The position numbers and the translations under genes are program-made. Positions 1-64,000 of a stretch of 64,000 nt of DNA are shown one piece after another (positions within the stretch are counted from its first letter, which is position 1; each line of letters starts with the position of its first letter). The notes under the pieces were generated by a model. That model worked only from the letters and a program-made list of their open reading frames with translations. It ran no database searches and had not been told where the DNA came from. Source of the stretch: an uncultured Candidatus Saccharibacteria bacterium (GTDB lineage Bacteria > Patescibacteriota > Minisyncoccia > Phycocordibacterales > UBA9973); NCBI GenBank assembly GCA_964468315.1, contig CAYXTA010000002.1, positions 319 through 64,318 on the forward strand. The letters are read 5' to 3'.

Positions 1-272
1 ATAGCTGTCCAACAACTTTGTTCATTATTATGTTTAGCTACATCTGCTAAAGAATGTGTAGTAGGTCCTGATGTTGTGGTTACCATTGTCGAAGTAGTTG
101 TTGTAGTATTTTTAACAGGAACTGTTGTTACAGAATTATTTTTATTTTGATAAGGAATATCGTTATAAGTATTATTTGTTGTTTTTTTATTTCCAGCATT
201 ATTTATAAATAAAAAACCTCCAGCTACGATAACGAGTAAGATTATAAAACCAATTTTTATTTTGTTTGTCAT
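1..272 (-). CDS. Partial CDS running off the window start (start codon 272..270). N-terminal TM anchor, Thr/Asn-rich linker, then the beginning of a cytochrome b5-like heme-binding domain.
   Basis: Manual reverse-strand translation from the ATG at 272..270 gives MTNKIKIGFIILLVIVAGGFLFINN...HSLADVAKHNNEQSCWTA. The hydrophobic N-terminus looks like a TM helix. The 'LADVAKHN...CW' stretch matches the start of cytochrome b5 domains. There is no in-window stop, so it is absent from the ORF track. Confidence 0.35.
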   Translation of the reverse strand, partial: MTNKIKIGFIILLVIVAGGFLFINNAGNKKTTNNTYNDIPYQNKNNSVTTVPVKNTTTTTSTMVTTTSGPTTHSLADVAKHNNEQSCWTA

Positions 273-342
273 AAATACATTATACCATATCAAAAAAATG
301 CCTTAGTAATTTATTACTAAGGCATTTAAATTTTAAATCAAA

Positions 343-1137
343 TCAATCTCCTCCACCTCCACAACTTGAACTACAGCTTGAACTACTACAAGAGCTATGA
401 CCAGAATCAACAGCTACACTATCGTGAGTAGAAACTTCAGAATTAACACTGTGTTCACTTATGTGTGTCTCATGTGAATGATTTTCAAAAGAACCTCCTG
501 CTCCTGCTCCACCAAACTCACCTCCACCATAACCGGCAAACTCAGGATAACTCTGATGCTGATGGGTGTCAAAAAACAGGTACAATGGCGAAGAATTATC
601 TTCCGTATTACTAGCAAATGAATTCTTTTGCTTCTTTTTTGATTGATATTCTGAAGCAGAAGATGTTTCCATTTTAAACTTCTTTGTACCCCATATTTCA
701 TCTGGAGGGTCCATACTGAATTCTGTTTTGTACAGCTCAATGGTTTCCACGTACTGAGCATTAAAGATCCCAGTTTCTTCAGTTACCGGTATAAGCTCCG
801 GATTATGATCCAAATTGTAGCAAATAACATCTTTACAGAAAGTTCTGTAAGCCTTTGTAAAAAGAAGATGTTCGTGCCAAACTTGGTCAATCACTTTGGA
901 TGGTGTCACATGGAAATCACTCGCAACAGCGAGATAAACGAATTTCTTGTATTCCATCACTGCTTTTAATGCAAAACTTTTCTCCCAGTTCAATTTCCGG
1001 GCAATCTTGCTTGCAAATGCTTTCGTAGAAGCATCTACACCACCGAAGGTTTCCGTTATCTTGTCCCATAAATGTTCAGGCGCAAGATCATTAAAATGAT
1101 AGCCTTTAATGGCCATCCATAACTGTTTTTTGTTCAT
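343..1137 (-). CDS. Hypothetical protein with a GRDP-like (DUF1399-type) N-domain and a low-complexity Gly/Ser/Cys-rich C-terminal tail.
   Basis: 264-aa ORF. 'WHEHLLFT' and 'WEKSFAL' resemble the conserved W/H core of glycine-rich-domain proteins. The tail reads GGGEFGGAGAGG...SSCSSSSCSSSCGGGGD. Confidence 0.55.
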   Translation of the reverse strand: MNKKQLWMAIKGYHFNDLAPEHLWDKITETFGGVDASTKAFASKIARKLNWEKSFALKAVMEYKKFVYLAVASDFHVTPSKVIDQVWHEHLLFTKAYRTFCKDVICYNLDHNPELIPVTEETGIFNAQYVETIELYKTEFSMDPPDEIWGTKKFKMETSSASEYQSKKKQKNSFASNTEDNSSPLYLFFDTHQHQSYPEFAGYGGGEFGGAGAGGSFENHSHETHISEHSVNSEVSTHDSVAVDSGHSSCSSSSCSSSCGGGGD

Positions 1138-1285
1138 TTGGTTGTTTTTTAAGTTGTTTAGAACACTATTGCTCTAATTTCTATGTTAGCATTTATATTT
1201 AAGTTTGTCAAACAAAACATTGACAAATTTATTATATATGATAAATTTATAAAAAAAATAAGTATGAACCTCTAAAACTAAATAA

Positions 1286-1990
1286 ATGAAAATATTCTTA
1301 AAAAAACTAATATTAGGCAAACCTAATATTGATGAAAAACCAACAGAAGGAGCTCTCCGAAAAAGAGTTAAAAATATCAAAGCAATTTGGAACAACGAAC
1401 AACATGATGATATTGGTATCGAGAAAATACTAAGACTCTTACTTGCCCTTTCACAATTTATTTTCTTAGGAACATACATAAAACAAATTTTTGGAAGAAA
1501 AGGGATCGCATATCAAGATTTATCAGTAGATGTTTTCGTTATCTTAAAAGTAATTTTTCCAATAATAATCCTAAGTTATGAATTACAATCTAATCTGATA
1601 TTTTTTTGGATACTTATGTGGTTAATGTTAGAAACATTACTTTATGTACCAACACTTATATTTGCTTCTGATATATTTTCAACACCACGTTCTTACAGGA
1701 GGTCTATGTTACTGCTATTTTTCAATTATTTAGAAATAATTTTTGATTTTGGCGTGATCTATTCTTCTGGAAATTATTTAAACAAATCCCCTGATCATTG
1801 GTTTGATTATATTTATTTTAGTTTTATAACTTCTGCAACTATTGGATATGGCGATTACTTTCCTGTATCAACAACAGGAAAAATGCTTGTTAGTTTCCAA
1901 TCAGTAATCTTTTTAATTTTTGTTGTTTTATTTTTAAATTTCTTTTCAAATAAAGTTGAACACAAAGGATACTTCAATAAAATAAAATAA
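1286..1990 (+). CDS. Small two-TM potassium-channel pore-domain protein.
   Basis: 234 aa with multiple hydrophobic helices and the K+ selectivity-filter signature 'TIGYGD' (SATIGYGDYFP) between two helices. Confidence 0.7.
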   Translation: MKIFLKKLILGKPNIDEKPTEGALRKRVKNIKAIWNNEQHDDIGIEKILRLLLALSQFIFLGTYIKQIFGRKGIAYQDLSVDVFVILKVIFPIIILSYELQSNLIFFWILMWLMLETLLYVPTLIFASDIFSTPRSYRRSMLLLFFNYLEIIFDFGVIYSSGNYLNKSPDHWFDYIYFSFITSATIGYGDYFPVSTTGKMLVSFQSVIFLIFVVLFLNFFSNKVEHKGYFNKIK

Positions 1991-2027
1991 AAAAAGAGCC
2001 ACTATAATAGTGGCTCTTTTAATTTTT
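1991..2027. terminator. Bidirectional rho-independent terminator for the K+ channel gene (+) and tRNA-Ala (-).
   Basis: Perfect 10-bp stem agagccacta/tagtggctct with loop taa. An A-run precedes it and a T-run follows it. Confidence 0.6.
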
Positions 2028-2028
2028 G

Positions 2029-2102
2029 TGGACCCTACAGGACTCGAACCTGCCACCTCCTCATTGCAAATGAGGCGCTCTAACCAGATGAGCTAAGGGC
2101 CC
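2029..2102 (-). tRNA. tRNA-Ala (anticodon TGC).
   Basis: The reverse complement folds as a cloverleaf. The acceptor stem is gggccct/agggtcc with a G3:U70 pair (the Ala identity element). The anticodon stem is cctca/tgagg with loop tttgcaa, giving anticodon TGC. The T-loop is ttcgagt. CCA is not encoded. Confidence 0.85.
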
Positions 2103-2170
2103 AAAATTTCTCTAACACAACAATATTACTACATTTTTTGTATATTGCAAACTAATTCTACCTTATATAT

Positions 2171-3088
2171 TTACTCCAAAGCAAGAGCTATAATATGCTC
2201 TATGAATTGAATTGTATCTACCCCTATATCTGATAAATGCTTCTCCAGAAGAGCATTTTGAGTTAATACAGGCAATGTGCTTATGTGTAATGCATAAATA
2301 CCTTTTTTAGGAGAAACTACAAATTCGCTTTGTGAAAAATGACCCAATCCTAGAGTAGAATGCATGTGAGTAGCGAGACTTTCTAATTCCTTTTTTTCTT
2401 CTGCAGAGAAATTACCTGGAAGTGTCGCATACAATTCTTTTCCTCTAAAATTTTTCAAAACAGAAATGTTTGCTTGTTTACCGATAATCATTTCTTCTAC
2501 TATTACACTTATTTTCAAAATCTCTTCCAATTTAAAAACCCTCACGAGCTCTGGTAATGTTTTACAGACATGTATAGCAAGTGAAGAGCCAGAAGTCAGA
2601 GGTTTTATGATCCAAGGAGGAGAAAATTTATTAAATACTTCATGCGCTTTTTTTTGTGCATAATTTTCTATATCACCATCAAAATCTTTTTGATAAGCTG
2701 GAATGATAATATGTCTAGGAGTTTTTATGCCATTTTTTTTTAAATGTTTTTTTAAAATATCTTTATTGAAAACAATTTCAGAAGATAAAGAATTTGAACC
2801 AGTATATGGAATATTGTAACTCTCCAAAATCCTCTGTACTTCGCCATCTTGTCCAAATTCACCATGCAAAGTGTTTATTGCGACATCTATAGATTCTGCT
2901 AATTTTTTAAAATTTACTGGTATTCCATTTAAATGCCAAATACCAGCTTTGTCTACTAAAATATCAAAAGCTTTGTATTTATTATTTAATTTTTCATTAC
3001 GCAAATGTAAAAGAATATTTCCACCACTAGAAAGTGAATTTTCGTATTCATTACTAATACCTCCACGAATTACACCAACTTTTAACAT
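2171..3088 (-). CDS. ddl: D-alanine--D-alanine ligase.
   Basis: 305 aa. The N-terminus 'VIRGGISNEYENSLSSG' matches the Ddl GGxSxEhEVSLxSg motif. An ATP-grasp C-terminal region follows. Confidence 0.8.
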   Translation of the reverse strand: MLKVGVIRGGISNEYENSLSSGGNILLHLRNEKLNNKYKAFDILVDKAGIWHLNGIPVNFKKLAESIDVAINTLHGEFGQDGEVQRILESYNIPYTGSNSLSSEIVFNKDILKKHLKKNGIKTPRHIIIPAYQKDFDGDIENYAQKKAHEVFNKFSPPWIIKPLTSGSSLAIHVCKTLPELVRVFKLEEILKISVIVEEMIIGKQANISVLKNFRGKELYATLPGNFSAEEKKELESLATHMHSTLGLGHFSQSEFVVSPKKGIYALHISTLPVLTQNALLEKHLSDIGVDTIQFIEHIIALALE

Positions 3089-3121
3089 AAATATATTATA
3101 ACACTAAAGAAATAAATATTT

Positions 3122-4315
3122 TTATTTCCACAAATCCCAAATAAATGTAGCGACATTTACTGGTTCACCTTCAAGAGCAAAATAATGTAAATCGATAAAT
3201 GGTAAAGAATTACATTCTATGATTCCCCAATTTTGTGTATCAGGGTCAGCTTTTGGGTCTTCGATAATCAAATCAAAACCAGCCACAGGTACAGAGACTA
3301 TTTCTCCTGCTTTTTTAAAAATTGAATGCATTTTAGGATGTACTTCTGGAATCATTTCTTTTGTATAACCACCATAAAGTCTACCTGTTTTCGCTAAAAG
3401 ATGTACTATTTCATCTTTTGGTACGATACTTTCCAATGTGTAATTCTCTCTCTTTAAGAAATTAATAATTTCTTCAGTAATTAAAATTTCTGAAATACGC
3501 TCTGATCTGTTTTTATTTTTTTCTGCAATTAATTCAGCAATAGTAGAAACACCATTACCTACGATTTGTGGTTGATCAGCACGAAAGAAACCGACTAAAA
3601 CATTGTTCACCACCGTTGCTCTGTATACAGAACCAAAAAGGTGTTCTTGCGCTACCATTGTAGGACTTATTTGTTCTGCCAAATCAAAAGCATACTTCAT
3701 TTCTTCTTTTGTATTTATATTTGTTGTTGTATGTCTTCCACGTGAACCTGATTGTGGTTTTACAATAATTGGCTTCTTTAAAGAATCAAAAGCTTCGTAA
3801 GCTTCTTTAAGATTTGAAATTAGCCTAGTAGCTGGACTTGGCATACCTGCATCTTGTAATTTTTTTGCAAAAATTAATTTATCATCTATCCAATCATAAC
3901 CATCCTGAGGAAGCCAAGGTGGAATAGGTAAACTTTGAAAAATAATATCCTTACCTTTTACATGAGCTTTATAATAATCAATATGTTTTCCAAACAAAAC
4001 AGCTTGTTGCATTTTTATGCCACGACGACGAGCTTCTTCCCATATCAAAGTAGAACGTCCTGTTATTGCTTTTTCCATATCATCACTGTATCTTATTAAA
4101 TGAAAAAAGTTAAATATAGAAAAAGCTATTTTTTCCATATTATCTACCAATTTCTGAGAACCCCTACCTCTAAACAAAAAAGTAAAAATTGGTTTACCAA
4201 TACTTGTGATCATATTGTCTACAACACTAGAAAAATACATCAAATGATGATTTGTCGGTGCTGTACCGCAAGCGCTGCATGTTTTTTTGTCTGTGTTTAC
4301 TGTATGTGTATTCAT
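3122..4315 (-). CDS. ATP-grasp ligase related to the cyanophycin synthetase N-domain, with an N-terminal Cys/His cluster.
   Basis: 397 aa. 'KPQSGSRGRHTT', 'TGRLYGGY', 'VHPKMHS' and 'VAGFDLIIED' line up with the CphA-type ATP-grasp motifs KP..GS.G.GV, NLSTGG, HPe and GLDIAGIDV. The N-terminus carries CSACGT...HH. Confidence 0.55.
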   Translation of the reverse strand: MNTHTVNTDKKTCSACGTAPTNHHLMYFSSVVDNMITSIGKPIFTFLFRGRGSQKLVDNMEKIAFSIFNFFHLIRYSDDMEKAITGRSTLIWEEARRRGIKMQQAVLFGKHIDYYKAHVKGKDIIFQSLPIPPWLPQDGYDWIDDKLIFAKKLQDAGMPSPATRLISNLKEAYEAFDSLKKPIIVKPQSGSRGRHTTTNINTKEEMKYAFDLAEQISPTMVAQEHLFGSVYRATVVNNVLVGFFRADQPQIVGNGVSTIAELIAEKNKNRSERISEILITEEIINFLKRENYTLESIVPKDEIVHLLAKTGRLYGGYTKEMIPEVHPKMHSIFKKAGEIVSVPVAGFDLIIEDPKADPDTQNWGIIECNSLPFIDLHYFALEGEPVNVATFIWDLWK

Positions 4316-4327
4316 AAAAATAAAAAT

Positions 4328-4358
4328 AAAAAGATATCCTTTTTAGGATATCTTTTTA
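4328..4358. terminator. Hairpin terminator downstream of uvrC on the minus strand.
   Basis: Palindrome aaagatatcct-tttt-aggatatcttt flanked by A/T runs. It lies between the uvrC stop (4480) and the ATP-grasp gene. Confidence 0.5.
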
Positions 4359-4479
4359 TTTTACTTAAAATTAGTGTCCTCCTAGTACCATAAAATTAAT
4401 TTATTATTTTAAAATTAATAAATCGACTCATATATATTATAACACTTCCAATTAAAAAGTGTGCAAATCTTACAAAAGC

Positions 4480-5715
4480 TTATAAAATAAAGCTCTTGTT
4501 ACGCTTTTCTTTATGGTATTTAATAGCGAATCTATGAGCTTCGCTATTTGCGAGTAAAATATCTTTCTTTAATTTCGGATCAGCAGAGAGAATCATCTTT
4601 GCTTTATGTTTATCGTCTTTCACTACAGCAGAAACTGGGATTTTCAAATTATATTCTTTAAGAATTTTAAGCGCGACATTTCTCTGTGCTGTACTTCCAT
4701 CGACAACAATCAAATCCGGCATTTGCCATTCTGTGTGTTTAAAACGACGAGTAAGCATTTCAGAAAGTGCACCAGTATCATTTGAGCTAGTATAATTTTT
4801 TATTATAAATTTTCTGTATTCATTTTTCGCCGGCTCACCATCATGAAGTACAACCATTACACCAACCATATTCTTACCACTCATATGCGCAACATCATAC
4901 GCTTCAACCCTAAATACTTCACGAATAGGAACTTTTTCGAGCTGGTCTGGTGACTTCCCCCGAGGACCCGAGAAAAAGTTCCTATTCGTGAAGCTATCTT
5001 CTTTAATCAAAGAAACGTCTTGAATATGTTGTAATGCAAAAATCTGTCTCTTTATCTCCCCTGCTTTTTCGAAAGCATGAGCTTTTGCATACATTTTCAT
5101 TTCTTTCTCAAGATTCTTTAATATTGATTTTTTCTTACCTTCAAAAAGTAATTTTATATTTTTTATATTTTGAAATATTATTTCTTTCTGATCTGGAATT
5201 AGTTTTATTTGACGATAAAATTCATATGAACCTTTAATACGAGATTTTTCATCAAGAAATGGAAATATTTTTCTTATTAAATTAAGTGCTTCTTTCAACT
5301 GTCCGCCATTTGGAAAAGGACCATAGATTTTTGAATAATTTTTTTGTTCTAGATTTCTACCGCGAACGATGATAACTTTCGGCATCTCATCTTTTGTAAT
5401 ACAAACATAATTAAAACTCTTATCATCTTTTTCTTTCGTATTGTAATACGGCTGATGTTTTTTAATTAAATTCGCTTCTAAAATAAGCGCTTCGAGGACG
5501 CTGTCTGCTTCAGTCCATTTGACGGCATCTGCCTTAAAAACCATATCTAAAATGAGTGGTCCACGAGTGTTGATGATATCCTTGCCGAAATAGCTTTTTG
5601 TTCTGTCTTTCAAAGACGTCGCTTTGCCGATATATAAAATATCTTTCCCTTTCAAGAAAAAGTAGACTCCTGGCCGATCTGGAATATTGAATTTTTTGAG
5701 TTCTTGACTTTGCAT
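4480..5715 (-). CDS. uvrC: Excinuclease ABC subunit C, compact form with no C-terminal HhH region evident.
   Basis: 411 aa. The N-terminal GIY-YIG reads 'PGVYFFLKG...YIGKATSLKDRTKSYF'. The C-terminal UvrC endonuclease (RNase H-like) region is present ('VDGSTAQRNVALKIL'). It contains one in-frame GC-rich element (4943..4972). Confidence 0.85.
   Translation of the reverse strand: MQSQELKKFNIPDRPGVYFFLKGKDILYIGKATSLKDRTKSYFGKDIINTRGPLILDMVFKADAVKWTEADSVLEALILEANLIKKHQPYYNTKEKDDKSFNYVCITKDEMPKVIIVRGRNLEQKNYSKIYGPFPNGGQLKEALNLIRKIFPFLDEKSRIKGSYEFYRQIKLIPDQKEIIFQNIKNIKLLFEGKKKSILKNLEKEMKMYAKAHAFEKAGEIKRQIFALQHIQDVSLIKEDSFTNRNFFSGPRGKSPDQLEKVPIREVFRVEAYDVAHMSGKNMVGVMVVLHDGEPAKNEYRKFIIKNYTSSNDTGALSEMLTRRFKHTEWQMPDLIVVDGSTAQRNVALKILKEYNLKIPVSAVVKDDKHKAKMILSADPKLKKDILLANSEAHRFAIKYHKEKRNKSFIL
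4943..4972 (+). repeat. GC-rich repeat element copy 1 (subtype A), in frame inside uvrC.
   Basis: tggtctggtgacttcccccgaggacccgag. It is near-identical to the copies at 12457 and 17154. It encodes ...SGPRGKSPDQ... within UvrC. Confidence 0.6.
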
Positions 5716-5770
5716 AAGTATTATAGTATCATATTTAACAGAATAAACAATTTTTTAAAAAATAAGCAAA

Positions 5771-5950
5771 ATGAAAACATTCAACTGGACAGCTATGTCC
5801 GAACAAATGAAAAATTCTTCTTTAAAGAGCGTAAAAAATGAAGGAGAACTTGAAGCAGAGAACTTTATTGATGCTTCAAAACAAATAATTCAGATTCAGG
5901 AAATCCGTGGTGAAGCAAAGAAAATCACAATTACAATTGAAGAAAAATAG
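5771..5950 (+). CDS. Small hypothetical protein (59 aa) between uvrC and uvrA.
   Basis: ATG at 5771, stop at 5948-5950, reading MKTFNWTAMSEQMKNSS...EIRGEAKKITITIEEK. A hairpin plus T8 terminator follows immediately (5966..5999). It is below the 60-aa cutoff of the ORF track. Confidence 0.3.
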   Translation: MKTFNWTAMSEQMKNSSLKSVKNEGELEAENFIDASKQIIQIQEIRGEAKKITITIEEK

Positions 5951-5965
5951 CCACAGAGAACTAAG

Positions 5966-5999
5966 AGTTAGAAGCAGGGATTAAGGTCCTTGCTTTTTT
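5966..5999 (+). terminator. Rho-independent terminator after the small ORF.
   Basis: aagcaggg-attaa-ggtccttgctt imperfect stem followed by tttttttt. It abuts the uvrA stop on the opposite strand. Confidence 0.45.
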
Positions 6000-8603
6000 T
6001 TATTTCCTCAAAACCTTCTTCAAATACTTTCCTGTATACGATTTCGGAGTATTGGCCACTTCTTCAGGCGTGCCTTTTGCAATGAGTGTACCTCCTTTCA
6101 AACCACCTTCAGGACCAAAGTCTAGTAAGTAATCGGATGATTTTATCAAATCCATATTGTGTTCGATAACGATAACACTGTGCCCTTTTTGTACTAGTTT
6201 CTCCAAGACATTTATTAAATTCACAACATCATCATAATGCAATCCCACAGTCGGCTCATCGAGCAAGTAAACAGTCTTTTCTAAATATGGTCGGAATAAC
6301 TCACTAGAAACTTTAACTCTTTGTGCTTCCCCACCAGAAAGAGTCGTCGCAGATTGACCAAGTTTCACATAACCTAAGCCAACATCGATGAGTGTTTTCA
6401 TACGATCATAGATAGCTGGAATCTCATAGAAGAAAACAACAGCTTCTTCAATGGTCATCTCAAGAACTTCATGAATATTTTTCTTTTTGTATTTTACTTT
6501 TAGAGTTTCTTTATCGAATCTTTTTCCTCCACAAACATCACAAGTGACATACACTGTCGGTAAGAAATGCATTTCGACAGCTATCTCACCATTACCTTCA
6601 CATGCCTCACAGCGACCTCCACCAGAAGTTGATTTAACATTAAAAGAAAAACGATTTGATTTCCATCCTCTGAAACGTGCTTCTTCTGTTTCAGCAAACA
6701 TATCACGAATAAAAGTAAAAGATCCAGTGTACGTGGCAATGTTTGATCTTGGTGTGCGACCTATTGGGGATTGGTCGATAAGCACGACACGTTGCACATA
6801 TTCACTTCCAGTAAAACTTGCGCAATTAAATGTCTGATTACTTCTATATTTTCTCTCAAGTCTTGCTTGAAGATTTTTGTACAAAATTTCATACATAAAA
6901 GAAGATTTACCAGAACCAGAAACTCCTGTGATAGAAACAAGTCTACCGAGTGGAATTTCTGCATTCAAATTTTTTATATTAAAAACTTTTCCGCCAACAA
7001 CTTTTAATTTTCCTTTATCATTGTCTCTTCGTTTATCAGGAATAGCCACTTTCAATTCCCCACGCAAATATCCTATTGTACGAGATTTACTATCATTCTT
7101 TTTTGCAGTTAAAAGATCATCGAGATAATCTGCAACGATAACTTCCCCACCGTGGCGTCCAGCTTTCGGACCAATGTCGACGATATAATCGGAAGAATAG
7201 ATTGTGTCTTCATCATGTTCAACAACAATGATAGTATTTCCTAAATCACGCAAATCAAGAAGTGTTTTTATAAGTCTTTCATTGTCACGCTGATGAAGAC
7301 CTATCGTAGGTTCATCAAGCACATAGAGTGCACCGACGAGTCGTGAGCCAAGCTGTGAAGCAAGTCGTATACGTTGTGCTTCCCCACCAGAGAGCGTATT
7401 TGCACGACGATCGAGTGATAAATATTCAAGGCCGACATTTAAAAGGAATTGCACACGAGCATTTATTTCTTTCATTAATACTCCGGAAATCTCTTGTTCT
7501 TTTTTTGTCATTTTAAGTGTTGTAAAAAATTCTCCCGCATCTTCAGCAGAAAGCGCGATCGCTTCGATAATATTTTTTCTATTTTTTCCTTCGCCAATAA
7601 ATACATTCAATGCTTCAGGTCGAAGACGTAAACCTTTACATGTATCACAAGCATCATCACCGAACATATGTTTTGTTCCGAGACCATGACAACTTTCACA
7701 AGCACCATATGGACTATTCCAAGAGAAAAGCCTTGGCTCTATTTCAGGAAAAGAAAATCCATCTTTCGGACAAGAGAATTTGGCAGAAAGCATTGATTCT
7801 TCTTTGTTTACTACAACACTCACTAAACCATCAGACTCGAGCAATGCTCGCTCTACTGATTCAGAAAGTCGCATTTCAGAATCTTTCGTATCTTTCACAA
7901 AAAATTCATGTGCAGAAAATTCATCGACAAGAACTGCGATGTCGTGTTTTTTTGTCTTTGAAAGATCTATACGCTCACGAAGTTCTTTTATAACTCCATC
8001 GATACGGACTTTTGTATAACCCTTACCAAGAAGATCGTAGAGTAATTGATAATATTCTCCTTTTCTTCCACGCACCATCGGTGCAAAGATTTGTATTTTT
8101 GTATCATCAAACTCTACGCCCATAACTTTCTTTTTCTTTCCTGAAAGACTTTTTATTTTTTCTAATACGAAATAAATTATTTCTTCATTTGAAAGTTTTT
8201 TTATTTCATCTCCACAAGTAAGACAATGTGGTTTACCAATACGCGCATATAAAACACGAAGGTAATCATAAACTTCTGTAATAGTTGCCACAGTTGAACG
8301 AGGATTATTTGAACGGGATTTCTGATCGATAGAAATAGCAGGAGAAAGACCATGGATCTCATCCACATCAGGCTTTGCCATTTGTTTTAAAAATTGTCGT
8401 GCGTATGAAGAAAGTGATTCGACATATCTGCGTTGTCCTTCGGCAAATATAGTATCGAAAGCAAGTGATGATTTACCTGAACCAGAAAGCCCAGTGAAAA
8501 CAATCATCTTCCCTCGAGGCATTTCTACGGTGATGTTCTTCAAGTTATGTGTCCTTGCACCTTTCACTATTATTTTGTCTTGTTTTTCTATATCTTTTTT
8601 CAT
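6000..8603 (-). CDS. uvrA: Excinuclease ABC subunit A.
   Basis: 867 aa with two ABC ATPase modules (GLSGSGKSS / GVSGSGKSS Walker A, two LSGGE signatures) and Zn-finger Cys clusters. Confidence 0.95.
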
Positions 8604-8694
8604 AATAAAACTTTAAACACCCATCCGCTCGCGCTTATGGGTATGTGTATTAATTTGTATAAGTATTATAGCACAAAATTGGGAAATAAGAAAA

Positions 8695-10776
8695 TTATTT
8701 TACAAGCCTATCTTTCAAGATTTTAATCTCATCGCGGAGAATTGCGGCGGTTTCGAAGTCGAGTGCTTTTACCGCTTCAGACATTTGACGCTCTTTAAGT
8801 TTTACGAGTTTACTTGGATTTTTTGCAAAAAGCTTTGCATCGAGATTTAGCTCAGCTGATACGGTTTTATCATGCAAGCTATCGAGCTCTTCAGTAATGT
8901 CATGAATTTTCTTTAAAATAGTTTTTGGAGTAATGCCATTTTTTTTGTTATACGCTATCTGTGTTTCTCTTCTTCTGTTCGTCTCCCCCATAGCACGCTC
9001 CATAGAACCAGTAATACTATCTGCGTACAGAATAACTCTACCAGCAACATTTCTAGCTGCACGGCCGATCGTTTGGATGAGCGACGTCTCACTACGAAGA
9101 AATCCTTCTTTGTCAGCATCAAGAATTCCAATCAAAGATACTTCTGGCAAATCGAGTCCTTCACGAAGTAAGTTAACACCAACTAAAATATCGAACTTTC
9201 CTTTTCGAAATTCAGTAAGGATTTTTATACGCTCGATAGTTTTAATATCACTATGAACATATTCTGATTTTATTTTTTTATCTTTGAGATATGCAGATAA
9301 ATCTTCTGCCATTTTCTTGGTGAGTGTCGTCGCTATTACTCGCCCGCCTTTTTTTATTTCAACTTCGGCTTCTTTGATAAAATCCTGCACTTGGCCAGGA
9401 TAAGGCTGAAAATTCTTTTTCTGAGAAAGTCTGGCCGAGCTATTGCGAGGAGAACCGAGGACTTTTGAAGAAGATGAATTTTCGGCAGAACTTTCAGCCA
9501 AAACAGGTCGCACTTCAAGCAATGGATCAATAAGTCCAGTAGGACGGATTATTTGTTCAACGATTTGTTCACTCTCTTTTCTTTCCACTTCAGAAGGTGT
9601 CGCAGAAACATAAATAACTTGCCCAATTCTTTTTTCAAATTCATCATACTTAAGTGGGCGATTATCTTTCGCACTTGGTAATCGAAAACCGTGTTCGACG
9701 AGTGTATTTTTTCTTGAAGCATCACCTGCATACATACCTCTTACCTGCGGAAGGGTTACGTGTGATTCGTCTATAATAGTTAGGAAATCTTTTCCAAAAT
9801 ATGAAATCAATGTCTCTGGTGCTTCACCAGGTTTTTTACCTGAAAGAATTCTAGAATAATTTTCTATACCAGAACAATAACCAACTTCACGAAGCATCGC
9901 TATGTCATACATTGTTCTTCTCTTAATACGCTCAGCTTCCAAAAGTTTCCCTTCTTTATCAAATTTTTTAAGTTGAATATTCAACTCTTGTTTTATATCT
10001 TTAATAGCTTTTTCTAATTTCTTTTTATTTGTAATGAAATGTTTTGCTGGAAAAATAAAAATACTTTTTTCTTCATCTAAAATTTTTGAACTCACTGGGT
10101 CAATTTTCAAAATCCTTTCCACTTTATCACCAAATTCAACATTATAAACAAAAGTATCAGCAACAGGCATTATCTCAACTTTGCTTCCCATTGCACGAAA
10201 AGTACCCGGAGTGAGGTCTGCATTTGTACGTTCAAAATGCATTTTTATAAGTCTGGTCAATAAATCTGTTCTTGTGACTTTATCTCCTTTTGCAATCTGT
10301 AAATTCTCTTCTTGGTATTCTTCTGGACTTCCTAAACCATAAATACAAGAAACTGAAGCAACGATAATAACATCTTTGCGAGTAAGTAATGCTTGAGTAC
10401 TAGCGTGACGCAAACGATCTATCTCTTTATTTATCTGTGCATCTTTTTCTATAAAAGTATCTGTAGTAGGCATATATGCTTCCGGCTGATAATAGTCGTA
10501 ATATGAAACAAAATAATGCACAGCATTTTCTGGAAAGAATGCGCGGAATTCTTGCGCAAGTTGAGCTGCGAGAGTTTTATTGTGAGCAATTACTAAAGTT
10601 GGTTTATTTATTTTTTGTATAACATTTGCGATGGTGAATGTTTTACCACTTCCTGTCACACCCAAAAGTGTCTGCTTGTGCATACCTTTTTTCAAACCAT
10701 CAAGCAAACTTTTTATTGCCTTTGGTTGGTCACCTGCTGGTTCAAATGGAAGTTTTAAATCAAATGTATTTTTCAT
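8695..10776 (-). CDS. uvrB: Excinuclease ABC subunit B.
   Basis: 693 aa with Walker A 'GVTGSGKTF', helicase motifs, a C-terminal UvrB/UvrC interaction region 'EAVKALDFETAAILRDEI' and the 'PTGLIDPLLEVRPV' motif. It carries a roughly 30-aa insertion right after EVRPV that includes the GC-rich element. Confidence 0.95.
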   Translation of the reverse strand: MKNTFDLKLPFEPAGDQPKAIKSLLDGLKKGMHKQTLLGVTGSGKTFTIANVIQKINKPTLVIAHNKTLAAQLAQEFRAFFPENAVHYFVSYYDYYQPEAYMPTTDTFIEKDAQINKEIDRLRHASTQALLTRKDVIIVASVSCIYGLGSPEEYQEENLQIAKGDKVTRTDLLTRLIKMHFERTNADLTPGTFRAMGSKVEIMPVADTFVYNVEFGDKVERILKIDPVSSKILDEEKSIFIFPAKHFITNKKKLEKAIKDIKQELNIQLKKFDKEGKLLEAERIKRRTMYDIAMLREVGYCSGIENYSRILSGKKPGEAPETLISYFGKDFLTIIDESHVTLPQVRGMYAGDASRKNTLVEHGFRLPSAKDNRPLKYDEFEKRIGQVIYVSATPSEVERKESEQIVEQIIRPTGLIDPLLEVRPVLAESSAENSSSSKVLGSPRNSSARLSQKKNFQPYPGQVQDFIKEAEVEIKKGGRVIATTLTKKMAEDLSAYLKDKKIKSEYVHSDIKTIERIKILTEFRKGKFDILVGVNLLREGLDLPEVSLIGILDADKEGFLRSETSLIQTIGRAARNVAGRVILYADSITGSMERAMGETNRRRETQIAYNKKNGITPKTILKKIHDITEELDSLHDKTVSAELNLDAKLFAKNPSKLVKLKERQMSEAVKALDFETAAILRDEIKILKDRLVK
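9428..9463 (+). repeat. GC-rich repeat element copy 2 (subtype B), in frame inside uvrB.
   Basis: agtctggccgagctattgcgaggagaaccgaggact. It shares gtctggccgagc...gaggagaaccgaRgac with the smc copy. It encodes ...LGSPRNSSARLSQ.... Confidence 0.6.
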
Positions 10777-10867
10777 CGAACATATAGTATAACAAAATTT
10801 AAAACCATTGACAAATAAGGATTTTATATGCTATATTTTGTATAAATAAACCTTAAAAACTTAAGAA

Positions 10868-11443
10868 ATGAAAAAAATAATTCTCTTTATCGTACTTGGG
10901 ATATATTCCATTACGACAAACGCGCAATTAATAAATGCGTATAATCCTACTGACACCGTAAAGCTCAACGAGATGATGTTAAACAACTACAACTCAAATC
11001 TTTATGGGGATGTACAAAAAATCAAATTACCAAACAAAGGGAAAAGGGGTTTTAAAAAAATAAACATATTAAAAATAAAGAAAGATAGTACTGTATTCGA
11101 AACCTTTCTTACTATAGACGAGATTACTCAAGCAAACAGAGAAAGATTGAATCAAGGTTATACTACAATAAAATTTGAAACTACAGCAAAAGCTACTATC
11201 TATGAATTAAAAGAATTGCCTGATTTTTATTATGTTGAAATCAAAGCGAGCACAAATGCCAAAGCCTACAATATTGCTTTTAGTAAAGATAAAGAAAATG
11301 TATATCAAAAAGATTCTTGGAGAAAAGGATTTATACGAAAAGTAGATATTGAAAATAGTAAAACTTTTCCCGGATTATATAACAATTTACTTGGGCTAAA
11401 AGTTAAAACAGAATTATTTAATACATGGCTAATAACAAATTAG
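10868..11443 (+). CDS. Hypothetical secreted protein.
   Basis: 191 aa with an N-terminal signal-peptide-like 'MKKIILFIVLGIYSITTNAQ'. No recognisable domain. Confidence 0.55.
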   Translation: MKKIILFIVLGIYSITTNAQLINAYNPTDTVKLNEMMLNNYNSNLYGDVQKIKLPNKGKRGFKKINILKIKKDSTVFETFLTIDEITQANRERLNQGYTTIKFETTAKATIYELKELPDFYYVEIKASTNAKAYNIAFSKDKENVYQKDSWRKGFIRKVDIENSKTFPGLYNNLLGLKVKTELFNTWLITN

Positions 11444-11449
11444 CAACAA

Positions 11450-11486
11450 AAAAACTTCCACTATATTGTGGAAGTTTTTTATTTTT
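11450..11486. terminator. Bidirectional hairpin terminator.
   Basis: aaacttccac-tatatt-gtggaagttt followed by a T-run. It sits between convergent genes 10868..11443 (+) and 11486..11821 (-). Confidence 0.55.
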
Positions 11487-11821
11487 TACAAATACATTTC
11501 ATCACGAATTTTTGTAAGCTCTGCGATGATTTTATCATCAGTGATTTTTTTAAAGCGCTCAGGAATTATCTTCCCGTCTTTTTCAAAATCTTTATCCATA
11601 AACATGGATACTTTACGAAGATCCCAATGCTTGCCAGCCTGATACACCACTTGGTTGTAGATAGGCCGATACATGACCTTTGCAGATGCTTCCAAGCCAT
11701 CGATTTCAGTATCATGACCTATTCCCATTACTTCGTAGGCGTGATCATTTATCCCCTGTTGAGGGTCATGCTTGTAATGATAATAAAATCCATTTTCGGG
11801 ATAAATTAGTTGTGTTTCCAT
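11486..11821 (-). CDS. DUF1653-like small protein.
   Basis: 111 aa. 'YYHYKHDPQQ...YEVMGIGHDTE...VMYRPIY' resembles the conserved core of DUF1653. Confidence 0.5.
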   Translation of the reverse strand: METQLIYPENGFYYHYKHDPQQGINDHAYEVMGIGHDTEIDGLEASAKVMYRPIYNQVVYQAGKHWDLRKVSMFMDKDFEKDGKIIPERFKKITDDKIIAELTKIRDEMYL

Positions 11822-11855
11822 AGGTTTATATTTTAATGTATTTTTTCCTATTATA

Positions 11856-13133
11856 CTATGCTTTATAATTTTTCAAAAACTCTTCTTTAAATTCAAAAAA
11901 AGTATCATCAAGTATTGTTTGGCGAATTTTAGCAACAAGAGAAACGATGAAATGAAGATTGTGTATTGAAGCAAGTGTACCAGCGAGCATTTCTTTGCCA
12001 TGAAAAAGATGTGCTATATATGCACGAGTATAATTTTTACAACTATAACATTCACAATCATTTTCAACTGGGGAAAAATCTTCTCTATATTTTGCATTCG
12101 TAATAATAATCTTCCCTGTTTTTGTATATAAAGTTCCATTTCTACCAAGTCGTGTAGGTAAGACGCAGTCGAAAAGATCTACACCGTTTTCAATACCCAT
12201 AAAAAGATCTTCCGGTTCACCAATACCGAGCAAGTGCCGTGGCTTTTCTTCCGGCAAAATTTCATTTACCCATTTCACAGCAGTAGACATATCTTCTTTT
12301 GCGAAAGATCCACCAATACCAAAACCATCAAAACTTTTTCCATCTACATTCATTTCAGAAATTATTTTTGCGGATTTTTTTCTTAAATTCTCTTCCCTAC
12401 CACCCTGTACTATTCCAAATAAAGCTTGTTCAAGATGCGAAATTTGTTCAGACGAATGGTCTGGCTGACTTCCCCCGAGGACCTGAGTGTGAGCAAATTT
12501 CGCATCTTCTAATTTTTTATGTTCTTCTAAACATCTTTTCGCCCATGCATGAGTACGATCAAGTGCTTCTTCTTGATATTTCACATCTTCGGCTGGTGAA
12601 GTACATTCATCAAAAGCAAAAATAATATCTGCACCAAGATTGTGTTGGATTTGAATTGATTTCTCTGGAGTAATGTAATGAATAGATCCATCTAAATGTG
12701 ATTTAAAAGAAACTCCATCTTGCCCAATCTTTGCTAGACGAGGTGCATCAGAATCATCAAATCTTTCTGGAATCATAAGTGAAGGATCAGTAATTTTTAA
12801 AACTTTCGACATATCTTTGCCATAAGCAGCACCGAGTGAGAATACTTGAAACCCTCCACTATCAGTCATAGTAGGACCAGACCAATTCATAAATTTTCCT
12901 AAGCCTCCAGCTTTTGCCACAATTTCATCTCCTGGTTGTAAAAATAAATGATAAGTATTTGCAAGTACAACTTGAGCAGAAGCATTTAAAACTTGTTCTG
13001 GGTTTAATGATTTCACAGTTGCTTTTGTTCCTACAGTAACAAAAGCCGGAGTCTGTATATCTCCATGAGGAGTACTTAGAATTCCGACTCTACCCAAACT
13101 ATTTTTTAATTTTTTTTCTATTTTAAAATTCAC
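11856..13133 (-). CDS. tgt: Queuine tRNA-ribosyltransferase.
   Basis: 425 aa. 'LGRVGILSTPHGDIQTPAFVTVGT' and 'ALFGIVQGG' are present, with C-terminal Zn ligands 'CECYSC...H'. It contains an in-frame GC-rich element (12457..12487) just upstream of ALFGIVQGG. Confidence 0.9.
   Translation of the reverse strand: MNFKIEKKLKNSLGRVGILSTPHGDIQTPAFVTVGTKATVKSLNPEQVLNASAQVVLANTYHLFLQPGDEIVAKAGGLGKFMNWSGPTMTDSGGFQVFSLGAAYGKDMSKVLKITDPSLMIPERFDDSDAPRLAKIGQDGVSFKSHLDGSIHYITPEKSIQIQHNLGADIIFAFDECTSPAEDVKYQEEALDRTHAWAKRCLEEHKKLEDAKFAHTQVLGGSQPDHSSEQISHLEQALFGIVQGGREENLRKKSAKIISEMNVDGKSFDGFGIGGSFAKEDMSTAVKWVNEILPEEKPRHLLGIGEPEDLFMGIENGVDLFDCVLPTRLGRNGTLYTKTGKIIITNAKYREDFSPVENDCECYSCKNYTRAYIAHLFHGKEMLAGTLASIHNLHFIVSLVAKIRQTILDDTFFEFKEEFLKNYKA
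12457..12487 (+). repeat. GC-rich repeat element copy 3 (subtype A), in frame inside tgt.
   Basis: tggtctggctgacttcccccgaggacctgag. It encodes ...GGSQPDHSSEQ.... Confidence 0.6.
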
Positions 13134-13136
13134 TTT

Positions 13137-13940
13137 TTATATTTCTATTTGTACAAATTTTAATTCACTAATATTTACAGGGCTCACAAGTAATGCTTTT
13201 TGGAAAGAATCTCTAGGATCAGAAATAATGTCTTCCACAACTCCAAATATATAATTATGTATTCCAGGCAAATCCACTTCTGCACCTTTTGCAATTACAA
13301 AATCTCTTGGCATAGCGAGTTCAAAATTTCCTCCACCACGACCTACAGCTTGTACAAAAGTATCACGTCCAGAAACAACAACTTCGGTTTTTTCTCCAGA
13401 ACCTGAATACAAAACAACTTTTGATGTTTTAGAATATACTTCTGAAATTCTACCAATAGGAATATTACCCAAAGCAAAAACACGAGAACCGACTTTCACA
13501 CCATCACTCTCCCCTAAATCAATAATTAAACTTCCATACAAAGATTGATTTGTTTGTGACAAAATCCCAGCTAAAATAAATTTACTATTTTCATTTTTTC
13601 TTCCTAAAATTTCTTTTAATTTAATATTTTCATTTACCACAGAAGAATAATTTGCTCTGTCAGCTTCACTTTGTAATATTTGATTTTTTAAATTTTCATT
13701 TTCTTTCAATAAAGATTTTTTAGAAACAAAAAAAGATTTTGTTGAATATATACTATTTCCTAGAGAATTACCTAAAACAACAATAGGCCTAAAAACAAAA
13801 TGACTTGCTTTAGAAAGTCCTGTAAAAATTAAATTTCTACTTAAAAACAATAAAGCTACAATTAAAAATATTATTAAATAATTTAAAAACTTTCTTCTTT
13901 TTAATTTTTTATCTAGGAGGTAGCTCATCTTGATTACCAA
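13137..13940 (-). CDS. mreC: Rod-shape-determining protein MreC.
   Basis: 267 aa with an N-terminal TM, a coiled-coil segment, then the Gly-rich beta domains typical of MreC ('DLGESDGVKVGSRV', 'GRGGGNFEL'). It sits immediately downstream of mreB. Confidence 0.75.
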   Translation of the reverse strand: MVIKMSYLLDKKLKRRKFLNYLIIFLIVALLFLSRNLIFTGLSKASHFVFRPIVVLGNSLGNSIYSTKSFFVSKKSLLKENENLKNQILQSEADRANYSSVVNENIKLKEILGRKNENSKFILAGILSQTNQSLYGSLIIDLGESDGVKVGSRVFALGNIPIGRISEVYSKTSKVVLYSGSGEKTEVVVSGRDTFVQAVGRGGGNFELAMPRDFVIAKGAEVDLPGIHNYIFGVVEDIISDPRDSFQKALLVSPVNISELKFVQIEI

Positions 13941-14955
13941 TTAAAACTTCTTTATAAGATTCAATATCGTCCAATATAATACCTGTACCACGAGCTACAG
14001 CTGAAAGTGGATCTTCAACTACATAAACAGGTATCTTTAAAGTATGTTGCAATAAATCATCTAACCCATGAAGTAATGCTCCTCCACCTGAAAGTACAAT
14101 ACCTCCACGCATAATATCAGAAAGGATTTCTGGCGGGGTAGTTTCTAATACATCTTTTACTCCGTCCACAAGCCCTGCCACAGAAAGAGCGATAGCTTCA
14201 CGAATATCAGAATCAGTAACGACTACTTCACGAGGTAATCCAGTCAAAATATCTCTTCCACGAATTGCACTCTCCATGTATTCACCCGATGTAGCTGATC
14301 CTATAGCTATCTTCACACTCTCTGCAGTTTTCTCACCAATTAAAATTTTAAATTCATCACGCATATAAGTAATTATGTCATTATTCAATCTATCTCCTGC
14401 AATTTTCAAATTTCTTGATTTTACAATTCCACCTAAAGATATAACTGCGACATCAGTAGTACCTCCACCAATATCTACAATCATAGAACCAACTGCATCT
14501 TTTACAGGAAGACGAATACCGATAGCTGCAGCCATAGGCTCTTCTACTAGATACACTTCTCTTGCACCTGCAGACTTTGCTGCATCATACACAGCACGAG
14601 TTTCTACGTTTGTAGTTCCAGAAGGAACACCGATAACAACTCTTGGACGCACAAATTTCTTTACCATTTTGTCAGCTTTATTTATGAGATATGAAAGCAT
14701 CTCTTCTGTAACTTCAAAATCGGAAATAACTCCATCCACAAGAGGACGGACAGCTTTTATGTGTCCAGGTGTACGGCCAAGCATTTGTTTAGCTTGTGCT
14801 CCTACGGCAAGAATTTGATTTGTCTTCACGTTTACAGCAACAACAGAAGGCTCATTTATCACAATACCTTGCCCTTTCAAATACACCAGCGTATTTGCTG
14901 TGCCAAGATCGATACCAATATCATTTGAAAATAATTTATAAAATTTTTTAAACAT
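13909..14955 (-). CDS. mreB: Actin-like rod-shape protein MreB.
   Basis: 348 aa. 'IGIDLGTANTLVY' and the phosphate/adenosine motifs are present ('DIGGGTTDVAVIS', 'LSGGGALL'). Confidence 0.9.
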   Translation of the reverse strand: MFKKFYKLFSNDIGIDLGTANTLVYLKGQGIVINEPSVVAVNVKTNQILAVGAQAKQMLGRTPGHIKAVRPLVDGVISDFEVTEEMLSYLINKADKMVKKFVRPRVVIGVPSGTTNVETRAVYDAAKSAGAREVYLVEEPMAAAIGIRLPVKDAVGSMIVDIGGGTTDVAVISLGGIVKSRNLKIAGDRLNNDIITYMRDEFKILIGEKTAESVKIAIGSATSGEYMESAIRGRDILTGLPREVVVTDSDIREAIALSVAGLVDGVKDVLETTPPEILSDIMRGGIVLSGGGALLHGLDDLLQHTLKIPVYVVEDPLSAVARGTGIILDDIESYKEVLIGNQDELPPR

Positions 14956-14960
14956 AATTA

Positions 14961-16235
14961 CTATTCGTTACCTGTCATTTTTAATAATTCCAACAATTCT
15001 GTAAGAGAAACAACTTTTCCTTTTTCCTCTGTTCTTTTTTTAATTTCAATACCACCTTCTTTTAGGCTTCTTTCAGAAACAACAGCTCTATAAGGAATTC
15101 CTAATAAATCAGAATCTGCAAATTTTTCTCCTGCAAGCATTCCACTTCTATCATCAAAGATAACTTCAATACCAGCTTTTACTAAACTTTCATACACATT
15201 ATCAGCTTCTTTCAAGACAGCTTCACTTTCACCTAAAGAAAGTAATTGAATTTTAAAAGGAGCAATACTTTCAGGCCATATAATACCCTTATCGTCTGAA
15301 AGTACTTCTACTACTGTACCCATAAGACGAGTCAGGCCAATACCATAAGAACCCATTATTACTAAATTTTCTTCATTGTTTTCATTTTTGAATTTCAAAT
15401 CAAAAGGAGCTGAGAATTTTGTACCCAATGAAAAAATATTACCGACTTCTATAGATTTCCTTTCAACTAATTTTTCTTTTTCTAAATTTAAATCTTTTAA
15501 AACTTCATCTGTAAATACTTCTTGATTTACAGCAACAGAAGTTTCTTCGTTTATATATATAGTATCTTCTCCAGCAGAAGTAACTGTTTGAAATTCATGA
15601 GAAAATTTTGAAAAAGTTCCACCTGAAGCAAAAGTAATATATGTAAGATGTCCAATTCCAACTTTTTGGAAAATATTTTTATAAGCAATTTTAGCTTTTT
15701 CGTAAAATTCATTATGCTCATTTTCATCTTTAGAAAAAGAATATAATGCTTTCCAATAAAACTCTCTACCTCTTAAAATGCCGGATTTACTTCTAGTTTC
15801 ATTTCTGAAAATATTTTTAAAATCATAAACATATACAGGTAAATCTTTATATGAATTTACATATTGTTTTAAAATATTTGAGTGAGCTTCTTCGTTTGTA
15901 AAAGACAAGCCGACTTCTCCTCCGTTTTTTAATTTTGTTTTAAACCAATTATCTACAATTTCATCATCCCATCTATTAGTTTTTTCCCAAACTTCTTTTG
16001 ATTGCATTACAGAAGTCTTCATCTCAATACCACCGATCATGTCCATTTCATCTCGTACTATTTGTTCTATCTTTTTTAAAACTCTTACACCTAAAGGCAA
16101 AAAACTGTAAACTCCCGCCATTTCTTTATGTATAAAACCACCACGGATCAAAAGTTCAGCGTTTTTTGAAACTTCGTCTGCTGGAGCTTCTTTCCTTGTT
16201 TTAGTAAAAAGTTTTGTTTGTCTCATATATCCCAT
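14961..16235 (-). CDS. proS: Proline--tRNA ligase, short form lacking the INS editing domain.
   Basis: 424 aa. The N-terminus 'MRQTKLFTKTRKEAPADEVSKNAELLIRGGFI' is classic bacterial ProRS, followed by a class II core and an anticodon-binding domain. Confidence 0.85.
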   Translation of the reverse strand: MGYMRQTKLFTKTRKEAPADEVSKNAELLIRGGFIHKEMAGVYSFLPLGVRVLKKIEQIVRDEMDMIGGIEMKTSVMQSKEVWEKTNRWDDEIVDNWFKTKLKNGGEVGLSFTNEEAHSNILKQYVNSYKDLPVYVYDFKNIFRNETRSKSGILRGREFYWKALYSFSKDENEHNEFYEKAKIAYKNIFQKVGIGHLTYITFASGGTFSKFSHEFQTVTSAGEDTIYINEETSVAVNQEVFTDEVLKDLNLEKEKLVERKSIEVGNIFSLGTKFSAPFDLKFKNENNEENLVIMGSYGIGLTRLMGTVVEVLSDDKGIIWPESIAPFKIQLLSLGESEAVLKEADNVYESLVKAGIEVIFDDRSGMLAGEKFADSDLLGIPYRAVVSERSLKEGGIEIKKRTEEKGKVVSLTELLELLKMTGNE

Positions 16236-16275
16236 ACTACCCTAAAAACTTAGGCTTTGCAAAAGCTTATGAAAT

Positions 16276-16304
16276 TTGCAAATAATTAAAATTATTGCTA
16301 TTAT
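16276..16304 (+). promoter_or_regulatory. Candidate sigma70-like promoter for rpsB-tsf.
   Basis: TTGCAA (16276-81), a 17-nt spacer, then TATTAT (16299-304), about 105 nt upstream of the rpsB ATG. The AT-rich background makes this weak evidence. Confidence 0.25.
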
Positions 16305-16410
16305 ATAAACACCTGTCTAGAGATGGGTTTTTAATTTCTAGATGAAAAATAAGCATTAAAAGGCTTGTTTAAGTCGCAAGGTAAGATTATTAATTATAAA
16401 TTATATATAC

Positions 16411-17118
16411 ATGTCAAAAAACGAAACAGTTACAATAGATAAAATGTTCGAAGCAGGAGCCCAATACGGCTACTCAAAAACAAGAAGACATCCTTCAGTT
16501 TCTTCTTATATTTTTACTACAAAAGCTAAAACAGATATCATAGACCTAGAGAAAACAGAAAAAATGCTTGCTGATGCTTGTGCATACGTAAAAGACCTTG
16601 GTGCTCGAAACAAGACTATTCTTTTTGTTGGTACAAAACCTGAAGCTCGTGAAGCTATCAAGATGTCTGCAGAATCTATCAATATGCCATACGTTATCGA
16701 AAGATGGATCGGTGGAGCTATCAGTAATTTTAGTGAAATCAAAAAAAGAATAGCTGAACTTGAAAATTACAAAGTTGAAAACGAAAAAGGTGAACTACAA
16801 AAATACACAAAGAAAGAAAGACTCGTTCTCGCTAAAAAAATGGAAAAATTAGATAAATATTATTCTGGTATGCTTGGTATCAAAAAAATACCAGATGCTA
16901 TGTTTATAATTGATGCTAAAAAAGAAGCTATTGCTGCTACAGAAGCTCGTAAATCAAATCTTCCAGTTATTGCCCTTACAAATACTGACTCAAACATAAA
17001 AGAACTATCTTTTGCTGTCGTTGCAAATGATGCTTCAAGAAACAGTATCAATGTCTTTGTTAAAGCTATAGCTGATGCTTACAAGCAAGGACAAATGTCA
17101 GTTGCTGATAAAAATTAA
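16411..17118 (+). CDS. rpsB: 30S ribosomal protein S2.
   Basis: 235 aa with S2 family sequence throughout and conserved rpsB-tsf synteny. Confidence 0.9.
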   Translation: MSKNETVTIDKMFEAGAQYGYSKTRRHPSVSSYIFTTKAKTDIIDLEKTEKMLADACAYVKDLGARNKTILFVGTKPEAREAIKMSAESINMPYVIERWIGGAISNFSEIKKRIAELENYKVENEKGELQKYTKKERLVLAKKMEKLDKYYSGMLGIKKIPDAMFIIDAKKEAIAATEARKSNLPVIALTNTDSNIKELSFAVVANDASRNSINVFVKAIADAYKQGQMSVADKN

Positions 17119-17126
17119 AAATAACA

Positions 17127-17206
17127 AACTCATTATGGGTTTTGTTTTTTAAGTGGTCTGGTGATTTCCCCCGAGGACCCGAAAAAAATAGAACCCATAA
17201 TGAGTT
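17127..17206. repeat. Intergenic inverted repeat, probably the rpsB-tsf terminator/attenuator, split by a GC-rich element.
   Basis: Perfect 15-bp arms aactcattatgggtt (17127-41) and aacccataatgagtt (17192-206). They extend imperfectly by about 10 nt of T/A-run. The 50-nt spacer contains element copy 4. Confidence 0.6.
17154..17182 (+). repeat. GC-rich repeat element copy 4 (subtype A), intergenic.
   Basis: tggtctggtgatttcccccgaggacccga, centred in the loop of the rpsB-tsf palindrome. Confidence 0.6.
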
Positions 17207-17215
17207 CAAAAAAAT

Positions 17216-17992
17216 ATGTCACAAATAACAACAGAACTTGTAAAAGAATTAAGAGATGCTACTGGTGTCTCTGTTATGCAATGTAGAAAAGCTTTAGAAG
17301 AAGCTGAGGGTGATATGGCAAAAGCTGTAGCTATATTAAAAAAATCTAGTGGAGATATAGCTCTAAAGAAAGCTGGACGTGAAGCAAAAGACGGAGCAAT
17401 AGCTGTTGTACAAAAAGACGATAAAGCAATATTACTTGCACTTAATTGTGAGACTGATTTCGTAGCAAAAAACGAAGATTTCACTAACCTTCTTTCTTCC
17501 CTATCACAAAAAGCAATATCTGAAGGAGTGGAAAAAATGAAAACAGAAGCAAAAGATATGATAGATCCTATCATTCAAAAAACTGGTGAAAACATCCAAC
17601 TCGGTGAAACTTACGAAGTAACAGGAAGTACACTAGGATATTATGTACACAATGGTAAATCAGCAGTTATTGTTTCTCTTGAAGGTGGAACAATGGAACT
17701 TGCTAAAGACATAGCTATGCATGTCGCTGCAATGAAACCAGAATATATCACAGCTGACGAAATCACAGAAGAGATGAAAAATACAATGACAGAAATCTTC
17801 CAAAAAGAAGTTGCAAGTATCGATAAACCAGAAGAAATAAAAAATAAAATGCTTGAAGGAAAAATCTCAACATATTTCAAAGAAAAAACTCTCACAGAAC
17901 AACCTTTCATCAAAAATGGCGATGAAACTATTTCAAGTTTGCTTTCAAAAGCAAATGCAAAAATAAAAGAAGTAAAACGCTATTCAATATAG
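17216..17992 (+). CDS. tsf: Elongation factor Ts.
   Basis: 258 aa. The N-terminal UBA-like region reads 'LVKELRDATGVSVMQCRKALEEAEGDMAKAV', followed by the EF-Ts dimerisation core. Confidence 0.9.
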   Translation: MSQITTELVKELRDATGVSVMQCRKALEEAEGDMAKAVAILKKSSGDIALKKAGREAKDGAIAVVQKDDKAILLALNCETDFVAKNEDFTNLLSSLSQKAISEGVEKMKTEAKDMIDPIIQKTGENIQLGETYEVTGSTLGYYVHNGKSAVIVSLEGGTMELAKDIAMHVAAMKPEYITADEITEEMKNTMTEIFQKEVASIDKPEEIKNKMLEGKISTYFKEKTLTEQPFIKNGDETISSLLSKANAKIKEVKRYSI

Positions 17993-18028
17993 CTTGCTAC
18001 TAAGTAGTAATCATAATAAAATATAAAG

Positions 18029-18430
18029 ATGACTCTTGTTTTAATTTTGTTTTTTATAGCACTCATAGGTCTAGTCATTATGATTATGAAAAGGGTTTTT
18101 CTTATTCGTGCTGGATCAAGGATCATTATTAACGATGATCCTTATCTTCCTCCAGTACACGAAGTGCGTCATATTTTTGTAAAAAATACTAGACAATATA
18201 GTTTGATAATTATAAGTATCATATTAAGAACATCAATAAGAACTTATATTTTATTAAGAAGAAAAGGTAGTGAAATTGCTCATAAAATAATAAATAAATA
18301 TAATAAAAGCACATCAAAATTGGGACCAGAAAAAAGAGAAGTTAATCGTTTTTTGAAAGGTATATCTGAATATAAAAATAAAATTAAGAATTTGAAAGAA
18401 AAAATAATAGAGGAAGAGTTAAATTCTTAG
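18029..18430 (+). CDS. Hypothetical small membrane protein.
   Basis: 133 aa with an N-terminal TM helix and a basic, Lys/Arg-rich remainder. No recognisable domain. Confidence 0.4.
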   Translation: MTLVLILFFIALIGLVIMIMKRVFLIRAGSRIIINDDPYLPPVHEVRHIFVKNTRQYSLIIISIILRTSIRTYILLRRKGSEIAHKIINKYNKSTSKLGPEKREVNRFLKGISEYKNKIKNLKEKIIEEELNS

Positions 18431-18510
18431 GGTTGATTTATACAAAAAAAATGCTAGTATGGAATGTAATACCTCTTTGGCTGTTTTGGTAAACGACAAC
18501 AGAATACAAC

Positions 18511-18583
18511 GCCGCTTTAGCTCAGTTGGTAGAGCAACGCTTTTGTAAAGCGAAGGTCCTCGGTTCAAGTCCGAGAAGCGGCT
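18511..18583 (+). tRNA. tRNA-Thr (anticodon TGT).
   Basis: gccgctttagctcagttggtagagc... The acceptor stem is gccgctt/aagcggc, the D-loop agttggtag, the anticodon stem cgct/agcg with loop tttgtaa (anticodon TGT), the T-arm ctcgg-ttcaagt-ccgag, and discriminator T. Confidence 0.8.
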
Positions 18584-18592
18584 CAAGAAAAG

Positions 18593-18633
18593 TAAAAAAA
18601 ACGTAAACAACTTTGTGTGTTTACGTTTTTTTG
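18593..18633. terminator. Bidirectional terminator after tRNA-Thr and after minus-strand gene 18635..19300.
   Basis: A-run, then acgtaaaca...tgtttacgt, then T7. Confidence 0.6.
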
Positions 18634-18634
18634 T

Positions 18635-19300
18635 TTAAGCTAATTCTATCCTTCTGTAACCCATAAAAGGACTAGTTGCATTTAAATCGACATATTTAGG
18701 AAACATTCTTCCATCTTTGGATAAATACATAACACGAGCTTTTCCTCCTACTACCGTAGAAAGAATTGTCATTTTTTGTTTATCGTATCTGTCTCCTTTT
18801 TCATAACGTCTCATAAAAGCAGTCGCAAGATATTCCCTAGTATCCGTAATAATGGTACCAGTTTCTAATGCATCATTATGACTAAGTCCAATCAAATGCA
18901 CCTCAGGATCGTCAAAATAACCAATTACATAATCACCCTTAGGCCTAACAGGTTTTACAATATCAAGACCATTTATAAGTTTTACAAAAATCTGATTCTC
19001 ACCAAACTTCTTCGCGTAAGCTTTTCGATAATCTTCTTCAGAAATATCATCAAAAATATAAGTTACACGATTAATATTTAAATGATGTTTCGGCATTGGT
19101 AAATCAGGAAATTTTGTAAGACCAAAAATTTTTTTGTAAAAATTTTGAGCTTTTTTTATTTCTTCATACCAATGATAATTTTGACCTGGACTAAAATCAA
19201 CAGGCTTCTGTGTTTTTTCAATTTCTTGTTTTTTGGTAAATTCTGCTCCATATGATCTAGCTTCGTCATCATCGGATAGTCTTATACTTGAATGTATCAT
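18635..19300 (-). CDS. Hypothetical protein, unrecognised.
   Basis: 221-aa ORF with typical local codon usage. No motif I can place. Confidence 0.5.
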   Translation of the reverse strand: MIHSSIRLSDDDEARSYGAEFTKKQEIEKTQKPVDFSPGQNYHWYEEIKKAQNFYKKIFGLTKFPDLPMPKHHLNINRVTYIFDDISEEDYRKAYAKKFGENQIFVKLINGLDIVKPVRPKGDYVIGYFDDPEVHLIGLSHNDALETGTIITDTREYLATAFMRRYEKGDRYDKQKMTILSTVVGGKARVMYLSKDGRMFPKYVDLNATSPFMGYRRIELA

Positions 19301-19388
19301 TGTCTTATTTTTTTGTGAATGAACTTATCAGTTCTTCTGGTTTATACTATAAACATTATATACTTTTTAAGTAAAAAGTCAATAGATA

Positions 19389-20090
19389 TTAGTTATTTTG
19401 TGTTTTAGGTAAAACTTTAGTAGCTTTTACTTTTGGTAGTATTTTTTCTATTTCTTCAATAGTGGAGAACCCTGTTACCTTCTTTTCATTTATGATTAAC
19501 GCTGGAAGTTTTGTATCTTCTATTTTATAAATCTTTATAAGTGCATGAAGTGCAGAAAGATCTAAATTATAATCAAAAGAATATACTCGGAGATCCGGAT
19601 ATTTCTTACGAAGCTCAGTTAAAACAAAACCTTGCTTTGTACATTCAGTACAATTTTCTGCTGTTGTATAAAAATACAAAATAGAAGAACGTTTTTGGCC
19701 ACAACGCTCATTTATTTTCTTCATCAACAAATAATCTTTAATTTCAAGAATAGTATAATATCTTTTTAATTCTGTTGCTGTTTCATTTGTTTTGAAGTTT
19801 GATTCACTGTATTCTATCTTTTGAGCCATATCAGAAAGTTCGTCGGAAAGATTTTCCTGTCCATCGTTTTGACTACAAGAAAGCTCAGAAAGAAGAGTGA
19901 ATTGAGTTTCAGAAGACAAAATATCTGTGGAAAGTTTATCTTGAATATCACGCATTGTTTGTATTTTTTTATTTGTAAAAAAATTACTAAGCCCTCCTGC
20001 TGTAGCAAAAAGTCCTAATGTAATAACAAAAACTACAATATATTTAAACCAATCATTTTTCTTTAAATTTTTTTCTATATTTGTTTCCAT
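19389..20090 (-). CDS. Membrane-anchored thioredoxin-fold protein with a CxxC motif.
   Basis: 233 aa with an N-terminal TM ('WFKYIVVFVITLGLFATAGG'). 'AENCTECTKQG' is a CxxC in a thioredoxin-like context. Confidence 0.45.
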   Translation of the reverse strand: METNIEKNLKKNDWFKYIVVFVITLGLFATAGGLSNFFTNKKIQTMRDIQDKLSTDILSSETQFTLLSELSCSQNDGQENLSDELSDMAQKIEYSESNFKTNETATELKRYYTILEIKDYLLMKKINERCGQKRSSILYFYTTAENCTECTKQGFVLTELRKKYPDLRVYSFDYNLDLSALHALIKIYKIEDTKLPALIINEKKVTGFSTIEEIEKILPKVKATKVLPKTQNN

Positions 20091-20100
20091 ATATTTATAT

Positions 20101-21390
20101 TTATTTATTTTGAACAGGGTTTTCTATTAAATAATCTCTTTCATTTGACCAACTTGCTTCATGTGAAGTTATAGCGTTATATACTGCTTTTAAGAGCCAA
20201 ATTGGGGCTAAAACACTGTATATAACCAAAAAAACTGGAATGTCCCAAGAAGTATACTTTCCCCTGCCATAGATCATTTTTCTACCATTAAGCAATCCAG
20301 CAATAACCAAAATATACAATATTATAGATATAAACACAAAAGCCTTTGTACTTAGAAAGAAAAGATTAAAAGAAAATAAATTACCACCCAAAACATGAAA
20401 ACCAACAGCCTGAGATTCTAAAACTTTTTTTGCTACATACTCATACAACCTTGTGAAAGAAAAAAACAAAAGAAATATCGTACCAGTAATAGAAATAATA
20501 CCTGATGGTAATGTAAAGATTCCGATAGTTCCATATTTAGGACGGAAAAATAATTCTCTATAATCAAAAGCATTTCTTATGAAACCATAAATCCAACGTA
20601 CGCGCTGACGATATAATTTAGGTATACTATTTGGACTTCCTGTATACACATAAGCATCTGGACAATGATCTATCTTCAAACCATTCTTTTGCATTCGAAG
20701 AGCTATTTCTTGATCTTCCGTATGGTGTGCTTTTCTGTAAATACCAATTTTATCAAATACTGTTTTACGAAAAATAGAAAAAGGACCAGGAGTTACGTGT
20801 ATACCTCCTAAAAATGCCAACATTTTTTTATTGTAATGTGCCATATCATATTCTGCACGTTGTGCGTACTGGAGAATATTTTTTGGATTACGAACTACTA
20901 TACTAGGAGCTACAGCCATTGTATCTTCATTTACAAAATAACTCATTATCCTTTTTAAGGATTCAGGGTGAACAGTAGAATCAGCATCAAGACAACCAAC
21001 AAATTCTGTTTGAGTATTTTCTAAGCCCTTGTTTAAAGCATTATGTTTCCCTACTTTTTTTTCTTGAAAAATTCTTATTTGAGAATTTTTTTCTAAATTT
21101 TGTAAAACATTCCAAGTGCCATCTTTGGAAGCGTTATCTACAACAATAATTTCTAACCTATCTTTTGGGTAATCAAGTTCGAGCAACGAATCAATAGTAT
21201 TTAAAACGGTTTTCTCTTCGTTATAGCAAGGTACTATTATGGTAACAGTTGGATACTCATTAAGCGTAATAGCATCTTTTCTGATTATGATTTTTTTTCT
21301 ATTTTCAAAAAAAGTAACAAGTAAAAAAACTTGCACGTAAACGGCCAAAAAACTAACTATGTAAAATAAAATACCAAAAACTGAAGCCAT
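20101..21390 (-). CDS. Processive family-2 glycosyltransferase (PgaC/IcaA/cellulose-synthase-like) with integrated TM helices.
   Basis: 429 aa. GT2 signatures 'IIVPCYNEE', 'VVDNASKDGT' and 'CLDADS', the processive motif Q-R-V-R-W ('YRQRVRWIYG'), and N- and C-terminal TM segments. Confidence 0.8.
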   Translation of the reverse strand: MASVFGILFYIVSFLAVYVQVFLLVTFFENRKKIIIRKDAITLNEYPTVTIIVPCYNEEKTVLNTIDSLLELDYPKDRLEIIVVDNASKDGTWNVLQNLEKNSQIRIFQEKKVGKHNALNKGLENTQTEFVGCLDADSTVHPESLKRIMSYFVNEDTMAVAPSIVVRNPKNILQYAQRAEYDMAHYNKKMLAFLGGIHVTPGPFSIFRKTVFDKIGIYRKAHHTEDQEIALRMQKNGLKIDHCPDAYVYTGSPNSIPKLYRQRVRWIYGFIRNAFDYRELFFRPKYGTIGIFTLPSGIISITGTIFLLFFSFTRLYEYVAKKVLESQAVGFHVLGGNLFSFNLFFLSTKAFVFISIILYILVIAGLLNGRKMIYGRGKYTSWDIPVFLVIYSVLAPIWLLKAVYNAITSHEASWSNERDYLIENPVQNK

Positions 21391-21417
21391 AAAATTATAT
21401 ATATTTTAACAGAAAAT

Positions 21418-21466
21418 AGCCCAAAAAGCAATCAGCCTCGCACGTAAGTGCGAGGCTGATTTTTCT
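21418..21466. terminator. Strong hairpin terminator serving gene 21487..21765 (-); it looks bidirectional.
   Basis: Perfect 13-bp stem atcagcctcgcac/gtgcgaggctgat with loop gtaa. T-runs lie on both sides. It is a conspicuous GC-rich patch in AT-rich DNA. Confidence 0.7.
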
Positions 21467-21486
21467 ATAATTTATTAAAAAACAAA

Positions 21487-21765
21487 TTACATATTTGAAG
21501 ATTCTTTTGGTCCCATTCCACAAGTTGCACATCCTTCCATACATTTCTTGCACTTACAACCAAAGATCATAACAACAGCAGAAACACCTACGAGAACATA
21601 AACAATTGCTTCTATCATTGGCATTGTACCAAAAAGCATATTTACTAAATTCCAACTGTTCATACTATTCATAAGCATACCGACTCCTACCAAGCCCCAA
21701 TTCAATCCACCAACAATAACTAAAATCTTTGCTATCATTGCTGGAACACATTTACAATTTTTCAT
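21487..21765 (-). CDS. DUF378-family small membrane protein with a Cys-rich C-terminal tail.
   Basis: 92 aa. 'GGLNWGLVG' matches the conserved DUF378 motif. The tail reads CKCKKCMEGCATCG, seven Cys in 15 residues. Confidence 0.6.
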   Translation of the reverse strand: MKNCKCVPAMIAKILVIVGGLNWGLVGVGMLMNSMNSWNLVNMLFGTMPMIEAIVYVLVGVSAVVMIFGCKCKKCMEGCATCGMGPKESSNM

Positions 21766-21884
21766 AATTTTTTTATAATTAAATTATTAATAATAAAGGA
21801 CCTTTATAATAACTTTATTATAACATTAGAAGAAGTATGGTACAATAAGAAAAGTGGATTGTTTATTATTTAAATACATAAAAT

Positions 21885-22634
21885 ATGAATATTGAAGAAA
21901 ATACAAAAGAAGAAGTTCAAGAGATAAAAAACACAAAAGAAATAAACCTAAGCACTTCAATAATAATAGCTAGTATTGTTGTAGCTGGTTCTGTGCTTAT
22001 AGGTTTTTCTTGGTTAAAAAACGGATCTTCTCCTAAGGCAAATGAAGCTATAAAAAATGTTCGAAACGATATTAAAGCATTAGAAACAGTTCCACCTATT
22101 TCTACAAGTGATAAAGTTCTAGGAAATCCTAATGCAGAAATTACAATTATAGAATATTCTGATTTTCAATGCCCTTTCTGTGGCAGATTTCATAAAGATG
22201 CAGAAGAAACAATTAAAAATAATTATGTAAATAAAGGTTTAGTTTCTTTCGTATATAGAGACTTCGCTTTTCTTGGAGATGAATCTATAAAATCAGCAGA
22301 AGCTGCAAAATGTGCAGATGATCAAGGAAAATTCTGGGAATATCACGACTATCTTTTCACACACCAAAAAGGTGAAAATCAAGGTAATTTTTCAAATAAA
22401 AATCTAAAATCTTTTGCTAGCGAATTAGGATTAAATACTACGATATTTAATAAATGTCTTGATTCTGATAAATACAAACAAGCAGTGTTAGATGAAACAA
22501 GTGCAGGATCTCAAGCTGGTGTAGAAGGTACGCCTAAAAGCTTTATATTAAAAAATGGTGAAGTTGTAGATACTATAGACGGCGCAGAACCTTCAAATAG
22601 TGTAATAAATAAATTAGATAAAGTATTAAGATAA
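21885..22634 (+). CDS. DsbA-family thiol:disulfide oxidoreductase, membrane anchored.
   Basis: 249 aa with an N-terminal TM. 'YSDFQCPFCGRFH' is a CPFC active site in the canonical DsbA/BdbD context. Confidence 0.8.
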   Translation: MNIEENTKEEVQEIKNTKEINLSTSIIIASIVVAGSVLIGFSWLKNGSSPKANEAIKNVRNDIKALETVPPISTSDKVLGNPNAEITIIEYSDFQCPFCGRFHKDAEETIKNNYVNKGLVSFVYRDFAFLGDESIKSAEAAKCADDQGKFWEYHDYLFTHQKGENQGNFSNKNLKSFASELGLNTTIFNKCLDSDKYKQAVLDETSAGSQAGVEGTPKSFILKNGEVVDTIDGAEPSNSVINKLDKVLR

Positions 22635-22642
22635 AAAAAGAA

Positions 22643-22680
22643 AAATCCCTAACAAATATTTATTTGTTAGGGATTTTTTA
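22643..22680. terminator. Bidirectional terminator between convergent genes.
   Basis: Perfect palindrome tccctaacaaata-ttt-atttgttaggga followed by a T-run. Confidence 0.65.
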
Positions 22681-22691
22681 ATAGATTCGAT

Positions 22692-23042
22692 CTATTCACC
22701 CTCTTTGATTTCTCCTGTTTTTTTAACAAAAATAAGATTTAAGGCTTCAACAAAAGCTGATTGAATAGCATTAGAGAATTCTCTTACCATGTGTAAAGCA
22801 TTACCTTCAATTTCAATAAATTTTTCATCAATTTTTATTTTGATATCCATTAAATATGAAGAAACCTCTAGTCTTATGTAGGAAAATGAATACTCTTCAA
22901 TAAATTTTATTTCATGAGTTAAAAGAGGATTGGCTATTTTGGAATCAAATTTCCATTTACCTAAAATTTTTAGTTGTTTGATTTTTTCAATAGCGGTCTC
23001 TTGATCCACATTATGTTCAAGAATAATTTTGAAACTTTTCAT
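22692..23042 (-). CDS. Hypothetical protein.
   Basis: 116-aa ORF with no recognisable motif. Confidence 0.45.
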   Translation of the reverse strand: MKSFKIILEHNVDQETAIEKIKQLKILGKWKFDSKIANPLLTHEIKFIEEYSFSYIRLEVSSYLMDIKIKIDEKFIEIEGNALHMVREFSNAIQSAFVEALNLIFVKKTGEIKEGE

Positions 23043-23165
23043 TTTTATTAGATTTAATTATTTATACTAATTTATTTATCAAAGTTATTTTGATTTATAA
23101 TATAGTAAAAATAAAAAAAGTCAATAAAATACAAATTTAAAACATTATTTTCAATTTGACAAATT

Positions 23166-24467
23166 TTGTGTATAATCAATAAATATATGGAAAAATGGCG
23201 TAAAAGTATACTTTTTATTGGTGATGGACTTTCTCTTTGTCTGGCTGGATACTTGATGTTAATAAGTCGTTTTGGTTTACCGAAGGCAACAGAACAAATC
23301 CCCCTGCACTTAAAACCATTCATAATTTGGGGTATTTTAGTTTTTCTAATTTTCTATATTTTTAATTTGTACGAAGTAAGTGCGCTAAAACCAACACTCA
23401 ATAACATAAGACAATTTATTTTTGCAATCATTGTAAGTGCAATAACAGGAATAATATTATTTTATATTTTCCCTTTTTCTGTTACACCAAAAACAAATTT
23501 AATCATAACTCAACTATACTTTACTTTTTTCATTTTAATTTGGAGAAGATCTTTCTATCGTCTTTTTTCAAAAAAATTCAAAAACAATATTGCGTTTATA
23601 GGAGAAACACCTGAATCAAAAATACTTATTAAAAACATAACAGATAATCCTCCTATTGGATATGAATACAAAGGTACTTTTGAAAATTTTGAAATGCTGC
23701 AAAAAAGTAATTTTAAAATAAATACGGTTGTATATGCTTCTAGTAATAGTAATATTGATTTATTAGAACTAAGTAGATCAAATTATATTCACTTAGATAT
23801 AAACAAGGCTTTTCAGATTATTCTTTCTAAAATACCAGTTGAACTTATGAATGATGTAATTGCTCTTGATATGCTTGAAGATAGAAAAAATATTCTATCT
23901 AAAACAATAGAAAGGTTTTTAGATATATTTTTTTCTGTATTAGTGTTAATAATAACTCTCCCAATAACAATAGTTACTTCATTTTTAATATACACAGAAG
24001 ATGGTAAAAATATTTTTTACAAACAAAAACGTATCGGGTTAAAAAATAAAGAATTCTCAATAATAAAATTTCGCTCAATGAAAATTGATGCCGAAAAAAA
24101 TGGAGCTGTATGGGCGAGCTCTGAAGATATACGCATAACTCGTATAGGAAAAATAATACGCAAACTTCACATCGATGAAATACCTCAAATGATCAATATT
24201 CTTCGTGGTGATATAACACTCGTAGGGCCAAGACCAGAAAGACCAGAATTCGTAAATATGCTTGAAAAAGAAATTCCATATTATTTTTTAAGACACACAA
24301 TAAAACCCGGATTCACTGGTTGGGCTCAAATAAAATATCGATACGCTCGCACCATAGAAGATTCAAAAGAAAAATTTGAATATGACTTACACTATATAAA
24401 AAACAGAAATTTTTTTCTTGATATGGGAATTATTGTGAGAACAATACAAATAATATTTACTCATTAA
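23166..24467 (+). CDS. Polyprenyl-phosphate hexose-1-phosphate transferase (WbaP/bacterial sugar transferase family), the initiating enzyme.
   Basis: 433 aa. The N-terminus is multi-TM. The C-terminal 'bacterial sugar transferase' domain reads 'KRIGLKNKEFSIIKFRSM...ITLVGPRPERPEF'. The real start may be the ATG at 23187. Confidence 0.85.
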   Translation: MCIINKYMEKWRKSILFIGDGLSLCLAGYLMLISRFGLPKATEQIPLHLKPFIIWGILVFLIFYIFNLYEVSALKPTLNNIRQFIFAIIVSAITGIILFYIFPFSVTPKTNLIITQLYFTFFILIWRRSFYRLFSKKFKNNIAFIGETPESKILIKNITDNPPIGYEYKGTFENFEMLQKSNFKINTVVYASSNSNIDLLELSRSNYIHLDINKAFQIILSKIPVELMNDVIALDMLEDRKNILSKTIERFLDIFFSVLVLIITLPITIVTSFLIYTEDGKNIFYKQKRIGLKNKEFSIIKFRSMKIDAEKNGAVWASSEDIRITRIGKIIRKLHIDEIPQMINILRGDITLVGPRPERPEFVNMLEKEIPYYFLRHTIKPGFTGWAQIKYRYARTIEDSKEKFEYDLHYIKNRNFFLDMGIIVRTIQIIFTH

Positions 24468-24503
24468 ACTGGAAAAAAACCTATAAAATGCTAGTATAGA
24501 ATT

Positions 24504-25331
24504 ATGAGCCACACTCATACTACAGTTATAAAACCTAAGAAATTATTTAGTTTTTCTGACCTAAAAGAAATATGGGAATACAGAGAATTGCTCTATTTTT
24601 TCACATGGAGAGATTTAAAAGTACGTTATAAACAAACAGTTATCGGTGTACTTTGGGCAATATTGCAACCATTTATCACAATGGTAGTATTTACTGTTTT
24701 TTTTGGTGGTTTATTAAAAATTTCTTCTGACGGAGTACCCTACCCTATTTTTGTTTATACCGGTCTTTTGTTTTGGCAATTTTTTTCTTCTGCTCTTACA
24801 GATACGAGTAATGTGCTAATAACAAATCAATCAATAATCACAAAAGTTTATTTCCCAAGACTTTTACTTCCCCTTTCTTCTGTAATGACAAAATTTATTG
24901 ATTTTGCATTTGCTTCGATAATACTAATCGGTATGATGTTCTATTATGGATACACTCCAAACCTTTTAGGATTATTAATCCTCCCCCTTCTTTTAATAAT
25001 CACATTTATGGCTTCAGTCGGTCTTGGCCTTTTTCTCGCTTCAGTAAATGTAAAATACAGAGATGTACGTTATGCTTTACCATTTTTTATACAAATACTT
25101 ATGTTTGTCACACCAGTTATTTATCCAGCAGGAATTGCAGGAAAATATTCTTGGATACTTGCACTCAACCCCATGATGGGTGTCATTCAAAGTGCTCGTG
25201 CTGCATTACTTGGAACAACGGTTCTAAACTGGACATTAGTTAGTATTTCACTTTTTGCTACTTTTATCTTTATGTTATTCGGAATTTACACATTCAAAAA
25301 AACAGAAAGATATTTTGCTGATTTAATTTAA
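24504..25331 (+). CDS. wzm: ABC-2 type polysaccharide export permease (Wzm/TagG-like).
   Basis: 275 aa with six predicted TM helices and an ABC-2 family profile. It sits immediately upstream of the cognate ATPase. Confidence 0.8.
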   Translation: MSHTHTTVIKPKKLFSFSDLKEIWEYRELLYFFTWRDLKVRYKQTVIGVLWAILQPFITMVVFTVFFGGLLKISSDGVPYPIFVYTGLLFWQFFSSALTDTSNVLITNQSIITKVYFPRLLLPLSSVMTKFIDFAFASIILIGMMFYYGYTPNLLGLLILPLLLIITFMASVGLGLFLASVNVKYRDVRYALPFFIQILMFVTPVIYPAGIAGKYSWILALNPMMGVIQSARAALLGTTVLNWTLVSISLFATFIFMLFGIYTFKKTERYFADLI

Positions 25332-25335
25332 ATAT

Positions 25336-26574
25336 ATGGAAAAACCAATAATACAAGTAAAAAATATAGGTAAGAAATACAACATTAATCATCAAAAAAT
25401 TGGTTATGTTACACTACGAGATAAAATAACAAATGTATTTGTGAATCCTTTTTCTTTTTTAATAAATAAAATTAAACAAGTCGCTGGTATAGGAACAAAA
25501 GAAGAATTTTGGGCATTAAAAGATATAAATTTTGAAATAAAAAAAGGTGAAGTTGTAGGTATTGTTGGCCAAAATGGTGCAGGAAAATCTACATTATTAA
25601 AAATACTTTCACAAATCACTCCACCGACGACCGGAGAGATCAAAATCCACGGTACTGTTGGGAGTTTACTTGAAGTTGGAACAGGTTTTCATCCAGAACT
25701 TACAGGAAGAGAAAATATATTTTTAAATGGTGCTATTTTGGGTATAAAGAAAAAAGATATAATAAAGAAATTTGAAAAAATCGTAGAATTTGCAGGTATT
25801 GAGAAATTTCTAGACACTCCAGTAAAATACTACTCTAGTGGAATGTATGTTCGTCTCGCCTTCTCTGTCGCAGCTCATATGGAAACAGATATATTGATTA
25901 TTGATGAAGTACTCGCTGTTGGTGATGCTGAATTTCAAAAAAAATGCCTTGGTAAAATGGAAGATATTACAAAAAACCAAGGACGCACTATTTTATTTGT
26001 TAGTCATAATATGGAGGCAGTTAAAAAAATATGTGAAAAAGTTATTTGGTTAGAAAAAGGATCTGTAAAAGATATTGATAGTACAGAAAAAATAATAAAA
26101 GAATATTTAAATCAAAACAATGATGGTGTGTCTGAAAAATGGATAAATAAAAATAATGTTAAAGAAAATATTTTCTTTAAACCAGAAGTTTTTGAAATAA
26201 TAAGAGAAGATAAAGATATATATATAAAAATAGAAGCAGAAATAAAAGAAATAAATAAAGAGTTAACAATAGGATATGCTTTGTACACAGAAAATATGGA
26301 ACTTTTATACTGGTCATATCAAACAGATGACAATGATATTGAATTAAAAGTTGGTAAAAATATTTTTCAATCAAAACTACCATTAGAAATTTTAAACAAT
26401 GGAAGATATATAATAGAATTAATCGGTGGTATACATGGAAAAGAATGGTTTTTTGAACCAAATAAAGGAAACCCAACATTAATAGTCGAAATAAATAAAG
26501 AATTTAATAATAAACCATTCTGGATTAACCAAAGACCTGGAATATTAGCACCAAAAATATCATGGAAAATATAG
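25336..26574 (+). CDS. wzt: ABC transporter ATP-binding protein (Wzt/TagH-like) with a C-terminal extension of about 170 aa.
   Basis: 412 aa with Walker A 'GQNGAGKST', signature 'YSSGM', and Walker B 'ILIIDE'. The C-terminal extension resembles a Wzt substrate-binding domain. Confidence 0.85.
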   Translation: MEKPIIQVKNIGKKYNINHQKIGYVTLRDKITNVFVNPFSFLINKIKQVAGIGTKEEFWALKDINFEIKKGEVVGIVGQNGAGKSTLLKILSQITPPTTGEIKIHGTVGSLLEVGTGFHPELTGRENIFLNGAILGIKKKDIIKKFEKIVEFAGIEKFLDTPVKYYSSGMYVRLAFSVAAHMETDILIIDEVLAVGDAEFQKKCLGKMEDITKNQGRTILFVSHNMEAVKKICEKVIWLEKGSVKDIDSTEKIIKEYLNQNNDGVSEKWINKNNVKENIFFKPEVFEIIREDKDIYIKIEAEIKEINKELTIGYALYTENMELLYWSYQTDDNDIELKVGKNIFQSKLPLEILNNGRYIIELIGGIHGKEWFFEPNKGNPTLIVEINKEFNNKPFWINQRPGILAPKISWKI

Positions 26575-28031
26575 AAATATATAAAAAGAATATCACTTCC
26601 CAATGGGGAGAGGATGGAATCACAGAAGAAATATTTAAAAGAATCAGTACAAAAGAAAGATTTTGTATAGAATTTGGGGCTTGGGATGGAAAACATTTAA
26701 GTAATGTATGGAACTTATGGCATGAAAATAATTGGTCTGCCCTTTTAATAGAAGGCGATGAGAAAAAATGTAAAGATTTAGAAATATCAGTTTCTAAATT
26801 TCCAAAAGTAAAACCATATTGTGCATTTGTAAAAAAAGAAGGTGAAAATTCTTTAGACAAAATATTAGCGAAAACATTTCCAAATAAAGAAATAGATTTA
26901 CTCTCTATTGATATAGACGGAAATGATTATTACATATTAGAAACTCTCATAGCTAAACCAAGAGTAATCATAATTGAATATAATCCTACAATACCTGTGA
27001 GTTTAGATTTAGTGCAAGGAGAAGATCAATACTTTGGTTCTTCTGCTTTATCTATCAATACTCTTGCTCATCAAAAAGGTTACAAATTAGTATGTATTAC
27101 TGAAACAAATATGTTTTTTGTAAGAGAAGACGAATTTTCAAAATTAGGAATAGATGAGCCTGTACTTGAAAAAATTTTTATTTCAAAACACCTAACATAT
27201 ATAATAACTGGGTATGACGGAACTCCTGTATTAACACAAATACCTACATATAATAATATTCTTAAACTTACAAAACGTGAGATAAATTTCAAAAATGTTA
27301 AACTACCAACAATAAATTTTTCAATATATAAATCAACAAAATCATATATAAAAAATATTACAATTATTTTAGAAAAGATATTGTTAAAAATAAGTCTTTT
27401 TTTTAGAAAAAATAAAAAAGAAGATGAGCAAACAAAAAGAGTTATTCCTTGGTTTAAAATAGATGGAGATAAAACATTAAGAATAAATTATGAGCTTAAT
27501 GGTTCTTCTGTTGTTGTTGATGTTGGTGGATACGAGGGACAGTGGTCAAGTGATATTTTTGCAAAATACCAATGTACTATACATATATTTGAACCAGTAA
27601 AAAGTTTTTTTGAGAAAATAAAAGAAAGATTTACTAAAAACAATAAAATAAATATATATAATTTAGGACTTTCAAATAAAAACAGAGAGATGTCTATCTC
27701 TTTATTAGAAGATAGCTCTTCTTTGTTTAAAGAAGACGCTAAAAATGAACACATACTAGTAACTGATGCTTCAATCTTTTTCAAAGAAAATAATATTGAT
27801 CATATAGATCTAATAAAAATTAATATAGAAGGCGGTGAATATGATTTACTGGAAAATCTAATTGGAACTGGATTTATTTCAAAAATAAAAAATATTCAAG
27901 TACAATTTCACGATTTTGTACCTAACGCAAAAGAAAGAATGTTACAAATTCAAAAAGAATTAGAAGAAACTCACCACATCACTTACCAATATGAATTTGT
28001 TTGGGAAAATTGGGAAATAAATGAAAAATAA
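26562..28031 (+). CDS. Tandem FkbM-family SAM-dependent methyltransferase with two FkbM-like modules.
   Basis: 489 aa. Module 1 has 'CIEFGAWDGKH...IDLLSIDIDGNDYYILE'. Module 2 has 'VVVDVGGYEGQW...IDLIKINIEGGEYDLLE'. Confidence 0.65.
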   Translation: MENIEIYKKNITSQWGEDGITEEIFKRISTKERFCIEFGAWDGKHLSNVWNLWHENNWSALLIEGDEKKCKDLEISVSKFPKVKPYCAFVKKEGENSLDKILAKTFPNKEIDLLSIDIDGNDYYILETLIAKPRVIIIEYNPTIPVSLDLVQGEDQYFGSSALSINTLAHQKGYKLVCITETNMFFVREDEFSKLGIDEPVLEKIFISKHLTYIITGYDGTPVLTQIPTYNNILKLTKREINFKNVKLPTINFSIYKSTKSYIKNITIILEKILLKISLFFRKNKKEDEQTKRVIPWFKIDGDKTLRINYELNGSSVVVDVGGYEGQWSSDIFAKYQCTIHIFEPVKSFFEKIKERFTKNNKINIYNLGLSNKNREMSISLLEDSSSLFKEDAKNEHILVTDASIFFKENNIDHIDLIKINIEGGEYDLLENLIGTGFISKIKNIQVQFHDFVPNAKERMLQIQKELEETHHITYQYEFVWENWEINEK

Positions 28032-28833
28032 TTTAAATATAGAAATTTCAAATATTTCAGTTGTTATACCTAATTGGAATGGAGCAAAAACGCTTGAGAA
28101 TGTTATTAAAAGTTGCATAAATCAAACATTAAAACCTCTTGAGATACTTATTTGTGATGATGGATCAACAGATAATAGTAAAGAAGTTGTAGATCAAATA
28201 AATAATGATTTAGTTAAATGGATTCCACTTCCACACTCTAGAACACCAGCTATTCCTAGAAATAATGGAATAAAAATAAGCAAAGGAGAATGGATTGCTT
28301 TCTGTGATAGTGATGATGAATGGTTGCCGACAAAATTAGAAAAACAAATAAAAAAAGCTTATGAAACAAAATGCAAAGCTATCTGTACTAATGCAATAAG
28401 AAAAATAAATGGTATAAATATAATTGGAAATATGATCAATTATAAAAAAGAAAAAATATCTTTTAATGATTTATTAAATAGCAACAGTGTTGTGTGTAGC
28501 TCATCGATGATTCATAAATCAGTTCTTGAAAAAGTTGGCGGATTTTCAGAAGCAATAGAATACGGCAGTTATGCCGATTTTATATGCTGGCTTAGAATAA
28601 CCACTCAGACTAATTTTGCTTTTATTAATGAACCCTTGGTTATATATGACGACCACCCACAAACAAGTATACGGGCAAATGAAACATCAGCGGAAAGAAT
28701 AAAAATCCTAGCCTTAGATAATTTTATAATATGGTCAAAAAAAATGAATCTCCCCTATTTCAGATATCTTATAAAAAAGAATCTTATAAAAAATAAATTA
28801 TTAAATTTAATCAAAAAAATAATTCATGCTTAA
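28021..28833 (+). CDS. Family-2 glycosyltransferase.
   Basis: 270 aa. 'ISVVIPNWNGAKTL', 'ILICDDGSTDNS' and 'CDSDDEW' are GT-A motifs. Confidence 0.8.
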   Translation: MKNNLNIEISNISVVIPNWNGAKTLENVIKSCINQTLKPLEILICDDGSTDNSKEVVDQINNDLVKWIPLPHSRTPAIPRNNGIKISKGEWIAFCDSDDEWLPTKLEKQIKKAYETKCKAICTNAIRKINGINIIGNMINYKKEKISFNDLLNSNSVVCSSSMIHKSVLEKVGGFSEAIEYGSYADFICWLRITTQTNFAFINEPLVIYDDHPQTSIRANETSAERIKILALDNFIIWSKKMNLPYFRYLIKKNLIKNKLLNLIKKIIHA

Positions 28834-29539
28834 AACAAAATTAAAAAATATAATAAAAAAAATATTCTACAAAAAAAACAAAAATGTCTTAATCAGTAAC
28901 ACTGGAAAAGAATTTGAAGTTAATAATTGGGTATTATCGGAATTTATTATTGATAAAATCATTCCAAGTGTTGGATTTCACCCATTTCCATTAAATGAAC
29001 TAATGCTTATGTCTGGGGCTATTTGTTTTATAAAACCAACTCATTTATTTGAATGGGGTACGCACTTTGGTAAATCTGCAAGGATATTTCATGAAACAGC
29101 TCGTTATTTTAATATCGAAACAGAAATACATTCTATCGATTTACCTGAGAATATAGAACACAATGAGCACCCACACAAAGAAAGAGGTAAATTTGTTAAA
29201 AAATTTAAAAATGTATCTCTACACTTAGGAGATGGATTAGACACTTCCCTTTCTATACTAAAAGGAAAAGAGGGTAAAAAAATAATACCACTTTTTTTTC
29301 TTGATGGTGATCATTCATATGAATCAGTAAAAAGAGAGCTCAATGGGATTTTTGAAAAATACCCTCAGTCAAACATTATAATACACGATACATTTTTTCA
29401 AACAAAAGAAAGCAATTATAATATAGATCCATACGAGGCTGTAAAAGAATTTTTAAAAGATAAAAATGATGTTTTTGTATTAATAGACACAAAGACAGGT
29501 TTACCTGGAATGACATTGCTTTTAAATAAAAAAATATGA
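28826..29539 (+). CDS. Class I SAM-dependent methyltransferase (Methyltransf_24/CmcI-like).
   Basis: 237 aa. 'FEWGTHFGKSARIF' and 'FFLDGDHSYESV' match the Methyltransf_24 pattern. Confidence 0.55.
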   Translation: MLKTKLKNIIKKIFYKKNKNVLISNTGKEFEVNNWVLSEFIIDKIIPSVGFHPFPLNELMLMSGAICFIKPTHLFEWGTHFGKSARIFHETARYFNIETEIHSIDLPENIEHNEHPHKERGKFVKKFKNVSLHLGDGLDTSLSILKGKEGKKIIPLFFLDGDHSYESVKRELNGIFEKYPQSNIIIHDTFFQTKESNYNIDPYEAVKEFLKDKNDVFVLIDTKTGLPGMTLLLNKKI

Positions 29540-31119
29540 AAATAGGAATACTTTATATATGCACTGGTAACTACACTATCTTTTGGAAAGAATTCTATTT
29601 GAGTATGGAGAAAAATTTCATCAACGATTCCGAAAAACATTATTTTGTATTTACTGATGGAGATAAAATAGATTTTGAAAATGAAAATCCAAGAATTCAT
29701 AAAATATATCAGCGTGACTTGGGCTGGCCTGATAATACATTAAAAAGATTCCACGTATTTCTAAAACATGAAAGAAAATTGGCAAATATGGATTATTTGT
29801 TCTTTTTTAATGCTAATTTGCTCGTATTAGAAAAAATTACTCAGGAAGAATTTTTACCTATTAACAATGAGAATCTTGTTGCAGTATTACATCCAGGATT
29901 TTATGACAAAAATAGAAATAAATTCACTTATGAAAATAATAAAAAATCTACTGCATATATATCACCGGAAAAAGGAATACAATATTTTGCAGGAGGATTG
30001 AATGGTGGAAAAACAGCAGAATTCATTAATGCAATGAAAACAATGAAAGAGAATGTATACATTGATACGGAAAACAAGATTATAGCAAAATGGCATGATG
30101 AATCACATTGGAATAAATACTTAATAGACCAAAATGATATAAAAATACTAGGGCCAGAATACCTTTATCCTGAAGGATGGAATTTGCCTTTTAAACAAAA
30201 AATATTAATACGAGATAAAAATAATTATGGTGGACATAATACATTACGAAAAAAACAGGAAACAAAAACTGAAGTATTGATTAAAAAAATAAGGAACTTA
30301 ATGACTAAGATTAGAAAGAATCTTCCGAATTTTGGTAAACTCTTATTTTATAAATACAAAAAAGCATTAATTTTAGATAATGGAGTAGAAATTTTTAATA
30401 CTAATTTACTCATTACAACAATTGCTTTTAATAATCTCGATATACTAAAAATACAGTACCCGCAATTAAAGAAAAATTTAAAAGATGAATTTATATACAT
30501 GATTGCTGATAATTCATCAATATTCTCTTTGTCAGAAGAAATAAAAAACTATTGCATAAATGAAAAAATACCTTATATAAAACTACCGCCAAACCCATAT
30601 AAAAATCCAAGTAAATCACACGGAATTGCTCTCAATTGGGTTTATAAAAATATAATAAAAAAATACGAACCACATTTTTTTGGTTTCTTAGATCACGATA
30701 TATTCCCTTACAAAGAAACATCTGTAATTCCAGATATACAAAATAATGTATTTGGTTTAATACAAGAAAGAGAAAATAAATGGTATCTATGGGCAGGATT
30801 TTGTTTTTATAATTTTAAAAATTTAAAAAATATTACTATGAATTTCATGCCATCAAAAGGCCTCGATACTGGTGGATCAAACTATTACATCTTATATAAA
30901 AATATTAATAAAAATAATTTAAAAAAATTACCTCAAATATATATCGATACTAAAATAGAGAAAAAAGTGTTAGAAATAAATAATTCAAATACAGCTACTA
31001 CTATAGAATGCATAGGTGACTGGATTCACTTAATGAGAATCTCGAATTGGAATGACCAAAAAAATAATAAAACTGATTCTATAGAAAAAATAATTTCTTT
31101 AGCAAAAGAATTGTCATAA
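29536..31119 (+). CDS. GT6-family alpha-1,3-Gal/GalNAc-transferase (bacterial NXN type) fused to a roughly 280-aa C-terminal domain, possibly a second GT-A module.
   Basis: 527 aa. The N-terminal half aligns with ABO/alpha3GalT enzymes: 'HYFVFTDG', 'LHPGFY', 'FTYE', 'YFAGGLNGG', 'WHDESHWNKYL' and 'GPEYLYP'. The DXD position is NAN ('FFFNANLL'), as in metal-independent bacterial GT6. The C-terminal half contains 'IADNSS' and 'GFLDHDIFP' (a DxD-like motif). Confidence 0.75.
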   Translation: MKIGILYICTGNYTIFWKEFYLSMEKNFINDSEKHYFVFTDGDKIDFENENPRIHKIYQRDLGWPDNTLKRFHVFLKHERKLANMDYLFFFNANLLVLEKITQEEFLPINNENLVAVLHPGFYDKNRNKFTYENNKKSTAYISPEKGIQYFAGGLNGGKTAEFINAMKTMKENVYIDTENKIIAKWHDESHWNKYLIDQNDIKILGPEYLYPEGWNLPFKQKILIRDKNNYGGHNTLRKKQETKTEVLIKKIRNLMTKIRKNLPNFGKLLFYKYKKALILDNGVEIFNTNLLITTIAFNNLDILKIQYPQLKKNLKDEFIYMIADNSSIFSLSEEIKNYCINEKIPYIKLPPNPYKNPSKSHGIALNWVYKNIIKKYEPHFFGFLDHDIFPYKETSVIPDIQNNVFGLIQERENKWYLWAGFCFYNFKNLKNITMNFMPSKGLDTGGSNYYILYKNINKNNLKKLPQIYIDTKIEKKVLEINNSNTATTIECIGDWIHLMRISNWNDQKNNKTDSIEKIISLAKELS

Positions 31120-31124
31120 AAAGA

Positions 31125-31955
31125 TTACCAGTATTTTTGATACAGTTTAAACATTTTATTAAAAGAAATACGAAAAGGAAGTTTAACAAAAAAACCATAA
31201 ACAATAATACGAGCTAAGGCACGAAGATATGAAATGAGATAATTTGGATATTTACCTTTAAAATGTTTTATTACTTTAAAAATTTTCTTATATTGTTCTA
31301 TCTTATTTTGTGCACTAATACTTGCATCATGTAATTTAAATCTAACAGAATATGATGATAGGTTTGAAAATTTACCACAAAGTCCAAGACGAAGCCAAAG
31401 ATCATAGTCTTCAACGTGACGTGTATTTACAGACTCATCATAACCACCTATTTTTAATACAACATCTTTTCTAAAAAGAACACTTGAATGTATAAAACAA
31501 TTTTTTCCAAGAATTGTTTTTCTTATTTGAATATCTTTTTCTGGTAAGAAGTATCTGAATAATTCATTATTATTTTCATCAACAATAATCACTCCCGTAC
31601 CAACCAAAACATACTCTTTATTTTTTTCTAAAAACAAAACTTGCTCACTTAATTTATTTTGATCAATCCAAACATCATCGTCATCAATACGAGCTATATA
31701 TTCCCCTTTTGCTTCTCGGAGTCCCTTATTGAGTGTTTTTTGAATACCAAGATTTACTTCATTTTTAATATATTTAATTCTGGTGTCTTGCTTTACAAAA
31801 GTATCAACAATAAAAGCTGTATTGTCCTGTGAGCCATCATCGAGCACCAAAAGCTCCCAATTACTGTATTTCTGGTCTAAAACGCTCTGTATAGCCATTT
31901 CTATACGTTTAGAGCCGTTATATGTTGGTAATATAATTGATACTAATTTATCCAT
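31125..31955 (-). CDS. Family-2 glycosyltransferase.
   Basis: 276 aa. 'VSIILPTYNGSKRI', 'LLVLDDGSQDNT' and 'RIDDDDVW' are GT-A motifs. Confidence 0.8.
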   Translation of the reverse strand: MDKLVSIILPTYNGSKRIEMAIQSVLDQKYSNWELLVLDDGSQDNTAFIVDTFVKQDTRIKYIKNEVNLGIQKTLNKGLREAKGEYIARIDDDDVWIDQNKLSEQVLFLEKNKEYVLVGTGVIIVDENNNELFRYFLPEKDIQIRKTILGKNCFIHSSVLFRKDVVLKIGGYDESVNTRHVEDYDLWLRLGLCGKFSNLSSYSVRFKLHDASISAQNKIEQYKKIFKVIKHFKGKYPNYLISYLRALARIIVYGFFVKLPFRISFNKMFKLYQKYW

Positions 31956-31959
31956 ATTT

Positions 31960-32811
31960 TTATAGTTTTATCCATTCGTTAGGTATTAAATCACTGGTAT
32001 CTATTGATGTATCTGGAAACCAATTTTTAGGTGCGACAACAATTTTGTCTTTATTATCAGAAAGCCATACAGCCCACCAAGAAAATGAACTGTTTGAAAT
32101 AACAAAATTTTTACACTGACTCATTAAGAATAAATGCCCTGTATCTTTTATTCCTAAATATTCATCTCCTACAAACATCACAGGTAAATCAAATTTTAAA
32201 TTATTTTCACACCACTTTATATCATCAGAAAAAACATATATTTTATCTATTTTTTTATTTTTATAAATATAATCAATACCATTTTTATAATAATCATTAT
32301 TCACAACTTCATGATGTTTATTACCAACAAAATCTCCTCTACGTACATGCAAACAGAGTGATTCGTTATTTGAAATTTCTTTAGCAACTTCTTGTATATT
32401 TTGTGGTAAATTATTTTTTAATGTAAAATCTTTACGTATAATATCTTCAAAACCAGAAAAATATTTTGGTGACTGAAAATATCCATCTAAATAAACATCT
32501 TTTCCTAAATCAAAAAATCTTAAATCAAAGTTAAAAGAATTCTCTTTTCCTTTATTTTTCATAAATCTAGAAAAAAAATAATTAAATAAACTGTTTCGAT
32601 ATATAATTGGTATATCTAATTTCCTTGCTATATCTCCTTGTATATTAAAAACATCCAAACTATAAATTCTTTTTGTTACTCCTAATAAATTTAAATCAAA
32701 AAAAGAAGTATCAAATTTTAACTCTGTATTATTTTTTATCGATAAAACTCGTCCCAATGCATATTGAAACATTTGATTACCCATTCCACCTTGTAGTCTG
32801 ACAATAATCAT
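31960..32811 (-). CDS. GT11-family alpha-1,2-fucosyltransferase.
   Basis: 283 aa. The N-terminus 'LQGGMGNQMFQYA' and 'LHVRRGDFV' (the HxRRxD motif) are the GT11 (FutC/WbsJ-type) signatures. Confidence 0.85.
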   Translation of the reverse strand: MIIVRLQGGMGNQMFQYALGRVLSIKNNTELKFDTSFFDLNLLGVTKRIYSLDVFNIQGDIARKLDIPIIYRNSLFNYFFSRFMKNKGKENSFNFDLRFFDLGKDVYLDGYFQSPKYFSGFEDIIRKDFTLKNNLPQNIQEVAKEISNNESLCLHVRRGDFVGNKHHEVVNNDYYKNGIDYIYKNKKIDKIYVFSDDIKWCENNLKFDLPVMFVGDEYLGIKDTGHLFLMSQCKNFVISNSSFSWWAVWLSDNKDKIVVAPKNWFPDTSIDTSDLIPNEWIKL

Positions 32812-32815
32812 AGTT

Positions 32816-33706
32816 TTATTTTTTTAACTCTAAAATACCTTCTTCTAAAGTAATTTTCGGCGACCAATCAAGAAGTTCTTTTACTTTTACAATACTTGCG
32901 CTTGTAGCATATGGCTCAACTCTTTTTTCAATATATACAACTTCCCCACCGATGAGTTCTGCGATTTTATTTATAGAATACGTTTCATTAGTTCCTATAT
33001 TTATTACTTCACCATTACCGACTTTTTCTATTTTCATAGCCATAATATTTGCTTGAGCAACATCAGCAACATTTATAAAACTACGAGTTTGATTACCATC
33101 ACCAGTTATTGTTAGAGGTTTACCTTGTTTATACAAATCTACAAATTTCGCAACAACACAAGGATATGCACCACCGATACTTTGTCTTAAACCGTAAACA
33201 TTAAAATACCGAAGCGATACAGTTTCGACACCATATAAATCTGCCCACAACTTACAATACACTTCACCAATATATTTATGTGCACCATACGGAGAAAGTG
33301 GATTTGAATTCATTGTTTCTATTAAAGGCAAAGTATCTTGATCACCATATACAGCACTTGATGCTGCAAAAATAACTCTCTTAACTCCATTCAAACGTGA
33401 AGCTTCTAAAACATTGAGTAAACCTGTAACATTTACATCGTGTGTTTCTATAGGATTCTCTATTGAATACTGCACTTGTGGCATTGCAGCTTCGTGAAAA
33501 ACATATTTCACATCTTTAAATATTTCTACTAGTTTTCCTTTATCCCTGATATCTACATTATGGAAAATTGCTCGGGAATTAACATTTTCAATTTTCCCAG
33601 CTGATAAATCATCAACAATATGCACTTCATAATCAAGCTCAACTAAAGCATCTACTATATGAGATCCTATGAAACCAGCTCCGCCTGTGACAATAATTTT
33701 TTCCAT
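32816..33706 (-). CDS. NAD-dependent epimerase/dehydratase (UDP-hexose/UDP-HexNAc 4-epimerase-like).
   Basis: 296 aa. Rossmann 'VTGGAGFIGSH', catalytic 'YGAHKYIGE' (YxxxK), short-chain SDR-e architecture. Confidence 0.8.
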   Translation of the reverse strand: MEKIIVTGGAGFIGSHIVDALVELDYEVHIVDDLSAGKIENVNSRAIFHNVDIRDKGKLVEIFKDVKYVFHEAAMPQVQYSIENPIETHDVNVTGLLNVLEASRLNGVKRVIFAASSAVYGDQDTLPLIETMNSNPLSPYGAHKYIGEVYCKLWADLYGVETVSLRYFNVYGLRQSIGGAYPCVVAKFVDLYKQGKPLTITGDGNQTRSFINVADVAQANIMAMKIEKVGNGEVINIGTNETYSINKIAELIGGEVVYIEKRVEPYATSASIVKVKELLDWSPKITLEEGILELKK

Positions 33707-33712
33707 ATATAA

Positions 33713-35725
33713 TTATAATTTAAAACCTGGTATATCTTTCTCTGCTTGTTCAAGTGCTTCTTTGTAAAGTTTTTGATCTCCTTTATTTTTAGCAAAATTA
33801 ATAAAAAATCTATGTGATACTGAAATACTTGGATCTAATGTTATAGCATCTCTATACGCTTTTTCAGCACTACCCAAATCTGTAGTCCATGAATACACTT
33901 GGGCTATTCTCCAATAAACTTCTGGATTACTAGGTGAAATAGTGAGGGTGTGATCTAAAATTTCAAGGATATGTTTACGAGTATTTTCATCATTTGGAGT
34001 ATCAGACAAATATGCTCTGGTGTTGTACAAATCAACAATAGAGATATTCAATCTGTAATCAGTAGGGTTTTCATTTCTGACAATTTCAAGATATTTCAAA
34101 AAATTATCTAAATCTTTTAAGATATACGGTAAGACTTGTTTATTATTTTTTATTGCAACAGCATTTTTAAAAAGTGAACCAAATGTATCGTGTGCTAATC
34201 CACCAATATCCCAAACATCTCCAACAACAGACCCGCCTGCCAGTTCATTGAACGGCTTATTAATTTGTTTACTAAAAACCCTACCGATTGTATCTATTTT
34301 TTTATAAGGTCGATACAAAAAGAATACTAAAGAAATACTACAAAAAATAAGAAGTACACCAACGATAAGGTTTTTAGCATATTGATCAGTTATTTTAAAC
34401 TTGTTATTTTCTATAGAATTATCTTGTAATCCAAAAATAATTCCAACAAAAGAAAATAGCACCATAAAAGATAAAACTGAATCAAAGAAAAATAGATTTT
34501 GAAATACATATCCTACAACTAATCCAAAAAACAATGAGGCTTGCAAGGTGGTCAATATTTCTTTTTCTTTTAATTTATACAAACAAAATAGTATTGAGAG
34601 AATAAAAATAAGATAAAAGATAATTGCTGGATACCCTGCAGAAGCACCGATGTCATAATAAATATTGTGAAATCGATCTGCATATCCTTCATAGTTATAT
34701 TCAGCAAGTAACATCTTTGGGTTAAAATGTGCCTGAAATGCAATTGCCTGATTTTCAGGACCATAGCCAAACCATGGATGTTCATTCATAGACTTCTCTG
34801 CAGTATCCCAAAAAATAAAACGTGTACCAGACGCTACTTGCGTAAATTTCTGATGGAGCTCCGTGTTCGGTGTCACAAGCTGTTTCCAGCCAAACACAAA
34901 AACAATGAGACTAAGAACAATCCCTGTTATACCTAAAAAATGAAATGTCTTTTTCTTTGATAATGCTAAACATCCTAAACCTGTCGCACCTGTGCCAATA
35001 ATAATACCAAGTAATGCTCCACGGGCATTACCGAGCAGACTTCCCCCGGTAAATAAACCGTAAATATTTATAAAAATTGGAGAAAAAATAATCGTAGCTA
35101 AAGCTATACTAATTAATATTTTTGTTTTTTTAGATATATCCTTGAAAGTTAAAAGAAATATACCAAACACAAAAACAAACATCAAGTATGCAGCTGCTAC
35201 TGATGAGTTTCCTGTAAGTCCACCTCCTCCATCAGTAGTTAAAAATTTATATGGTAAATGAAATCCTCCTGAACCAAACCATAAAGATAATGCAAGAATA
35301 AAACCACCAGCAATAAACCATTGTAAAAAATTTTGTATATACTCTTTACCATAGCGATACGTGAGTGAAGCAACAATAAATGTAAATAATAAAGAATGGT
35401 AGAGTGTGAGCAATCCTGTACCACGGGAAAGAGTAGACCAAAATGAAAGATTTGAATCAACAGCCAATATTCCAGCAATTGTCATCCAAATTAAAAAACC
35501 AATAGCTGGTAAAAACCAAAGTAGTGTTTTCTTTGGTAAACGATATGATGGGTCAACTGTTATGGTGTAAATTAAAATACAGACAAGAATATCTACAACA
35601 CCATAAAAAAAGAATGGTTTTGAAGAAAGATGCGGGTATATTCTACTACCGACATAAATAAGCGGTAAAATAAATACAAAAAAATAAGTACCATATTTCA
35701 AAATATTTTTACGAAATAAATCCAT
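33713..35725 (-). CDS. O-antigen ligase/Wzy_C-family polytopic membrane protein with a C-terminal TPR-repeat domain.
   Basis: About 670 aa from the ATG at 35725 (the ORF track extends to a GTG at 35764, which would overlap the upstream terminator). At least 10 TM helices. Wzy_C-like periplasmic loop 'FIFWDTAEKSMNEHPWFGYGP'. C-terminal TPR-like repeats ('AEKAYRDAITLDPS'). Confidence 0.7.
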   Translation of the reverse strand: MDLFRKNILKYGTYFFVFILPLIYVGSRIYPHLSSKPFFFYGVVDILVCILIYTITVDPSYRLPKKTLLWFLPAIGFLIWMTIAGILAVDSNLSFWSTLSRGTGLLTLYHSLLFTFIVASLTYRYGKEYIQNFLQWFIAGGFILALSLWFGSGGFHLPYKFLTTDGGGGLTGNSSVAAAYLMFVFVFGIFLLTFKDISKKTKILISIALATIIFSPIFINIYGLFTGGSLLGNARGALLGIIIGTGATGLGCLALSKKKTFHFLGITGIVLSLIVFVFGWKQLVTPNTELHQKFTQVASGTRFIFWDTAEKSMNEHPWFGYGPENQAIAFQAHFNPKMLLAEYNYEGYADRFHNIYYDIGASAGYPAIIFYLIFILSILFCLYKLKEKEILTTLQASLFFGLVVGYVFQNLFFFDSVLSFMVLFSFVGIIFGLQDNSIENNKFKITDQYAKNLIVGVLLIFCSISLVFFLYRPYKKIDTIGRVFSKQINKPFNELAGGSVVGDVWDIGGLAHDTFGSLFKNAVAIKNNKQVLPYILKDLDNFLKYLEIVRNENPTDYRLNISIVDLYNTRAYLSDTPNDENTRKHILEILDHTLTISPSNPEVYWRIAQVYSWTTDLGSAEKAYRDAITLDPSISVSHRFFINFAKNKGDQKLYKEALEQAEKDIPGFKL

Positions 35726-35754
35726 AAAGGCATTATACCGTAAAAATACAAAAC

Positions 35755-35785
35755 AAAAAAGCACTCATTTCTGAGTGCTTTTTTG
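35755..35785. terminator. Terminator downstream of the surface-protein gene (minus strand).
   Basis: gcactca-tttc-tgagtgc flanked by an A6 and a T6 run. Confidence 0.55.
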
Positions 35786-35829
35786 TGGTTCGCAGTTTTC
35801 CTTCTGTTTAGATGTTTATATCAGTAAGG

Positions 35830-37875
35830 TTAGTTATTGATATATACAGCGTTAGTTCTAAATGCGTCTACAGGTAACAATGTATTAACAGCAGAACCTA
35901 AGCCAAGACCAGCATCAGTAAATGTTTGGATTGTCTTAAGTTGTACACGGTAATAAGTGTTAAGTGTAACAGGACCAGTTAGAGTAACGTTCACAGTAAA
36001 GTGCTTAGCACTTCCTGATGGAAGCATAAAGCCTGTTCCTAGAGCGTTAGCAGTAGCATCATTACTTATGATAGTGTGTGATGCTGTACTTGTCCAGTCA
36101 TTTGAGTAAGAACCTGAAGCTGCGTTTTGGAATACGAATGCAATTGCACCAGAACCTGTTGATGTAACAGCTTCTTGTGTTGATTGACCGATGTATGCAT
36201 CGTTACCGAAAGCAGTGATTGTCAATGGGATACTGTATGAAACTGAAGTTATGTCACCGTTTGAAGCAACAGTTGTTGAAGTAACAACAGAGCCCATAAC
36301 TGTGTTAACACCATTTTCACGTAATGTCATAACATTACCTACAGCTGAACCAAGACGTAATGCTGAATCACTGTCTGTTAATTGATCACCATTTTTGTCT
36401 TGTACTGAGAAGTTTGCAGCAAGTAATACGTCAGCATTAGCTACTGAAGCTACGATTGTTGTACCGTCTGAGTAAGAACCAGATGTCTTTGACTTAAGAT
36501 CAGCAACAACACTGAATTCTACTGTAGAACCAGCAGTTATTGTTTGTGATGATAAGTTAACAAATTTGTAACCAGTTGAAGTTGCACCAGCTGTTGGTGT
36601 AGTTGTTATTGAAGTTGAAATAGTGTAACCATTTGAACCATCAAGTGTATCAACTAAATCAGAACCTCTGTAAAGTTTCAATGTGTTGATAACAGCAGAG
36701 CCGTTAGCACCAACAGTTGTAACTTGAACAGGAACTTTTCTTAGACTCAAGTCAGTATTTGTAGCTTTAACTGTGAATTTAAGTAATGTTTGTCCGTTTG
36801 TTGCAGAAGTGTTTCCAACACCTACGATTGAAGATGATGGATTTGATGTTGATAGACCAACTGTAGCTTTGATACCATTTGAAACAAATTTACCAAACAT
36901 TAATCCTGTTTGTTGTAATCCTGTAGTACTTGGAGAAACAACATCAACATATGTGTCATATGTACCATCTGGTGATGATGCACTTACTCCTCCAGCTGTA
37001 AATGTAACTGTCCAGTTACTATCTGTATCACCTGAATCAAGTGATCCATTAGTATTAACAGAAACATAGAAACGACCAATAGAATCTTTTGCTATTGGAG
37101 CGTTTAATCCAGCGAAGTTGAATGTGTAAATATCACTTGATGTAGCACGATCAGCATCAGCTACTGACATAGTAGCTAATTTTGTAGAACCATTCCATAG
37201 TGAAACACTAGAAATGTATTTTCCAAGATTTGCAGAAGAGTTAGTAAGTGAATTTACAAAAGTAACACGAACGCGGTTAACATTTTGTGAAGACAAACGA
37301 GCTGTTGCACGGAAACCAGCTACAACTTTGTCTGTTTCTGATTCATAAACTGTTGAAACACGGTTTGTTGAATCTAAAGCAATATCAGCTAAGTAGCCGT
37401 TTGTTCCTGATACAACTGAAGTTGAACCTGAACATGAAGCACCAGTTGTTGAACTGAACATAGCACCTGCAGCACAACCAGCAACTGTTGAAGTTGAAGT
37501 TGAACATGGAGCACCAGTTGTTGAGTTAAACATAGCACCTGCAGCACAACCTGAAGTTGTAACTGGTGATGTTGAACCACCTGCTAATTTAGCACGTGAC
37601 ATTGAACCGAATAGACCTGTTGAAGGTAATCCGTTTGCAGCTTGCCATGCTACCACAGCTGCTTTAGTTATAGAACCGAAGTATCCTGTTGCAGGAGATA
37701 CACCGAGTGTATTTTGCAAACAAGTAACTTGACTGTTTCTCATACCTACACTAAGACTCATAGTGATTGAACAATCAGCAGCAGAAACTGATTTTGCTGA
37801 AGCAAAACCACCACCGATAACTAATCCAAGCATCATAACTCCAAGAAGGATTTTTGATTTGAATAATTTACTCAT
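35830..37875 (-). CDS. Secreted Ser/Thr-rich cell-surface protein. It has a signal peptide, an N-terminal peptidoglycan-binding-like domain, two Cys-containing tandem repeats and a long beta-rich S/T-rich region.
   Basis: 681 aa. Signal 'MSKLFKSKILLGVMMLGLVIGGGFASA'. 'CLQNTLGVSPATGYFGSITKAAVVAWQAANGLPSTG' resembles PG_binding_1. The tandem repeat is GCAAGAMF(N/S)STTGA(P/S)CS. The rest is very rich in T/S/G/A/N/V. Confidence 0.75.
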   Translation of the reverse strand: MSKLFKSKILLGVMMLGLVIGGGFASAKSVSAADCSITMSLSVGMRNSQVTCLQNTLGVSPATGYFGSITKAAVVAWQAANGLPSTGLFGSMSRAKLAGGSTSPVTTSGCAAGAMFNSTTGAPCSTSTSTVAGCAAGAMFSSTTGASCSGSTSVVSGTNGYLADIALDSTNRVSTVYESETDKVVAGFRATARLSSQNVNRVRVTFVNSLTNSSANLGKYISSVSLWNGSTKLATMSVADADRATSSDIYTFNFAGLNAPIAKDSIGRFYVSVNTNGSLDSGDTDSNWTVTFTAGGVSASSPDGTYDTYVDVVSPSTTGLQQTGLMFGKFVSNGIKATVGLSTSNPSSSIVGVGNTSATNGQTLLKFTVKATNTDLSLRKVPVQVTTVGANGSAVINTLKLYRGSDLVDTLDGSNGYTISTSITTTPTAGATSTGYKFVNLSSQTITAGSTVEFSVVADLKSKTSGSYSDGTTIVASVANADVLLAANFSVQDKNGDQLTDSDSALRLGSAVGNVMTLRENGVNTVMGSVVTSTTVASNGDITSVSYSIPLTITAFGNDAYIGQSTQEAVTSTGSGAIAFVFQNAASGSYSNDWTSTASHTIISNDATANALGTGFMLPSGSAKHFTVNVTLTGPVTLNTYYRVQLKTIQTFTDAGLGLGSAVNTLLPVDAFRTNAVYINN
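37421..37565. repeat. Tandem direct repeat (2 x ~72 nt) inside the surface-protein gene.
   Basis: ...gaacatgRagcaccagttgttgaRYtRaacatagcacctgcagcacaacc... occurs twice in tandem, encoding the duplicated GCAAGAMFxSTTGAxCS motif. Confidence 0.6.
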
Positions 37876-38473
37876 AAAGTTATTTTTAATTTCTGCGAAG
37901 TAATTTTTTATTTTTTAATATATAAAAATTACTAAACAGGTTCGTGCAATCATTAATTAGTTTCGACAAAACTAAGAACTGCACAATTTTTCTATCACTA
38001 TACTTTTGTCAGCTTTTTAACGAAGACAATAACATAGTGGACAGATATAAACGAAAACATTTCTACCTTGCGATAGACCCGCTTTTAAAGGCGGAGAAAA
38101 CTAAACATTTTTCTTACAGGATTTATTAAATTCTGTAAAAATTACTATTTAATTTTCAATGATCTTTCCTTGTTTCTGTATGAAATTCTTTCGACAAAAT
38201 TTCAAACAAAAACAAATACAGATTGTTAACACAGTTAAGACATATAAAATGCGTGAACTGCATTAACAAGATTATTATAATCCTTACTCTACAAGAGAGC
38301 AAAATTATATGTGGATAACTAAGGTTTTAGGCCTCAAAATCCACTCATACATAATAGCAAATTTTGCTATAAAAAGCAACCGCATACCTACCCTGCCCTA
38401 CAATATATAGAACAGATACATTGAAACAAATCTGGGTGAAAATTAAGTATTTTTTGATAGAGAATCTTTGGGT

Positions 38474-39310
38474 CTATTTAAGAGAATATTTGGACCATCT
38501 CTTCTCACCAATTTTGTTAAGGACATGGTCTTTGACCATTGAGATCAATTCTCTTTGTAGTGTCTTTTCACTGCAAGATTTTAATACAGAATTTTTAACT
38601 TCTTTTATGTCCTTTATGGTTGCTCCTCCAGCTTTTGGATTTGTATCTTTTATATTTTTTATTATTTTAACTATTTCAAATCTTCTCTCTTTCTTTAGCA
38701 TATCGAAACTATCCGAATGTTGTATTGAGAAAGTTTTGTCCGATATAGCTTTCATTAAAGTACTCCCTTTCTGCATCCCAATGTTAGTACTTTTTATATG
38801 TCCTTTATGATGTCCTTTATAAATTAAACTAGTATTTTGGGTAATAATTTCTTTTGTATTATTTATTGGAAACTGATCCTCTTCTACAAAGAAACCTTCT
38901 AAAGAAAATTCATTTTGTTTTGGTGTAAATAGAGCTTTTTTTAGATCTAAAAATTCACGACTTAGAATATTTTTATTCATTATGGAAATCATATTTAGAG
39001 TCAAAGACATGTCCAAAAGTTCTAAAATGATTGCTACTTTTTTTGAAAGGATAAATCTGTTTTCTGTATCAATGTCTGATAAAATTTCTACACCCAATGT
39101 CCTTAATTTATTTCTTATTGGTTCACTTTTATCCATTATGTCCGTTACCATATACATTGCTGTTACAAGCTTATTTGTTTTTGTATAAGAAATTTTAATG
39201 TCCTTTAAGCTATCAAAACTACTCATTTTTTGAGCAGAAATTTGATAATTAGAATTACTAGAATTTGAGGAGTCTTTTATGTTTTTATTTTCTCCAAACA
39301 TAGTGTCCAT
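38474..39310 (-). CDS. Hypothetical protein with a C-terminal winged-helix DNA-binding domain (putative regulator).
   Basis: 278 aa. The C-terminus 'EKTLQRELISMVKDHVLNKIGEKRWSKYSL' matches the wHTH pattern (...L..LV..G.L.R.G.GR...Y.L) seen in Fic/AlbA_2/TrmB-type regulators. The N-terminal 240 aa are unrecognised. Confidence 0.55.
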   Translation of the reverse strand: MDTMFGENKNIKDSSNSSNSNYQISAQKMSSFDSLKDIKISYTKTNKLVTAMYMVTDIMDKSEPIRNKLRTLGVEILSDIDTENRFILSKKVAIILELLDMSLTLNMISIMNKNILSREFLDLKKALFTPKQNEFSLEGFFVEEDQFPINNTKEIITQNTSLIYKGHHKGHIKSTNIGMQKGSTLMKAISDKTFSIQHSDSFDMLKKERRFEIVKIIKNIKDTNPKAGGATIKDIKEVKNSVLKSCSEKTLQRELISMVKDHVLNKIGEKRWSKYSLK

Positions 39311-39346
39311 TATATATAACGGACAGCAAAAAGCAAGGAATTTTTT

Positions 39347-39449
39347 CTCCTCCTTTTTAAGGAGGAGCGCTCTTTAGAGCGAGGTGGTAATTTTATTTAG
39401 TACCACCCCGTCTCAGATTACTGAGCCACCCCTCCTAAATAAGGAGGGG
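39347..39449. promoter_or_regulatory. Cluster of four consecutive stem-loops in the divergent promoter region between the wHTH gene and ftsK.
   Basis: SL1 ctcctcc-tttttaa-ggaggag (39347-67). SL2 cgctc-ttta-gagcg (39368-81). SL3 ggtggta-attttatttag-taccacc (39383-407). SL4 cccctcc-taaataa-ggagggg (39429-49). SL1 and SL4 are near-identical CCTCC/GGAGG palindromes. Confidence 0.4.
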
Positions 39450-39488
39450 AAGAAATACAAATTCAAATATGCTAAAATATATTTATAT

Positions 39489-41681
39489 ATGGCAAAAAAA
39501 GAAATTAAAAAACAAAAAAATTCTACAGAAAAAATAGAATCTTTTGGTAAATTAAAAACTGAAACGAAACACGGAATATGGGCTGTTGTTTTTTTTGTTT
39601 TAGCATTGTTCTTGATTTTATCTTCGTTTGGAATTGCAGGTGTCGCTGGTAAATTTTTCTACAAAATTTTCTCTTACTTACTTGGTGTTGGTTATGGATT
39701 GTTACCGATACTTTTGATGATGCTTGGTTACTCTTTTGTGAAATCTGAAAAACCAGATATCGGAGCAGGAAGAACACTTAGTGCAATTTTATTTTTAATA
39801 TCAGGTCTTGGACTTTTCGACATCGCTTCAAAGAATCATGCAGGAGGAATTATTGGAAAATTTACAGCGTCTCCCCTCATCGGACTTTTTGATATTTATG
39901 CAAGTATTATTTTCCTCGGAGCACTACTCATCATCTCAATACTTATGATGTTCGATGCACGCCCAACATTGCTTCCATATATAGAAAAATTCTTTACAAT
40001 TTTCAAGAAAAAAACTTCAGAACTTGCAATAGATAATGATGAAGAAATCGATGCAGAAATTGGTACAGAAAAAGACCCCGAAGAAGACGAAGAAGTACCC
40101 GAAGAAAAACCTCAAAAAGAAATTAAAAAAGAGAAAATAAAAGATAAGAAAGATGAGGAAGAATTGACTCCAAATCCAGCAGGAAAATATATCTCGCACG
40201 CATACGTTCCTCCACCACTTTCTTTGCTTGAAGAAGACAAAGGAAAACCAAATACAGGAGACATAAAAGCAAATGCAAATATCATAAAACGCACACTTCA
40301 GAATTTCGGTATTGAAGTAGAAATGGATGAAATAACAGTCGGGCCAACGGTCACTCGTTATGCATTAAAACCAGCCGAAGGTGTAAAACTTTCTCGTATT
40401 GTTGGTCTTCAAAGTGACTTGGCTCTCGCTCTCGCAGCTCACCCAATACGTATCGAAGCACCTATCCCTGGTAAGTCACTCGTAGGTATTGAAATACCAA
40501 ACAAAGTAAAATCAACAGTCGGTCTTGCAACACTCCTTAAAGATGAGAAATTCCAAAATTCTGCAAAACCACTTACAGTCGCACTCGGCCGTGGAATATC
40601 TGGTAAAGCTACTTTTGCAAACTTAGCAAAGATGCCTCATGCACTTATCGCTGGTACTACAGGATCTGGAAAGTCAGTTACTATACACTCTGTCATAACA
40701 TCACTCCTATATAGAAACGGTCCAGATGATTTGAAATTCATAATGGTTGACCCAAAACGCGTCGAGTTAACACTTTACAACAAGATACCTCACTTACTCA
40801 CTCCTGTTATTACTGACGCAAAGAAATCAATCCTTGCTCTTAAATGGGCTGCGAAAGAAATGGATAGAAGATACGATATCTTACAAGAAATGTCAGTGCG
40901 AGATATAGGCTCTTATCACGAAAGTTTTGCTGGTAAAACAAGAATAGTTAAAAACGAACAAGGAGAAAAGGTAGAAAAAGAAAATGAGAGAATGCCTTAT
41001 ATCGTAATAATCATCGACGAACTTGCAGATATTATGACTGCTTATCCTCGTGAACTTGAAAGTGCCATAGTCCGTCTTGCTCAAATGTCTCGTGCTGTTG
41101 GAATACATCTTATTCTTTCTACACAACGCCCTGAAGTAAATGTCATTACAGGACTTATTAAAGCAAACATTCCTGCTCGTGTTGCCCTCAAAGTGTCTTC
41201 AGGTATAGATTCTCGTACAATTCTCGACGCAACAGGTGCAGAAAAGCTCCTCGGTGCTGGAGATATGCTTTATTCTTCTGGAGAAGCTCAACCAGAACGT
41301 CTACAAAGTGCCTTTATTTCTGAAGGAGAAGTTAAAAAAGTGGTAAAATATCTAGCAGATAGTTATGCAGATGAAGTAACAGCTGAGATTTCCCTTTCTG
41401 GAGAAAGTATTTCAAGAGATAAAAGTATATTTGAAAGCAATTTAGACGAAGAATCAGGCGAAGAAGATGAAATGTACGAAGAAGCTAGAAGTGTTATAAT
41501 AGAAGCAGGTAAAGCTAGTACTTCATATTTACAAAGAAAGCTTGGACTTGGTTATGCTCGTGCAGCAAGACTCATAGACATGCTTGAAGAACGCGGAGTA
41601 GTAGGACCAGGAAGTGGATCAAAACCAAGAGAAGTATTAGAAAAAGTAAACCGTGATGAAAGTGGTAACAATATAATATAA
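39489..41681 (+). CDS. ftsK: DNA translocase FtsK/SpoIIIE.
   Basis: About 730 aa from the ATG at 39489 (the ORF track's 39384 is a GTG start inside the hairpin region). It has N-terminal TM helices, an acidic/Lys-rich linker, a motor domain with Walker A 'GTTGSGKSV' and Walker B 'IVIIIDELAD', and a C-terminal gamma (KOPS-binding wHTH) domain 'SYLQRKLGLGYARAARLIDMLEERGVV'. Confidence 0.9.
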   Translation: MAKKEIKKQKNSTEKIESFGKLKTETKHGIWAVVFFVLALFLILSSFGIAGVAGKFFYKIFSYLLGVGYGLLPILLMMLGYSFVKSEKPDIGAGRTLSAILFLISGLGLFDIASKNHAGGIIGKFTASPLIGLFDIYASIIFLGALLIISILMMFDARPTLLPYIEKFFTIFKKKTSELAIDNDEEIDAEIGTEKDPEEDEEVPEEKPQKEIKKEKIKDKKDEEELTPNPAGKYISHAYVPPPLSLLEEDKGKPNTGDIKANANIIKRTLQNFGIEVEMDEITVGPTVTRYALKPAEGVKLSRIVGLQSDLALALAAHPIRIEAPIPGKSLVGIEIPNKVKSTVGLATLLKDEKFQNSAKPLTVALGRGISGKATFANLAKMPHALIAGTTGSGKSVTIHSVITSLLYRNGPDDLKFIMVDPKRVELTLYNKIPHLLTPVITDAKKSILALKWAAKEMDRRYDILQEMSVRDIGSYHESFAGKTRIVKNEQGEKVEKENERMPYIVIIIDELADIMTAYPRELESAIVRLAQMSRAVGIHLILSTQRPEVNVITGLIKANIPARVALKVSSGIDSRTILDATGAEKLLGAGDMLYSSGEAQPERLQSAFISEGEVKKVVKYLADSYADEVTAEISLSGESISRDKSIFESNLDEESGEEDEMYEEARSVIIEAGKASTSYLQRKLGLGYARAARLIDMLEERGVVGPGSGSKPREVLEKVNRDESGNNII

Positions 41682-41690
41682 ACATAAAAC

Positions 41691-42035
41691 ATGAACCAAG
41701 ATTATAAAAAAATAATAAAAATTTCTTCAATAACAGTATTATTTTTATTTATTATTTTATATGCTTTTTTTAGATCAAAAGATTTAGTGTTTGGTGTTCA
41801 CATAAAAGATGTAAATCTTGTAGACGGTAAAAAAGTAGAAAATAATATAATCAATGTAAGTGGAAATGCAAAAAATGCAGTAATACTTACTTTAAACGGC
41901 AGAGAAATATCAATAGATCAAAATGGTAATTGGAACGAAACAATAGTCGTATTACCAGGATACAATGTAGTTAAAATTAACGCGAAAGATAAATTTGGGC
42001 ATACAGATGAGAAAAATTATAAGTTAATTTTATAA
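41691..42035 (+). CDS. Hypothetical small membrane-anchored protein.
   Basis: 114 aa with an N-terminal TM and a beta-rich remainder. It is operonic with ftsK and recA. Confidence 0.45.
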
Positions 42036-42040
42036 AAAAT

Positions 42041-43096
42041 ATGATTAAAAAAGCAAAGAAAGCAGGAAATAGTGAGACGATGGATAACAGAGCGTTGAAT
42101 GACACAATCAAGTCTATTCAAACAAAATTCGGTGAAGGTGCAATCATGAAACTCGGTGAGAAACCAAAAGTTGATATCGATGTCATCCCTACTGGCTCAC
42201 TCGGTCTTGATATGGCTCTTGGTATAGGTGGAGTTCCTCGTGGAAGAATAATAGAAATATTTGGACCAGAATCATCAGGTAAAACAACTCTCGCTTTACA
42301 TATCGTAGCAGAAGCTCAAAAGAAAGGTGGTGTTTGTGCTTATATCGATGCAGAACATGCTATGGATCCTGTATATGCAAAAAATCTCGGTGTTAATACT
42401 GATGATCTTTTTATATCTCAACCAGACACAGGCGAACAAGGTCTTGAAATTTGTGAGTCACTCGTACGTTCAGGAAAAATAGATGTAGTTGTTATAGACT
42501 CTGTAGCAGCTCTTACTCCAAAAGATGAAATCGAAGGAGATATGGGCCAAGCACATGTTGGACGACAAGCACGCCTTATGTCTCATGCCCTTCGTAAACT
42601 TACTGCAATAGTCGCAAAATCAAAGACTGTTGTTATATTCATCAACCAAATCCGTATGCAAATAGGTGTAATGTTTGGTAATCCTGAAACAACTCCAGGA
42701 GGAAAAGCATTGAAATTTTATACTTCTGTTCGTTTTGATATCCGTAGAATCGCTCAAATAAAGAAAGGTGAAGAAGTAGTTGGAGGAAGAACACGTGTAA
42801 AAATTGTTAAAAACAAAGTTGCTGCCCCATTCAAACAAACAGAATTCGATATCATATATGGTGAAGGTATTTCACACGAAGGTGAACTTATGGCTCTCGG
42901 TGAGAAACTCGGTATCATAGAAAAATCCGGTGCTTCATACTCTATGAAGGATAAAGAAGGAAATAAAGTTGCTATGGGCCGTGGTTATGATGCAACTCGC
43001 ACATGGCTAAAAGAAAATAGTAAAGTAGCAAAAGAAATCAAAAAAGAAATAGAACACCGTTTTGGTGAGATACAAGTATCGAGCTCTGGAGAATAA
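42041..43096 (+). CDS. recA: Recombinase RecA.
   Basis: 351 aa. '[38 protein letters not shown]' matches the Walker A region. The L1 and L2 loop regions are conserved. Confidence 0.95.
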
Positions 43097-43149
43097 AAAA
43101 AACGCCACACAATTTGTGCGACGTTTTAATAAATAACTTAATTCTTTTT

Positions 43150-43707
43150 TTATCTCTTTTTAGAAGTTAACAAAAAATCCTCATTAATAGAAATATCTTC
43201 ATGATGAAAACAAGTAAAGTGAGCTATCTCATTTTTTAGTAATTTTGGAAAATAACCCAAATCACCTAAATGGAAAGATTTATCAAGCGCTCTTTCTACA
43301 AGTTTTCTCATTTCAGATTGACTGATCTTAGATTTTTTGCCTTTTTTCATTCTATTAAAATAATCTCTAAGTGGAATATGGTTCCTTTTAGGGGTTATTT
43401 TTAATGTTGCATAAAAATAAAAGAGATTTTCATAATGTAACACAAAAGGTTCTTCGTTTTCATCAAAAACAAACTCAGATTGAGACATTTCAGGAATAAA
43501 CAATAATTCTGTACTTCTTTTAATTGAAAATTTTTCAGATTTTTTAGGAATAAAAGTAATTGGGACGATTTCATTATCATATCTTTCCATGTAAAAGCCT
43601 ACTGAGGTAGCTTTTGTTTCAAAAAACAAAGTAAGATAGATAAGTAAAAATGCTGGTGTTCCAGCAATAATAAAAAAGAAAATCTCGGGAAAATTTTGTG
43701 GAATCAT
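43150..43707 (-). CDS. Hypothetical membrane-anchored protein.
   Basis: 185 aa with an N-terminal TM ('IFFFIIAGTPAFLLIYLTLFF'). No recognisable domain. Confidence 0.45.
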   Translation of the reverse strand: MIPQNFPEIFFFIIAGTPAFLLIYLTLFFETKATSVGFYMERYDNEIVPITFIPKKSEKFSIKRSTELLFIPEMSQSEFVFDENEEPFVLHYENLFYFYATLKITPKRNHIPLRDYFNRMKKGKKSKISQSEMRKLVERALDKSFHLGDLGYFPKLLKNEIAHFTCFHHEDISINEDFLLTSKKR

Positions 43708-43859
43708 AAGTTTTTTATTTAATTGTTAATAATACAAATATCCCATATATTATAGCACATCTAATATATAAAAGTCAATAGACTGGACTAGAATAGACTT
43801 TTGAGCTTAATTTTGCTATATTTTAGGTAATATTTTATAAATTTAAAGAATATATACAT

Positions 43860-44441
43860 ATGGCAACACTAGAATACAGTGAAATAAGAGAGAAAAAGAT
43901 AATATTACATGGCGACGAACCTTGCGAAGTCGTAGAATCTCATGTAGCTCGTACACAACAAAGAAAACCTCAAAACCAAGTTAAACTCCGCAGTTTGATT
44001 TCTGGTAAAGTCTTCCCTGCTACATTCCACGTTTCAGACAAAGCAGATGAAGCGGATATAGAAAAAAGAGAAGTTACTTTCTTGTACAAGAACAAAGGAG
44101 AATTTTGGTTCTGCGAAAATGGAAACAAAGCTAATCGTTTCAAGCTCGATGAAAAACTTCTCGATGCAAATACAGGAAAATTCTTAAAAGAAAATGAGAA
44201 TGTCACAGCTTTGGTCTGGGACAATGATGGAGAAGAAGAAACAATTGGATTAAAGCTTCCTATCAAAATGCAATTCAAGGTCAAAGAAGCTCCTCCTGCA
44301 GTACGTGGAGATACTTCAAAAGGCGGTAACAAATACATCGTTCTTGAAAATGGATCATCTGTCACAGCTCCTATGTTTATAAACGAAGGAGATACAGTAA
44401 TAATAAATACAGAAACTGGGGACTACGTAGAAAGAGCATAA
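43860..44441 (+). CDS. efp: Elongation factor P.
   Basis: 193 aa with the EF-P family three-domain pattern ('GGNKYIVLENGSSVTAPMFINEGD', a C-terminal OB domain). Confidence 0.85.
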   Translation: MATLEYSEIREKKIILHGDEPCEVVESHVARTQQRKPQNQVKLRSLISGKVFPATFHVSDKADEADIEKREVTFLYKNKGEFWFCENGNKANRFKLDEKLLDANTGKFLKENENVTALVWDNDGEEETIGLKLPIKMQFKVKEAPPAVRGDTSKGGNKYIVLENGSSVTAPMFINEGDTVIINTETGDYVERA

Positions 44442-44446
44442 AAATA

Positions 44447-44478
44447 AAAAAATCCTTACAAAAGTAAGGATTTTTTTA
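44447..44478. terminator. Bidirectional terminator between efp (+) and rpsR (-).
   Basis: aaatccttac-aaaa-gtaaggattt followed by a T-run, with an A-run upstream. Confidence 0.65.
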
Positions 44479-44493
44479 TTTGAGCTTTAAATA

Positions 44494-44694
44494 TTATTTA
44501 GCTACGAATGGGAGTAGTGCCATAAAACGAGCACGCTTGATAGCAGTAGCTAAATCACGTTGATTCTTTGAAGTCACACCAGTTCTCTTGTGATTCATTA
44601 TCTTTCCGTTTGGATTAAGAAAACGCTTAAGGATATCTACATCCTTATAGTCTATATGCTTTATGTTATTTGATGAAAAGTAATCTTGTCTCAT
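44494..44694 (-). CDS. rpsR: 30S ribosomal protein S18.
   Basis: 66 aa. '[13 protein letters not shown]...GKI...RTGV...[18 protein letters not shown]' is canonical S18. Confidence 0.9.
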
Positions 44695-44722
44695 ATATTT
44701 GTTTATTTTTATAATTTATTAA

Positions 44723-45172
44723 TTAAAATGGAATGTCTTCTGGGTTAATATCTTCTTCTGGGTATTCTATACCGCCCATATCGTCTTCTTTTGGAGCTTC
44801 AGATGAAGGAGCACTTGTAGCTGGAGCATTATTACTTGGTGTACCCTTAGAACCAAATTGTGTACGGTCAGCGATGATTTCAGTACGGTATTTCTTTTCT
44901 CCAGTTCCTTTATCATCCCAAGATCTTGTCTGCATTCTACCTTCTACTAAAATTGAACTTCCTTTTTTCATATATTGAGCAACTGTTTCTGCTTGTCTTC
45001 CGAATACAACTATATTGTGATAATCTGCTGATTCTTGTCTTGCACCATTCTTATCTTTCCAGACACGATTTGTTGCTACTGAGAAACTACAAACTTTTAT
45101 ACCAGATGGTAGAGATTTTAATTCTGGATCACGAGTGAGGTTTCCTATGACGATTGCTTTGTTTAAATACAT
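44723..45172 (-). CDS. ssb: Single-stranded DNA-binding protein.
   Basis: 149 aa. The OB-fold 'MYLNKAIVIGNLTRDPELK' is present, and the acidic C-terminal tail ends in 'DIPF'. Confidence 0.9.
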   Translation of the reverse strand: MYLNKAIVIGNLTRDPELKSLPSGIKVCSFSVATNRVWKDKNGARQESADYHNIVVFGRQAETVAQYMKKGSSILVEGRMQTRSWDDKGTGEKKYRTEIIADRTQFGSKGTPSNNAPATSAPSSEAPKEDDMGGIEYPEEDINPEDIPF

Positions 45173-45190
45173 ATTTTTATATAATTATTA

Positions 45191-45685
45191 TTAAGCTTCA
45201 ACCATAGCATCGATTTCTTTATCGATCTCTTCTTTGTTTATTTCTACAGGTGTTTCGTTTTCTCCTGTTGCATCAGAACCTCTTTTTGCAACAAAAGTAC
45301 TTTTTACGAATTTCTTTGAATAAATAGTATTTTCACGAACTGTCTTTATTATGAGGTGTCTAACTATTTTAGCATCAAGATCAAGTTTCTTTTTAAGTTC
45401 TAAAACTTTATCAGCATCCATAGTAAATTTGAACCAGCCGAAATATGCATTATCAAATTTGTGACGGATGTTTTTGATAACTTTACTGATTGTGTAAGCA
45501 AGTTCGATGTTTTTTGGCATTTCATCTGAAATAAATTCGCCACCGAGACTTGAGATAAGTTCTTTTAAATTGCCGTATTCTGCGGGTACGTCATTTTCAC
45601 TGATTGCTCCGTTTAAAAGGTAAGAAACCTCGTAAACACGGGCATCTGATGAATTATTAAGGGTTTTTTCTTCTTTTATTTCCAT
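45191..45685 (-). CDS. rpsF: 30S ribosomal protein S6, extended.
   Basis: 164 aa. S6-like core 'YEVSYLL...NIELAYTI' plus a C-terminal extension, in conserved rpsF-ssb-rpsR gene order. Confidence 0.7.
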   Translation of the reverse strand: MEIKEEKTLNNSSDARVYEVSYLLNGAISENDVPAEYGNLKELISSLGGEFISDEMPKNIELAYTISKVIKNIRHKFDNAYFGWFKFTMDADKVLELKKKLDLDAKIVRHLIIKTVRENTIYSKKFVKSTFVAKRGSDATGENETPVEINKEEIDKEIDAMVEA

Positions 45686-45740
45686 TCCCCAATAATAGCA
45701 GAAAGCTTTTCAAAAGTAAACCCCTTATTTCGTTACATTT

Positions 45741-46529
45741 TTAGATATTAAAGACTCTTTTTGTATTACTCATCAAAGCGTCTATAAATTCATTTTCAGG
45801 TATATTTTTTATTTCTGAAATTTTTTTAACAATTTCTACTACATAAGAAGGTTCATTTATCTTTCCTCTGTAAGGCACAGGAGCTGCGAAAGGAGCATCT
45901 GTCTCAGCCATAATAGATGTAATAGGTAAAAACTTTATAACTTCATCATAATCATTTGAAAAAGTTATCGGCCCATCGAAAGACATAGTAAAACCTATTT
46001 CCAATGCTCTTTTTGCAATATTTATATCACCAACAAAGAAATGGAAGTTTCCTATTAATTTTTCATTTGTTTTTTTATATTCCTCAAGAATAGTGAGTGT
46101 GTCTTCGTATGCATCCATTGATCCTTTACTTGGTCGAGCATGTATCATAAGTGGCTTCCCTATTTCAAGTGATAGTTCAATATGTTTATTGAAAATTTCT
46201 TTTTGTTTTATTTTTGTTTCTTCTTTTTGGTCACGAAAATAATCTAGTCCACATTCACCGATACAAACAACCTTAGGATTTTCTGCTAATTTTTTATATT
46301 TTTCTATATCAAATTCTTCTTGCGTATTGTCTGTCGGATGAAGCCCTACGCCCGCCCAAATAAAATCGTATTTTTCTGCTATTTCTATGGCTTTTTGTGA
46401 AGTCTCATAATCCACTCCGATAGTGATAGTGCCAACTCCAGCCTCTACCATACGCATAATCACACCATCTCGATCTTCATCAAGCGGTGATAAATTTAAA
46501 TGAGAGTGAATATCTATGTATTTAAGCAT
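45741..46529 (-). CDS. tatD: TatD-family metal-dependent hydrolase/DNase.
   Basis: 262 aa. 'IDIHSHLN', 'ECGLDYF' and 'MIHAR' are the TatD metal-ligand motifs. Confidence 0.85.
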   Translation of the reverse strand: MLKYIDIHSHLNLSPLDEDRDGVIMRMVEAGVGTITIGVDYETSQKAIEIAEKYDFIWAGVGLHPTDNTQEEFDIEKYKKLAENPKVVCIGECGLDYFRDQKEETKIKQKEIFNKHIELSLEIGKPLMIHARPSKGSMDAYEDTLTILEEYKKTNEKLIGNFHFFVGDINIAKRALEIGFTMSFDGPITFSNDYDEVIKFLPITSIMAETDAPFAAPVPYRGKINEPSYVVEIVKKISEIKNIPENEFIDALMSNTKRVFNI

Positions 46530-46530
46530 A

Positions 46531-47988
46531 TTAATCTTTTCTTAAGAAAAGTGGTTCTGTTGGCATCTTTCTTTCACGAATAATAGTTCTAATTTTATCT
46601 GATGTTTCAGGTAAAAATGGTTTTAAAAAGAAAGCTACTTCGTCAAGAAACATAATTAACGTCGTTGCAATTATTTTTTTTGCCTCTTCTGGATTTGTTT
46701 TAAACAAAATAAAAGGTTTTTCTTCATTTATTTTTTTATCAAGAATGCTTATTTTTACCCAAATTTCATCAATAACTTTTTTTAGATTAAAAACATTCAT
46801 ATCTTTTCTATAATATATATCAAATTTTTCTTGCATTCCTTTTTCGGTAAAAAGATCATATTGAACATCATAAGAAATAACCATTTTCATAATACGACTC
46901 GTAAGATTTCCCAATCCATTCGCCAGTTTCGCATTATATGATTCCTTGAAACGTTCCATAGTAAAAGGAGAATCTTCAAATGAAGAAACTTCAGAGAGTA
47001 AAAAGAAACGCAAAGCGTCAGTGCCATATTCTGCGACGATATCTTTTGGATCAACAACATTTCCCAATGTTTTGGACATTTTTACACCACCATCTGCTGT
47101 AATAAATCCGTTTATAATTATCTGATGTGAATTAGGTAAATCAGCAGCCATGAGCATCGCTTGCCACATTGCAGACTGAAAACGCAAATTATCTTTACCA
47201 CAATATTGTGTAGGATTTCCATTACTCCAAAACTTTTCAAATTTTTCTGTATCTTCTGGCCAACCCAATGTAGAAATATAATTTGTAAGTGCATCGAACC
47301 AAACGTACATAACATGATTTTCATCTCCTGGTACTGGTATCCCCCATGGCATCTTTTCTTTCAAACGAGAAATAGAAAAATCTTGAAGTCCCCTACTTAC
47401 AAAAGCTTTTATTTCATTGTAACGAAAATCAGGGACAACAAAATTTGGATTTTCTTCATAAAATTTTAATAATTTTTCTGTAAACGCACTATATTTAAAA
47501 AAGTAATTTTCTTCACTAATTATCACCAAGTCTTTTCCTGGATGATCAGGGCAAAATCCGTCTACGAGCTCAGAATCTGTCTTCTCACTTTCACAACCAA
47601 CACAATATTTTGACTCATAATTCTTTTTGTAAATATATCCATTATTAGAAACTTTTCTCCAAAATTCTTGTGCGGATTTTATATGATGCTCGTCTGTAGT
47701 ACGAACAAAATTAATATCTTCTGAAACACCAAACATATTTAATTGTTTCTTAAAATTTAGAAAACCATTATCCACGAATTCTTGAGGAGTGAGATTATTT
47801 TCTTTTGCTTTTTCGAAAATCTTTAAACCGTGCTCATCTGTACCAGTATTAAAAAACACTTCATATCCTTGAAGCTTTTTATATCGAGCAATAGCATCTG
47901 CTCTAACGAATTCAAGCGCATGACCCATATGAAGTGGTGCATTCACATATGGAAGTGTAGTAGTAATGTAAAAACTATTTTGTTTCAT
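46531..47988 (-). CDS. metG: Methionine--tRNA ligase.
   Basis: 485 aa. HIGH reads 'PYVNAPLHMGHALE' and KMSKS reads 'KMSKTLGN'. Confidence 0.9.
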   Translation of the reverse strand: MKQNSFYITTTLPYVNAPLHMGHALEFVRADAIARYKKLQGYEVFFNTGTDEHGLKIFEKAKENNLTPQEFVDNGFLNFKKQLNMFGVSEDINFVRTTDEHHIKSAQEFWRKVSNNGYIYKKNYESKYCVGCESEKTDSELVDGFCPDHPGKDLVIISEENYFFKYSAFTEKLLKFYEENPNFVVPDFRYNEIKAFVSRGLQDFSISRLKEKMPWGIPVPGDENHVMYVWFDALTNYISTLGWPEDTEKFEKFWSNGNPTQYCGKDNLRFQSAMWQAMLMAADLPNSHQIIINGFITADGGVKMSKTLGNVVDPKDIVAEYGTDALRFFLLSEVSSFEDSPFTMERFKESYNAKLANGLGNLTSRIMKMVISYDVQYDLFTEKGMQEKFDIYYRKDMNVFNLKKVIDEIWVKISILDKKINEEKPFILFKTNPEEAKKIIATTLIMFLDEVAFFLKPFLPETSDKIRTIIRERKMPTEPLFLRKD

Positions 47989-49054
47989 TTTTTTCTCGAG
48001 AGAATACTTTTTCTTTCTCTATATCATTCGTAAATTCCATAATAGCGACAGCGACAGGAACAGCAAGTACTATACCCCAAATTCCTCCAAGTTCATAACC
48101 AACCAAAACTGCGAGAATAACAACAAGCGGAGAAAGACCTGTAACTCTTTTTACAATAAGAGGTGTAAATAAATAAACTTCAAATTGATGAATTATAAGA
48201 TAAGCACCGAGCACCATAAGCATATTTGAAAATCCTCCAGAAAGATAACCGAATGACAAAGCTGGTACCATCGCGACGATCATACCGTAAGGTACAAGTT
48301 CCATAAAACCAGTAAGAATTGCTAGCAATAAAGCATATTGTATTCCTATAAGTGAAAGTACAAGATAAATAAGAACTGCAACAAGCAAACCAAGAAGCAT
48401 CTGCCCTTTTATCCAAAGAGCGATCTTTCTACGAACTCTCTGCCATAAATCAATAGCGTATTCTTCATTTTTCTGAGGAAGAACAATACGCAAGAAACTT
48501 TCAATACCATTTTCTTGGATTGAAAGATAAAAAGAAATTATAATAATCATTCCCACGTTAAAGAATGAACCGAATGCAGCTGAAAGTGTTTGGAAAAGTC
48601 CTCCGGAAAGATTTGTGATAAATGCTTTTGAAGTTGCTAGAAGTGCATCAATTGAGAAATTACTTGATAAAGTATTTACAATATCTTTTGCTCCAGAGAA
48701 AGCTTGATTATTGAAATAATCTAAGAAGTTTATATCAGGGAAATATGAAGAAAGAAATGATGAGAAATTATAAACTTCTGTTATAAGTATCGGAGCAAAA
48801 AGATAAAACATTCCTGCTAGAAATGAAAGCGAAATTGCATAAATTATTACTACTCCTAAAACTCTACCAATACGCAATCTTCCCATTCTGTTTACCGCAG
48901 ATTCTACGAATGAAGCTATAACAATAGCAGTCATTATTATCAAAACTAAATCGCGCAAATACCAAGCCAAAAAAACTCCAAGTCCGAGCAAAATTGCACG
49001 GAACATCGTACCTGTACTTATTGAAATAGTTGTATGTTTATGTAAATCAGACAT
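47975..49054 (-). CDS. AI-2E family (UPF0118/PerM-like) membrane transporter.
   Basis: 359 aa with about 8 TM helices and the family pattern ('LTGFMELVPYGM', 'VPVAVAI'). Confidence 0.7.
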   Translation of the reverse strand: MSDLHKHTTISISTGTMFRAILLGLGVFLAWYLRDLVLIIMTAIVIASFVESAVNRMGRLRIGRVLGVVIIYAISLSFLAGMFYLFAPILITEVYNFSSFLSSYFPDINFLDYFNNQAFSGAKDIVNTLSSNFSIDALLATSKAFITNLSGGLFQTLSAAFGSFFNVGMIIIISFYLSIQENGIESFLRIVLPQKNEEYAIDLWQRVRRKIALWIKGQMLLGLLVAVLIYLVLSLIGIQYALLLAILTGFMELVPYGMIVAMVPALSFGYLSGGFSNMLMVLGAYLIIHQFEVYLFTPLIVKRVTGLSPLVVILAVLVGYELGGIWGIVLAVPVAVAIMEFTNDIEKEKVFSREKNETK

Positions 49055-49078
49055 ACGAATATTATAGCATTAAAAGTA

Positions 49079-50347
49079 TTAAATTTTCAAAAGAGGCATG
49101 AATTCTTCTTTTTTTGAAAATGGACCGATAAGAGCTAGATTGAGTTTATTTTCTTGAAATACAAAACGTGCCATATCACGGACTTGTTTTGTTGTAACTG
49201 CTTTTATTTTCTTTATTTTCTCTTCTGGACTTTCTATTTTTCCAACCATTACTTCCTGTCCTCCATAAAAATTTGCAATATCATCTGTCGCTTCCAAGCC
49301 CATTTTCATTCCAGACATAAACATTTCTTTTACTTTTACTAATTCTTTTTCACTAATAAATTCATCTTTTAATTTCTCACATTCTTTCAAAATAGCTGTG
49401 ATTACTTCTTTGACTCTTTTATTGTCTACACCGGAAGAAATTTGAAATACTCCGTGGTCAGTATATGGGTCGGTGTTTGCACGCACATAATAACAAACAC
49501 CCATTTCTTCACGAAGTTTATGGAAAAGTCTTGAACTCATCCCCGCTCCAAGTACTCCTGCAAGTACAGAAAGTATTGTACTTTTTTTATCAAAAACATT
49601 TAATGAACGAAAACCAAGCACGAAATGTGTTTGGTCTGTCACTTTGTGTTTTATCAAAGCTTGCGGAGCAGATTGCTTTTCAATTGTTTTTATTTTTCCA
49701 TTTTTTTTGTCATTTTTCAAACTTCCAAAAGCTTTCTTTACTTCATTCATCATATCTTTTTCTTTTACTCCTCCTGCAATAATGACAGTCGTTGCTTTTG
49801 GCACGTATTGTTCTTTTTTATATTTTACAAAATCATCACGCTTCATTTTTTTAATATTTTCTATTGGTCCTGCAATACTCCAACCCGCTGGTTGGTCGCC
49901 ATACATAACTTCCATTATCAGATCTTGAACGTGACGCATTGGCTGGTCTTCGTACATATTTATCTCTTCAATGATTACGCCTTTTTCTTTTTGCATTTCT
50001 GCTTCAGGAAAAGTTGAGTTTAAATAAATATCACTTACAACATCAAAAATATTTTTGAAATGTTTTGTATCACTCTTTGCATAATAACCTGTATATTCTT
50101 GGCCAGTAAATGCATTGTATTGCGCGCCCATTGTGTCTAGTTCTGTTGAAATGTCTCTTGAAGTTGGTCTTTTTATTGTTCCCTTAAAACACATATGTTC
50201 CAAAAAGTGTGATAAACCATTTATCTCTTTTGTCTCGTATTTACTACCTGTTTCAACCAACACCAAAGCAGTCACAGTCGGTGACTCTTTCATTGGTACA
50301 GTAATTACCCTTAACCCATTTTTTAAGATTATCTTTTTAGCTTTCAT
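49079..50347 (-). CDS. M16-family zinc peptidase (pitrilysin-like).
   Basis: 422 aa. The inverted zinc motif HxxEH reads 'GLSHFLEHMCFKGT', with a downstream Glu. Confidence 0.8.
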   Translation of the reverse strand: MKAKKIILKNGLRVITVPMKESPTVTALVLVETGSKYETKEINGLSHFLEHMCFKGTIKRPTSRDISTELDTMGAQYNAFTGQEYTGYYAKSDTKHFKNIFDVVSDIYLNSTFPEAEMQKEKGVIIEEINMYEDQPMRHVQDLIMEVMYGDQPAGWSIAGPIENIKKMKRDDFVKYKKEQYVPKATTVIIAGGVKEKDMMNEVKKAFGSLKNDKKNGKIKTIEKQSAPQALIKHKVTDQTHFVLGFRSLNVFDKKSTILSVLAGVLGAGMSSRLFHKLREEMGVCYYVRANTDPYTDHGVFQISSGVDNKRVKEVITAILKECEKLKDEFISEKELVKVKEMFMSGMKMGLEATDDIANFYGGQEVMVGKIESPEEKIKKIKAVTTKQVRDMARFVFQENKLNLALIGPFSKKEEFMPLLKI

Positions 50348-51657
50348 TAATCTAATCTTTCTTTTATAAATTTAGACAAATCACTTACTTTCACTCTCTC
50401 TTGAGTTCCAGTATCACGGTCACGGATAGTTACTGAGTCATCAGTAAGAGTGTCGAAGTCTATGACAATACACCAAGGTGTACCAATTTCATCTTGTCTT
50501 CGGTAACGCTTACCGATATTACCATTGTCATCATAAGCGATTCTTCCAAATTCTGCTTTGAGTGGTGCGAAGACTTTCATTTCTGCATATTCTACAAGTT
50601 CCGGTTTATTTTTCAAAAGTGGAGAAACACAAGCAAGTATCGGTGCCATTTTTGGTTTGAATTTCAAGAATACACGAGTTTCTTCTCCTGAATTATCTTC
50701 TGTATAAGCAGAAAGGAATAAAGCAAGAAATGCACGATCCACACCAAATGAAGGCTCGATAACATGTGGGGTTATTTTCTCACCTGCTTCTTCATCTACG
50801 TATTCAAGTTTGTGATTCGTCAAATCAAAATTACCACGATATGCCAAACCAAAAAGTTCTTTCTTTCCGAAAGGGTAATCAAACTCGAAATCTACAGTTC
50901 TCTTTGAATAATGAGCGAGGTCTTCTGGTGATACTTCAAGTTCATGAACTTTGCTCATATCGATACCAATATCTTCCATCCATTCATTCATTTGATCTTT
51001 GAAATATTCAAAATATTTTTGCCAGTCAGTCTCACGCACAAAATATTCTATCTCCATCTGTTCAAATTCTCGACAACGGAAAATAAAATCACGAGGAGTT
51101 ATTTCATTTCTGAATGCTTTACCTATCTGTGCCATACCAAAAGGAAGTTTCGGGTGGTACGCATCAACAGTATTTTTGAAATTAGAAAATATACCTTGTG
51201 CTGTTTCAGGACGAAGGTATACAGTAGAAGAAGAATCTTCCATCGCACCTATCTGTGTTGAAAACATCATATTGAATTGTTTTGGATCAGAAAGTTTTCC
51301 ATTGCACTCTGGGCAAATTTCTTGAAAGTTTGGATCGAGTTGATCTGCACGAAATCTTCTTTTACATTTACTACATTCAACCATAGGGTCAGCGAAACCA
51401 GCGACGTGGCCAGATGCTTCCCAAACTTTACTATTCATAAGTATCGCTGCACGTATGCCGTACATATCGCGACGTGAAGAAACAAATTTTTTCCACCAAG
51501 AATTTTTTATATTATGGAGAAGTTCCCCACCCAAGTCTCCGTAGTCAAATGTTCCTGCAAGCCCACCATAAATCTCAGAACCTTGAAATATAAAACCACG
51601 TCTCTTGCAGAGACTTACAACTTTTTCCATTAATTCATTTTCTTTTTCTTTTGCCAT
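50347..51657 (-). CDS. glyQS: Glycine--tRNA ligase (class II, alpha2 type).
   Basis: 436 aa. Motif 1/2 region 'FQGSEIYGGLAGTFDYGDLGG', class II motif 3, and a C-terminal anticodon-binding domain. Confidence 0.9.
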   Translation of the reverse strand: MAKEKENELMEKVVSLCKRRGFIFQGSEIYGGLAGTFDYGDLGGELLHNIKNSWWKKFVSSRRDMYGIRAAILMNSKVWEASGHVAGFADPMVECSKCKRRFRADQLDPNFQEICPECNGKLSDPKQFNMMFSTQIGAMEDSSSTVYLRPETAQGIFSNFKNTVDAYHPKLPFGMAQIGKAFRNEITPRDFIFRCREFEQMEIEYFVRETDWQKYFEYFKDQMNEWMEDIGIDMSKVHELEVSPEDLAHYSKRTVDFEFDYPFGKKELFGLAYRGNFDLTNHKLEYVDEEAGEKITPHVIEPSFGVDRAFLALFLSAYTEDNSGEETRVFLKFKPKMAPILACVSPLLKNKPELVEYAEMKVFAPLKAEFGRIAYDDNGNIGKRYRRQDEIGTPWCIVIDFDTLTDDSVTIRDRDTGTQERVKVSDLSKFIKERLD

Positions 51658-51661
51658 ATAT

Positions 51662-53584
51662 TTATTCTACAACTTTATCTGATCCAAACGCAGGTGAAGC
51701 ATCTCCTGTAATAGCAGTATTTAAAGAGGCCTTTGTAACCCTTACACCTACATTAGCAAAATCATCCACTCCGGTCAAAATTGCTTCATTTACCAAAGTT
51801 GGTGAGGAGCCTACTTGAGACAAAGAAGGATTTATAGAAACTTGGAAATAAACTTCTTTTGAAGCACCTGTAATACCTGTACCCTTCGGTATTGTTCCTA
51901 TATTCCAAGTAACTTCTCTTTTAAATGAATCATATTTCAAATCTTCAGACATTGGTGAAGTCGGTCCGACGAATTTCACATAATTTGGTAACGTAGCAAC
52001 AATCTTTGCACCAGAAATATTATTTACTGTATTTGAAAGATTCCAAGAAATAGTATAAGTTGTTTCTTTTTCTGCTGTCGGTGGTATCGGTCCTGAGTTT
52101 GTGATAGGTCCTGAATTATAAAAAACTTTACTAGAAAAAGATGTATCTGATGCAATTTTTATTTTCTTTGATTCTGTGTCTTTTACTGTTTCGATAGCAT
52201 CATTGTCCAATGCTTGTTTTCCTGTAATAGAAATATCTATTTGTATATATGGATCAGCAACAAGTCCTGCTGAAGAGAAAAGTGAAAGTGGTGCAAATGA
52301 AAATCCAACTTGTCCACTCTCCCCTGGGTTAATTTCTGCAAAACTAGAATCAGAATTTTTATCCCAAATAATAGTATCTTCAGCAGAACTATAAAAACCA
52401 TTGGACGCAAAAATTTTCTTTCGATCATAAGCATTACCGGAAATTTTTGCACGGATCTCAACATCATTTACATTTGTTGGTAAATTATTTGCCCATTCTA
52501 TTTGTACGCCAGTATTTGTTTTTGAGTCTGTTGAATATTCTGATTTATATTCTCCATTCACCAAAAGTCTTGCTTGGATAAATGGCTTTTGCACAGCAAT
52601 AGTGTGACCAATAGAATTGAAAATAACTCCTATGACACCTTTGTCACTAGAACTTTGTTCACCAGCAAAGAAATGAAAAGTTTTATCTTCTCCATCTTCA
52701 GCTCCTGTCATATTACCTACAATCGTAATTGTTTTTTCTGCACCAGGAGACATATCGCCAAGATCCCAAACATTATTATTTATAGAAGGGCTTGGGTTTG
52801 CACTCTTAAAGGCAAAACCTATTGGGTAATCAGCTTTTACCAAAAGTCCTGAAGCAGACTTTGTAGCATTTAATGTAGCTTTTATATTGAAAGTGACATC
52901 TTGGTTTGGACTAGTCGTAACTGGTGCAACAACAGAAAGATCAATAGGAGCAGAAGAAACAGTCACAGAATAATCTTTTTCTTTTACGAAAATAGAATTA
53001 GAACCTTCGACTCTGTATTCTAAAGATATTTTGATTGGTTTAATACTACCTTGTTCACCAAACAATGTAACTTTTATATTGTCAGTGCGCACGCCTCCTG
53101 CAGGGATAGTGCCGAGTGAATCACGAAGTCTTTCAACCTCTTGTTTTAAATCAGTAGAAGATCCTTTTGGATATTCAAGAACTAAATCAGCGAGTTCAAG
53201 GGCAGTATTATTTTTATTTGTAATCTCAATCTGAAGTGGTAGTTCTTCCCCACCAGCAGTAAAACTATTTCCTAGTACAGCTATCTCGATATTATTATTT
53301 GAAACAGTATTTCCTCCAAATAAAAAGCTATAAAGAGCGAAAGCTATAGCCAACAAAAAAAACCCTATTGAAAAAATAAAGAATTTCTGGAATAACGAAG
53401 TTTTCATAAAAAATTTCTTTGTCATATTTTCTTCCACCTTATCATCTTCCCAATTTTCTTTTACATCAAAATCTTTCTTGTGAAGAACACCAAAACGTTT
53501 TCTGGTCAATGATTCATAACTCTTACTAAAGAGTCTGCTTTTCATATCTTCAAGGCGATGAAGTTTTTCTTCTTCAGGTTTCAT
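51662..53584 (-). CDS. Hypothetical membrane-anchored large surface protein.
   Basis: 640 aa with a charged cytoplasmic N-terminus, a single TM ('FFIFSIGFFLLAIAFALYSFLF'), then an extracytoplasmic Thr/Ser/Asn-rich beta-type region of about 540 aa. Confidence 0.6.
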   Translation of the reverse strand: MKPEEEKLHRLEDMKSRLFSKSYESLTRKRFGVLHKKDFDVKENWEDDKVEENMTKKFFMKTSLFQKFFIFSIGFFLLAIAFALYSFLFGGNTVSNNNIEIAVLGNSFTAGGEELPLQIEITNKNNTALELADLVLEYPKGSSTDLKQEVERLRDSLGTIPAGGVRTDNIKVTLFGEQGSIKPIKISLEYRVEGSNSIFVKEKDYSVTVSSAPIDLSVVAPVTTSPNQDVTFNIKATLNATKSASGLLVKADYPIGFAFKSANPSPSINNNVWDLGDMSPGAEKTITIVGNMTGAEDGEDKTFHFFAGEQSSSDKGVIGVIFNSIGHTIAVQKPFIQARLLVNGEYKSEYSTDSKTNTGVQIEWANNLPTNVNDVEIRAKISGNAYDRKKIFASNGFYSSAEDTIIWDKNSDSSFAEINPGESGQVGFSFAPLSLFSSAGLVADPYIQIDISITGKQALDNDAIETVKDTESKKIKIASDTSFSSKVFYNSGPITNSGPIPPTAEKETTYTISWNLSNTVNNISGAKIVATLPNYVKFVGPTSPMSEDLKYDSFKREVTWNIGTIPKGTGITGASKEVYFQVSINPSLSQVGSSPTLVNEAILTGVDDFANVGVRVTKASLNTAITGDASPAFGSDKVVE

Positions 53585-53602
53585 AAGTTATATTATAACA
53601 CA

Positions 53603-54190
53603 TTACATCTGTGTCTCATTCAATGCATCGTTAATTTGTTTTAAAATAAAATTTTTATTTGAATTCACCTCTTGTAATACTTCACTTTCCCAAGGTGAAA
53701 GAACGAGATGTCCTAATTTACTTTCACTACTAAAGTATCCAAGATGATATAAAATTCTCAAAACCAAAATCATTTCTGCATTATCTAAATCTTCTTTTTT
53801 TTCTATACTTTTTTCTAAAATAGTAATTCCACCGACAACATCTTCAAAAAGTGGAGTATTTTTTTCTTGCTCTGGTACTAATCTTTTGAGCAACCTACTG
53901 ACATTCGAAAGCATTTTTAATGCATCATGTGTTTTTGTTATTTTTTCAAAGCTATTTGTTTTAGAAGCACTTGTGATACGCCAAAATTCTTTACCTTTAA
54001 CTAAATCAACTTTTACAAAAGCAAAATCAGTAAGTACATAACGTAATTTTGAAGATATTTTTCTTACGCTTTGAGCAGAAGCATTTATAAGTCCTAAATC
54101 TTTCGTAAGAATAGAATAAAATTTATTCGCTTCTCCATAATTATACCCACCCAATATAAAACCTTCTGTATGATAAATATGATGTGCCAT
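53603..54190 (-). CDS. recO: DNA repair protein RecO, short form.
   Basis: 195 aa. The N-terminal OB-fold 'TEGFILGGYNYGEANKFYSILTKDLGLI' is RecO-like. The C-terminal Zn-binding region appears reduced. Confidence 0.55.
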   Translation of the reverse strand: MAHHIYHTEGFILGGYNYGEANKFYSILTKDLGLINASAQSVRKISSKLRYVLTDFAFVKVDLVKGKEFWRITSASKTNSFEKITKTHDALKMLSNVSRLLKRLVPEQEKNTPLFEDVVGGITILEKSIEKKEDLDNAEMILVLRILYHLGYFSSESKLGHLVLSPWESEVLQEVNSNKNFILKQINDALNETQM

Positions 54191-54249
54191 AGTTTTTTAC
54201 TAATGACTAATTATACCAAAAAATCATAGATTTATGCTATATTGTCTAT

Positions 54250-56238
54250 ATGAATTCTAAAAAAGGTATACATCATAATAAGAAAGAAAAAACAGCAGGG
54301 GGTACTATTTCTATAAACTCTAAAGGTACAGGATATGTCACTTTAGGCGAGGTAAAGAAAGATCGTAATAAAAACGAAGATGTAGAGATAGATTTCACTG
54401 ATTTAAATACTGCTTTACATGGAGACGAAGTAGAAATAAGTATCAATCCTAAAAAAATAAAAGGAAGAGTTACAGGAAAAGTTACAAAAATTATTTCTAG
54501 AGCAAAAAATGGTTTTGTTGGTATTCTAGAAAAAGAAAATGATAAGTTTTTCTTAAAACCTGATGATACTAGAATGTATACTGATATTTTGATACCGATA
54601 GAAAATTTAAACAATGCAAAAAATGGAGAAAAGATTTTCGTAGAAATAACTTCTTGGAAAGATTCATCGAAATCCCCTATTGGAAAAGTTTTGAAAGTTA
54701 TGGGTCTTCCTGGAGAAAATAATACAGAAATGTATTCTATCGCAATAGAAAGAGGTTTCGTGGCAGAATTCCCTGATAATGTAGAAAACGAAGCACATGC
54801 AATAAAAACTGCTGGTATTGGGGAGAAAGATTTTAAAGACAGACGTGATTTCAGAAATATTTTAACTTTTACAATAGACCCAGATGATGCAAAAGATTTC
54901 GACGATGCAATATCATTCAGAAAAATAAATCACAAAGATTTTGGTGATGTTTTTGAAATTGGCGTACACATAGCTGATGTTTCTCATTATTTAAAAATAG
55001 GAAGTGAAATAGATAAAGAAGCGCGCAACAGAGGAACTTCTGTGTATCTTGTGGATCGTACAATACCAATGCTTCCTGAAACTCTTTCCAACGACTTGTG
55101 TTCCCTTGTACCAAATCAAGACAGACTTTGTATGTCTGCTGTTTTTTTGATTGATAAAAATGCAAAAGTAAAAGACAAATGGTTCGGAAGAACAATAATT
55201 CATTCTAAATATCGTTTTACTTATGCTACAGCAGAAAAAGCAATTCATGAAAAAAATGAAATACTACACAAAGAACTTTCTACTTTAAATGATTTAGCGA
55301 AAAAGCTTACAAAAGAAAGATTTGCAAATGGAGCAATATCTCTCGAGCAAGAAGAAGTGAAATTTGTCTTAGATAAAAATTCAGTACCAATAAAAGTGAT
55401 TCTCAAGGAGCGTGGTGATTCAAATAAATTAATAGAAGAATTTATGCTTCTTGCAAACAGACAAGTCGCGGAAACTATCTCAACCGACGCAAAAGGTAAA
55501 AAATTAAAAATTCCACAAAGTGGTGTATTCGTCTACAGAATACACGATTTGCCAAATAAAGAAAAAATGGCTGACCTAGCAATACTTTTAAAAAGTCTCG
55601 GTTATAAAGTGAGTTTAAAAAATGGTATCATACCTTCTTTTGAATTAAATGAAATATTAAAAAAATTAGAAGGAAAAAACGAAAAAGAAACAATCCAAAA
55701 ATCTGTAATACGTTCTATGGCAAAAGCTATTTACTCTACAAAAAACATAGGCCATTACGGACTTGCATTTGAATATTATACACACTTCACTTCCCCAATA
55801 CGTAGATATCCAGATGTAATGGTACACAGACTTCTTGAAGATTATGTAAAAAATAAAAAGATAGATCAGAACAAATGGGTAGAATTTGAAAAAATTTCTA
55901 TTAAATCTTCAGAGCAAGAAAAACGTGCAGCTGATGCAGAGCGTGCTTCTATAAAATACAAACAAGTAGAATATATGAGTAAAAGAATTGGTGAAGAATT
56001 TATCGGCATCATAAGTGGAGTAACAAATTGGGGTATTTATGTAGAAGAAATGGAAACAAAATGCGAAGGACTTATACGCGTCAGTGATTTGAATGACGAT
56101 TATTATGTCTTTGATGAAAGAAAAGTAGAACTCGCAGGACAAAAAAATAAAAAGAAATACAAACTCGGAGATAAATTAAAAATAAAAGTTAAAAGTGTAG
56201 ATGCAATCAAAAAAACAATTGATTATGTTTTATTATGA
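54250..56238 (+). CDS. rnr: Ribonuclease R / RNase II family 3'-5' exoribonuclease.
   Basis: 662 aa. N-terminal cold-shock/OB region, RNB catalytic domain ('DPDDAKDFDDAISF', 'VYLVDRTIPMLPE'), and a C-terminal S1 domain. Confidence 0.85.
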   Translation: MNSKKGIHHNKKEKTAGGTISINSKGTGYVTLGEVKKDRNKNEDVEIDFTDLNTALHGDEVEISINPKKIKGRVTGKVTKIISRAKNGFVGILEKENDKFFLKPDDTRMYTDILIPIENLNNAKNGEKIFVEITSWKDSSKSPIGKVLKVMGLPGENNTEMYSIAIERGFVAEFPDNVENEAHAIKTAGIGEKDFKDRRDFRNILTFTIDPDDAKDFDDAISFRKINHKDFGDVFEIGVHIADVSHYLKIGSEIDKEARNRGTSVYLVDRTIPMLPETLSNDLCSLVPNQDRLCMSAVFLIDKNAKVKDKWFGRTIIHSKYRFTYATAEKAIHEKNEILHKELSTLNDLAKKLTKERFANGAISLEQEEVKFVLDKNSVPIKVILKERGDSNKLIEEFMLLANRQVAETISTDAKGKKLKIPQSGVFVYRIHDLPNKEKMADLAILLKSLGYKVSLKNGIIPSFELNEILKKLEGKNEKETIQKSVIRSMAKAIYSTKNIGHYGLAFEYYTHFTSPIRRYPDVMVHRLLEDYVKNKKIDQNKWVEFEKISIKSSEQEKRAADAERASIKYKQVEYMSKRIGEEFIGIISGVTNWGIYVEEMETKCEGLIRVSDLNDDYYVFDERKVELAGQKNKKKYKLGDKLKIKVKSVDAIKKTIDYVLL

Positions 56239-58142
56239 TAAAAAATATTCATCCTAAAATAAAATATATTTTTTGGGTAATATTTTCTATTACTATAGGA
56301 ATTTTTTTTGCTTTTGCTATCACAAAAACTGTTGGTTATGAAAAAATAAAAAACACAAATACTGGCAAAGAAAATATGGAAGCACAAGTAATACAAAGTG
56401 TTTCAGAAAAAAATACAGAAGATCAAAATTTTTATTTTCTTAAAAACCAAGAGAAGAAACCGAATGTAAAAGCTGAAGCTTATTTCGTAGGAGATGTTGA
56501 AAACGGAAAAATGATAATTGAGAAAAATTCAAATAACAAATTCCCTATTGCTTCTGTTTCAAAATTAATGACAGCGACTGTAGCTGAAGAGAATCTAAAC
56601 CAAGATGAAACAACTACAATAACACAAAAAGTTTTAAATACTTATGGACAAAATGGGGATTTTAAATTAAATGAAAAAATAAGATTGGGAGATTTAATTT
56701 ACCCAATGCTTTTAGAATCTAGTAACGATGCAGCAGAAGCTATCGCATCACATAACAACAGAAATTCATTTATAAAAATGATGAATGAGAAAGCTCAAAG
56801 TCTAGGACTCATATCTACTACTTTTGAAGACCCAAGTGGACTTTCCGTAAACAACCAATCCACAGCATTTGAACTTTTCAAACTTACAAAATATATCAAA
56901 GAACACAGAAAAGCTATTTTTGAAAAAACAATAAAACAAAGTTATATAACAAAAAAACACAATTGGTTTAGTACAAATCAATTCGTTAGAGAAAAAGAAT
57001 ATGAAGGTGGAAAAAGTGGTTATACTGACCCTGCAATGCAGACGGCTGTATCTACTTTCTCTATCCCTTTGGGTGAAAATGGAGTAAGACATATTGCTAT
57101 CACAGTGCTTCGTAGTCCTGATAGAAAAAAAGATGTTGAAAATATATTAACTTATCTAAAGAAAAATGTTTATTTTGGAAAAGAATCTGATGCAGACCTC
57201 GCTTGGGTAAAACAAAAAGAAAATACTGTCGAAGAATTGGAACCTGATTTCGTAAATCTCGCTTTCGTCGGAGACATAATGCTTGATCGTGGAGTCAAAA
57301 GTTCTGTGCGTAAAAACTTCGGAGGAGATTATTCAAAGCTTTTTGATAATTTAGATATTCTTAAAAAATCAGATATAGCATTTGCAAACTTAGAAGGCCC
57401 TGCTTCTGATCAGGGAAAAGACTTACGCAATCTGTATTCTTTCAGAATGGATACTTCTACAATACCAGCACTTAAGGGTGCCGGATTTGATGTCCTCTCT
57501 GTTGCTAATAACCATGTCGGTGATTGGGGTCGTACTGCTTATGCAGATACTCTTGAAAGACTTAAAGAAAATGAAATACTATATACTGGAGGAGGTATAA
57601 ATAGTGGCGAAGCAGAAAAACCAACCATTGTAGAAAAATATGGAATGAAAATAGGATACTTGGCATTCTCTGACAAAGGACCAAATGCTATGGCTGTGGA
57701 ATCAAACAAAGCAGGACTTTTACTCGCAAGCAATCCACGCTTTGATGAAATTATAAAAAATGCTTCAAGCCAAGTGGATTATCTTATCGTCTCATTCCAC
57801 TTTGGTGAAGAATATCAAAAAATACATAACGAAAGACAAACTTATCTTGCTCACAAAGCTATCGATGATGGAGCAAAAATAATAATTGGAGCGCACCCAC
57901 ATGTTATGCAAGATTTTGAAGTGTATAAAAATAGTTTCATCGCCTACTCACTCGGCAACTTTGTTTTTGATCAAAGATTTTCTGCAGATACAATGCAAGG
58001 AATGCTTCTTGAAATAAAACTTCATAAAAATGGTCTTATGGAAACAACAAAAAATATTGTTAAACTAAATTCATCTTTCCAGCCTGATCAAATAATCAAA
58101 GGCAAACCTGAAAGAGTAAAATTTCAAGAAACAAAAATATAA
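56235..58142 (+). CDS. Fusion of a D-alanyl-D-alanine carboxypeptidase (peptidase S11) with a CapA/PGA-capsule-synthesis (metallophosphatase-like) domain.
   Basis: 635 aa with an N-terminal TM. S11 motifs SxxK 'ASVSKLMTA', SxN 'LESSNDAA' and KTG-like 'GKSGYT'. The C-terminal half has CapA-family motifs ('FVGDIMLDRG', 'VANNHVGDWG', 'GAHPHVMQ', 'YSLGNFVFDQ'). Confidence 0.75.
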   Translation: MIKNIHPKIKYIFWVIFSITIGIFFAFAITKTVGYEKIKNTNTGKENMEAQVIQSVSEKNTEDQNFYFLKNQEKKPNVKAEAYFVGDVENGKMIIEKNSNNKFPIASVSKLMTATVAEENLNQDETTTITQKVLNTYGQNGDFKLNEKIRLGDLIYPMLLESSNDAAEAIASHNNRNSFIKMMNEKAQSLGLISTTFEDPSGLSVNNQSTAFELFKLTKYIKEHRKAIFEKTIKQSYITKKHNWFSTNQFVREKEYEGGKSGYTDPAMQTAVSTFSIPLGENGVRHIAITVLRSPDRKKDVENILTYLKKNVYFGKESDADLAWVKQKENTVEELEPDFVNLAFVGDIMLDRGVKSSVRKNFGGDYSKLFDNLDILKKSDIAFANLEGPASDQGKDLRNLYSFRMDTSTIPALKGAGFDVLSVANNHVGDWGRTAYADTLERLKENEILYTGGGINSGEAEKPTIVEKYGMKIGYLAFSDKGPNAMAVESNKAGLLLASNPRFDEIIKNASSQVDYLIVSFHFGEEYQKIHNERQTYLAHKAIDDGAKIIIGAHPHVMQDFEVYKNSFIAYSLGNFVFDQRFSADTMQGMLLEIKLHKNGLMETTKNIVKLNSSFQPDQIIKGKPERVKFQETKI

Positions 58143-58233
58143 AAAAATCCCCCTGCATTTTCATACAGAGGGAATTTCAATTCGCACAAAGTCCAAAGGG
58201 TCAAAAGAGACCGAAGTGAACAAAAATAAAGTA

Positions 58234-58914
58234 CTACTTGCGAACACCCGCGAACCACCAGTAGTCACCCCAGTCACCGTCATAACGGCGGACACTCAGG
58301 TCCCGCTCGTCAACATCGCGGCGGAAAACGGCATAACACCACTTTCCATCTCCATCTTTCCATTGAGTTCCGTTAGGATGCTCATCGGCAAAAGCAGGGT
58401 CAGCTTCGTTTACTGCGGCTTGTGAATACGGATCGGCAGGTTTTAATCCACGCAATGCATATTCTTTTTCCAGGTCATCCATACTTATCTGGCGTCCGAT
58501 TTTAAAGAAGATAACTTCTGTTTCTTCGGTTTCGCCTTTGGGTATTGTTTTCAGCACGCTGTCGTCCACATACTGGTTTCTGCCAGTAGCTTTCAGAGCT
58601 TCTTTGGCAGAACGGTTGCGGTTTACTTTTACAACGCGGATAATCATATTCGAGATTGCTTCAACGCGTTTGCGGATTACAGCAAATAGCTCACCTGCAA
58701 GTTCGGGGATGCCCAGAACTTGTTGTATAAGATTGCTGGGAAGCTCGGCTTTGTGCTTCTGCAATTTTGCGTTTAACAACTCTTTTAACTTACCGATTTG
58801 ACCCTCGGTAATGGGTTCTGATGGGGTTATGGTCTTTTCCATAGCGTCATAGATTTGATTTGATTGCGTCCCGCAATAGAGGGCTAGACAGTCGTAGTCA
58901 TAGCTAGGAAACAT
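58234..58914 (-). CDS. Hypothetical protein encoded in a compositionally foreign GC-rich island.
   Basis: 226 aa from the ATG at 58914 (the ORF track starts one codon earlier at a TTG). Local GC is markedly higher than the flanks. The C-terminus is Trp/Asp/Gly-rich ('WKDGDGKWCYAVFRR...YDGDWGDYWWFAG'). No family recognised. Confidence 0.55.
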   Translation of the reverse strand: MFPSYDYDCLALYCGTQSNQIYDAMEKTITPSEPITEGQIGKLKELLNAKLQKHKAELPSNLIQQVLGIPELAGELFAVIRKRVEAISNMIIRVVKVNRNRSAKEALKATGRNQYVDDSVLKTIPKGETEETEVIFFKIGRQISMDDLEKEYALRGLKPADPYSQAAVNEADPAFADEHPNGTQWKDGDGKWCYAVFRRDVDERDLSVRRYDGDWGDYWWFAGVRK

Positions 58915-59042
58915 CAAATGATTTAATGTCTTTTAGCTATGACTACAAGTAGTACTTATTGGGAAAGAACCTTAATTACTAGGATTAAGTATAGCATAGA
59001 TGGTGGTAAAAGTCAATGATAAATACTCTTGTAAATTAAGCC

Positions 59043-61379
59043 TTATTTTGCAATAGCTGCAGCTTCTTCGAATTTCACTGAGAGGAGTTTAGAACCTCCA
59101 TCAGAGCCAACGGTAACGCCGTAGAGGACACCAGCACGAGACATAGTCTCACGATTGTGAGTGACGACGATGAGCTGTGAATGGTGCGAGAGTTTTTCGA
59201 GCATATCTCCATATTTACGAGAATTCGCTTCGTCGAGCGCTGCGTCTGTCTCGTCGAGGACGAGGAATGGCGGAGGGTTCACTTGTGACACAGCAAAAAG
59301 AAGTGCGATAGATGTGAGTGATCTTTCCCCTCCTGAAAGAGCTTGAAGTTCTTTCACTTTTTTATGTGGAAGAGAAACACTGATTTCAATACCATGTTCA
59401 AAGACAATAGCTTCTTCGTCTATTTCTTCTTCATCTTTCTTGCCTCTTTTTTGTTCTGCGACAACAGAAAGAAATGCAGAACCTCCCCCGAACATAAGAG
59501 CAAAGAATTCTTGGAATTCTTTATTGATTTTTGTAACACCAAGTTTAAATTCAGTATCTATCTTTTCTTTAAGATCGAGCATTAGCTTACGAAGTGATTC
59601 TATGCTCATAGAAAGATCTTCCATTTCTTTTGCAAGGAATGCATCTCTATCTCTCACCTCTTCAAATTCTTTTAATACTTCAGTTGTACCTCCAAGTCCA
59701 GCATCTTCGAGTTTTATTTTAATGCGTTCGATTTTTCTACGACGTTCTTCTTGATTTTCTCTTGATTCATCGATATTTTCTATTTGAAAATTCTTATATG
59801 ACAAAATATCTGCACCGAGAAATATTGAACCTTCTCGTATTTGATCTTCAAAGCTAGTCATAAGGCGAGCGTAACTTTCTTCTTTTATAGCAATAGTATT
59901 TAAAGACGAAATGAGTTCTTGTTTTCTAACAGCAAAATCAAATTTGTTTTTTTGTATTTCTTGAAAAGAAAAATTATCTTTTTGTATTTCATTTTTCAAA
60001 TTTTCTAATGCTTGAGCAAACTTCCCTTCTTCATCTTCTATCTTACTCATCTCTGCGAGAATTTCTGTTTGAGTATTTTTCAAATTTTCTAGATTATTTT
60101 GATTCTCAAAAGCATCAGTTATGTGTTCTTGCGAATGGTCTGGCCGAGCGGAGTGAGGAGAACCGAAGACCTGAGCAGGAGCACTAACTGATGCTGTTCT
60201 AATAAAGCGATCCAAGATATCTTTTATCTTTCCTAACATCGGTGCAATGTTTTCTAAAACATCTATGTACATAGCTTCTTCTATATATTCATTTAACTCT
60301 TTATAGAAAGAATCAAAATCTTCTTTTGAAATACTTACTTTGTCGTTTGTATGTTCTTTTACTTGAGTTTCATTATGTACAACTGGTGCGCGATTGCTTT
60401 CCATTTCTATCATAGCTTCTATGCGACCAAGTTTACGTGAAAGTTCACTTTTTATATTTCTTATTTCTGATATTTTCTTTTCAAGATCTCGTATTTCTAT
60501 ATTCTTTAAATTTTCAGTATTTGGTGTTGTATTTTCTATTCCTGATATTTTTCCAGAAATAACTTCAATTTCATTTTGAATACGCTTTTTATCTTCTAAA
60601 AAAGAAGTATTTTGATTTTCTAAATAAAGCGCTTCTCTTTTTAAATATTCACGAGAAAGATCAAGAAGTTCTATCTTTAGTTCTTTTGCTTTTTCTAATT
60701 TCTCTACTTGTTTACGCAAAAAATTAAGATGTGGAGCTATTTCTTTACGAAGAAGTGAAACTTCTTTCATATTGTTTGTAGTACGGTCAAGTTTACGCTC
60801 ACTTTCTTTTATTTTGTATTGATATATCTTGAGTCCGAGTGCATCTTCGATCATTTCTCTTCTGTCTTTCGCTGAAGCATTAAGTATTCTATCTGCTTCT
60901 CCTTGAGAAATAATATGGTGACCAGAAGAACCAATGTTCACAGATGAAAGCAAGGTCATAATATCTTTCAAACGAACTTCTGATCCATTGAGAGAATATT
61001 TATTTAAACCATCAGAAAAAACTTCACGAGAAACAGTAATGTGTTCGTAATTTAAATTTACTTTATCACCATTTTCATTTTCTAATTTAAAAACCTTATC
61101 AGTATTGTTGAAACAAATAGAAACAGAAGCACGAGAAGATTTTGGTAGTGTTTTTGAGCCTTTGAAAATAAGATCAAGCCCTGCTTTCCCACGCATTGAT
61201 TTGATGGATTGTTCACCAAGTACGAAACGTATCGCTTCTACGACATTAGACTTTCCAGATCCATTAGGACCAACAACAGATGTGATAGAACTTTGAAACT
61301 CTAAAGAAGTTTTTTTTGCGAAAGATTTGAAACCATTTATTTCTAAAGATTTAAGTCGCATAGAAATTAATCGAGCCAA
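59043..61379 (-). CDS. smc: Chromosome segregation SMC-family ATPase, short form.
   Basis: 778 aa. N-terminal Walker A 'GPNGSGKSN', long coiled-coil regions, C-terminal signature 'LSGGERSLTSIALLFAV' and Walker B 'FLVLDETDAALD'. It is about 400 aa shorter than canonical SMC. It contains one in-frame GC-rich element (60127..60166). Confidence 0.8.
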   Translation of the reverse strand: MARLISMRLKSLEINGFKSFAKKTSLEFQSSITSVVGPNGSGKSNVVEAIRFVLGEQSIKSMRGKAGLDLIFKGSKTLPKSSRASVSICFNNTDKVFKLENENGDKVNLNYEHITVSREVFSDGLNKYSLNGSEVRLKDIMTLLSSVNIGSSGHHIISQGEADRILNASAKDRREMIEDALGLKIYQYKIKESERKLDRTTNNMKEVSLLRKEIAPHLNFLRKQVEKLEKAKELKIELLDLSREYLKREALYLENQNTSFLEDKKRIQNEIEVISGKISGIENTTPNTENLKNIEIRDLEKKISEIRNIKSELSRKLGRIEAMIEMESNRAPVVHNETQVKEHTNDKVSISKEDFDSFYKELNEYIEEAMYIDVLENIAPMLGKIKDILDRFIRTASVSAPAQVFGSPHSARPDHSQEHITDAFENQNNLENLKNTQTEILAEMSKIEDEEGKFAQALENLKNEIQKDNFSFQEIQKNKFDFAVRKQELISSLNTIAIKEESYARLMTSFEDQIREGSIFLGADILSYKNFQIENIDESRENQEERRRKIERIKIKLEDAGLGGTTEVLKEFEEVRDRDAFLAKEMEDLSMSIESLRKLMLDLKEKIDTEFKLGVTKINKEFQEFFALMFGGGSAFLSVVAEQKRGKKDEEEIDEEAIVFEHGIEISVSLPHKKVKELQALSGGERSLTSIALLFAVSQVNPPPFLVLDETDAALDEANSRKYGDMLEKLSHHSQLIVVTHNRETMSRAGVLYGVTVGSDGGSKLLSVKFEEAAAIAK
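60127..60166 (+). repeat. GC-rich repeat element copy 5 (subtype B), in frame inside smc.
   Basis: tggtctggccgagcggagtgaggagaaccgaagacctgag, encoding ...FGSPHSARPDHSQ.... Confidence 0.6.
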
Positions 61380-62062
61380 TTTTTTACTTTTAAAGCACTT
61401 TGAGCAGCAGATTGTTCAGCTTCTTGTTTAGACTTACCTTTTCCTTCAGCAATCAAATCTCCACCAAATAAAATACCGACAGTAAAATGTTTATCATGAT
61501 CAGGTCCTGATTCGGATAAAACTTTGTATGCAGGAGTAAGACTAAAAAATTCTTGAGATTTTTCTTGTACGAGACTTTTTGCGTCACGCCATAATTTCTT
61601 TGTAACTATTTCTTCTGTATAAGGCAAAAGCGTTTCTGTGATAAATTTCTCTGCAATCTCATAACCAGAGTCCATATACAAAGCTCCAACAAATGCTTCA
61701 TAAGTATTCGCGAGAATGTATTGGCGAGCCTTACCTGTATCTTTTGATTCACCACGTGACAAAAGTAAATATTCATTCATTCCTATTTTAGATGCAATTT
61801 CAGAAATAATAATTGCATTTACGAGTGCACTGCGAAGAGCAGTAAGCTCTCCTTCTGTATATGTATTATATTTTTTATATAAATAATCTGTAACGACAAG
61901 CTCAAGCACTGCATCACCCAAAAACTCTAAGCGTTCATTGTGAGTCATTCCTGTATTTGGATTTTCATTTATATATGAACGATGTATAAATGCTTGCATT
62001 AAAAGATTTTTGTCTTTAAACGATACACCTATTTTTTTTTCGAAAATAGAAAAATCAACCAT
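61367..62062 (-). CDS. rnc: Ribonuclease III.
   Basis: 231 aa. The RNase III signature 'ERLEFLGDAVLEL' is present, with a C-terminal dsRBD. Confidence 0.9.
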   Translation of the reverse strand: MVDFSIFEKKIGVSFKDKNLLMQAFIHRSYINENPNTGMTHNERLEFLGDAVLELVVTDYLYKKYNTYTEGELTALRSALVNAIIISEIASKIGMNEYLLLSRGESKDTGKARQYILANTYEAFVGALYMDSGYEIAEKFITETLLPYTEEIVTKKLWRDAKSLVQEKSQEFFSLTPAYKVLSESGPDHDKHFTVGILFGGDLIAEGKGKSKQEAEQSAAQSALKVKNWLD

Positions 62063-62070
62063 AATTATTT

Positions 62071-62970
62071 TTATTTATTTATAATCTCAACTGCTTTTGT
62101 AATAAGAGGAATTATATCGTTATACATTTTCAAATCTGGAATTTCAGAAAGAGAAAACCATCTTGCTCCATCAAGACCACCTGATTCCGCAAGCATAAGT
62201 TCTTTGTATTCACTTTCAGCCAAGAAATATGTAACCTTTTTTAAAATTCTTCCCTTTTCTGGATGCTTTGCGACATATTCATTTTCACCAAGTTTTGCTT
62301 TTATCTCAACATTTAAATTTATCTCTTCTTTCATTATTCTCTTTGTAGCTTCTTCGTCACTCTCGCCTTCTTCTACACCACCTTTTGAAAGGGTCCAGTA
62401 TCCAAATACATCATGCACAAATGCAAAATATAAATTATTTTCTTTTCTAGCATAAACAATAGCTCCGCCTTTTCTTTCAATTGGAAGTTTTGTAATGTCT
62501 ATCGGTTCATCATCTTTGAATTTCTTTTTACTAACTTCGTCTTTACCAGGCTCACCGATTTCTTTATAAACTGCACCGAGAACTCCGTTAATAAATTTAC
62601 CAGAATTCTCTCCACCGAAAGTTTTTGCGAGTTCTATAGATTCATTTATCGCAACCTTTGGAGGTACTTGTGTACGATCACCAAAAAGAAGCTCATTGAG
62701 CCCTATTCTTAAAATATTTCTATCTACTATTGAGATCTTGTCTATTGGCCACTCAGGAGCAGCTTTTTCTATGATCTCATCTAAAACGTTACGATTTTTT
62801 AAAATTTGTTCTGTAAGATTTAAAACAAAAACATCGTCTTCAAGACCTGGAGCGAATTCACTTAAATTACGAGCAACTGCTTCTTTTATATCAGAAGTTT
62901 TTGCACCGTTAAAATCCCACTCAAAAAGTGTCTGAAGAACTATTGATCTGGAAAGGTGCCTGTTAGCCAT
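62071..62970 (-). CDS. nusB: NusB-family RNA-binding domain fused to a C-terminal NUDIX hydrolase domain.
   Basis: 299 aa. Residues 1-140 are NusB-like ('RSIVLQTLFEWDF', 'DRNILRIGLNELLF'). Residues about 160-299 carry a Nudix box 'GGVEEGESDEEATKRIMKEEINL' (GX5EX7REUXEEXGU). Confidence 0.75.
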   Translation of the reverse strand: MANRHLSRSIVLQTLFEWDFNGAKTSDIKEAVARNLSEFAPGLEDDVFVLNLTEQILKNRNVLDEIIEKAAPEWPIDKISIVDRNILRIGLNELLFGDRTQVPPKVAINESIELAKTFGGENSGKFINGVLGAVYKEIGEPGKDEVSKKKFKDDEPIDITKLPIERKGGAIVYARKENNLYFAFVHDVFGYWTLSKGGVEEGESDEEATKRIMKEEINLNVEIKAKLGENEYVAKHPEKGRILKKVTYFLAESEYKELMLAESGGLDGARWFSLSEIPDLKMYNDIIPLITKAVEIINK

Positions 62971-63014
62971 AAATTAAAATTTAAAAATTAAGGCTCTAGA
63001 ATTTTAGCTAGTGC

Positions 63015-63239
63015 CTATTTGTCTGCTTTCTTTGCTTTTGCTTTCGTGACTTTCTTTTCAGCTTTTTTAACCAAATCTAAAACTTTCTTACCATTATAAA
63101 AACCACAAGTCTTACAAACCATGTGACTTTTCTTAAGTGCTGAACAATTTGTACACTTCACGAAACTCGTTGTTTTAAGAGCGTGATGTGAACGTCTGTT
63201 CGCTGTATGTGATTTTGTATGTCTCATTCGTACTACCAT
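63015..63239 (-). CDS. rpmF: 50S ribosomal protein L32 with a Lys-rich C-terminal extension.
   Basis: 74 aa. 'MRHTKSHTANRRSHHAL' is the L32 N-terminus. A C4 zinc ribbon 'CTNC...CKTCGFYNGKKV' is present. Confidence 0.7.
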   Translation of the reverse strand: MVVRMRHTKSHTANRRSHHALKTTSFVKCTNCSALKKSHMVCKTCGFYNGKKVLDLVKKAEKKVTKAKAKKADK

Positions 63240-63314
63240 AATGAAACCATTCTAGCATTACTCTTAATAAAAAGCAAACTAGCAAAACAAGCCAAATATG
63301 CTATTATTTAACCT

Positions 63315-64000
63315 ATGAACAATACTGAAAAATTACACAATATAAGACATAGTTTGGCACACCTTTTAGCTGCAGCTATTTTAGAAATTTATCCAGATAC
63401 AAAAAACACTATTGGCCCAGCTATCGATGATGGTTTTTATTATGATTTTGAATTCTCCTCCCCTGTTTCTGAAAAAGAATTACCAAAAATAGAGAAAAAA
63501 ATGAAAGAACTTTTAAAAGCTTGGAATAAATTTGAAAGTGAAGAAAAAACTCCAGAACAAGCAAAAGAATATTTCAAAAACAATGAATACAAAATAGAAT
63601 TAATAAACGATATCGTTGAAAAAGGAGAAAAAATAACTTTCTACACTTCTGGTACCTTTACAGATCTTTGTCGTGGAGGACATACAGAAAATCCTGTAAA
63701 AGATATATCTGCTGATGCCTTTACACTCGACCGTGTAGCTGGTGCATACTGGCGTGGAGATGAAAAGAATAAAATGCTTACTCGTATATATGGCCTCGCA
63801 TTTGAAACAAAAGAAGAACTCGAAGCATATTTAAATCAAAGAGAAGAAGCTAGAAAAAGAGATCATAAAAAAATAGGAAAAGAGCTTGGACTCTTTGTTT
63901 TCTCTGAACTTGTAGGTGCAGGGCTCCCCCTTTGGACACCAAAAGGTACAATCATCCGTGAACTTCTTAACGACTATGTTTGGAGTTTAAGAAAACCAAA
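63315..64000 (+). CDS. thrS: Threonine--tRNA ligase, N-terminal part; it runs off the window end and no TGS domain is evident.
   Basis: Starts directly with the second-additional-domain motif 'HSLAHLLAAA', then 'RDHKKIGKELGLF', which is classic ThrRS. Confidence 0.85.
   Translation, partial: MNNTEKLHNIRHSLAHLLAAAILEIYPDTKNTIGPAIDDGFYYDFEFSSPVSEKELPKIEKKMKELLKAWNKFESEEKTPEQAKEYFKNNEYKIELINDIVEKGEKITFYTSGTFTDLCRGGHTENPVKDISADAFTLDRVAGAYWRGDEKNKMLTRIYGLAFETKEELEAYLNQREEARKRDHKKIGKELGLFVFSELVGAGLPLWTPKGTIIRELLNDYVWSLRKP

What the first reader, a model, noticed from the sequence alone, without database searches (positions are those of the whole stretch)
29536..31119. GT6 enzyme of the metal-independent bacterial NXN type fused to an extra ~280-aa C-terminal domain
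The GT6 module carries NAN (FFFNANLL) where animal enzymes have DVD, as reported for Bacteroides GT6 enzymes. The polypeptide continues for ~280 aa with GT-A-like features (IADNSS, GFLDHDIFP). A two-module GT6 would be an unusual architecture, possibly adding two consecutive sugars.
Basis: partly seen in the sequence, partly recalled or inferred. Interest (0 to 1): 0.6.

Follow-up and report, generated by a model that had tools for sequence, protein, structure and literature searches.

The report
Two-enzyme sugar transferase with GT6 head
One gene in an uncultured ultra-small (Patescibacteria) bacterium joins a blood-group-A-type sugar-adding enzyme to a second, uncharacterised sugar-adding enzyme through a membrane-binding helix; the fusion is real, conserved and rare, but it is of a familiar kind.

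Summary
ORF 29536-31119 (+) encodes 527 aa without interruption, and the identical protein occurs on four independent contigs. Residues 1-240 are a complete bacterial GT6 of the metal-independent NXN type (N92-A-N94). Every BoGT6a catalytic, donor-contact and acceptor-contact residue checked is conserved. Residues 241-284 form a basic amphipathic helix continuous with the membrane-association tail of stand-alone bacterial GT6. Residues 285-527 ("X") fold confidently (pLDDT 93) as a GT-A glycosyltransferase with an invariant D-N-S, a D-H-D (DxD), D444 and H498. X has no Pfam, NCBIfam or PDB sequence match. It is remotely GT2-like and unrelated to GT6. X defines a family of about 1,860 cluster representatives, mostly stand-alone ~280-aa proteins in glycan loci, sometimes fused behind GT2, GT8 or GT6. 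GT6-X fusions occur in at least eight sequences. One is a DAD-type version in an orthologous cassette (Wzm/Wzt, GT2, CmcI-like methyltransferase, GT6-X, GT11). Two syntenic relatives lack X, and no adjacent split version was found. The most likely function is a membrane-associated bifunctional transferase in an ABC-transporter-dependent, blood-group-A/B-like surface glycan pathway. What X transfers is unknown. This is a new domain combination of a known kind, of moderate interest.

The parts
29536..31119 (+). Whole fusion ORF, 527 aa plus stop. The ATG overlaps the stop of the upstream methyltransferase gene (29536 vs 29539).
29536..30255 (+). GT6 catalytic module, residues 1-240; full-length equivalent of the BoGT6a crystal construct.
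29809..29817 (+). N92-A93-N94, the NXN motif that replaces DXD (BoGT6a N95-A-N97).
   Evidence: PMC3961637
30100..30102 (+). E189, equivalent of the catalytic Glu192 of BoGT6a, within W186-H-D-E-S.
   Evidence: PMC3516806
30217..30249 (+). K228 to R238, equivalents of BoGT6a K231 and R243, which bind the UDP diphosphate in the closing C-terminal lid.
   Evidence: PMC3961637
30256..30387 (+). Linker, residues 241-284: basic (11 K/R vs 4 D/E) amphipathic helix (AF2 helix 244-262). It is continuous with the basic-hydrophobic-basic membrane-association tail of stand-alone bacterial GT6.
   Evidence: PMC3516806
30388..31116 (+). X domain, residues 285-527: GT-A fold, remote GT2-like family without a Pfam model.
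30508..30516 (+). D325-N326-S327 at the end of strand beta-2 of X; aligns with the DDGS nucleotide-binding motif of GT2. N326 is invariant; D325 and S327 are at least 90% conserved.
30691..30699 (+). D386-H387-D388, the DxD motif of X at the end of strand beta-4. Both Asp are invariant.
30865..30867 (+). D444 in LDTGGSN, just before a short helix; candidate xED-type catalytic base.
   Evidence: inference from PMC7185993
31027..31029 (+). H498 in W-I-H, invariant; candidate metal-binding C-His of the GT-A core.
   Evidence: inference from PMC7185993
23166..24467 (+). Context: Bac_transf initiating phosphoglycosyl transferase.
24504..26574 (+). Context: Wzm-like ABC-2 permease (24504-25331) and Wzt-like ATPase (25336-26574, 412 aa with a C-terminal extension).
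26562..29539 (+). Context: FkbM-type methyltransferase (26562-28031), GT2 (28021-28833) and CmcI-like methyltransferase (28826-29539). All have overlapping stop and start codons with their neighbours.
31125..35764 (-). Context, convergent genes: GT2 (31125-31955), GT11 alpha-1,2-fucosyltransferase-like (31960-32811), NAD-dependent epimerase/dehydratase (32816-33706), Wzy_C/O-antigen-ligase-like membrane protein (33713-35764).

Best explanation
The gene encodes a peripheral-membrane, bifunctional glycosyltransferase with two different GT-A catalytic modules. Module 1 (residues 1-240) is a metal-independent, retaining GT6. By residue-for-residue analogy with BoGT6a, it transfers alpha-1,3-GalNAc (or Gal) from a UDP-sugar onto a Fuc-alpha-1,2-Gal (H-type) acceptor, which the neighbouring GT11 would make. 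The GT6 membrane-association tail is kept and serves as the interdomain linker. Module 2 (X, residues 285-527) is a metal-dependent GT-A enzyme (DHD plus His498), probably inverting (conserved Asp444 in the xED position, GT2-like nucleotide-binding half). It adds another sugar to the same lipid-linked glycan. The finished glycan is built on the cytoplasmic face, probably capped by methylation, and exported by Wzm/Wzt. Shown here: the ORF, the domain boundaries, the folds, the motif conservation, the family distribution and the locus conservation. Inferred: the donor and acceptor of GT6, any activity of X and its stereochemistry, the order of steps and the membrane binding.
For: The GT6 module matches the full length of BoGT6a, and N92/N94, E189, K228, R238, H119, K125, T131, W186 and A152-G-G are all conserved (residue roles from PMC3961637 and PMC3516806). 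A GT11 gene accompanies GT6 in the window and in L001, L003, L004, L006 and L020. X model: pLDDT 92.9, pTM 0.90. All 50 top Foldseek PDB hits are GT-A glycosyltransferases. In 76 diverse homologues, N326, D386, D388 and H498 are invariant and D325, S327, H387 and D444 are at least 90% conserved. hhalign against a GT2 profile gives probability 78.5%, E 1.7e-5, aligning DNS with DDGS and DHD with DSD. Stand-alone X genes lie in glycan loci, next to Bac_transf, GT2 or GT9 genes. X is also fused behind GT2 and GT8 modules. dN/dS against L001 is 0.21 for GT6 and 0.22 for X, so both halves are equally constrained. The linker has net charge +7, a hydrophobic moment up to 0.64 and an AF2 helix at 244-262, and it is continuous with the tails of stand-alone GT6 in L004 and L006. 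Wzm/Wzt, Bac_transf and methyltransferases share the locus. The whole cassette recurs at 38-54% identity in L020.
Against: There is no biochemical evidence for either module. X resembles solved GT-A structures only loosely (TM 0.37-0.46, 8-16% identity), and its C-terminal acceptor half aligns to nothing known. The assignments of D444 as xED and H498 as C-His rest on order and secondary structure, not on a superposition. X is absent from two closely related syntenic loci (L004, L006), so it is dispensable for making some version of the glycan. The full-length AF2 model failed for the GT6 half, so nothing is known about how the two active sites face each other. NCBIfam names the GT6 subfamily 'glucosyltransferase', so the donor sugar is not settled.
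Confidence: 0.75

Rival explanations
1. GT6-X is a co-polymerase. The two modules alternate, with GT11 fucosylating in between, and build a polymer whose repeat is a blood-group-A/B-like trisaccharide. The chain is stopped by methylation and exported by Wzm/Wzt, in the way two-domain polymerases work in other ABC-transporter-dependent pathways.
For: The locus has Wzm/Wzt, two or three methyltransferases and a Wzt with a C-terminal extension. The same set recurs in L020. Two-GT-A-domain polymerases such as KfoC are an established model (PMC7185993; own knowledge for the O-antigen terminator systems). The top Foldseek hit for X is a beta-1,3-galactosyltransferase, though only marginally.
Against: Syntenic loci L004 and L006 keep Wzm/Wzt-type context genes, GT6 and GT11 but lack X. 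That is hard to reconcile with X being half of the polymerase. Two further GT2 genes in the locus could do the backbone work. There is no evidence on donor or linkage.
Confidence: 0.15
2. X is a non-catalytic GT-A-like domain (a pseudo-glycosyltransferase) that only binds the acceptor, or scaffolds the GT6 module at the membrane.
For: Non-catalytic GT-A domains exist in some two-domain enzymes (own knowledge). X is dispensable in L004 and L006.
Against: Most X family members are stand-alone proteins, so they cannot be mere accessories to GT6. The nucleotide-binding DNS, the DxD, D444 and H498 are invariant or nearly so across 76 diverse members. dN/dS equals that of the GT6 half.
Confidence: 0.07
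3. The long ORF is an artefact: two adjacent genes joined by a sequencing or assembly frameshift or a lost stop codon.
For: None was found. L001 shows an interrupted ORF, but the interruption is a masked run of N in the stored record.
Against: The identical 527-aa product is on 4 contigs from 3 runs, and cluster members of 527-529 aa come from further assemblies. Intact fusions of 526, 522, 532, 562 and 570 aa occur in divergent relatives. The linker is itself conserved and under purifying selection (dN/dS 0.36).
Confidence: 0.02
4. X is a diverged tandem duplicate of the GT6 module (a true 'double GT6').
For: GT6 structures appear among the Foldseek hits for X, as do five other GT-A families.
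Against: The profile-profile comparison of X against GT6 gives probability 0.16% and 0.6% against the window's own GT6 half. X carries DHD and a C-His, which bacterial GT6 lacks. X aligns to GT2 instead.
Confidence: 0.01

Closest known systems
BoGT6a of Bacteroides ovatus (CAZy GT6, PDB 4ayj, 4ayl, 4cj8, 4cjb, 4cjc), a metal-independent blood-group-A-type GalNAc transferase
   Same: Residues 1-240 align end to end (E 1.6e-76). They share the NXN motif, the catalytic Glu, the Lys/Arg of the C-terminal lid, the contacts to 2'-fucosyllactose, and a basic-hydrophobic tail after the catalytic domain (PMC3961637, PMC3516806).
   Different: Per PMC3961637, wild-type BoGT6a ends 17 residues after the 246-residue crystal construct. 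Here the tail continues into a second 243-residue catalytic domain. The host is a Patescibacteria MAG, not a Gram-negative gut bacterium.
E. coli O86 O-antigen enzymes WbnI (GT6) and WbnK (GT11), which synthesise blood group B antigen (Yi et al. 2005, cited in PMC3516806)
   Same: GT6 and a GT11 fucosyltransferase are encoded in one surface-glycan locus, implying an H-type intermediate capped by an alpha-1,3 sugar.
   Different: My own recollection, not checked here, is that O86 uses separate single-domain enzymes and a Wzx/Wzy pathway. This locus has an ABC transporter and the GT6 is fused to X.
Tandem two-GT-A-domain enzymes: E. coli K4 chondroitin polymerase KfoC (PDB 2z87) and human LARGE1/2 (GT8 + GT49)
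   Same: One polypeptide carries two different GT-A catalytic modules, each with its own nucleotide-binding and DxD-position motifs (PMC7185993).
   Different: The domain families differ (GT6 + X). One module here is metal-independent. The linker is a membrane-binding amphipathic helix. Polymerase activity has not been shown.
Pfam PF00535 / CAZy GT2 inverting GT-A transferases (e.g. SpsA, TarP)
   Same: The X nucleotide-binding half aligns with a GT2 profile (probability 78.5%): TIAFNN with IPxxN, IADNSS with DDGS, FLDHD with DxD. 4 of 76 X family members give weak PF00535 hits.
   Different: The window's X domain gives no Pfam hit even at E 10. The acceptor half (W-Y-L-W-x-G-F, LDTGGSN, W-x-H) has no detectable GT2 counterpart. 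Structural similarity is only TM about 0.40.

Membership tests
CAZy GT6 / Pfam PF03414 / NCBIfam NF041524 (bacterial clade) - N-terminal module | Profile score above the curated cut-offs over the whole catalytic domain | tested here: met
   PF03414: 120.1 bits against a cut-off of 25. NF041524: 303.4 bits against 250, model positions 1-226 of 226.
CAZy GT6, metal-independent bacterial clade | Asn-X-Asn in place of the metal-binding Asp-X-Asp | tested here: met
   N92-A-N94 aligns with BoGT6a N95-A-N97. 113 of 113 close relatives carry NAN, NSN or NGN.
CAZy GT6 | Catalytic Glu (BoGT6a E192) in W-H-D-E and the diphosphate-binding Lys/Arg of the C-terminal lid (K231, R243) | tested here: met
   E189, K228 and R238 are present.
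CAZy GT6, H-antigen-using subgroup | Residues that contact 2'-fucosyllactose in BoGT6a (H122, K128, T134, W189) | tested here: met
   H119, K125, T131 and W186 are identical (PMC3516806 Table 2). A GT11 gene is in the same locus.
CAZy GT6, metal-independent bacterial clade | Retaining alpha-1,3 transfer that is active without divalent cations | not testable with these tools
   Needs an enzyme assay with and without EDTA.
Bacterial GT6 | C-terminal basic-hydrophobic-basic membrane-association region after the catalytic domain | tested here: met
   Residues 241-284: 11 K/R against 4 D/E, hydrophobic moment up to 0.64, AF2 helix at 244-262. The region is colinear with the tails of the stand-alone GT6 of L004 and L006. 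Membrane binding itself was not tested.
GT-A fold glycosyltransferase superfamily - C-terminal module X | Rossmann-like alpha/beta/alpha fold matching solved GT-A structures | tested here: met
   AF2 pLDDT 92.9. All 50 best Foldseek PDB hits are GT-A glycosyltransferases at probability 1.00, but TM is only 0.37-0.46.
GT-A fold superfamily - X | DxD motif at the end of the fourth core strand | tested here: met
   D386-H-D388 follows strand 381-386. Both Asp are invariant in 76 sequences, and the motif aligns with the DxD of GT2.
GT-A fold superfamily - X | xED Asp at the start of helix alpha-F (the base of inverting enzymes) and a metal-binding C-His | tested here: inconclusive
Pfam PF00535 Glycos_transf_2 (CAZy GT2) - X | Profile score above the gathering threshold | tested here: not met
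   No Pfam family at E up to 10 for the window's X. Only 4 of 76 family members give weak hits, best E 4.1e-6. Remote similarity covers the N-terminal half only.
Tandem bifunctional GT-A enzymes (KfoC / LARGE type) | Two GT-A modules in one chain, each with intact nucleotide-sugar-binding motifs | tested here: met
Tandem bifunctional GT-A enzymes (KfoC / LARGE type) | Alternating action of the two modules to polymerise a disaccharide repeat | not testable with these tools
   Needs in vitro polymerisation assays or the structure of the glycan.
ABC-transporter-dependent surface-glycan pathway | Wzm/Wzt pair and an initiating phosphoglycosyl transferase in the same locus | tested here: met
   PF01061, PF00005 and PF02397 genes lie at 23166-26574. 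The same arrangement is seen on contigs L010 and L020.

The most novel reading that the evidence does not exclude
GT6-X is the polymerase of a surface polymer made of repeating blood-group-A/B-like units in Patescibacteria. X (an inverting beta-transferase) lays down the Gal-type acceptor, GT11 fucosylates it, and the GT6 head adds the alpha-1,3 sugar on which X acts again. The chain is terminated by methylation and exported by Wzm/Wzt. In addition, the orthologous NAN-type and DAD-type cassettes would be a natural pair recording the switch between metal-independent and metal-dependent catalysis within one enzyme lineage.
Probability: 0.12. Interest if true: 0.65.

Novelty: new variant of a known kind. 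Interest (0 to 1): 0.4.

Why it matters
The papers read here describe bacterial GT6 enzymes, the relatives of the human ABO blood-group transferases, only as a catalytic domain with a short membrane-binding tail. This gene shows that the GT6 module, with its tail kept as a linker, can be joined to a second catalytic module. It also shows that whole blood-group-like glycan cassettes (GT11 + GT6 + ABC exporter) exist in ultra-small, host-attached Patescibacteria, whose surface glycans are essentially unstudied. It brings to light a sizeable GT-A family (about 1,860 representatives at 50% identity) that has no Pfam model, is annotated as 'hypothetical', and behaves as a fusion-prone module. The orthologous NAN-type and DAD-type fusions offer a tidy system for studying how metal dependence is gained or lost. 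None of this overturns current understanding, because multi-domain glycosyltransferases are common in bacterial polysaccharide loci.

Tried and rejected
1. A mixed alignment of the full-length protein with GT6-only and X-only homologues (A2) was misaligned by MAFFT: the X homologues landed on the GT6 half at 12-15% identity. It was discarded.
2. The full-length AF2 run from alignment A3 gave pLDDT below 50 for almost all of residues 1-238, because only two sequences covered that half. It gives no information on domain packing. Only the linker helix and X are usable.
4. The X profile against PDB sequences found nothing significant. Single-sequence phmmer against PDB gave only noise, such as an endo-beta-N-acetylglucosaminidase at E 0.055 and Mn-SOD.
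5. hhalign of the X profile against single sequences (the window's GT2 and its GT6 half) was uninformative (probability 0.5-0.6%). It became informative only against a 14-sequence GT2 profile.
6. P0001 was not on record for a contig look-up. It was reached through the genome scan instead, as L001.
7. tblastn of X against plasmids gave one 'hypothetical protein' in Mesorhizobium and no annotated relative.
8. A regex census of the NXN position failed. It was redone from the alignment.
9. Literature searches for a two-domain GT6 or for GT6 in Patescibacteria found nothing relevant. The library covers open-access papers only.
10. Two readings were considered and rejected: that X is a diverged GT6 duplicate, and that the ORF is an assembly artefact (see the rival explanations).
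Full report
OBSERVATION. The window has an uninterrupted ORF at 29536-31119 (+), ATG start, 527 aa. The start codon overlaps the stop of the upstream gene (29536 vs 29539). The three genes upstream also overlap one another, so this is a tightly packed operon.

THE ORF IS REAL. The exact 527-aa product is called on four contigs from three independent sequencing runs. Its 90% cluster holds 527-529-aa members from further assemblies. A scan of one genome per species found full-length matches in three other Patescibacteria MAGs. L001 matches at 82%; its ORF is broken only by a masked run of N. L002 (Candidatus Nomurabacteria) is an intact 526-aa ORF at 59% identity. L003 (Candidatus Paceibacterota) is an intact 522-aa ORF at 57% identity.

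N-TERMINAL MODULE. Residues 1-240 are a complete bacterial GT6. The scores are Pfam PF03414 E 1.1e-34, NCBIfam NF041524 E 9e-91 across the entire model, and E 1.6e-76 to the Bacteroides ovatus BoGT6a crystal chain, aligned 1-240 to 1-245 of 246.

I took residue roles from the two BoGT6a structure papers (PMC3961637, PMC3516806) and mapped them through the alignment. All are conserved:
- NXN motif: N95-A-N97 maps to N92-A-N94.
- Catalytic Glu: E192 maps to E189.
- Diphosphate-binding lid: K231 and R243 map to K228 and R238.
- Contacts to 2'-fucosyllactose: H122, K128, T134 and W189 map to H119, K125, T131 and W186.
- Donor contacts: I8, T10, Y13, N69, R73, G156 and G157 map to identical residues.

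In an alignment of 113 close relatives the NXN position reads NAN (102), NSN (9) or NGN (2). The window protein has the majority residue at every functional position. The A152-G-G string matches BoGT6a, a GalNAc transferase. Preference for GalNAc is therefore an inference by analogy, and NCBIfam's label for the subfamily is 'glucosyltransferase'.

LINKER. PMC3516806 states that bacterial GT6 enzymes have a C-terminal basic-hydrophobic-basic membrane-association region. PMC3961637 notes that 17 such residues were removed from the crystal construct. In the window protein, residues 241-284 have 11 K/R against 4 D/E. Helical hydrophobic moments reach 0.64 for 18-residue windows starting at residues 249 and 252. 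AF2 predicts a helix at 244-262 with pLDDT about 81-87. The stand-alone GT6 proteins of L004 (263 aa) and L006 (267 aa) end in a similar tail (...NEKVNKFKVYYSKIKNKLYKIIKFN). The L002 fusion linker begins almost identically (SIKVNKFKVHFLKMKK...). The membrane tail has therefore been kept and serves as the interdomain linker. Membrane binding itself is inferred.

C-TERMINAL MODULE (X).
- Sequence matches to known families: residues ~285-527 have no Pfam hit even at E 10, no NCBIfam hit and no meaningful PDB sequence match.
- Homologues: X has many. The word-indexed search returned 168, nearly all stand-alone proteins of 240-300 aa without Pfam domains. An exhaustive profile search of 1.84 billion representatives returned 1,860 at E up to 1e-3, 1,242 at 1e-10 and 532 at 1e-30.
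- Fold: an AF2 model from a 76-sequence alignment is confident (pLDDT 92.9, pTM 0.90). All 50 best Foldseek PDB matches are GT-A glycosyltransferases: GT31 B3GalT5, GT43 GlcAT-P, GT6, GT2 TarP/SpsA/RmlT, GT13 GnT-I and GT8 glycogenin. All have probability 1.00, but TM is only 0.37-0.46 and identity 8-16%.
- Conserved residues: N326, G383, D386, D388, P391, G407, W419, F437 and H498 are invariant. D325, S327, S361, H362, H387 and D444-T-G-G are at least 90% conserved.
- Motif placement: in the model, D325-N-S ends strand beta-2 and D386-H-D388 follows strand beta-4, which are the canonical nucleotide-binding and DxD positions.
- Closest family: profile-profile comparison with a 14-sequence GT2 profile gave probability 78.5%, E 1.7e-5. 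It aligned TIAFNN, IADNSS and FLDHD with the GT2 equivalents. Comparison with a 113-sequence GT6 profile gave probability 0.16%. Only 4 of 76 family members reach weak PF00535 hits.

IS X FUNCTIONAL HERE? Between the window and L001, dN/dS is 0.213 for GT6 (171 codons), 0.217 for X (241 codons) and 0.361 for the linker. The two halves are equally constrained. This is one pairwise comparison, so it is supportive rather than decisive.

HOW COMMON IS THE FUSION, AND IS IT SPLIT ELSEWHERE?
- Rarity among GT6: of the 120 best of 2,081 GT6 relatives, all are 239-348 aa. Only one of them, P0124, contains any X sequence, and it is a truncated fragment from the cluster of the L002 fusion. Because cluster representatives can be fragments, the count of fusions is a lower bound.
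- Other GT6-X proteins: among the 150 best X-family representatives are P0245 (532 aa, NAN), P0253 (562 aa, DAD), P0277 (570 aa, DAD) and P0263 (459 aa, truncated, DVD).
- Other X fusions: there are six GT2-X fusions, one GT8-X fusion and two X-methyltransferase-type fusions. X is therefore a fusion-prone module.
- No split version: tblastn of each half against every fetched locus found no X within about 10 kb of stand-alone GT6 genes (L004-L009). It found no GT6 within 6-8 kb of stand-alone X genes (L013-L019).
- Syntenic loci without X: L004 and L006 have the same gene order as the window (GT2, methyltransferase, GT6, convergent GT2, GT11) but lack X entirely.
- Loss rather than gain: their GT6 is closer to the window's (75.6% and 73.8%) than the fused L002 and L003 are (71.8% and 68.6%). 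More distant relatives (L022, L020) carry X. The parsimonious reading is that X was lost in L004 and L006.
- X tree: in a neighbour-joining tree of 253 X domains, the NAN-type fusions are each other's nearest neighbours, but all GT6-X together are not monophyletic. That tree is weak at this depth.
- One old fusion: L020, which carries the DAD-type P0253, shares the whole cassette with the window. Identities are Wzm 45%, Wzt 54%, GT2 50%, CmcI-like methyltransferase 46% (overlapping the fusion's start as in the window), GT6 38%, X 40% and GT11 38%. This favours a single old fusion.

CONTEXT AND MECHANISM. The + strand operon runs in this order:
- Bac_transf phosphoglycosyl transferase (23166-24467)
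- Wzm-like permease (24504-25331)
- Wzt-like ATPase (25336-26574)
- FkbM-type methyltransferase (26562-28031)
- GT2 (28021-28833)
- CmcI-like methyltransferase (28826-29539)
- GT6-X (29536-31119)

The convergent genes are GT2 (31125-31955), GT11 (31960-32811), an epimerase/dehydratase (32816-33706) and a Wzy_C/O-antigen-ligase-like protein (33713-35764).

The layout is that of an ABC-transporter-dependent glycan pathway built on a lipid carrier at the cytoplasmic face. GT11 enzymes make Fuc-alpha-1,2-Gal, the acceptor that BoGT6a uses. GT6 and GT11 travel together in the window and in five fetched loci where it could be checked: L001, L003, L004, L006 and L020. Stand-alone X genes sit in glycan loci: directly after Bac_transf (L014, L015), after a GT2 in a GT9-containing cluster (L016), and before a GT2 (L018).

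My best account is a membrane-tethered bifunctional transferase. The GT6 head caps an H-type unit with an alpha-1,3 sugar, and X adds one further, probably beta-linked, sugar to the same lipid-linked chain.

COMPARISON WITH WHAT IS KNOWN. The GT6 half passes every testable membership criterion of the metal-independent bacterial GT6 clade. The X half passes the fold and DxD criteria for GT-A but fails Pfam-level membership of GT2. The two-GT-A-domain layout is known from KfoC and LARGE (PMC7185993). Public records name these proteins 'hypothetical protein' (KKP60259.1) or simply 'family 6 glucosyltransferase' (MFA7192129.1). Full-text searches found no description of a two-domain GT6 or of GT6 in Patescibacteria. 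Those searches cover open-access literature only.

VERDICT. This is a new domain combination within a well-known kind (multi-domain bacterial glycosyltransferases). It incidentally exposes a sizeable unannotated GT-A family, and an orthologous pair of metal-independent and DXD-type GT6 cassettes. Interest is moderate, at 0.4.

Noticed in passing
L020:7001-8689 (P0253); also P0277 and P0263: These GT6-X fusions have a GT6 half with DAD or DVD (the classic metal-binding DXD) instead of NAN. L020 shares the whole cassette with the window at 38-54% identity. PMC3961637 knew of only two bacterial DXD-type GT6 enzymes. This looks like a natural NXN/DXD pair within one enzyme lineage.
   Followed up: partly
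L004:10001-10792 and L006:9995-10798: These loci are syntenic with the window, but GT6 stops after the basic tail (263 and 267 aa). The convergent GT2 follows at once, so X is cleanly absent, most likely lost. This implies variation in glycan structure between close relatives.
   Followed up: yes
L022:596-2050: Upstream of the P0245 fusion, the GT2 and the CmcI-like methyltransferase, which are separate genes in the window (28021-28833 and 28826-29539), are themselves fused into one 484-aa protein. This is another fusion in the same cassette.
   Followed up: partly
P0180, P0192, P0199, P0213, P0218, P0219, P0236 (GT6 relatives of 333-348 aa): This is a different C-terminal addition to bacterial GT6: about 95 residues with a conserved IYIYGAGxKG...IISDGQ...IIIA pattern (Rossmann-like). 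It is unrelated to X and has no Pfam annotation beyond GT6.
   Followed up: no
window 25336-26574: The Wzt-like ATPase is 412 aa, with the ABC domain near the N-terminus. Only residues 3-263 align with the L020 homologue, so the C-terminal ~150 aa is variable. This is reminiscent of the glycan-cap-binding modules of Wzt in O-antigen export (own knowledge; not tested).
   Followed up: no
window 26562-28031; L003:6480-8507: This 489-aa protein has an FkbM methyltransferase domain only in its C-terminal third (residues 320-463), and its N-terminal ~300 aa are unassigned. In L003 the homologous C-terminal part ends a 675-aa protein whose upstream part was not scanned against Pfam. In L004 only a 264-aa ORF of similar size sits in that position, also unscanned.
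   Followed up: no
P0241, P0243, P0248, P0266, P0267, P0322 (GT2-X); P0329 (GT8-X); P0297 and P0048 (X followed by an extra C-terminal region): The X family is repeatedly fused to other glycan-building modules. It is C-terminal to GT2 or GT8. In P0297 it is N-terminal to a Methyltransf_24 domain, and in P0048 to a C-terminal region with no Pfam hit.
   Followed up: partly
L020:5517-6301: The homologue of the window's GT2 (28021-28833) is split into two called genes (154 and 101 aa) in L020 and L021. This is a possible frameshift or pseudogene in an otherwise intact cassette.
   Followed up: no
window 33713-35764: A 683-aa multi-pass protein with a Wzy_C/O-antigen-ligase domain sits beside an ABC-transporter-type glycan locus in a Patescibacteria genome. 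What it ligates the glycan to is unclear.
   Followed up: no
window 2029-2102 (-) and 18511-18583 (+): These two tRNA genes are the only Rfam matches in the window. Window GC is 32%, dipping to 25-28% across the glycan locus at 26-32 kb.
   Followed up: no

Follow-up and report, generated by a model that had tools for sequence, protein, structure and literature searches.

A Wzy_C-TPR protein at the edge of an slg-like surface-glycan island in a Nomurabacteria-like Patescibacterium: a probable terminal glycan ligase

The DNA analysed here (a stretch of 64,000 nucleotides, hereafter the 64-kb window) belongs to a Nomurabacteria-like Patescibacterium, and we propose as the best explanation of the locus described below that it is a surface-glycan island of a monoderm resembling the slg (S-layer glycosylation) loci of Geobacillus and Paenibacillus. 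The gene for a Wzy_C protein with a C-terminal TPR domain forms the conserved edge of this low-GC island, and its product is probably a terminal en-bloc glycan ligase or O-oligosaccharyltransferase (Table 1). We are confident, short of certainty, that the protein is a terminal ligase and not a polymerase. That it glycosylates a protein in an slg-like pathway, namely the product of the neighbouring surface-protein gene, is put forward tentatively.

Table 1. Positions of the features discussed, with strand and basis of assignment
Feature	Position	Strand	Basis
Large polyprenyl-phosphate glycosylphosphotransferase, WbaP/WsaP type, initiating enzyme	23166..24467	+	Pfam Bac_transf E=2.7e-63
Wzm-type ABC-2 permease	24504..25331	+	Pfam ABC2_membrane E=2.7e-16
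Wzt-type ABC ATPase, 412 aa, with C-terminal extension	25336..26574	+	Pfam ABC_tran
489-aa protein with C-terminal FkbM methyltransferase domain	26562..28031	+	Pfam, NCBIfam
GT2 glycosyltransferase	28021..28833	+	Pfam E=2e-33
CmcI/rhamnosyl-O-methyltransferase-like methyltransferase	28826..29539	+	Pfam
GT6-family glycosyltransferase (aa 1-228) fused to ~300-aa C-terminal region	29536..31119	+	Pfam GT6 E=1e-34
GT2 glycosyltransferase	31125..31955	-	Pfam E=1.8e-36
GT11-family glycosyltransferase (fucosyltransferase family)	31960..32811	-	Pfam E=1.8e-34
SDR sugar epimerase, GalE/TviC-like, partner of Wzy_C at island edge	32816..33706	-	Pfam Epimerase E=7e-61
Wzy_C-TPR protein, 670 aa, 13 predicted TM helices	33713..35725	-	Pfam, AF2, Foldseek, profile
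C-terminal tail after TM13 (aa 472-670), with TPR domain	33716..34312	-	Family profile, Foldseek, AF2
Wzy_C domain (aa 227-372), including catalytic outward loop	34610..35047	-	Pfam envelope; alignment to WaaL 7TPG
Intrinsic-terminator-like hairpin, 15-bp stem then T-run, between surface-protein and Wzy_C genes	35753..35786	-	
Secreted surface protein, 681 aa, mature ~66 kDa, pI 5.5; candidate glycan acceptor	35830..37875	-	ORF, Pfam, AF2, Foldseek
Disordered linker of surface protein (aa 101-160), 43% Ser/Thr	37396..37575	-	pLDDT <50; motif and family survey; regional Ser/Thr
PG_binding_1 wall-anchor domain (aa ~34-100)	37576..37776	-	Pfam aa 59-91; pLDDT >90 over aa 40-100
Long conserved region 5' of surface-protein gene; promoter and probable ~330-nt structured leader	37876..38473	-	
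278-aa protein, possible regulator	38474..39310	-	Synteny; HTH_DeoR in orthologues

The Wzy_C gene and the surface-protein gene both lie where a sequence-only reading had placed them. GTG 35764, the mechanical ORF start of the Wzy_C gene, was rejected in favour of ATG 35725 because the GTG codon falls within the 15-bp terminator stem (35786..35753) and the closest homologues (P0001 and P0002) are 670 aa long; the family is mostly 660-695 aa. The assignment to Wzy_C held, with PF04932 matched at E=4e-15 (56 bits, cut-off 31.7). Hydropathy and the helices of the AF2 model (pLDDT 91, pTM 0.90) predict 13 TM helices and a large outward loop (aa ~280-354), in which R302, E346, D350, H353 and N354 are invariant in the family columns. 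The best Foldseek match of the model was WaaL 7TPG (E=5.8e-6), which the family profile also matched (E=3.6e-5) with R235, R302 and H353 in register as Arg/Arg/His. At the level of the model, these comparisons confirmed a WaaL fold with the conserved Arg/Arg/His. Although the TPR match in the window sequence alone fell under the Pfam cut-offs (TPR_8, E=1.3e-3), the C-terminal TPR domain claimed earlier is real, because TPR_11 was matched by 32 of 42 family members, the family profile matched TPR proteins in the PDB (consensus TPR, E=1.8e-53; the OGT TPR region, 9e-25) and the all-helical C-terminus of the AF2 model (helices 506-664) matched CTPR, OGT and MamA in Foldseek. Judged by the TM count and the WaaL topology, the TPR domain is predicted to lie outside the cytoplasm, on the side of the catalytic loop, because this ~200-aa domain comes after an extra 13th TM helix. 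The tail is conserved across thousands of family members.

Because the Wzy_C domain is common to polymerases, the protein might instead polymerise Und-PP-linked repeat units as a Wzy, an outcome that the sequence-only reading had held to be incompatible with protein glycosylation; in one relative locus (L001), the orthologue is indeed the only Wzy_C protein beside a Wzx flippase. However, the window cluster is of the Wzm/Wzt type, a route with cytoplasmic polymerisation, so no Wzy is required. Orthologues of 30-50% identity head Wzx-type (L001), GDP-sugar/GT11 (L002, L007) and DegT-type (L004) clusters, and in L003 an orthologue of 41% identity stands at the head of a GT1/methyltransferase cluster. 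Since orthologues adjoin Wzx-type and ABC-type clusters alike, they are better explained as ligases. Unlike serotype-specific Wzy proteins, orthologues are 40-90% identical across clusters that differ in content, and further cluster-specific Wzy_C proteins, separate from the orthologue, are present in L002 and L007. The fold and catalytic residues also agree with the WaaL ligase. A polymerase is thus very improbable.

The likeness to slg loci was examined feature by feature. The island and the slg loci share a WbaP-type phosphoglycosyltransferase with Wzm/Wzt, methyltransferases, a low-GC variable core (GC 0.271 in the island versus 0.331±0.033) and a nearby target gene with its own strong terminator (PMC2943079). 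The initiating enzyme exceeded the cut-off of TIGR03025 (311 bits, cut-off 295.55) and the GT6 protein that of Gltr_6 (303 bits, cut-off 250) in NCBIfam, in which the top matches of the epimerase (GalE and TviC) were under cut-off. Adjacency of the epimerase to the Wzy_C gene is conserved across relative loci. The FkbM-domain protein is a candidate chain-terminating or modifying enzyme. The earlier proposal of a fucosylated glycan has the GT11 match as its sole basis, and a GDP-fucose synthesis gene was not found within the 64-kb window. The S-layer O-oligosaccharyltransferase WsfB and PglL are both described as Wzy_C proteins bearing TPR at the C-terminus, and the neighbour of WsaB, WsaA, is a TPR protein (reviewed in PMC2943079). 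By published description, the Wzy_C-TPR protein resembles WsfB in this domain architecture.

The product of the adjoining gene fits the earlier description of a Ser/Thr-rich secreted protein with a peptidoglycan-binding-like anchor. Its Ser+Thr content is 27.8%, the highest among 45 ORFs of >200 aa (background 12.4%), its N-terminus is signal-peptide-like by inspection (K-rich n-region, hydrophobic core, ASA/VSA motifs), and PG_binding_1 was matched over the Pfam cut-off (E=2e-8). Foldseek matches of the AF2 model (pLDDT 82) were tandem Ig-like surface proteins (integrin legs, PrgB and AgI/II). The linker, which contains two Cys-bracketed loops, CAAGAMFNSTTGAPC and CAAGAMFSSTTGASC, is the most plausible O-glycosylation region. 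Codon bias ranked the gene second of 52, and its NNC preference (0.547 versus 0.252±0.124) exceeds those of EF-P, S6, EF-Ts, S2, SSB and RecA; on this measure the gene is probably highly expressed, and its product looks like a major envelope protein.

Co-transcription of the two genes is unlikely because a strong terminator lies between them; the surface-protein gene appears monocistronic and, having its own strong terminator, probably yields a separate transcript. A TATAAT (35741-35736) follows the hairpin, ~10 nt ahead of ATG 35725. The region upstream of the surface-protein gene contains blocks conserved across seven loci, and the leader has stems whose loops vary, along with some compensatory pairs; no Rfam family matched it. 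Farther upstream comes the gene for the 278-aa protein, which in every case precedes the surface-protein gene and is co-directional with it. HTH_DeoR was matched in an orthologue (L003), with weaker matches in L104 and L103, and the window copy matched no Pfam or NCBIfam family; the protein is possibly a regulator.

The side-by-side arrangement is kept in relatives: the surface-protein family lies directly upstream of Wzy_C in 19 of 20 evaluable close orthologues (species-representative genomes) and in 32 of 66 evaluable relatives. For comparison, a PglL gene and its target lie side by side in 21 of 31 cases (PMC3643930). However, general synteny is high, since FtsK, RecA and EF-P are syntenic in these loci too. 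Nor is the pairing obligatory, because nine related loci (L006, L094, L095, L098, L099, L102, L103, L104 and the P0157 locus) have the surface protein without an adjoining Wzy_C gene or glycan island; the pairing may simply mark a hot spot for insertion. Loci with and without an island were alike in the loop type and Ser/Thr content of the linker: the FSSTTG module was present in 19/35 and 4/9, and Ser/Thr content was 35.5% and 33.3%, respectively. The earlier idea of a protein O-glycosylation module is partly supported, namely by the Wzy_C-TPR architecture, the slg-like content and the adjoining Ser/Thr-rich wall-anchored protein, and is weakened by the island-free loci and by a linker indifferent to the island.

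These last two observations speak for the main rival to a protein acceptor, a TacL/WaaL-like ligase that would move the exported glycan from Und-PP to a membrane glycolipid, giving a lipoglycan or a polymer like lipoteichoic acid; the role of the TPR domain would then be to scaffold the export/ligation machinery, and the island would have inserted beside the surface-protein gene by chance. A Wzy_C ligase of a monoderm, TacL, uses a glycolipid as acceptor (PMC5727136), the sole solved structural relative is the lipid ligase WaaL 7TPG, and the top NCBIfam matches of the Wzt-type ATPase, though under cut-offs, were teichoic-acid export ATPases (TagH and galactan Wzt). The sequence-only reading had set PglL/PilO against WaaL, and this comparison did not separate them: PglL_A and Wzy_C_2 had no match in an HMM search of the protein, and a Gly pair was rejected as a PglL-specific mark because WaaL 7TPG carries it too. 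PglL-type and WaaL-type enzymes are inseparable by the sequence and fold features tested. Length, in contrast, argues against a lipid ligase, as TacL (397 aa), RfaL (419 aa) and WaaL (401 aa) (PMC5727136) are too short for a TPR domain such as that of the 670-aa protein. In addition, the island revealed neither a glycerol- or ribitol-phosphate transferase nor an evident synthase for an anchor glycolipid, and LPS and de novo lipid synthesis are in general missing from Patescibacteria (PMC13293708, PMC5220378). We regard a lipid acceptor as rather unlikely.

A protein acceptor need not be the neighbour. PglL-type enzymes are often general in substrate (PMC3643930), and the main substrates could be other secreted proteins, with the neighbour at most one of many. 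Such targets might be pili encoded elsewhere or proteins with the stalk cassette (PG_binding_1 plus Cys-loop/poly-Thr), which also occurs on a 261-aa PG_binding_1 protein (L001) and a 250-aa protein (L095), with partial matches in L053, L057, L062 and L087. Distant family members (23-27% identity) lie next to glycan genes and to families interpreted as SecA-like and MurB-like, and none has a full-length surface-protein neighbour; paralogues also stand in tandem, as three copies in L003 and four in L042, which suggests that their specificities have diversified. Against this stands the single neighbour family of the close orthologues, and no pilin gene or pilin-like ORF was found anywhere in the 64-kb window or within ±6-10 kb of the Wzy_C gene in 87/87 relative loci. 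We consider a general or other-target enzyme unlikely.

The host has a peptidoglycan wall, because MreB, MreC, Ddl and a D-Ala-D-Ala carboxypeptidase are encoded in the window, and the glycan could be ligated to peptidoglycan or a different polysaccharide of the wall; the TPR domain would then extend into the wall. No LCP-family ligase gene was found within the 64-kb window, which would fit this arrangement, but such a gene could sit elsewhere in the genome because the window covers only 64 kb. Wzy_C enzymes are not known to use peptidoglycan as an acceptor, and we consider a wall acceptor very unlikely.

In the step order that we infer for an slg-like pathway with a protein acceptor, the WbaP-type phosphoglycosyltransferase would prime undecaprenyl phosphate, and the GalE/TviC-like epimerase may provide the reducing-end sugar. 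GT2, GT6 and GT11 enzymes would extend the chain in the cytoplasm, the two methyltransferases would modify or cap it, and Wzm/Wzt would export the finished lipid-linked glycan. The 13-TM Wzy_C-TPR protein would then take the glycan from Und-PP and attach it en bloc to an acceptor on the outer side of the membrane by means of its conserved Arg/Arg/His loop, and the outward-facing TPR domain would recruit the protein acceptor. The leading candidate for that acceptor would be the adjoining wall-anchored, Ig-like surface protein, with Ser/Thr residues of its disordered linker as the likeliest attachment site.

The window has a GC content of ~0.31-0.33. Judged from sequence, its source belongs to the Patescibacteria and is close to Candidatus Nomurabacteria, since the nearest homologues of both the Wzy_C-TPR protein and the surface protein come from MAGs of this kind. 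Mechanical ORF calling on the minus strand gave 35830..37875 (681 aa) for the surface protein and 33713..35764 (683 aa) for its neighbour. The GTG at 35764 falls within the stem (15 bp, 35786..35753) of a terminator-like hairpin. A T-run comes after this stem, and then TATAAT ~10 nt ahead of the ATG at 35725. Because of this position of the GTG, and because the closest homologues are 670 aa long, the Wzy_C gene was placed at 33713..35725, in agreement with the sequence-only reading. In the start region (35725-35790, minus strand), the surface-protein gene's terminator is directly followed by the TATAAT box, and no Shine-Dalgarno sequence could be seen. The Wzy_C transcript may be near-leaderless.

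The Wzy_C-TPR protein is a member of the Wzy_C ligase/O-oligosaccharyltransferase/polymerase superfamily, with a WaaL-like multi-helix membrane fold. It matched Pfam Wzy_C (PF04932) at 56.3 bits (cut-off 31.7, E=4e-15), as did all 42 family members. The family is large: at E<=1e-30 it counts 3,622 clusters at 50% identity, and nearly the whole profile was covered in most of the 150 top-scoring hits. When the membrane part of the AF2 model (pLDDT 91, pTM 0.90) was compared with the PDB by Foldseek, the WaaL O-antigen ligase of Cupriavidus metallidurans (7TPG) was the sole match (E=5.8e-6, TM-score 0.58 normalised to the target). A TM-only family profile also aligned with 7TPG (E=3.6e-5), placing R235, R302 and H353 in register with its Arg/Arg/His (RGA, vRlkiW and HAHN, respectively), whereas hhalign against E. 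coli WaaL was weak (probability 4.8%). R235 is nearly invariant in the family and R302 and H353 are invariant, as are other columns including G320, G322, E346, D350, N354 and G364. In the catalytic loop, E. coli WaaL R215/R288/H338 are equivalent to PglL R224/R298/H349. The spacing of 51 residues between R302 and H353 equals that of PglL, and so do the offsets of the P-x-x-G-x-G motif relative to the central Arg (+15, +18 and +20; the PglL residues are R298, P313, G316, G318 and H349; PMC3643930).

Hydropathy and the AF2 helices predicted nine TM helices, a large loop (aa 280-354), three TM helices, an extra 13th TM helix and the TPR tail. The catalytic Arg/Arg/His are assigned to the predicted outward loop between TM9 and TM10, as in WaaL. 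This sequence alone gave a weak Pfam TPR match. At the family level, however, TPR_11 was matched by 32/42 members, and the profile aligned with consensus TPR at 1.8e-53 and with the OGT TPR region at 9e-25; Foldseek matched the tail to CTPR, OGT and MamA. The C-terminal 200 aa are a genuine TPR domain, and with WaaL topology as the reference, the tail is predicted to face outward, as the catalytic loop does. Assignment to the WaaL O-antigen ligase class (~400-420 aa, 12 TM, lipid A-core acceptor) was rejected, since the protein has 670 aa, 13 TM helices and a TPR domain. Genes for lipid A and LPS, and a lipid A-core acceptor, are reportedly missing from its lineage (PMC5220378).

The epimerase and Wzy_C genes form the conserved edge of the glycan island, with GC at the genomic level (0.331 and 0.313, respectively), and the variable core has a GC of 0.271 versus 0.331±0.033 outside the core. 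The 64-kb window yielded no gene for an LCP ligase, a pilin or GDP-fucose synthesis. The GT11 gene is therefore what remains of the fucosylated glycan proposed in the sequence-only reading: the transferase gene is present, but the genes supplying its presumed donor were not found in the window. The 412-aa Wzt carries a ~150-aa C-terminal extension, in which the C-terminal carbohydrate-binding domain Wzt_C was not detected.

Positions of features in the window and in relative loci
Feature	Locus	Position (strand)	Remark
264-aa ORF	window	343-1137 (-)	
DsbA-like thioredoxin gene	window	21885-22634	edge of glycan island
Polyprenyl-phosphate glycosylphosphotransferase, WbaP-type	window	in 23.2-33.7 kb	TIGR03025 above cut-off
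Wzm and Wzt	window	in 23.2-33.7 kb	
FkbM-domain methyltransferase; CmcI-like methyltransferase	window	in 23.2-33.7 kb	
Two GT2 enzymes; GT11	window	in 23.2-33.7 kb	
GT6-family enzyme	window	in 23.2-33.7 kb	NF041524 above cut-off
GalE/TviC-like epimerase	window	in 23.2-33.7 kb	
Product with FkbM methyltransferase domain	window	26562-28031	domain preceded by ~310-aa N-terminal part without family assignment
Product with GT6 domain	window	29536-31119	domain joined to ~300-aa C-terminal part without family assignment
Wzy_C gene	window	33713..35725 (-)	
Surface-protein gene	window	35830..37875 (-)	
Linker of surface protein	window	37396-37575	aa 101-160
Upstream region of surface-protein gene	window	37876-38473 (-)	~600 bp
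Second candidate surface protein	window	51662-53584 (-)	640 aa
227-aa ORF	window	58234-58917 (-)	
PG_binding_1 + loop cassette on other secreted proteins	L001	19405-20190	
	L095	4086-4838	
Tandem Wzy_C-TPR paralogues	L003	10001-15975	
	L042	3731-12567	
	L018	23-4295	
831-aa gene, example	L070	8574-11066	
381-aa gene, example	L039	2730-3872	
RecA	L002	1288-3489	733 aa
PTL_trimer (PF26696) protein	L003	9381-9977	between surface-protein gene and Wzy_C
	L102	9103-9912	opposite strand, island-less locus
	L103	9274-10083	opposite strand, island-less locus

In relative loci, the order FtsK, a ~280-aa protein, a long intergenic region, surface protein, Wzy_C, epimerase and variable cluster was recurrent and was kept down to 30% identity (L001-L004, L007). 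HTH_DeoR matches in the ~280-aa protein were limited to three orthologues and mostly weak. The variable cluster contained a Wzx flippase and GT1/GT2 enzymes in L001; GDP-sugar genes, a GLF-GT11 fusion and a Wzy_C-FkbM fusion in L002; GT1 enzymes, methyltransferases and a deacetylase in L003; DegT aminotransferase chemistry in L004; and gmd/fcl-like genes, GT11 and a short Wzy_C in L007. A Wzy repeat-unit polymerase would be expected to be specific to its cluster, to act together with a Wzx flippase and to diverge as the repeat unit does. The protein does not fit this role: the window uses Wzm/Wzt, and the orthologues are conserved across clusters of different content. One orthologous Wzy_C-TPR protein heads both Wzx-type and ABC-type clusters, and other clusters have short, separate Wzy_C genes of their own, which makes it quite probable that the Wzy_C-TPR protein acts as a terminal en-bloc ligase rather than as a polymerase.

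Among the evaluable loci of 80 species-representative loci, the surface protein was directly upstream of Wzy_C in 19/20 close orthologues, 2/11 intermediate homologues and 11/35 distant homologues. The recurrent neighbours of the distant homologues were the epimerase, 831-aa and 381-aa families, and Wzx-like flippase and PGT families, the last two read as such from a representative's N-terminus and size only. A distant subgroup (L036-L083; 23-27% identity; Yonath-, Nealson-, Harrisonbacteria and others) has a conserved neighbourhood of its own, in which the 831-aa gene (14 loci) and the 381-aa gene (13 loci) lie downstream; from N-terminal sequences only, these families read as SecA-like and MurB-like, respectively. 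In L003, L042 and L018 and in further relatives (L010, L013, L023, L027, L028, L030, L032, L034, L035), between two and four full-length Wzy_C-TPR paralogues stand in tandem, which suggests diversified donor or acceptor specificities. RecA of L002 has intein-splicing and LAGLIDADG homing-endonuclease domains and so contains an intein. In three loci, a PTL_trimer protein adjoins the surface-protein gene.

The surface-protein gene was found without the island in nine loci (L006, L094, L095, L098, L099, L102, L103, L104 and the P0157 locus), in the order FtsK, ~280-aa protein, surface protein, short insert and ribosomal L10/L12. Several of these loci were picked as absent from the Wzy_C list, so that the sample is biased toward absence. 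The glycan island is accessory and, when present, sits between the surface-protein gene and core genes.

The surface protein has a signal-peptide-like N-terminus (read by eye) and a PG_binding_1 match (E=2e-8). In its AF2 model (pLDDT 82), three or four beta-sandwich domains of Ig-like type come after a low-confidence linker (aa ~100-160); for these domains, Foldseek returned the integrin legs, the Ig-like domains of PrgB and the AgI/II C-terminus. Ser+Thr made up 27.8% of the protein versus 12.4% in the background, and reached 43% in the linker compared with 25-31% in the Ig-like domains. The mature form has a mass of ~66 kDa and is weakly acidic (pI 5.5). In the preference for C-ending two-fold NNY codons, the gene ranked second of 52 ORFs (0.547 versus 0.252±0.124), exceeding those for EF-P, ribosomal S6, EF-Ts, ribosomal S2, SSB and RecA. 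This codon bias indicates that the gene is probably highly expressed. The window's strongest preference (0.571) was that of the 227-aa ORF, which has an unusually high GC3 (0.46) and no Pfam or NCBIfam match and is presumably either highly expressed or foreign.

The surface-protein gene ends in a strong terminator of its own. The region upstream of it retained conserved blocks between the window and its equivalents in six relative loci (L001, L008, L012, L013, L016, L029), although the proteins are only ~45-50% identical. The blocks include a perfect DnaA-box-like TTATCCACA; ATTATAATA; GGAAAGGTCATTGAAAATTAAATA; CTTAGTTTTGTCGAAACTAATTAATG; and two copies of TTT[CT]GTCGAAA with short inverted arms. 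RNAalifold gave stems of conserved arms with loops of variable length and some compensatory changes, the covariation term being small (-0.23), and an Rfam search of this region gave no match. The region may be a promoter with operator sites and a structured ~330-nt leader. Taken together, the secretion-like N-terminus, anchor, Ser/Thr content, codon bias, terminator and leader fit a major envelope protein, for which a lattice-forming S-layer is a candidate role only.

Across the family, the linker is a modular stalk of one to five Cys-bracketed loops with Ser/Thr or poly-Thr spacers in between. The loops are of three interchangeable types: C-x5-[FY]SSTTG-x2-C, CPNGMTLASNC and CPAGYVAxTPVAPxFAxC. 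The cassette of PG_binding_1 and loops was also found on other secreted proteins and has no Pfam entry. The six Cys of the surface protein could form three extracytoplasmic disulphides. A DsbA-like gene lies at the island's edge in the window, a position not conserved in the relatives inspected. Elsewhere in the window, a second candidate surface protein contains a DUF11 domain and 18% Ser+Thr, and the 264-aa ORF has a Ser/Cys-rich C-terminus (DSGHSSCSSSSCSSS).

Several features speak for a protein as the acceptor of the island glycan. The TPR domain is conserved and predicted to face outward, and the protein is much longer than the lipid ligases TacL (397 aa), RfaL (419 aa) and WaaL (401 aa) (PMC5727136). 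WsfB and PglL bear a C-terminal TPR, and WsaB adjoins the TPR protein WsaA (PMC2943079). The locus also matches, feature by feature, the S-layer glycosylation (slg) loci of Paenibacillus alvei and Geobacillus stearothermophilus, with the O-oligosaccharyltransferases WsfB/WsaB, the initiators WsfP/WsaP, Wzm/Wzt and the targets SpaA/SgsE (all slg features from PMC2943079). Both belong to monoderms and encode a Wzy_C transferase that bears a C-terminal TPR or has a TPR neighbour, a WbaP-type initiating transferase together with a Wzm/Wzt exporter and glycosyltransferases, and one or more methyltransferases that could cap the chain; the GC of the variable core is reduced in both. The target gene (here a candidate) is monocistronic and lies close by (for slg, in Geobacillus), and the transferase gene is monocistronic as well. 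This likeness is one of architecture and gene content. In contrast to slg, the phylum is Patescibacteria; the candidate target is PG_binding_1-anchored with Ig-like domains and only a candidate for a lattice; the glycan genes include GT6 and GT11 and no rml genes; the same ligase also heads Wzx-type clusters in relatives; and the island is missing from some of them. If the surface protein is the acceptor, the disordered linker with its Ser/Thr-rich and poly-Thr spacers would be the most plausible glycosylation site.

A further argument is the precedent of PglL genes, which often adjoin their target genes (PMC3643930); in close orthologues, the Wzy_C gene mostly adjoins the gene of the surface protein, a candidate target. 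Like the Gram-negative O-oligosaccharyltransferases PglL/PilO/TfpO, the Wzy_C-TPR protein has a Wzy_C core with conserved Arg/Arg/His, greater length and a C-terminal domain; unlike them, it has a monoderm host and no neighbouring pilin gene, the usual target there. PglL_A (PF15864) and Wzy_C_2 gave no match at E<=1 in the window protein and ranked outside the 25 families that the 42 family members matched most often. The PglL-type Gly pair (G320, G322) is invariant at equivalent offsets, but the solved WaaL 7TPG has the same P-W-T-G-V-G, so the pair was rejected as a discriminator of PglL from WaaL. 

The protein-acceptor reading is weakened by this lack of a discriminating sequence or fold feature and by three further points. 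First, several lineages carry the surface protein but no island. Second, linker loop type and Ser/Thr content are independent of island presence. In a small sample, the FSSTTG loop was found in 11/11 island-adjacent and 3/6 island-less proteins, but a larger sample (19/35 with and 4/9 without the island; linker Ser/Thr 35.5% and 33.3%) removed the difference, and the loop was rejected as an island-linked glycosylation tag. Third, general synteny in the region is high: FtsK, RecA and EF-P are likewise syntenic, so that adjacency is no proof of coupling. For these reasons, a lipid ligase resembling TacL, the lipoteichoic-acid ligase of Streptococcus pneumoniae, stays a serious rival, although we consider it unlikely. 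TacL is also a Wzy_C-family enzyme in a monoderm; it completes the pathway of a surface polymer linked to Und-PP, and its acceptor is a glycolipid (PMC5727136); it lacks the TPR tail and extra length seen here, and no teichoic-acid-specific genes were recognised in the island. It is less likely still that the protein is a general O-oligosaccharyltransferase with other targets. Pilin glycosylation in the PilO/TfpO style was rejected, as a search of the window and of the 87 relative loci gave no ORF with a class-III signal peptide.

The protein-acceptor reading can be extended to a lineage-wide, as yet undescribed protein O-glycosylation system in Parcubacteria-type Patescibacteria, which we regard as speculative and improbable as a whole. 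Here, the outward TPR of the 13-TM Wzy_C-TPR family would recognise a disordered, Ser/Thr-rich, disulphide-looped stalk common to PG_binding_1-anchored surface proteins, and hypervariable, horizontally exchanged glycan cassettes next to the major surface-protein gene would yield a serotype-like coat. If so, this sugar coat of episymbionts would shape host attachment and phage susceptibility.

Our literature search returned no description of the Wzy_C-TPR family or its locus in Patescibacteria and nothing relevant on an O-antigen ligase or oligosaccharyltransferase of Parcubacteria or Patescibacteria. The CPR envelope is described as unclear in reviews and genome papers, where a glycosylated S-layer is raised only as speculation (PMC13293708, PMC5220378). 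This kind of system is already known from slg and PglL, and what would be new is the phylum and the target architecture. On evidence that so far is all contextual, the locus narrows a vague idea to particular genes that can be tested. These candidates are a wall-anchored surface protein, probably highly expressed and conserved across lineages resembling Nomurabacteria; a terminal glycan transferase, also conserved; and a variable, low-GC glycan island between these genes and core genes. With a lipid as the acceptor, the family would define a class of lipoglycan ligases that bear a TPR domain. If protein glycosylation is confirmed, slg/PglL-type O-glycosylation would be extended to a very large section of the bacterial tree, most of it uncultured, with new O-oligosaccharyltransferases of possibly relaxed donor specificity and a handle on episymbiont surface variation in host recognition and phage receptors.

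Follow-up and report, generated by a model that had tools for sequence, protein, structure and literature searches.

A GC-rich island beside smc as a likely orphan target cassette of a Patescibacteria-type DGR, probably rewritten in trans

The window, by which we mean the whole 64-kb stretch of DNA analyzed here, contains a short GC-rich island between smc and an S11-CapA gene, and the locus raises the question of what this island is and how it came to lie there. According to the preliminary description, an abrupt change in base composition coincides with one ORF on the minus strand, and this was confirmed by analyses of windowed GC content and of GC3. The GC content of the plus strand rises from about 0.30 to 0.42–0.52 across positions 58100–58900, and the highest values of the 64 kb fall on the ORF, with the 15 GC-richest 609-nt windows all located at 58141–58281. 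The GC content of the 609-nt ORF is 0.473, as compared to a mean of 0.321 for the window (standard deviation 0.042, 609-nt windows). The excess is greatest at silent sites, with a GC3 value of 0.458 for the ORF versus 0.199 ± 0.054 for 45 host ORFs. Two origins had been proposed from the composition, namely a chimeric assembly and a recent horizontal acquisition.

In the case of a chimeric assembly, reads from a GC-richer organism would have been joined into an AT-rich contig, for which the abrupt change in composition is the only argument. A search for the island in related genomes recovered it at the same locus in three independent assemblies. Two ENA assemblies (L089 and L090) are colinear with positions 56360–59807 of the window over 3.4 kb, without gaps and with 94.4% identity. 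The third, a JGI assembly (3300043411; L173), is 100% identical to the window over 1017 bp (57899–58915), which span the GC-rich gene and its junction with the CapA gene. The order of smc, the GC-rich gene and S11-CapA is common to the window and all three relatives, and the intergenic flanks of the island are 98.5–100% identical to those of L089. Thus, the junctions of the window are shared by three independent assemblies with the same arrangement, and we reject the assembly chimera, the probability of which is practically nil.

The ORF extends on the minus strand from 58234 to at most 58917 (TTG) or 58914 (ATG). The true start is the ATG at 58842, as set by homologues of about 200 amino acids, including one of 202 amino acids (P0001) that is 100% identical. 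The gene thus covers positions 58234–58842 and encodes 202 amino acids followed by a stop codon. The description of the ORF as unrecognized holds in the sense that it matches no named family: searches of Pfam, NCBIfam, PHROG and PADLOC yielded no match to the window protein below E = 0.08, searches with 61 family members yielded no match in Pfam, and a profile of the family yielded none among the PDB sequences. However, the protein belongs to a Patescibacteria family of more than 750 members (756 homologues) from Paceibacteria, Nomurabacteria, Parcubacteria and similar hosts, all annotated merely as hypothetical, in which the alignment displays a conserved scaffold, KWCYAxFxRWxxxRxVxVxRxxxDWxDxWWFAGVRK, with hypervariable residues at the x positions.

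This scaffold of fixed and hypervariable residues can be placed by the genomic context of the homologues, which links the family to diversity-generating retroelements (DGRs), systems that use error-prone reverse transcription to rewrite a binding protein at its tip. A reverse transcriptase (RT) of the RVT_1 type is located directly downstream in homologue loci, often with bAvd in between. In two of these loci (L004 and L006), the gene ends in a variable region (VR) of 100 nt that recurs 460 nt downstream with 82% identity, and 18 of 18 mismatches in the VR/TR pairs are located on adenines of the downstream copy, the template repeat (TR). Of the 84 non-redundant loci that we surveyed, 7 did not extend far enough for a decision. 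The 77 informative loci contained both a TR and RT/Avd (46 loci), a TR only (3 loci), an RT only (6 loci) or, over stretches of up to 10 kb, neither (22 loci). A TR in cis was thus present in 49 of the 77 loci, and RVT_1 and/or bAvd were found 0.5–1 kb downstream of the homologue in 52. Across the family loci, 794 of 857 mismatches between VR and TR occurred at TR adenines. Based on this context, with TR, RT and Avd downstream and adenine-specific mismatches, the window gene almost certainly encodes a DGR variable (target) protein. This family assignment removes most of the novelty of the ORF. No family member was found among the 2.9 million viral contigs of IMG/VR, and a phage origin was rejected on this ground; the family belongs to a cellular, Patescibacteria-restricted DGR type with targets that lack recognizable domains (PMC8144416).

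Structural models of the protein were obtained with AlphaFold (pLDDT 93.4 for the full length and 91.7 for residues 98–202). The modeled protein is helical in its N-terminal part, and its C-terminal domain, which is encoded at approximately 58237–58551, is C-type-lectin-like. In a Foldseek search with the C-terminal domain, about 35 of the best 50 PDB matches were C-type lectin-like domains, including CLEC9A, NKR-P1B, LOX-1, BDCA2 and CD23, with TM scores of 0.44–0.54, probabilities of up to 0.77 and weak E-values. None of the matches to this domain was a solved DGR protein. According to the models, the VR (58238–58337, minus strand), as delimited by the matches to the TRs of L004 and L006, by the differences between alleles and by a single inferred TR, is carried on the C-type-lectin-like fold. 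The protein may bind a ligand.

Comparisons with the relatives also defined the extent of the island. Homology with the corresponding cassettes of other genomes starts at position 59019 and stops at 58143–58150, with 87% identity to L001 over 58143–59019 and 86% identity to L172 over 58150–59019. The neighboring genes end at 59043 (stop codon of smc) and 58142 (stop codon of S11-CapA). The GC-rich island is thus the whole target cassette (58143–59019, minus strand). It begins with a putative sigma-70-type promoter at 58988–59016, identified in a consensus scan with 10 of 12 matches and an extended -10 element (TTGACT, a 17-nt spacer and (TG)TATACT); the relatives display TTGAC..TATA(C/A)T at the same position. 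A leader of 150 nt precedes the gene and contains a hairpin at 58891–58949, to which we return below, and a small second hairpin, ATTGCGGGACGCAAT, at 58863–58877, which was noted on inspection of the sequence and is kept as ATTGCGGGAYGCAAT in L001, L009 and L012. Within the VR, the GC-rich 3' end ACTGGTGGTTCGCGGGTGTTCGCAA (58238–58262) is the same in four orphan alleles and is IMH-like by position. Its equivalent is common to VR and TR in the relatives, where the homology stops at CGCAA, and by analogy with BPP-1 (PMC3240598) this segment may act as the IMH.

The 91 bp between the stop codon of the target gene and the convergent S11-CapA gene hold two further structures. The first, which starts 13 nt past the stop codon, is a two-tier stem-loop at 58191–58221 (GTTCA-CTTC-GGTC-TCTTTT-GACC-CTT-TGGAC) with a minimum free energy of -9.5 kcal/mol and z = -3.2 in folding against shuffles. 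The second, at approximately 58138–58173, is an intrinsic terminator with an 11-bp stem, a 4-nt loop and a T run, which abuts the S11-CapA stop codon. Stem-loops in the 3' flanks were assessed by folding of each sequence against its shuffles, which gave a mean z of -2.6 for 104 non-redundant family 3' flanks, with stems that differ in sequence; RNAalifold on a MAFFT alignment of these flanks gave no consensus structure. The 3' stem-loop may represent the hairpin by which a DGR recognizes its target. Since promoter, leader, gene, stem-loop and terminator are all enclosed by the homology limits, the island is one complete, self-contained transcription unit.

The larger leader hairpin corresponds to an inverted repeat that had been noted earlier and is present as described, with perfect 13-bp arms at 58894–58906 and 58934–58946 that extend to 15 pairs if wobbles are included. 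It was thought to bracket the start codon, which proved to be incorrect: the repeat encloses just the spurious upstream TTG and ATG codons, and the true ATG at 58842 is located approximately 50 nt downstream. The hairpin of the window (minus strand) has an outer stem of 13–15 bp, which an internal loop (AAAG/TTCC) separates from an inner stem of 7 bp. Of 129 non-redundant sequences upstream of family genes, 66 contain a hairpin that is built in the same way and located 45–135 nt before the start codon: the outer stem is formed around CAYAGC/GCTRTG, the internal loop reads AAAG/TYTC and the inner stem varies. These 66 sequences were pre-selected for the outer stem, not for the inner stem or for covariation. 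In their alignment, 95.5% of the cells are paired and compensatory changes are observed in 19 of 21 pairs; none of 500 shuffles reached the observed values, and shifts of the register did not come close.

A covariance model of the hairpin (R1) scored 65.8 bits on the sense strand of the window and 45.6 bits on the antisense strand, and, with the exception of a few extras (L022 and L078), its matches in 1.24 Mb of loci preceded genes of the family. The fold of the window leader has a z of -5.6. Searches of the window and the locus against Rfam 15 revealed no family for the hairpin, only chance matches to miRNA models with 25 bits as compared to thresholds of at least 89. The inverted repeat, which is far beyond chance, thus corresponds to a conserved hairpin in the 5' leader RNA, and the frequent G-U pairs on the sense strand argue for an RNA rather than a DNA operator. 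A covarying leader hairpin that is specific to these target genes is a family-wide feature that seems to be undescribed. A regulatory role, as in the earlier proposal of a translationally gated gene, is possible, and stabilization of the mRNA, binding of a protein and translational control are among the options. The earlier observation that no Shine-Dalgarno sequence precedes the ORF is also true of the ATG at 58842 (AAATCTATGACGCT followed by ATG). Most members of the family have GGAGG-ATGACGCC-ATG at this position, whereas the window clade has AAATCT-ATGACGCT-ATG, and the loss of the Shine-Dalgarno sequence in this clade adds to the plausibility of translational control.

The composition that first drew attention to the island proved to be typical of the family. 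The GC content of the target gene exceeds that of its flanks in 78 of 79 family loci, with a mean difference of 0.12. Among the 46 complete elements, the target gene is on average 0.11 above the flanks (in 45 of them), whereas the adjacent RT is on average 0.04 below and exceeds the flanks in just 4. The GC content of the RT correlates strongly with that of the host (r = 0.85), as compared to r = 0.51 for the target gene. Since the RT next to the target tracks the host and falls below the flanks, the GC excess belongs to the target gene and is not the signature of a transfer of the whole element, an interpretation that we reject. The GC excess is a family-wide trait of the target gene and no mark of recent transfer, and the proposal of a recent horizontal acquisition, as read from the GC content, was not upheld.

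Rewriting of adenines to any nucleotide accounts for the GC3 of 0.68 in the VR, but not for that of the remainder of the gene, where it is 0.41. Avoidance of adenine was rejected as a cause of the high GC content, because A is more frequent than T on the sense strand. Biased gene conversion, tied to the evident recombination of the target genes, is one candidate for the cause of the GC3 excess. As an observation in its own right, a GC3 excess that is specific to the target and absent from the adjacent RT is found throughout the family and seems to be undescribed.

Irrespective of the composition, the cassette occurs at more than one site. The same cassette of approximately 0.88 kb, with the same left boundary at 59019, is found in at least three genomic contexts of close relatives, the proteins of which are 78–86% identical. 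In L001 it is located between a gene for a hypothetical protein and efp, and in L172 the context is different again. The cassette has thus moved or been exchanged at some point. Divergence between the window and L089 is mosaic, which indicates allele exchange by recombination: the divergence is about 13% between +117 and +575 of the gene, a tract that includes the sequence just upstream of the VR. These contexts and the mosaic pattern, in addition to a GC3 of 0.46 versus 0.20 in the host, are what can be said in favor of a recently acquired foreign island or mobile cassette, the GC excess of which would stem from transfer from a GC-richer donor. We consider this explanation quite improbable. 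The excess over the flanks is nearly universal in the family without extending to the RT, and the locus is not private to the strain but common to a relative of about 94% identity over 3.4 kb, with near-identical junctions. Furthermore, no repeats flank 58143–59019 (direct repeats were looked for by self-comparison of the window), and no tRNA is nearby, the sole tRNAs of the window in an Rfam search being located 2.0 and 18.5 kb away from the cassette. The viral contigs also contained no member of the family.

With the gene assigned to a DGR, we searched for the other components of the system. No second copy of the VR that could serve as TR was found in the 64 kb, where the TRs of L004 and L006 match just the VR itself (58238–58312). 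When three family-linked RTs and one bAvd were compared with the window by tblastn, all matches were at chance level (E > 0.3). The window copy is thus an orphan target, without TR, RT or Avd within 64 kb. Similar results were obtained for its close relatives: no TR or RT was found within 6 kb on either side of the gene in L001, and no RT was present near the gene in the stretches read from L001 and L172, the contig of the latter ending 84 nt after the gene. Orphans like the window copy make up about a quarter to a third of the family loci.

The cognate TR of the window clade was not among the 173 loci collected, in which the best TR displayed 14 mismatches at positions other than adenine, and a comparison of the orphan VRs with 83 TRs gave no fit for this clade. 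A scan of metagenome contigs for an exact pattern derived from the VR also returned nothing; this pattern required T as the initial base of codon 194, where the TR probably has an A, so that a match to the TR was impossible, and the VRs were not recovered with it. After correction, a pattern of this kind gave no match in viral contigs, and a search of metagenome contigs for related loci recovered only relatives of 62% identity or less. Complete elements are present in other relatives, namely L091 (77%) and L009 (76%).

The orphan status permits two readings, that the VR has been rewritten from a remote template or that the cassette is a relic. As a relic, it would have lost its TR, Avd and RT, or the target would have been copied away from them, leaving a frozen VR and a binding protein of fixed specificity. 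Apart from the lack of TR, RT and Avd in the 64 kb, this reading can draw on the 22 of 77 informative loci with neither TR nor RT within up to 10 kb, on truncated RTs without a TR in L007, L010 and L044, which show that decay is common, and on the loss of the GGAGG ribosome-binding site in the window clade. In addition, the VR is identical in independent samples, both between the window and L173 and among L001–L003 from three runs, and no hypervariation within populations is visible in the consensus assemblies.

The substitutions in the VR point in the other direction. The four orphan cassettes (window, L089, L001 and L172) display 25 variable sites in the VR, located at 58263–58329, and all 25 are compatible with an adenine in one inferred, Asn-rich TR. 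This TR reads GCCATTTTCAACCGCGATGATGACGAGCGGAACATGAATGTCAACAATAATGACAATGACTGGAATGACAACTGGTGGTTCGCGGGTGTTCGCAA, followed by C instead of GTAG, and encodes WCYAIFNRDDDERNMNVNNNDNDWNDNWWFAGVR, a peptide that closely resembles the real templates of relatives. Variation among the four orphan alleles is confined to sites that fit template adenines, as expected for AAY codons turned into NNY codons. Between the window and L089, for example, 16 of 16 mismatches in the VR fall on position 1 or 2 of an NNY codon, and the VR is otherwise identical. At third codon positions of the VR, each of the six pairwise comparisons of orphan cassettes gave 0 of 33 differences. Just upstream, in codons 125–168, 27–36% of the third positions differ in five of these comparisons, and the transition is abrupt. 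Differences at codon positions 1 and 2 of the VR amount to 18–30% among the orphan pairs. In the comparison with L091, which has a different template, 33% of the third positions in the VR differ, similar to the remaining gene.

Since the sites of the VR other than adenine have been homogenized up to a sharp boundary, and since a VR that froze prior to the divergence of the cassettes should have drifted silently, the pattern argues for repeated copying from a conserved template. The acceptor elements, namely the invariant 3' end and the stem-loop, have also been retained, the 3' flank of 84 nt is 100% conserved among the window, L089 and L172, the reading frame is uninterrupted and conservation includes the leader. 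A direct precedent for a remote target within the family is provided by L061 and L069, two divergent paralogues in one Taylorbacteria MAG, both VRs of which fit the single TR in L069. We therefore favor rewriting in trans over a frozen relic, to which we assign a modest chance, well short of even. It is moderately probable that the window gene is a remote target and that its rewriting in trans took place after the divergence of the orphan cassettes, with the trans relationship being deduced from the pattern of substitutions. A trans-acting TR and RT would then be expected in the source genome. The VR differences between the window and L089 are located inside the larger recombination tract and could have been imported with the allele rather than made in situ.

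Taken together, we conclude with considerable confidence that the island is the target cassette of a Patescibacteria-type DGR, most likely a remote target that has been rewritten in trans. The proposed mechanism is modeled on the complete elements, in which the gene is followed 330–450 nt downstream by a TR of approximately 100 nt, often by bAvd and then by the RT. In these elements, reverse transcription of the TR RNA misincorporates nucleotides opposite adenines, and the resulting cDNA takes the place of the VR, which forms the final ~100 nt of the gene, so that approximately 12–18 AAY-templated codons on the C-type-lectin-like binding domain are randomized. The window copy retains the acceptor side, with VR, invariant GC-rich 3' end and stem-loop as well as its own promoter, leader and terminator, and a TR and RT located elsewhere in the genome would have rewritten it in trans.

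An unassignable and compositionally odd ORF thus becomes a recognizable part of a known hypermutation system. DGR targets are known in ultra-small bacteria, and the window copy is an orphan cassette of a widespread, unnamed Patescibacteria family. Stand-alone targets of this kind escape the DGR catalogues that are centered on the RT, and silent-site homogeneity that is confined to the VR offers a test for past trans-diversification from the sequence alone. Since Patescibacteria depend on host cells, the proteins of this family are candidates for adaptable binding modules. Worth following up are the leader RNA and the GC3 excess, both of which are specific to the target, and the test based on silent-site homogeneity. 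A more far-reaching reading, which is speculative and in its entirety unlikely, is that of a portable DGR acceptor cassette (promoter, structured leader, lectin-like gene, IMH-like end with stem-loop, and terminator) that relocates or is exchanged between sites and strains, while a highly conserved master TR/RT elsewhere keeps rewriting it in trans. The leader would then represent an undescribed class of cis-regulatory RNA that controls the expression of DGR targets, and the frequent recombination of these genes, or their conversion by cDNA, would bring about the GC3 excess as a side effect.

Comparisons with known systems place the locus closest to the cellular DGRs of Patescibacteria/CPR, which were reportedly described by Paul et al. 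in 2017 (Nat Microbiol 2:17045). A Patescibacteria-restricted cellular clade ("DGR clade 2") with targets that lack recognizable domains has been defined by Roux et al. 2021, in a study with 24 protein clusters, which also describes remote targets as known and as missed by RT-centered surveys (PMC8144416). The similarities to these systems include the hosts, the cellular rather than viral location, the target, TR, bAvd and RVT_1 RT in relatives of the window gene, and the adenine-specific mismatches between VR and TR. As in these systems, the target is small, with a C-terminal VR and no recognizable domain or transmembrane segment. The window copy differs in that TR, Avd and RT are lacking in the 64 kb, so that catalogues centered on the RT would miss it.

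In the Bordetella phage BPP-1, a heterologous gene can be made a target by the IMH and a downstream hairpin/cruciform alone (Guo et al. 2011, PMC3240598). The window cassette resembles the BPP-1 system, with its target Mtd, in that the VR is located at the 3' end of the gene, has an invariant GC-rich end common to the TR and is followed shortly downstream by a stem-loop that is conserved in structure rather than in sequence; the variable residues are in both cases placed on a fold of the C-type-lectin type, for the window protein according to the models. In contrast to Mtd, to which the window protein has no detectable sequence similarity, the window element is chromosomal in an episymbiont-type bacterium and not part of a phage, and its stem-loop, the function of which is putative, is two-tiered and begins 13 nt past the stop codon. 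Two minimal DGR variable proteins with a C-type-lectin fold, the archaeal AvpA (PMC5006420) and the Thermus protein TaqVP (PMC6328139), were retrieved neither by Foldseek nor by the profile search of PDB sequences, and the likeness to these is one of fold class only: a compact C-type-lectin-like domain of approximately 100 residues with the VR on C-terminal strands, in a protein that lacks both a signal peptide and a membrane anchor.

Finally, DGRs with several or remote targets, in which one TR serves more than one VR, include VR-VR-TR-RT cassettes (PMC11661182) and, reportedly, cyanobacterial DGRs (PMC7517822). For the window copy, the donor was not found and the link in trans consists of the substitution pattern only, which sets it apart from these systems. 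Within its family, the VRs of the paralogues L061 and L069 both fit one TR, and in L040 and L050 copies of the target are arranged in tandem.

The GC content of the diversity-generating retroelement (DGR) target genes is raised systematically over that of their own genomes, by 0.11, and the mean GC3 of these genes is 0.66. The excess is exemplified by the window gene (58234-58842, minus strand) and by the homologue loci L021 (10001-12486), L035 (10001-12494) and L086 (10001-12497). The reverse transcriptase (RT) gene, located approximately 1 kb from the target gene in the family loci, displayed no such excess (-0.04) and follows the GC content of the host. A second local GC peak, of 0.515, was observed in the window at 59100-59300, where smc encodes its conserved C-terminal ATPase region; thus, a short peak of GC is not unusual by itself in this AT-rich genome. 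The unusual feature at the target gene is its GC3, rather than a mere short GC peak.

Comparison of the window with its closest relative, the same-locus L089, revealed a mosaic pattern of divergence. Stretches with 0% divergence, such as 57907-58257, alternate with tracts of 12-20% divergence, which include 57257-57857 in the S11-CapA gene and 58268-58726 in the target gene. This alternation in the aligned sequences points to homologous recombination between strains. The downstream neighbour of the target gene is a single ORF of 635 amino acids (56235-58142), presumably an S11-CapA fusion, as assigned in the preliminary description, with a serine-type D-Ala-D-Ala carboxypeptidase as its N-terminal part and PGA_cap as its C-terminal part. 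The only match obtained for these assignments was that of PGA_cap, on L173, a 100%-identical fragment.

Immediately 5' of the start ATG, the motif ATGACGCC is conserved at the nucleotide level, at the same position in most of the family loci, and contains an out-of-frame ATG; the window version, at 58843-58856, is ATGACGCT. Just before this motif, most family members carry GGAGG, whereas the window clade carries AAATCT. Further copies of the leader hairpin motif, away from the indexed genes, were located in L050 (1933-1995 and 3850-3916), L022 (12255-12313) and L078 (1779-1834). Those of L050 stand 5' of its two tandem target copies. In L022 and L078, the extra hairpin probably lies upstream of a second target gene belonging to the same element; a DGR would then have several targets.

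In L111 (near 10615) and L117 (near 5854), the family gene terminates in template-like sequence, followed by the usual 3' flank of the template repeat (TR), CGCAAC TC..TTCATTTCTCTCCC. The end of the L111 gene differs from the TR of L103 at only two positions, both adenine sites. The variable region and the TR appear to have recombined with deletion of the spacer.

Locus L004 contains a second, different DGR (9423-12181). One of its genes encodes an Lcl_C (DUF1566-type) protein, and in another ORF an RVT_1 reverse transcriptase is joined to an Asn-rich Lcl_C-like segment; a serine recombinase gene comes next. In the DGR type to which the target family belongs, the bAvd gene is located between the TR and the RT gene but is encoded on the other strand, and is hence divergent from the RT, as in L006 (7091-7462) and many other loci, such as L055, L060 and L085.
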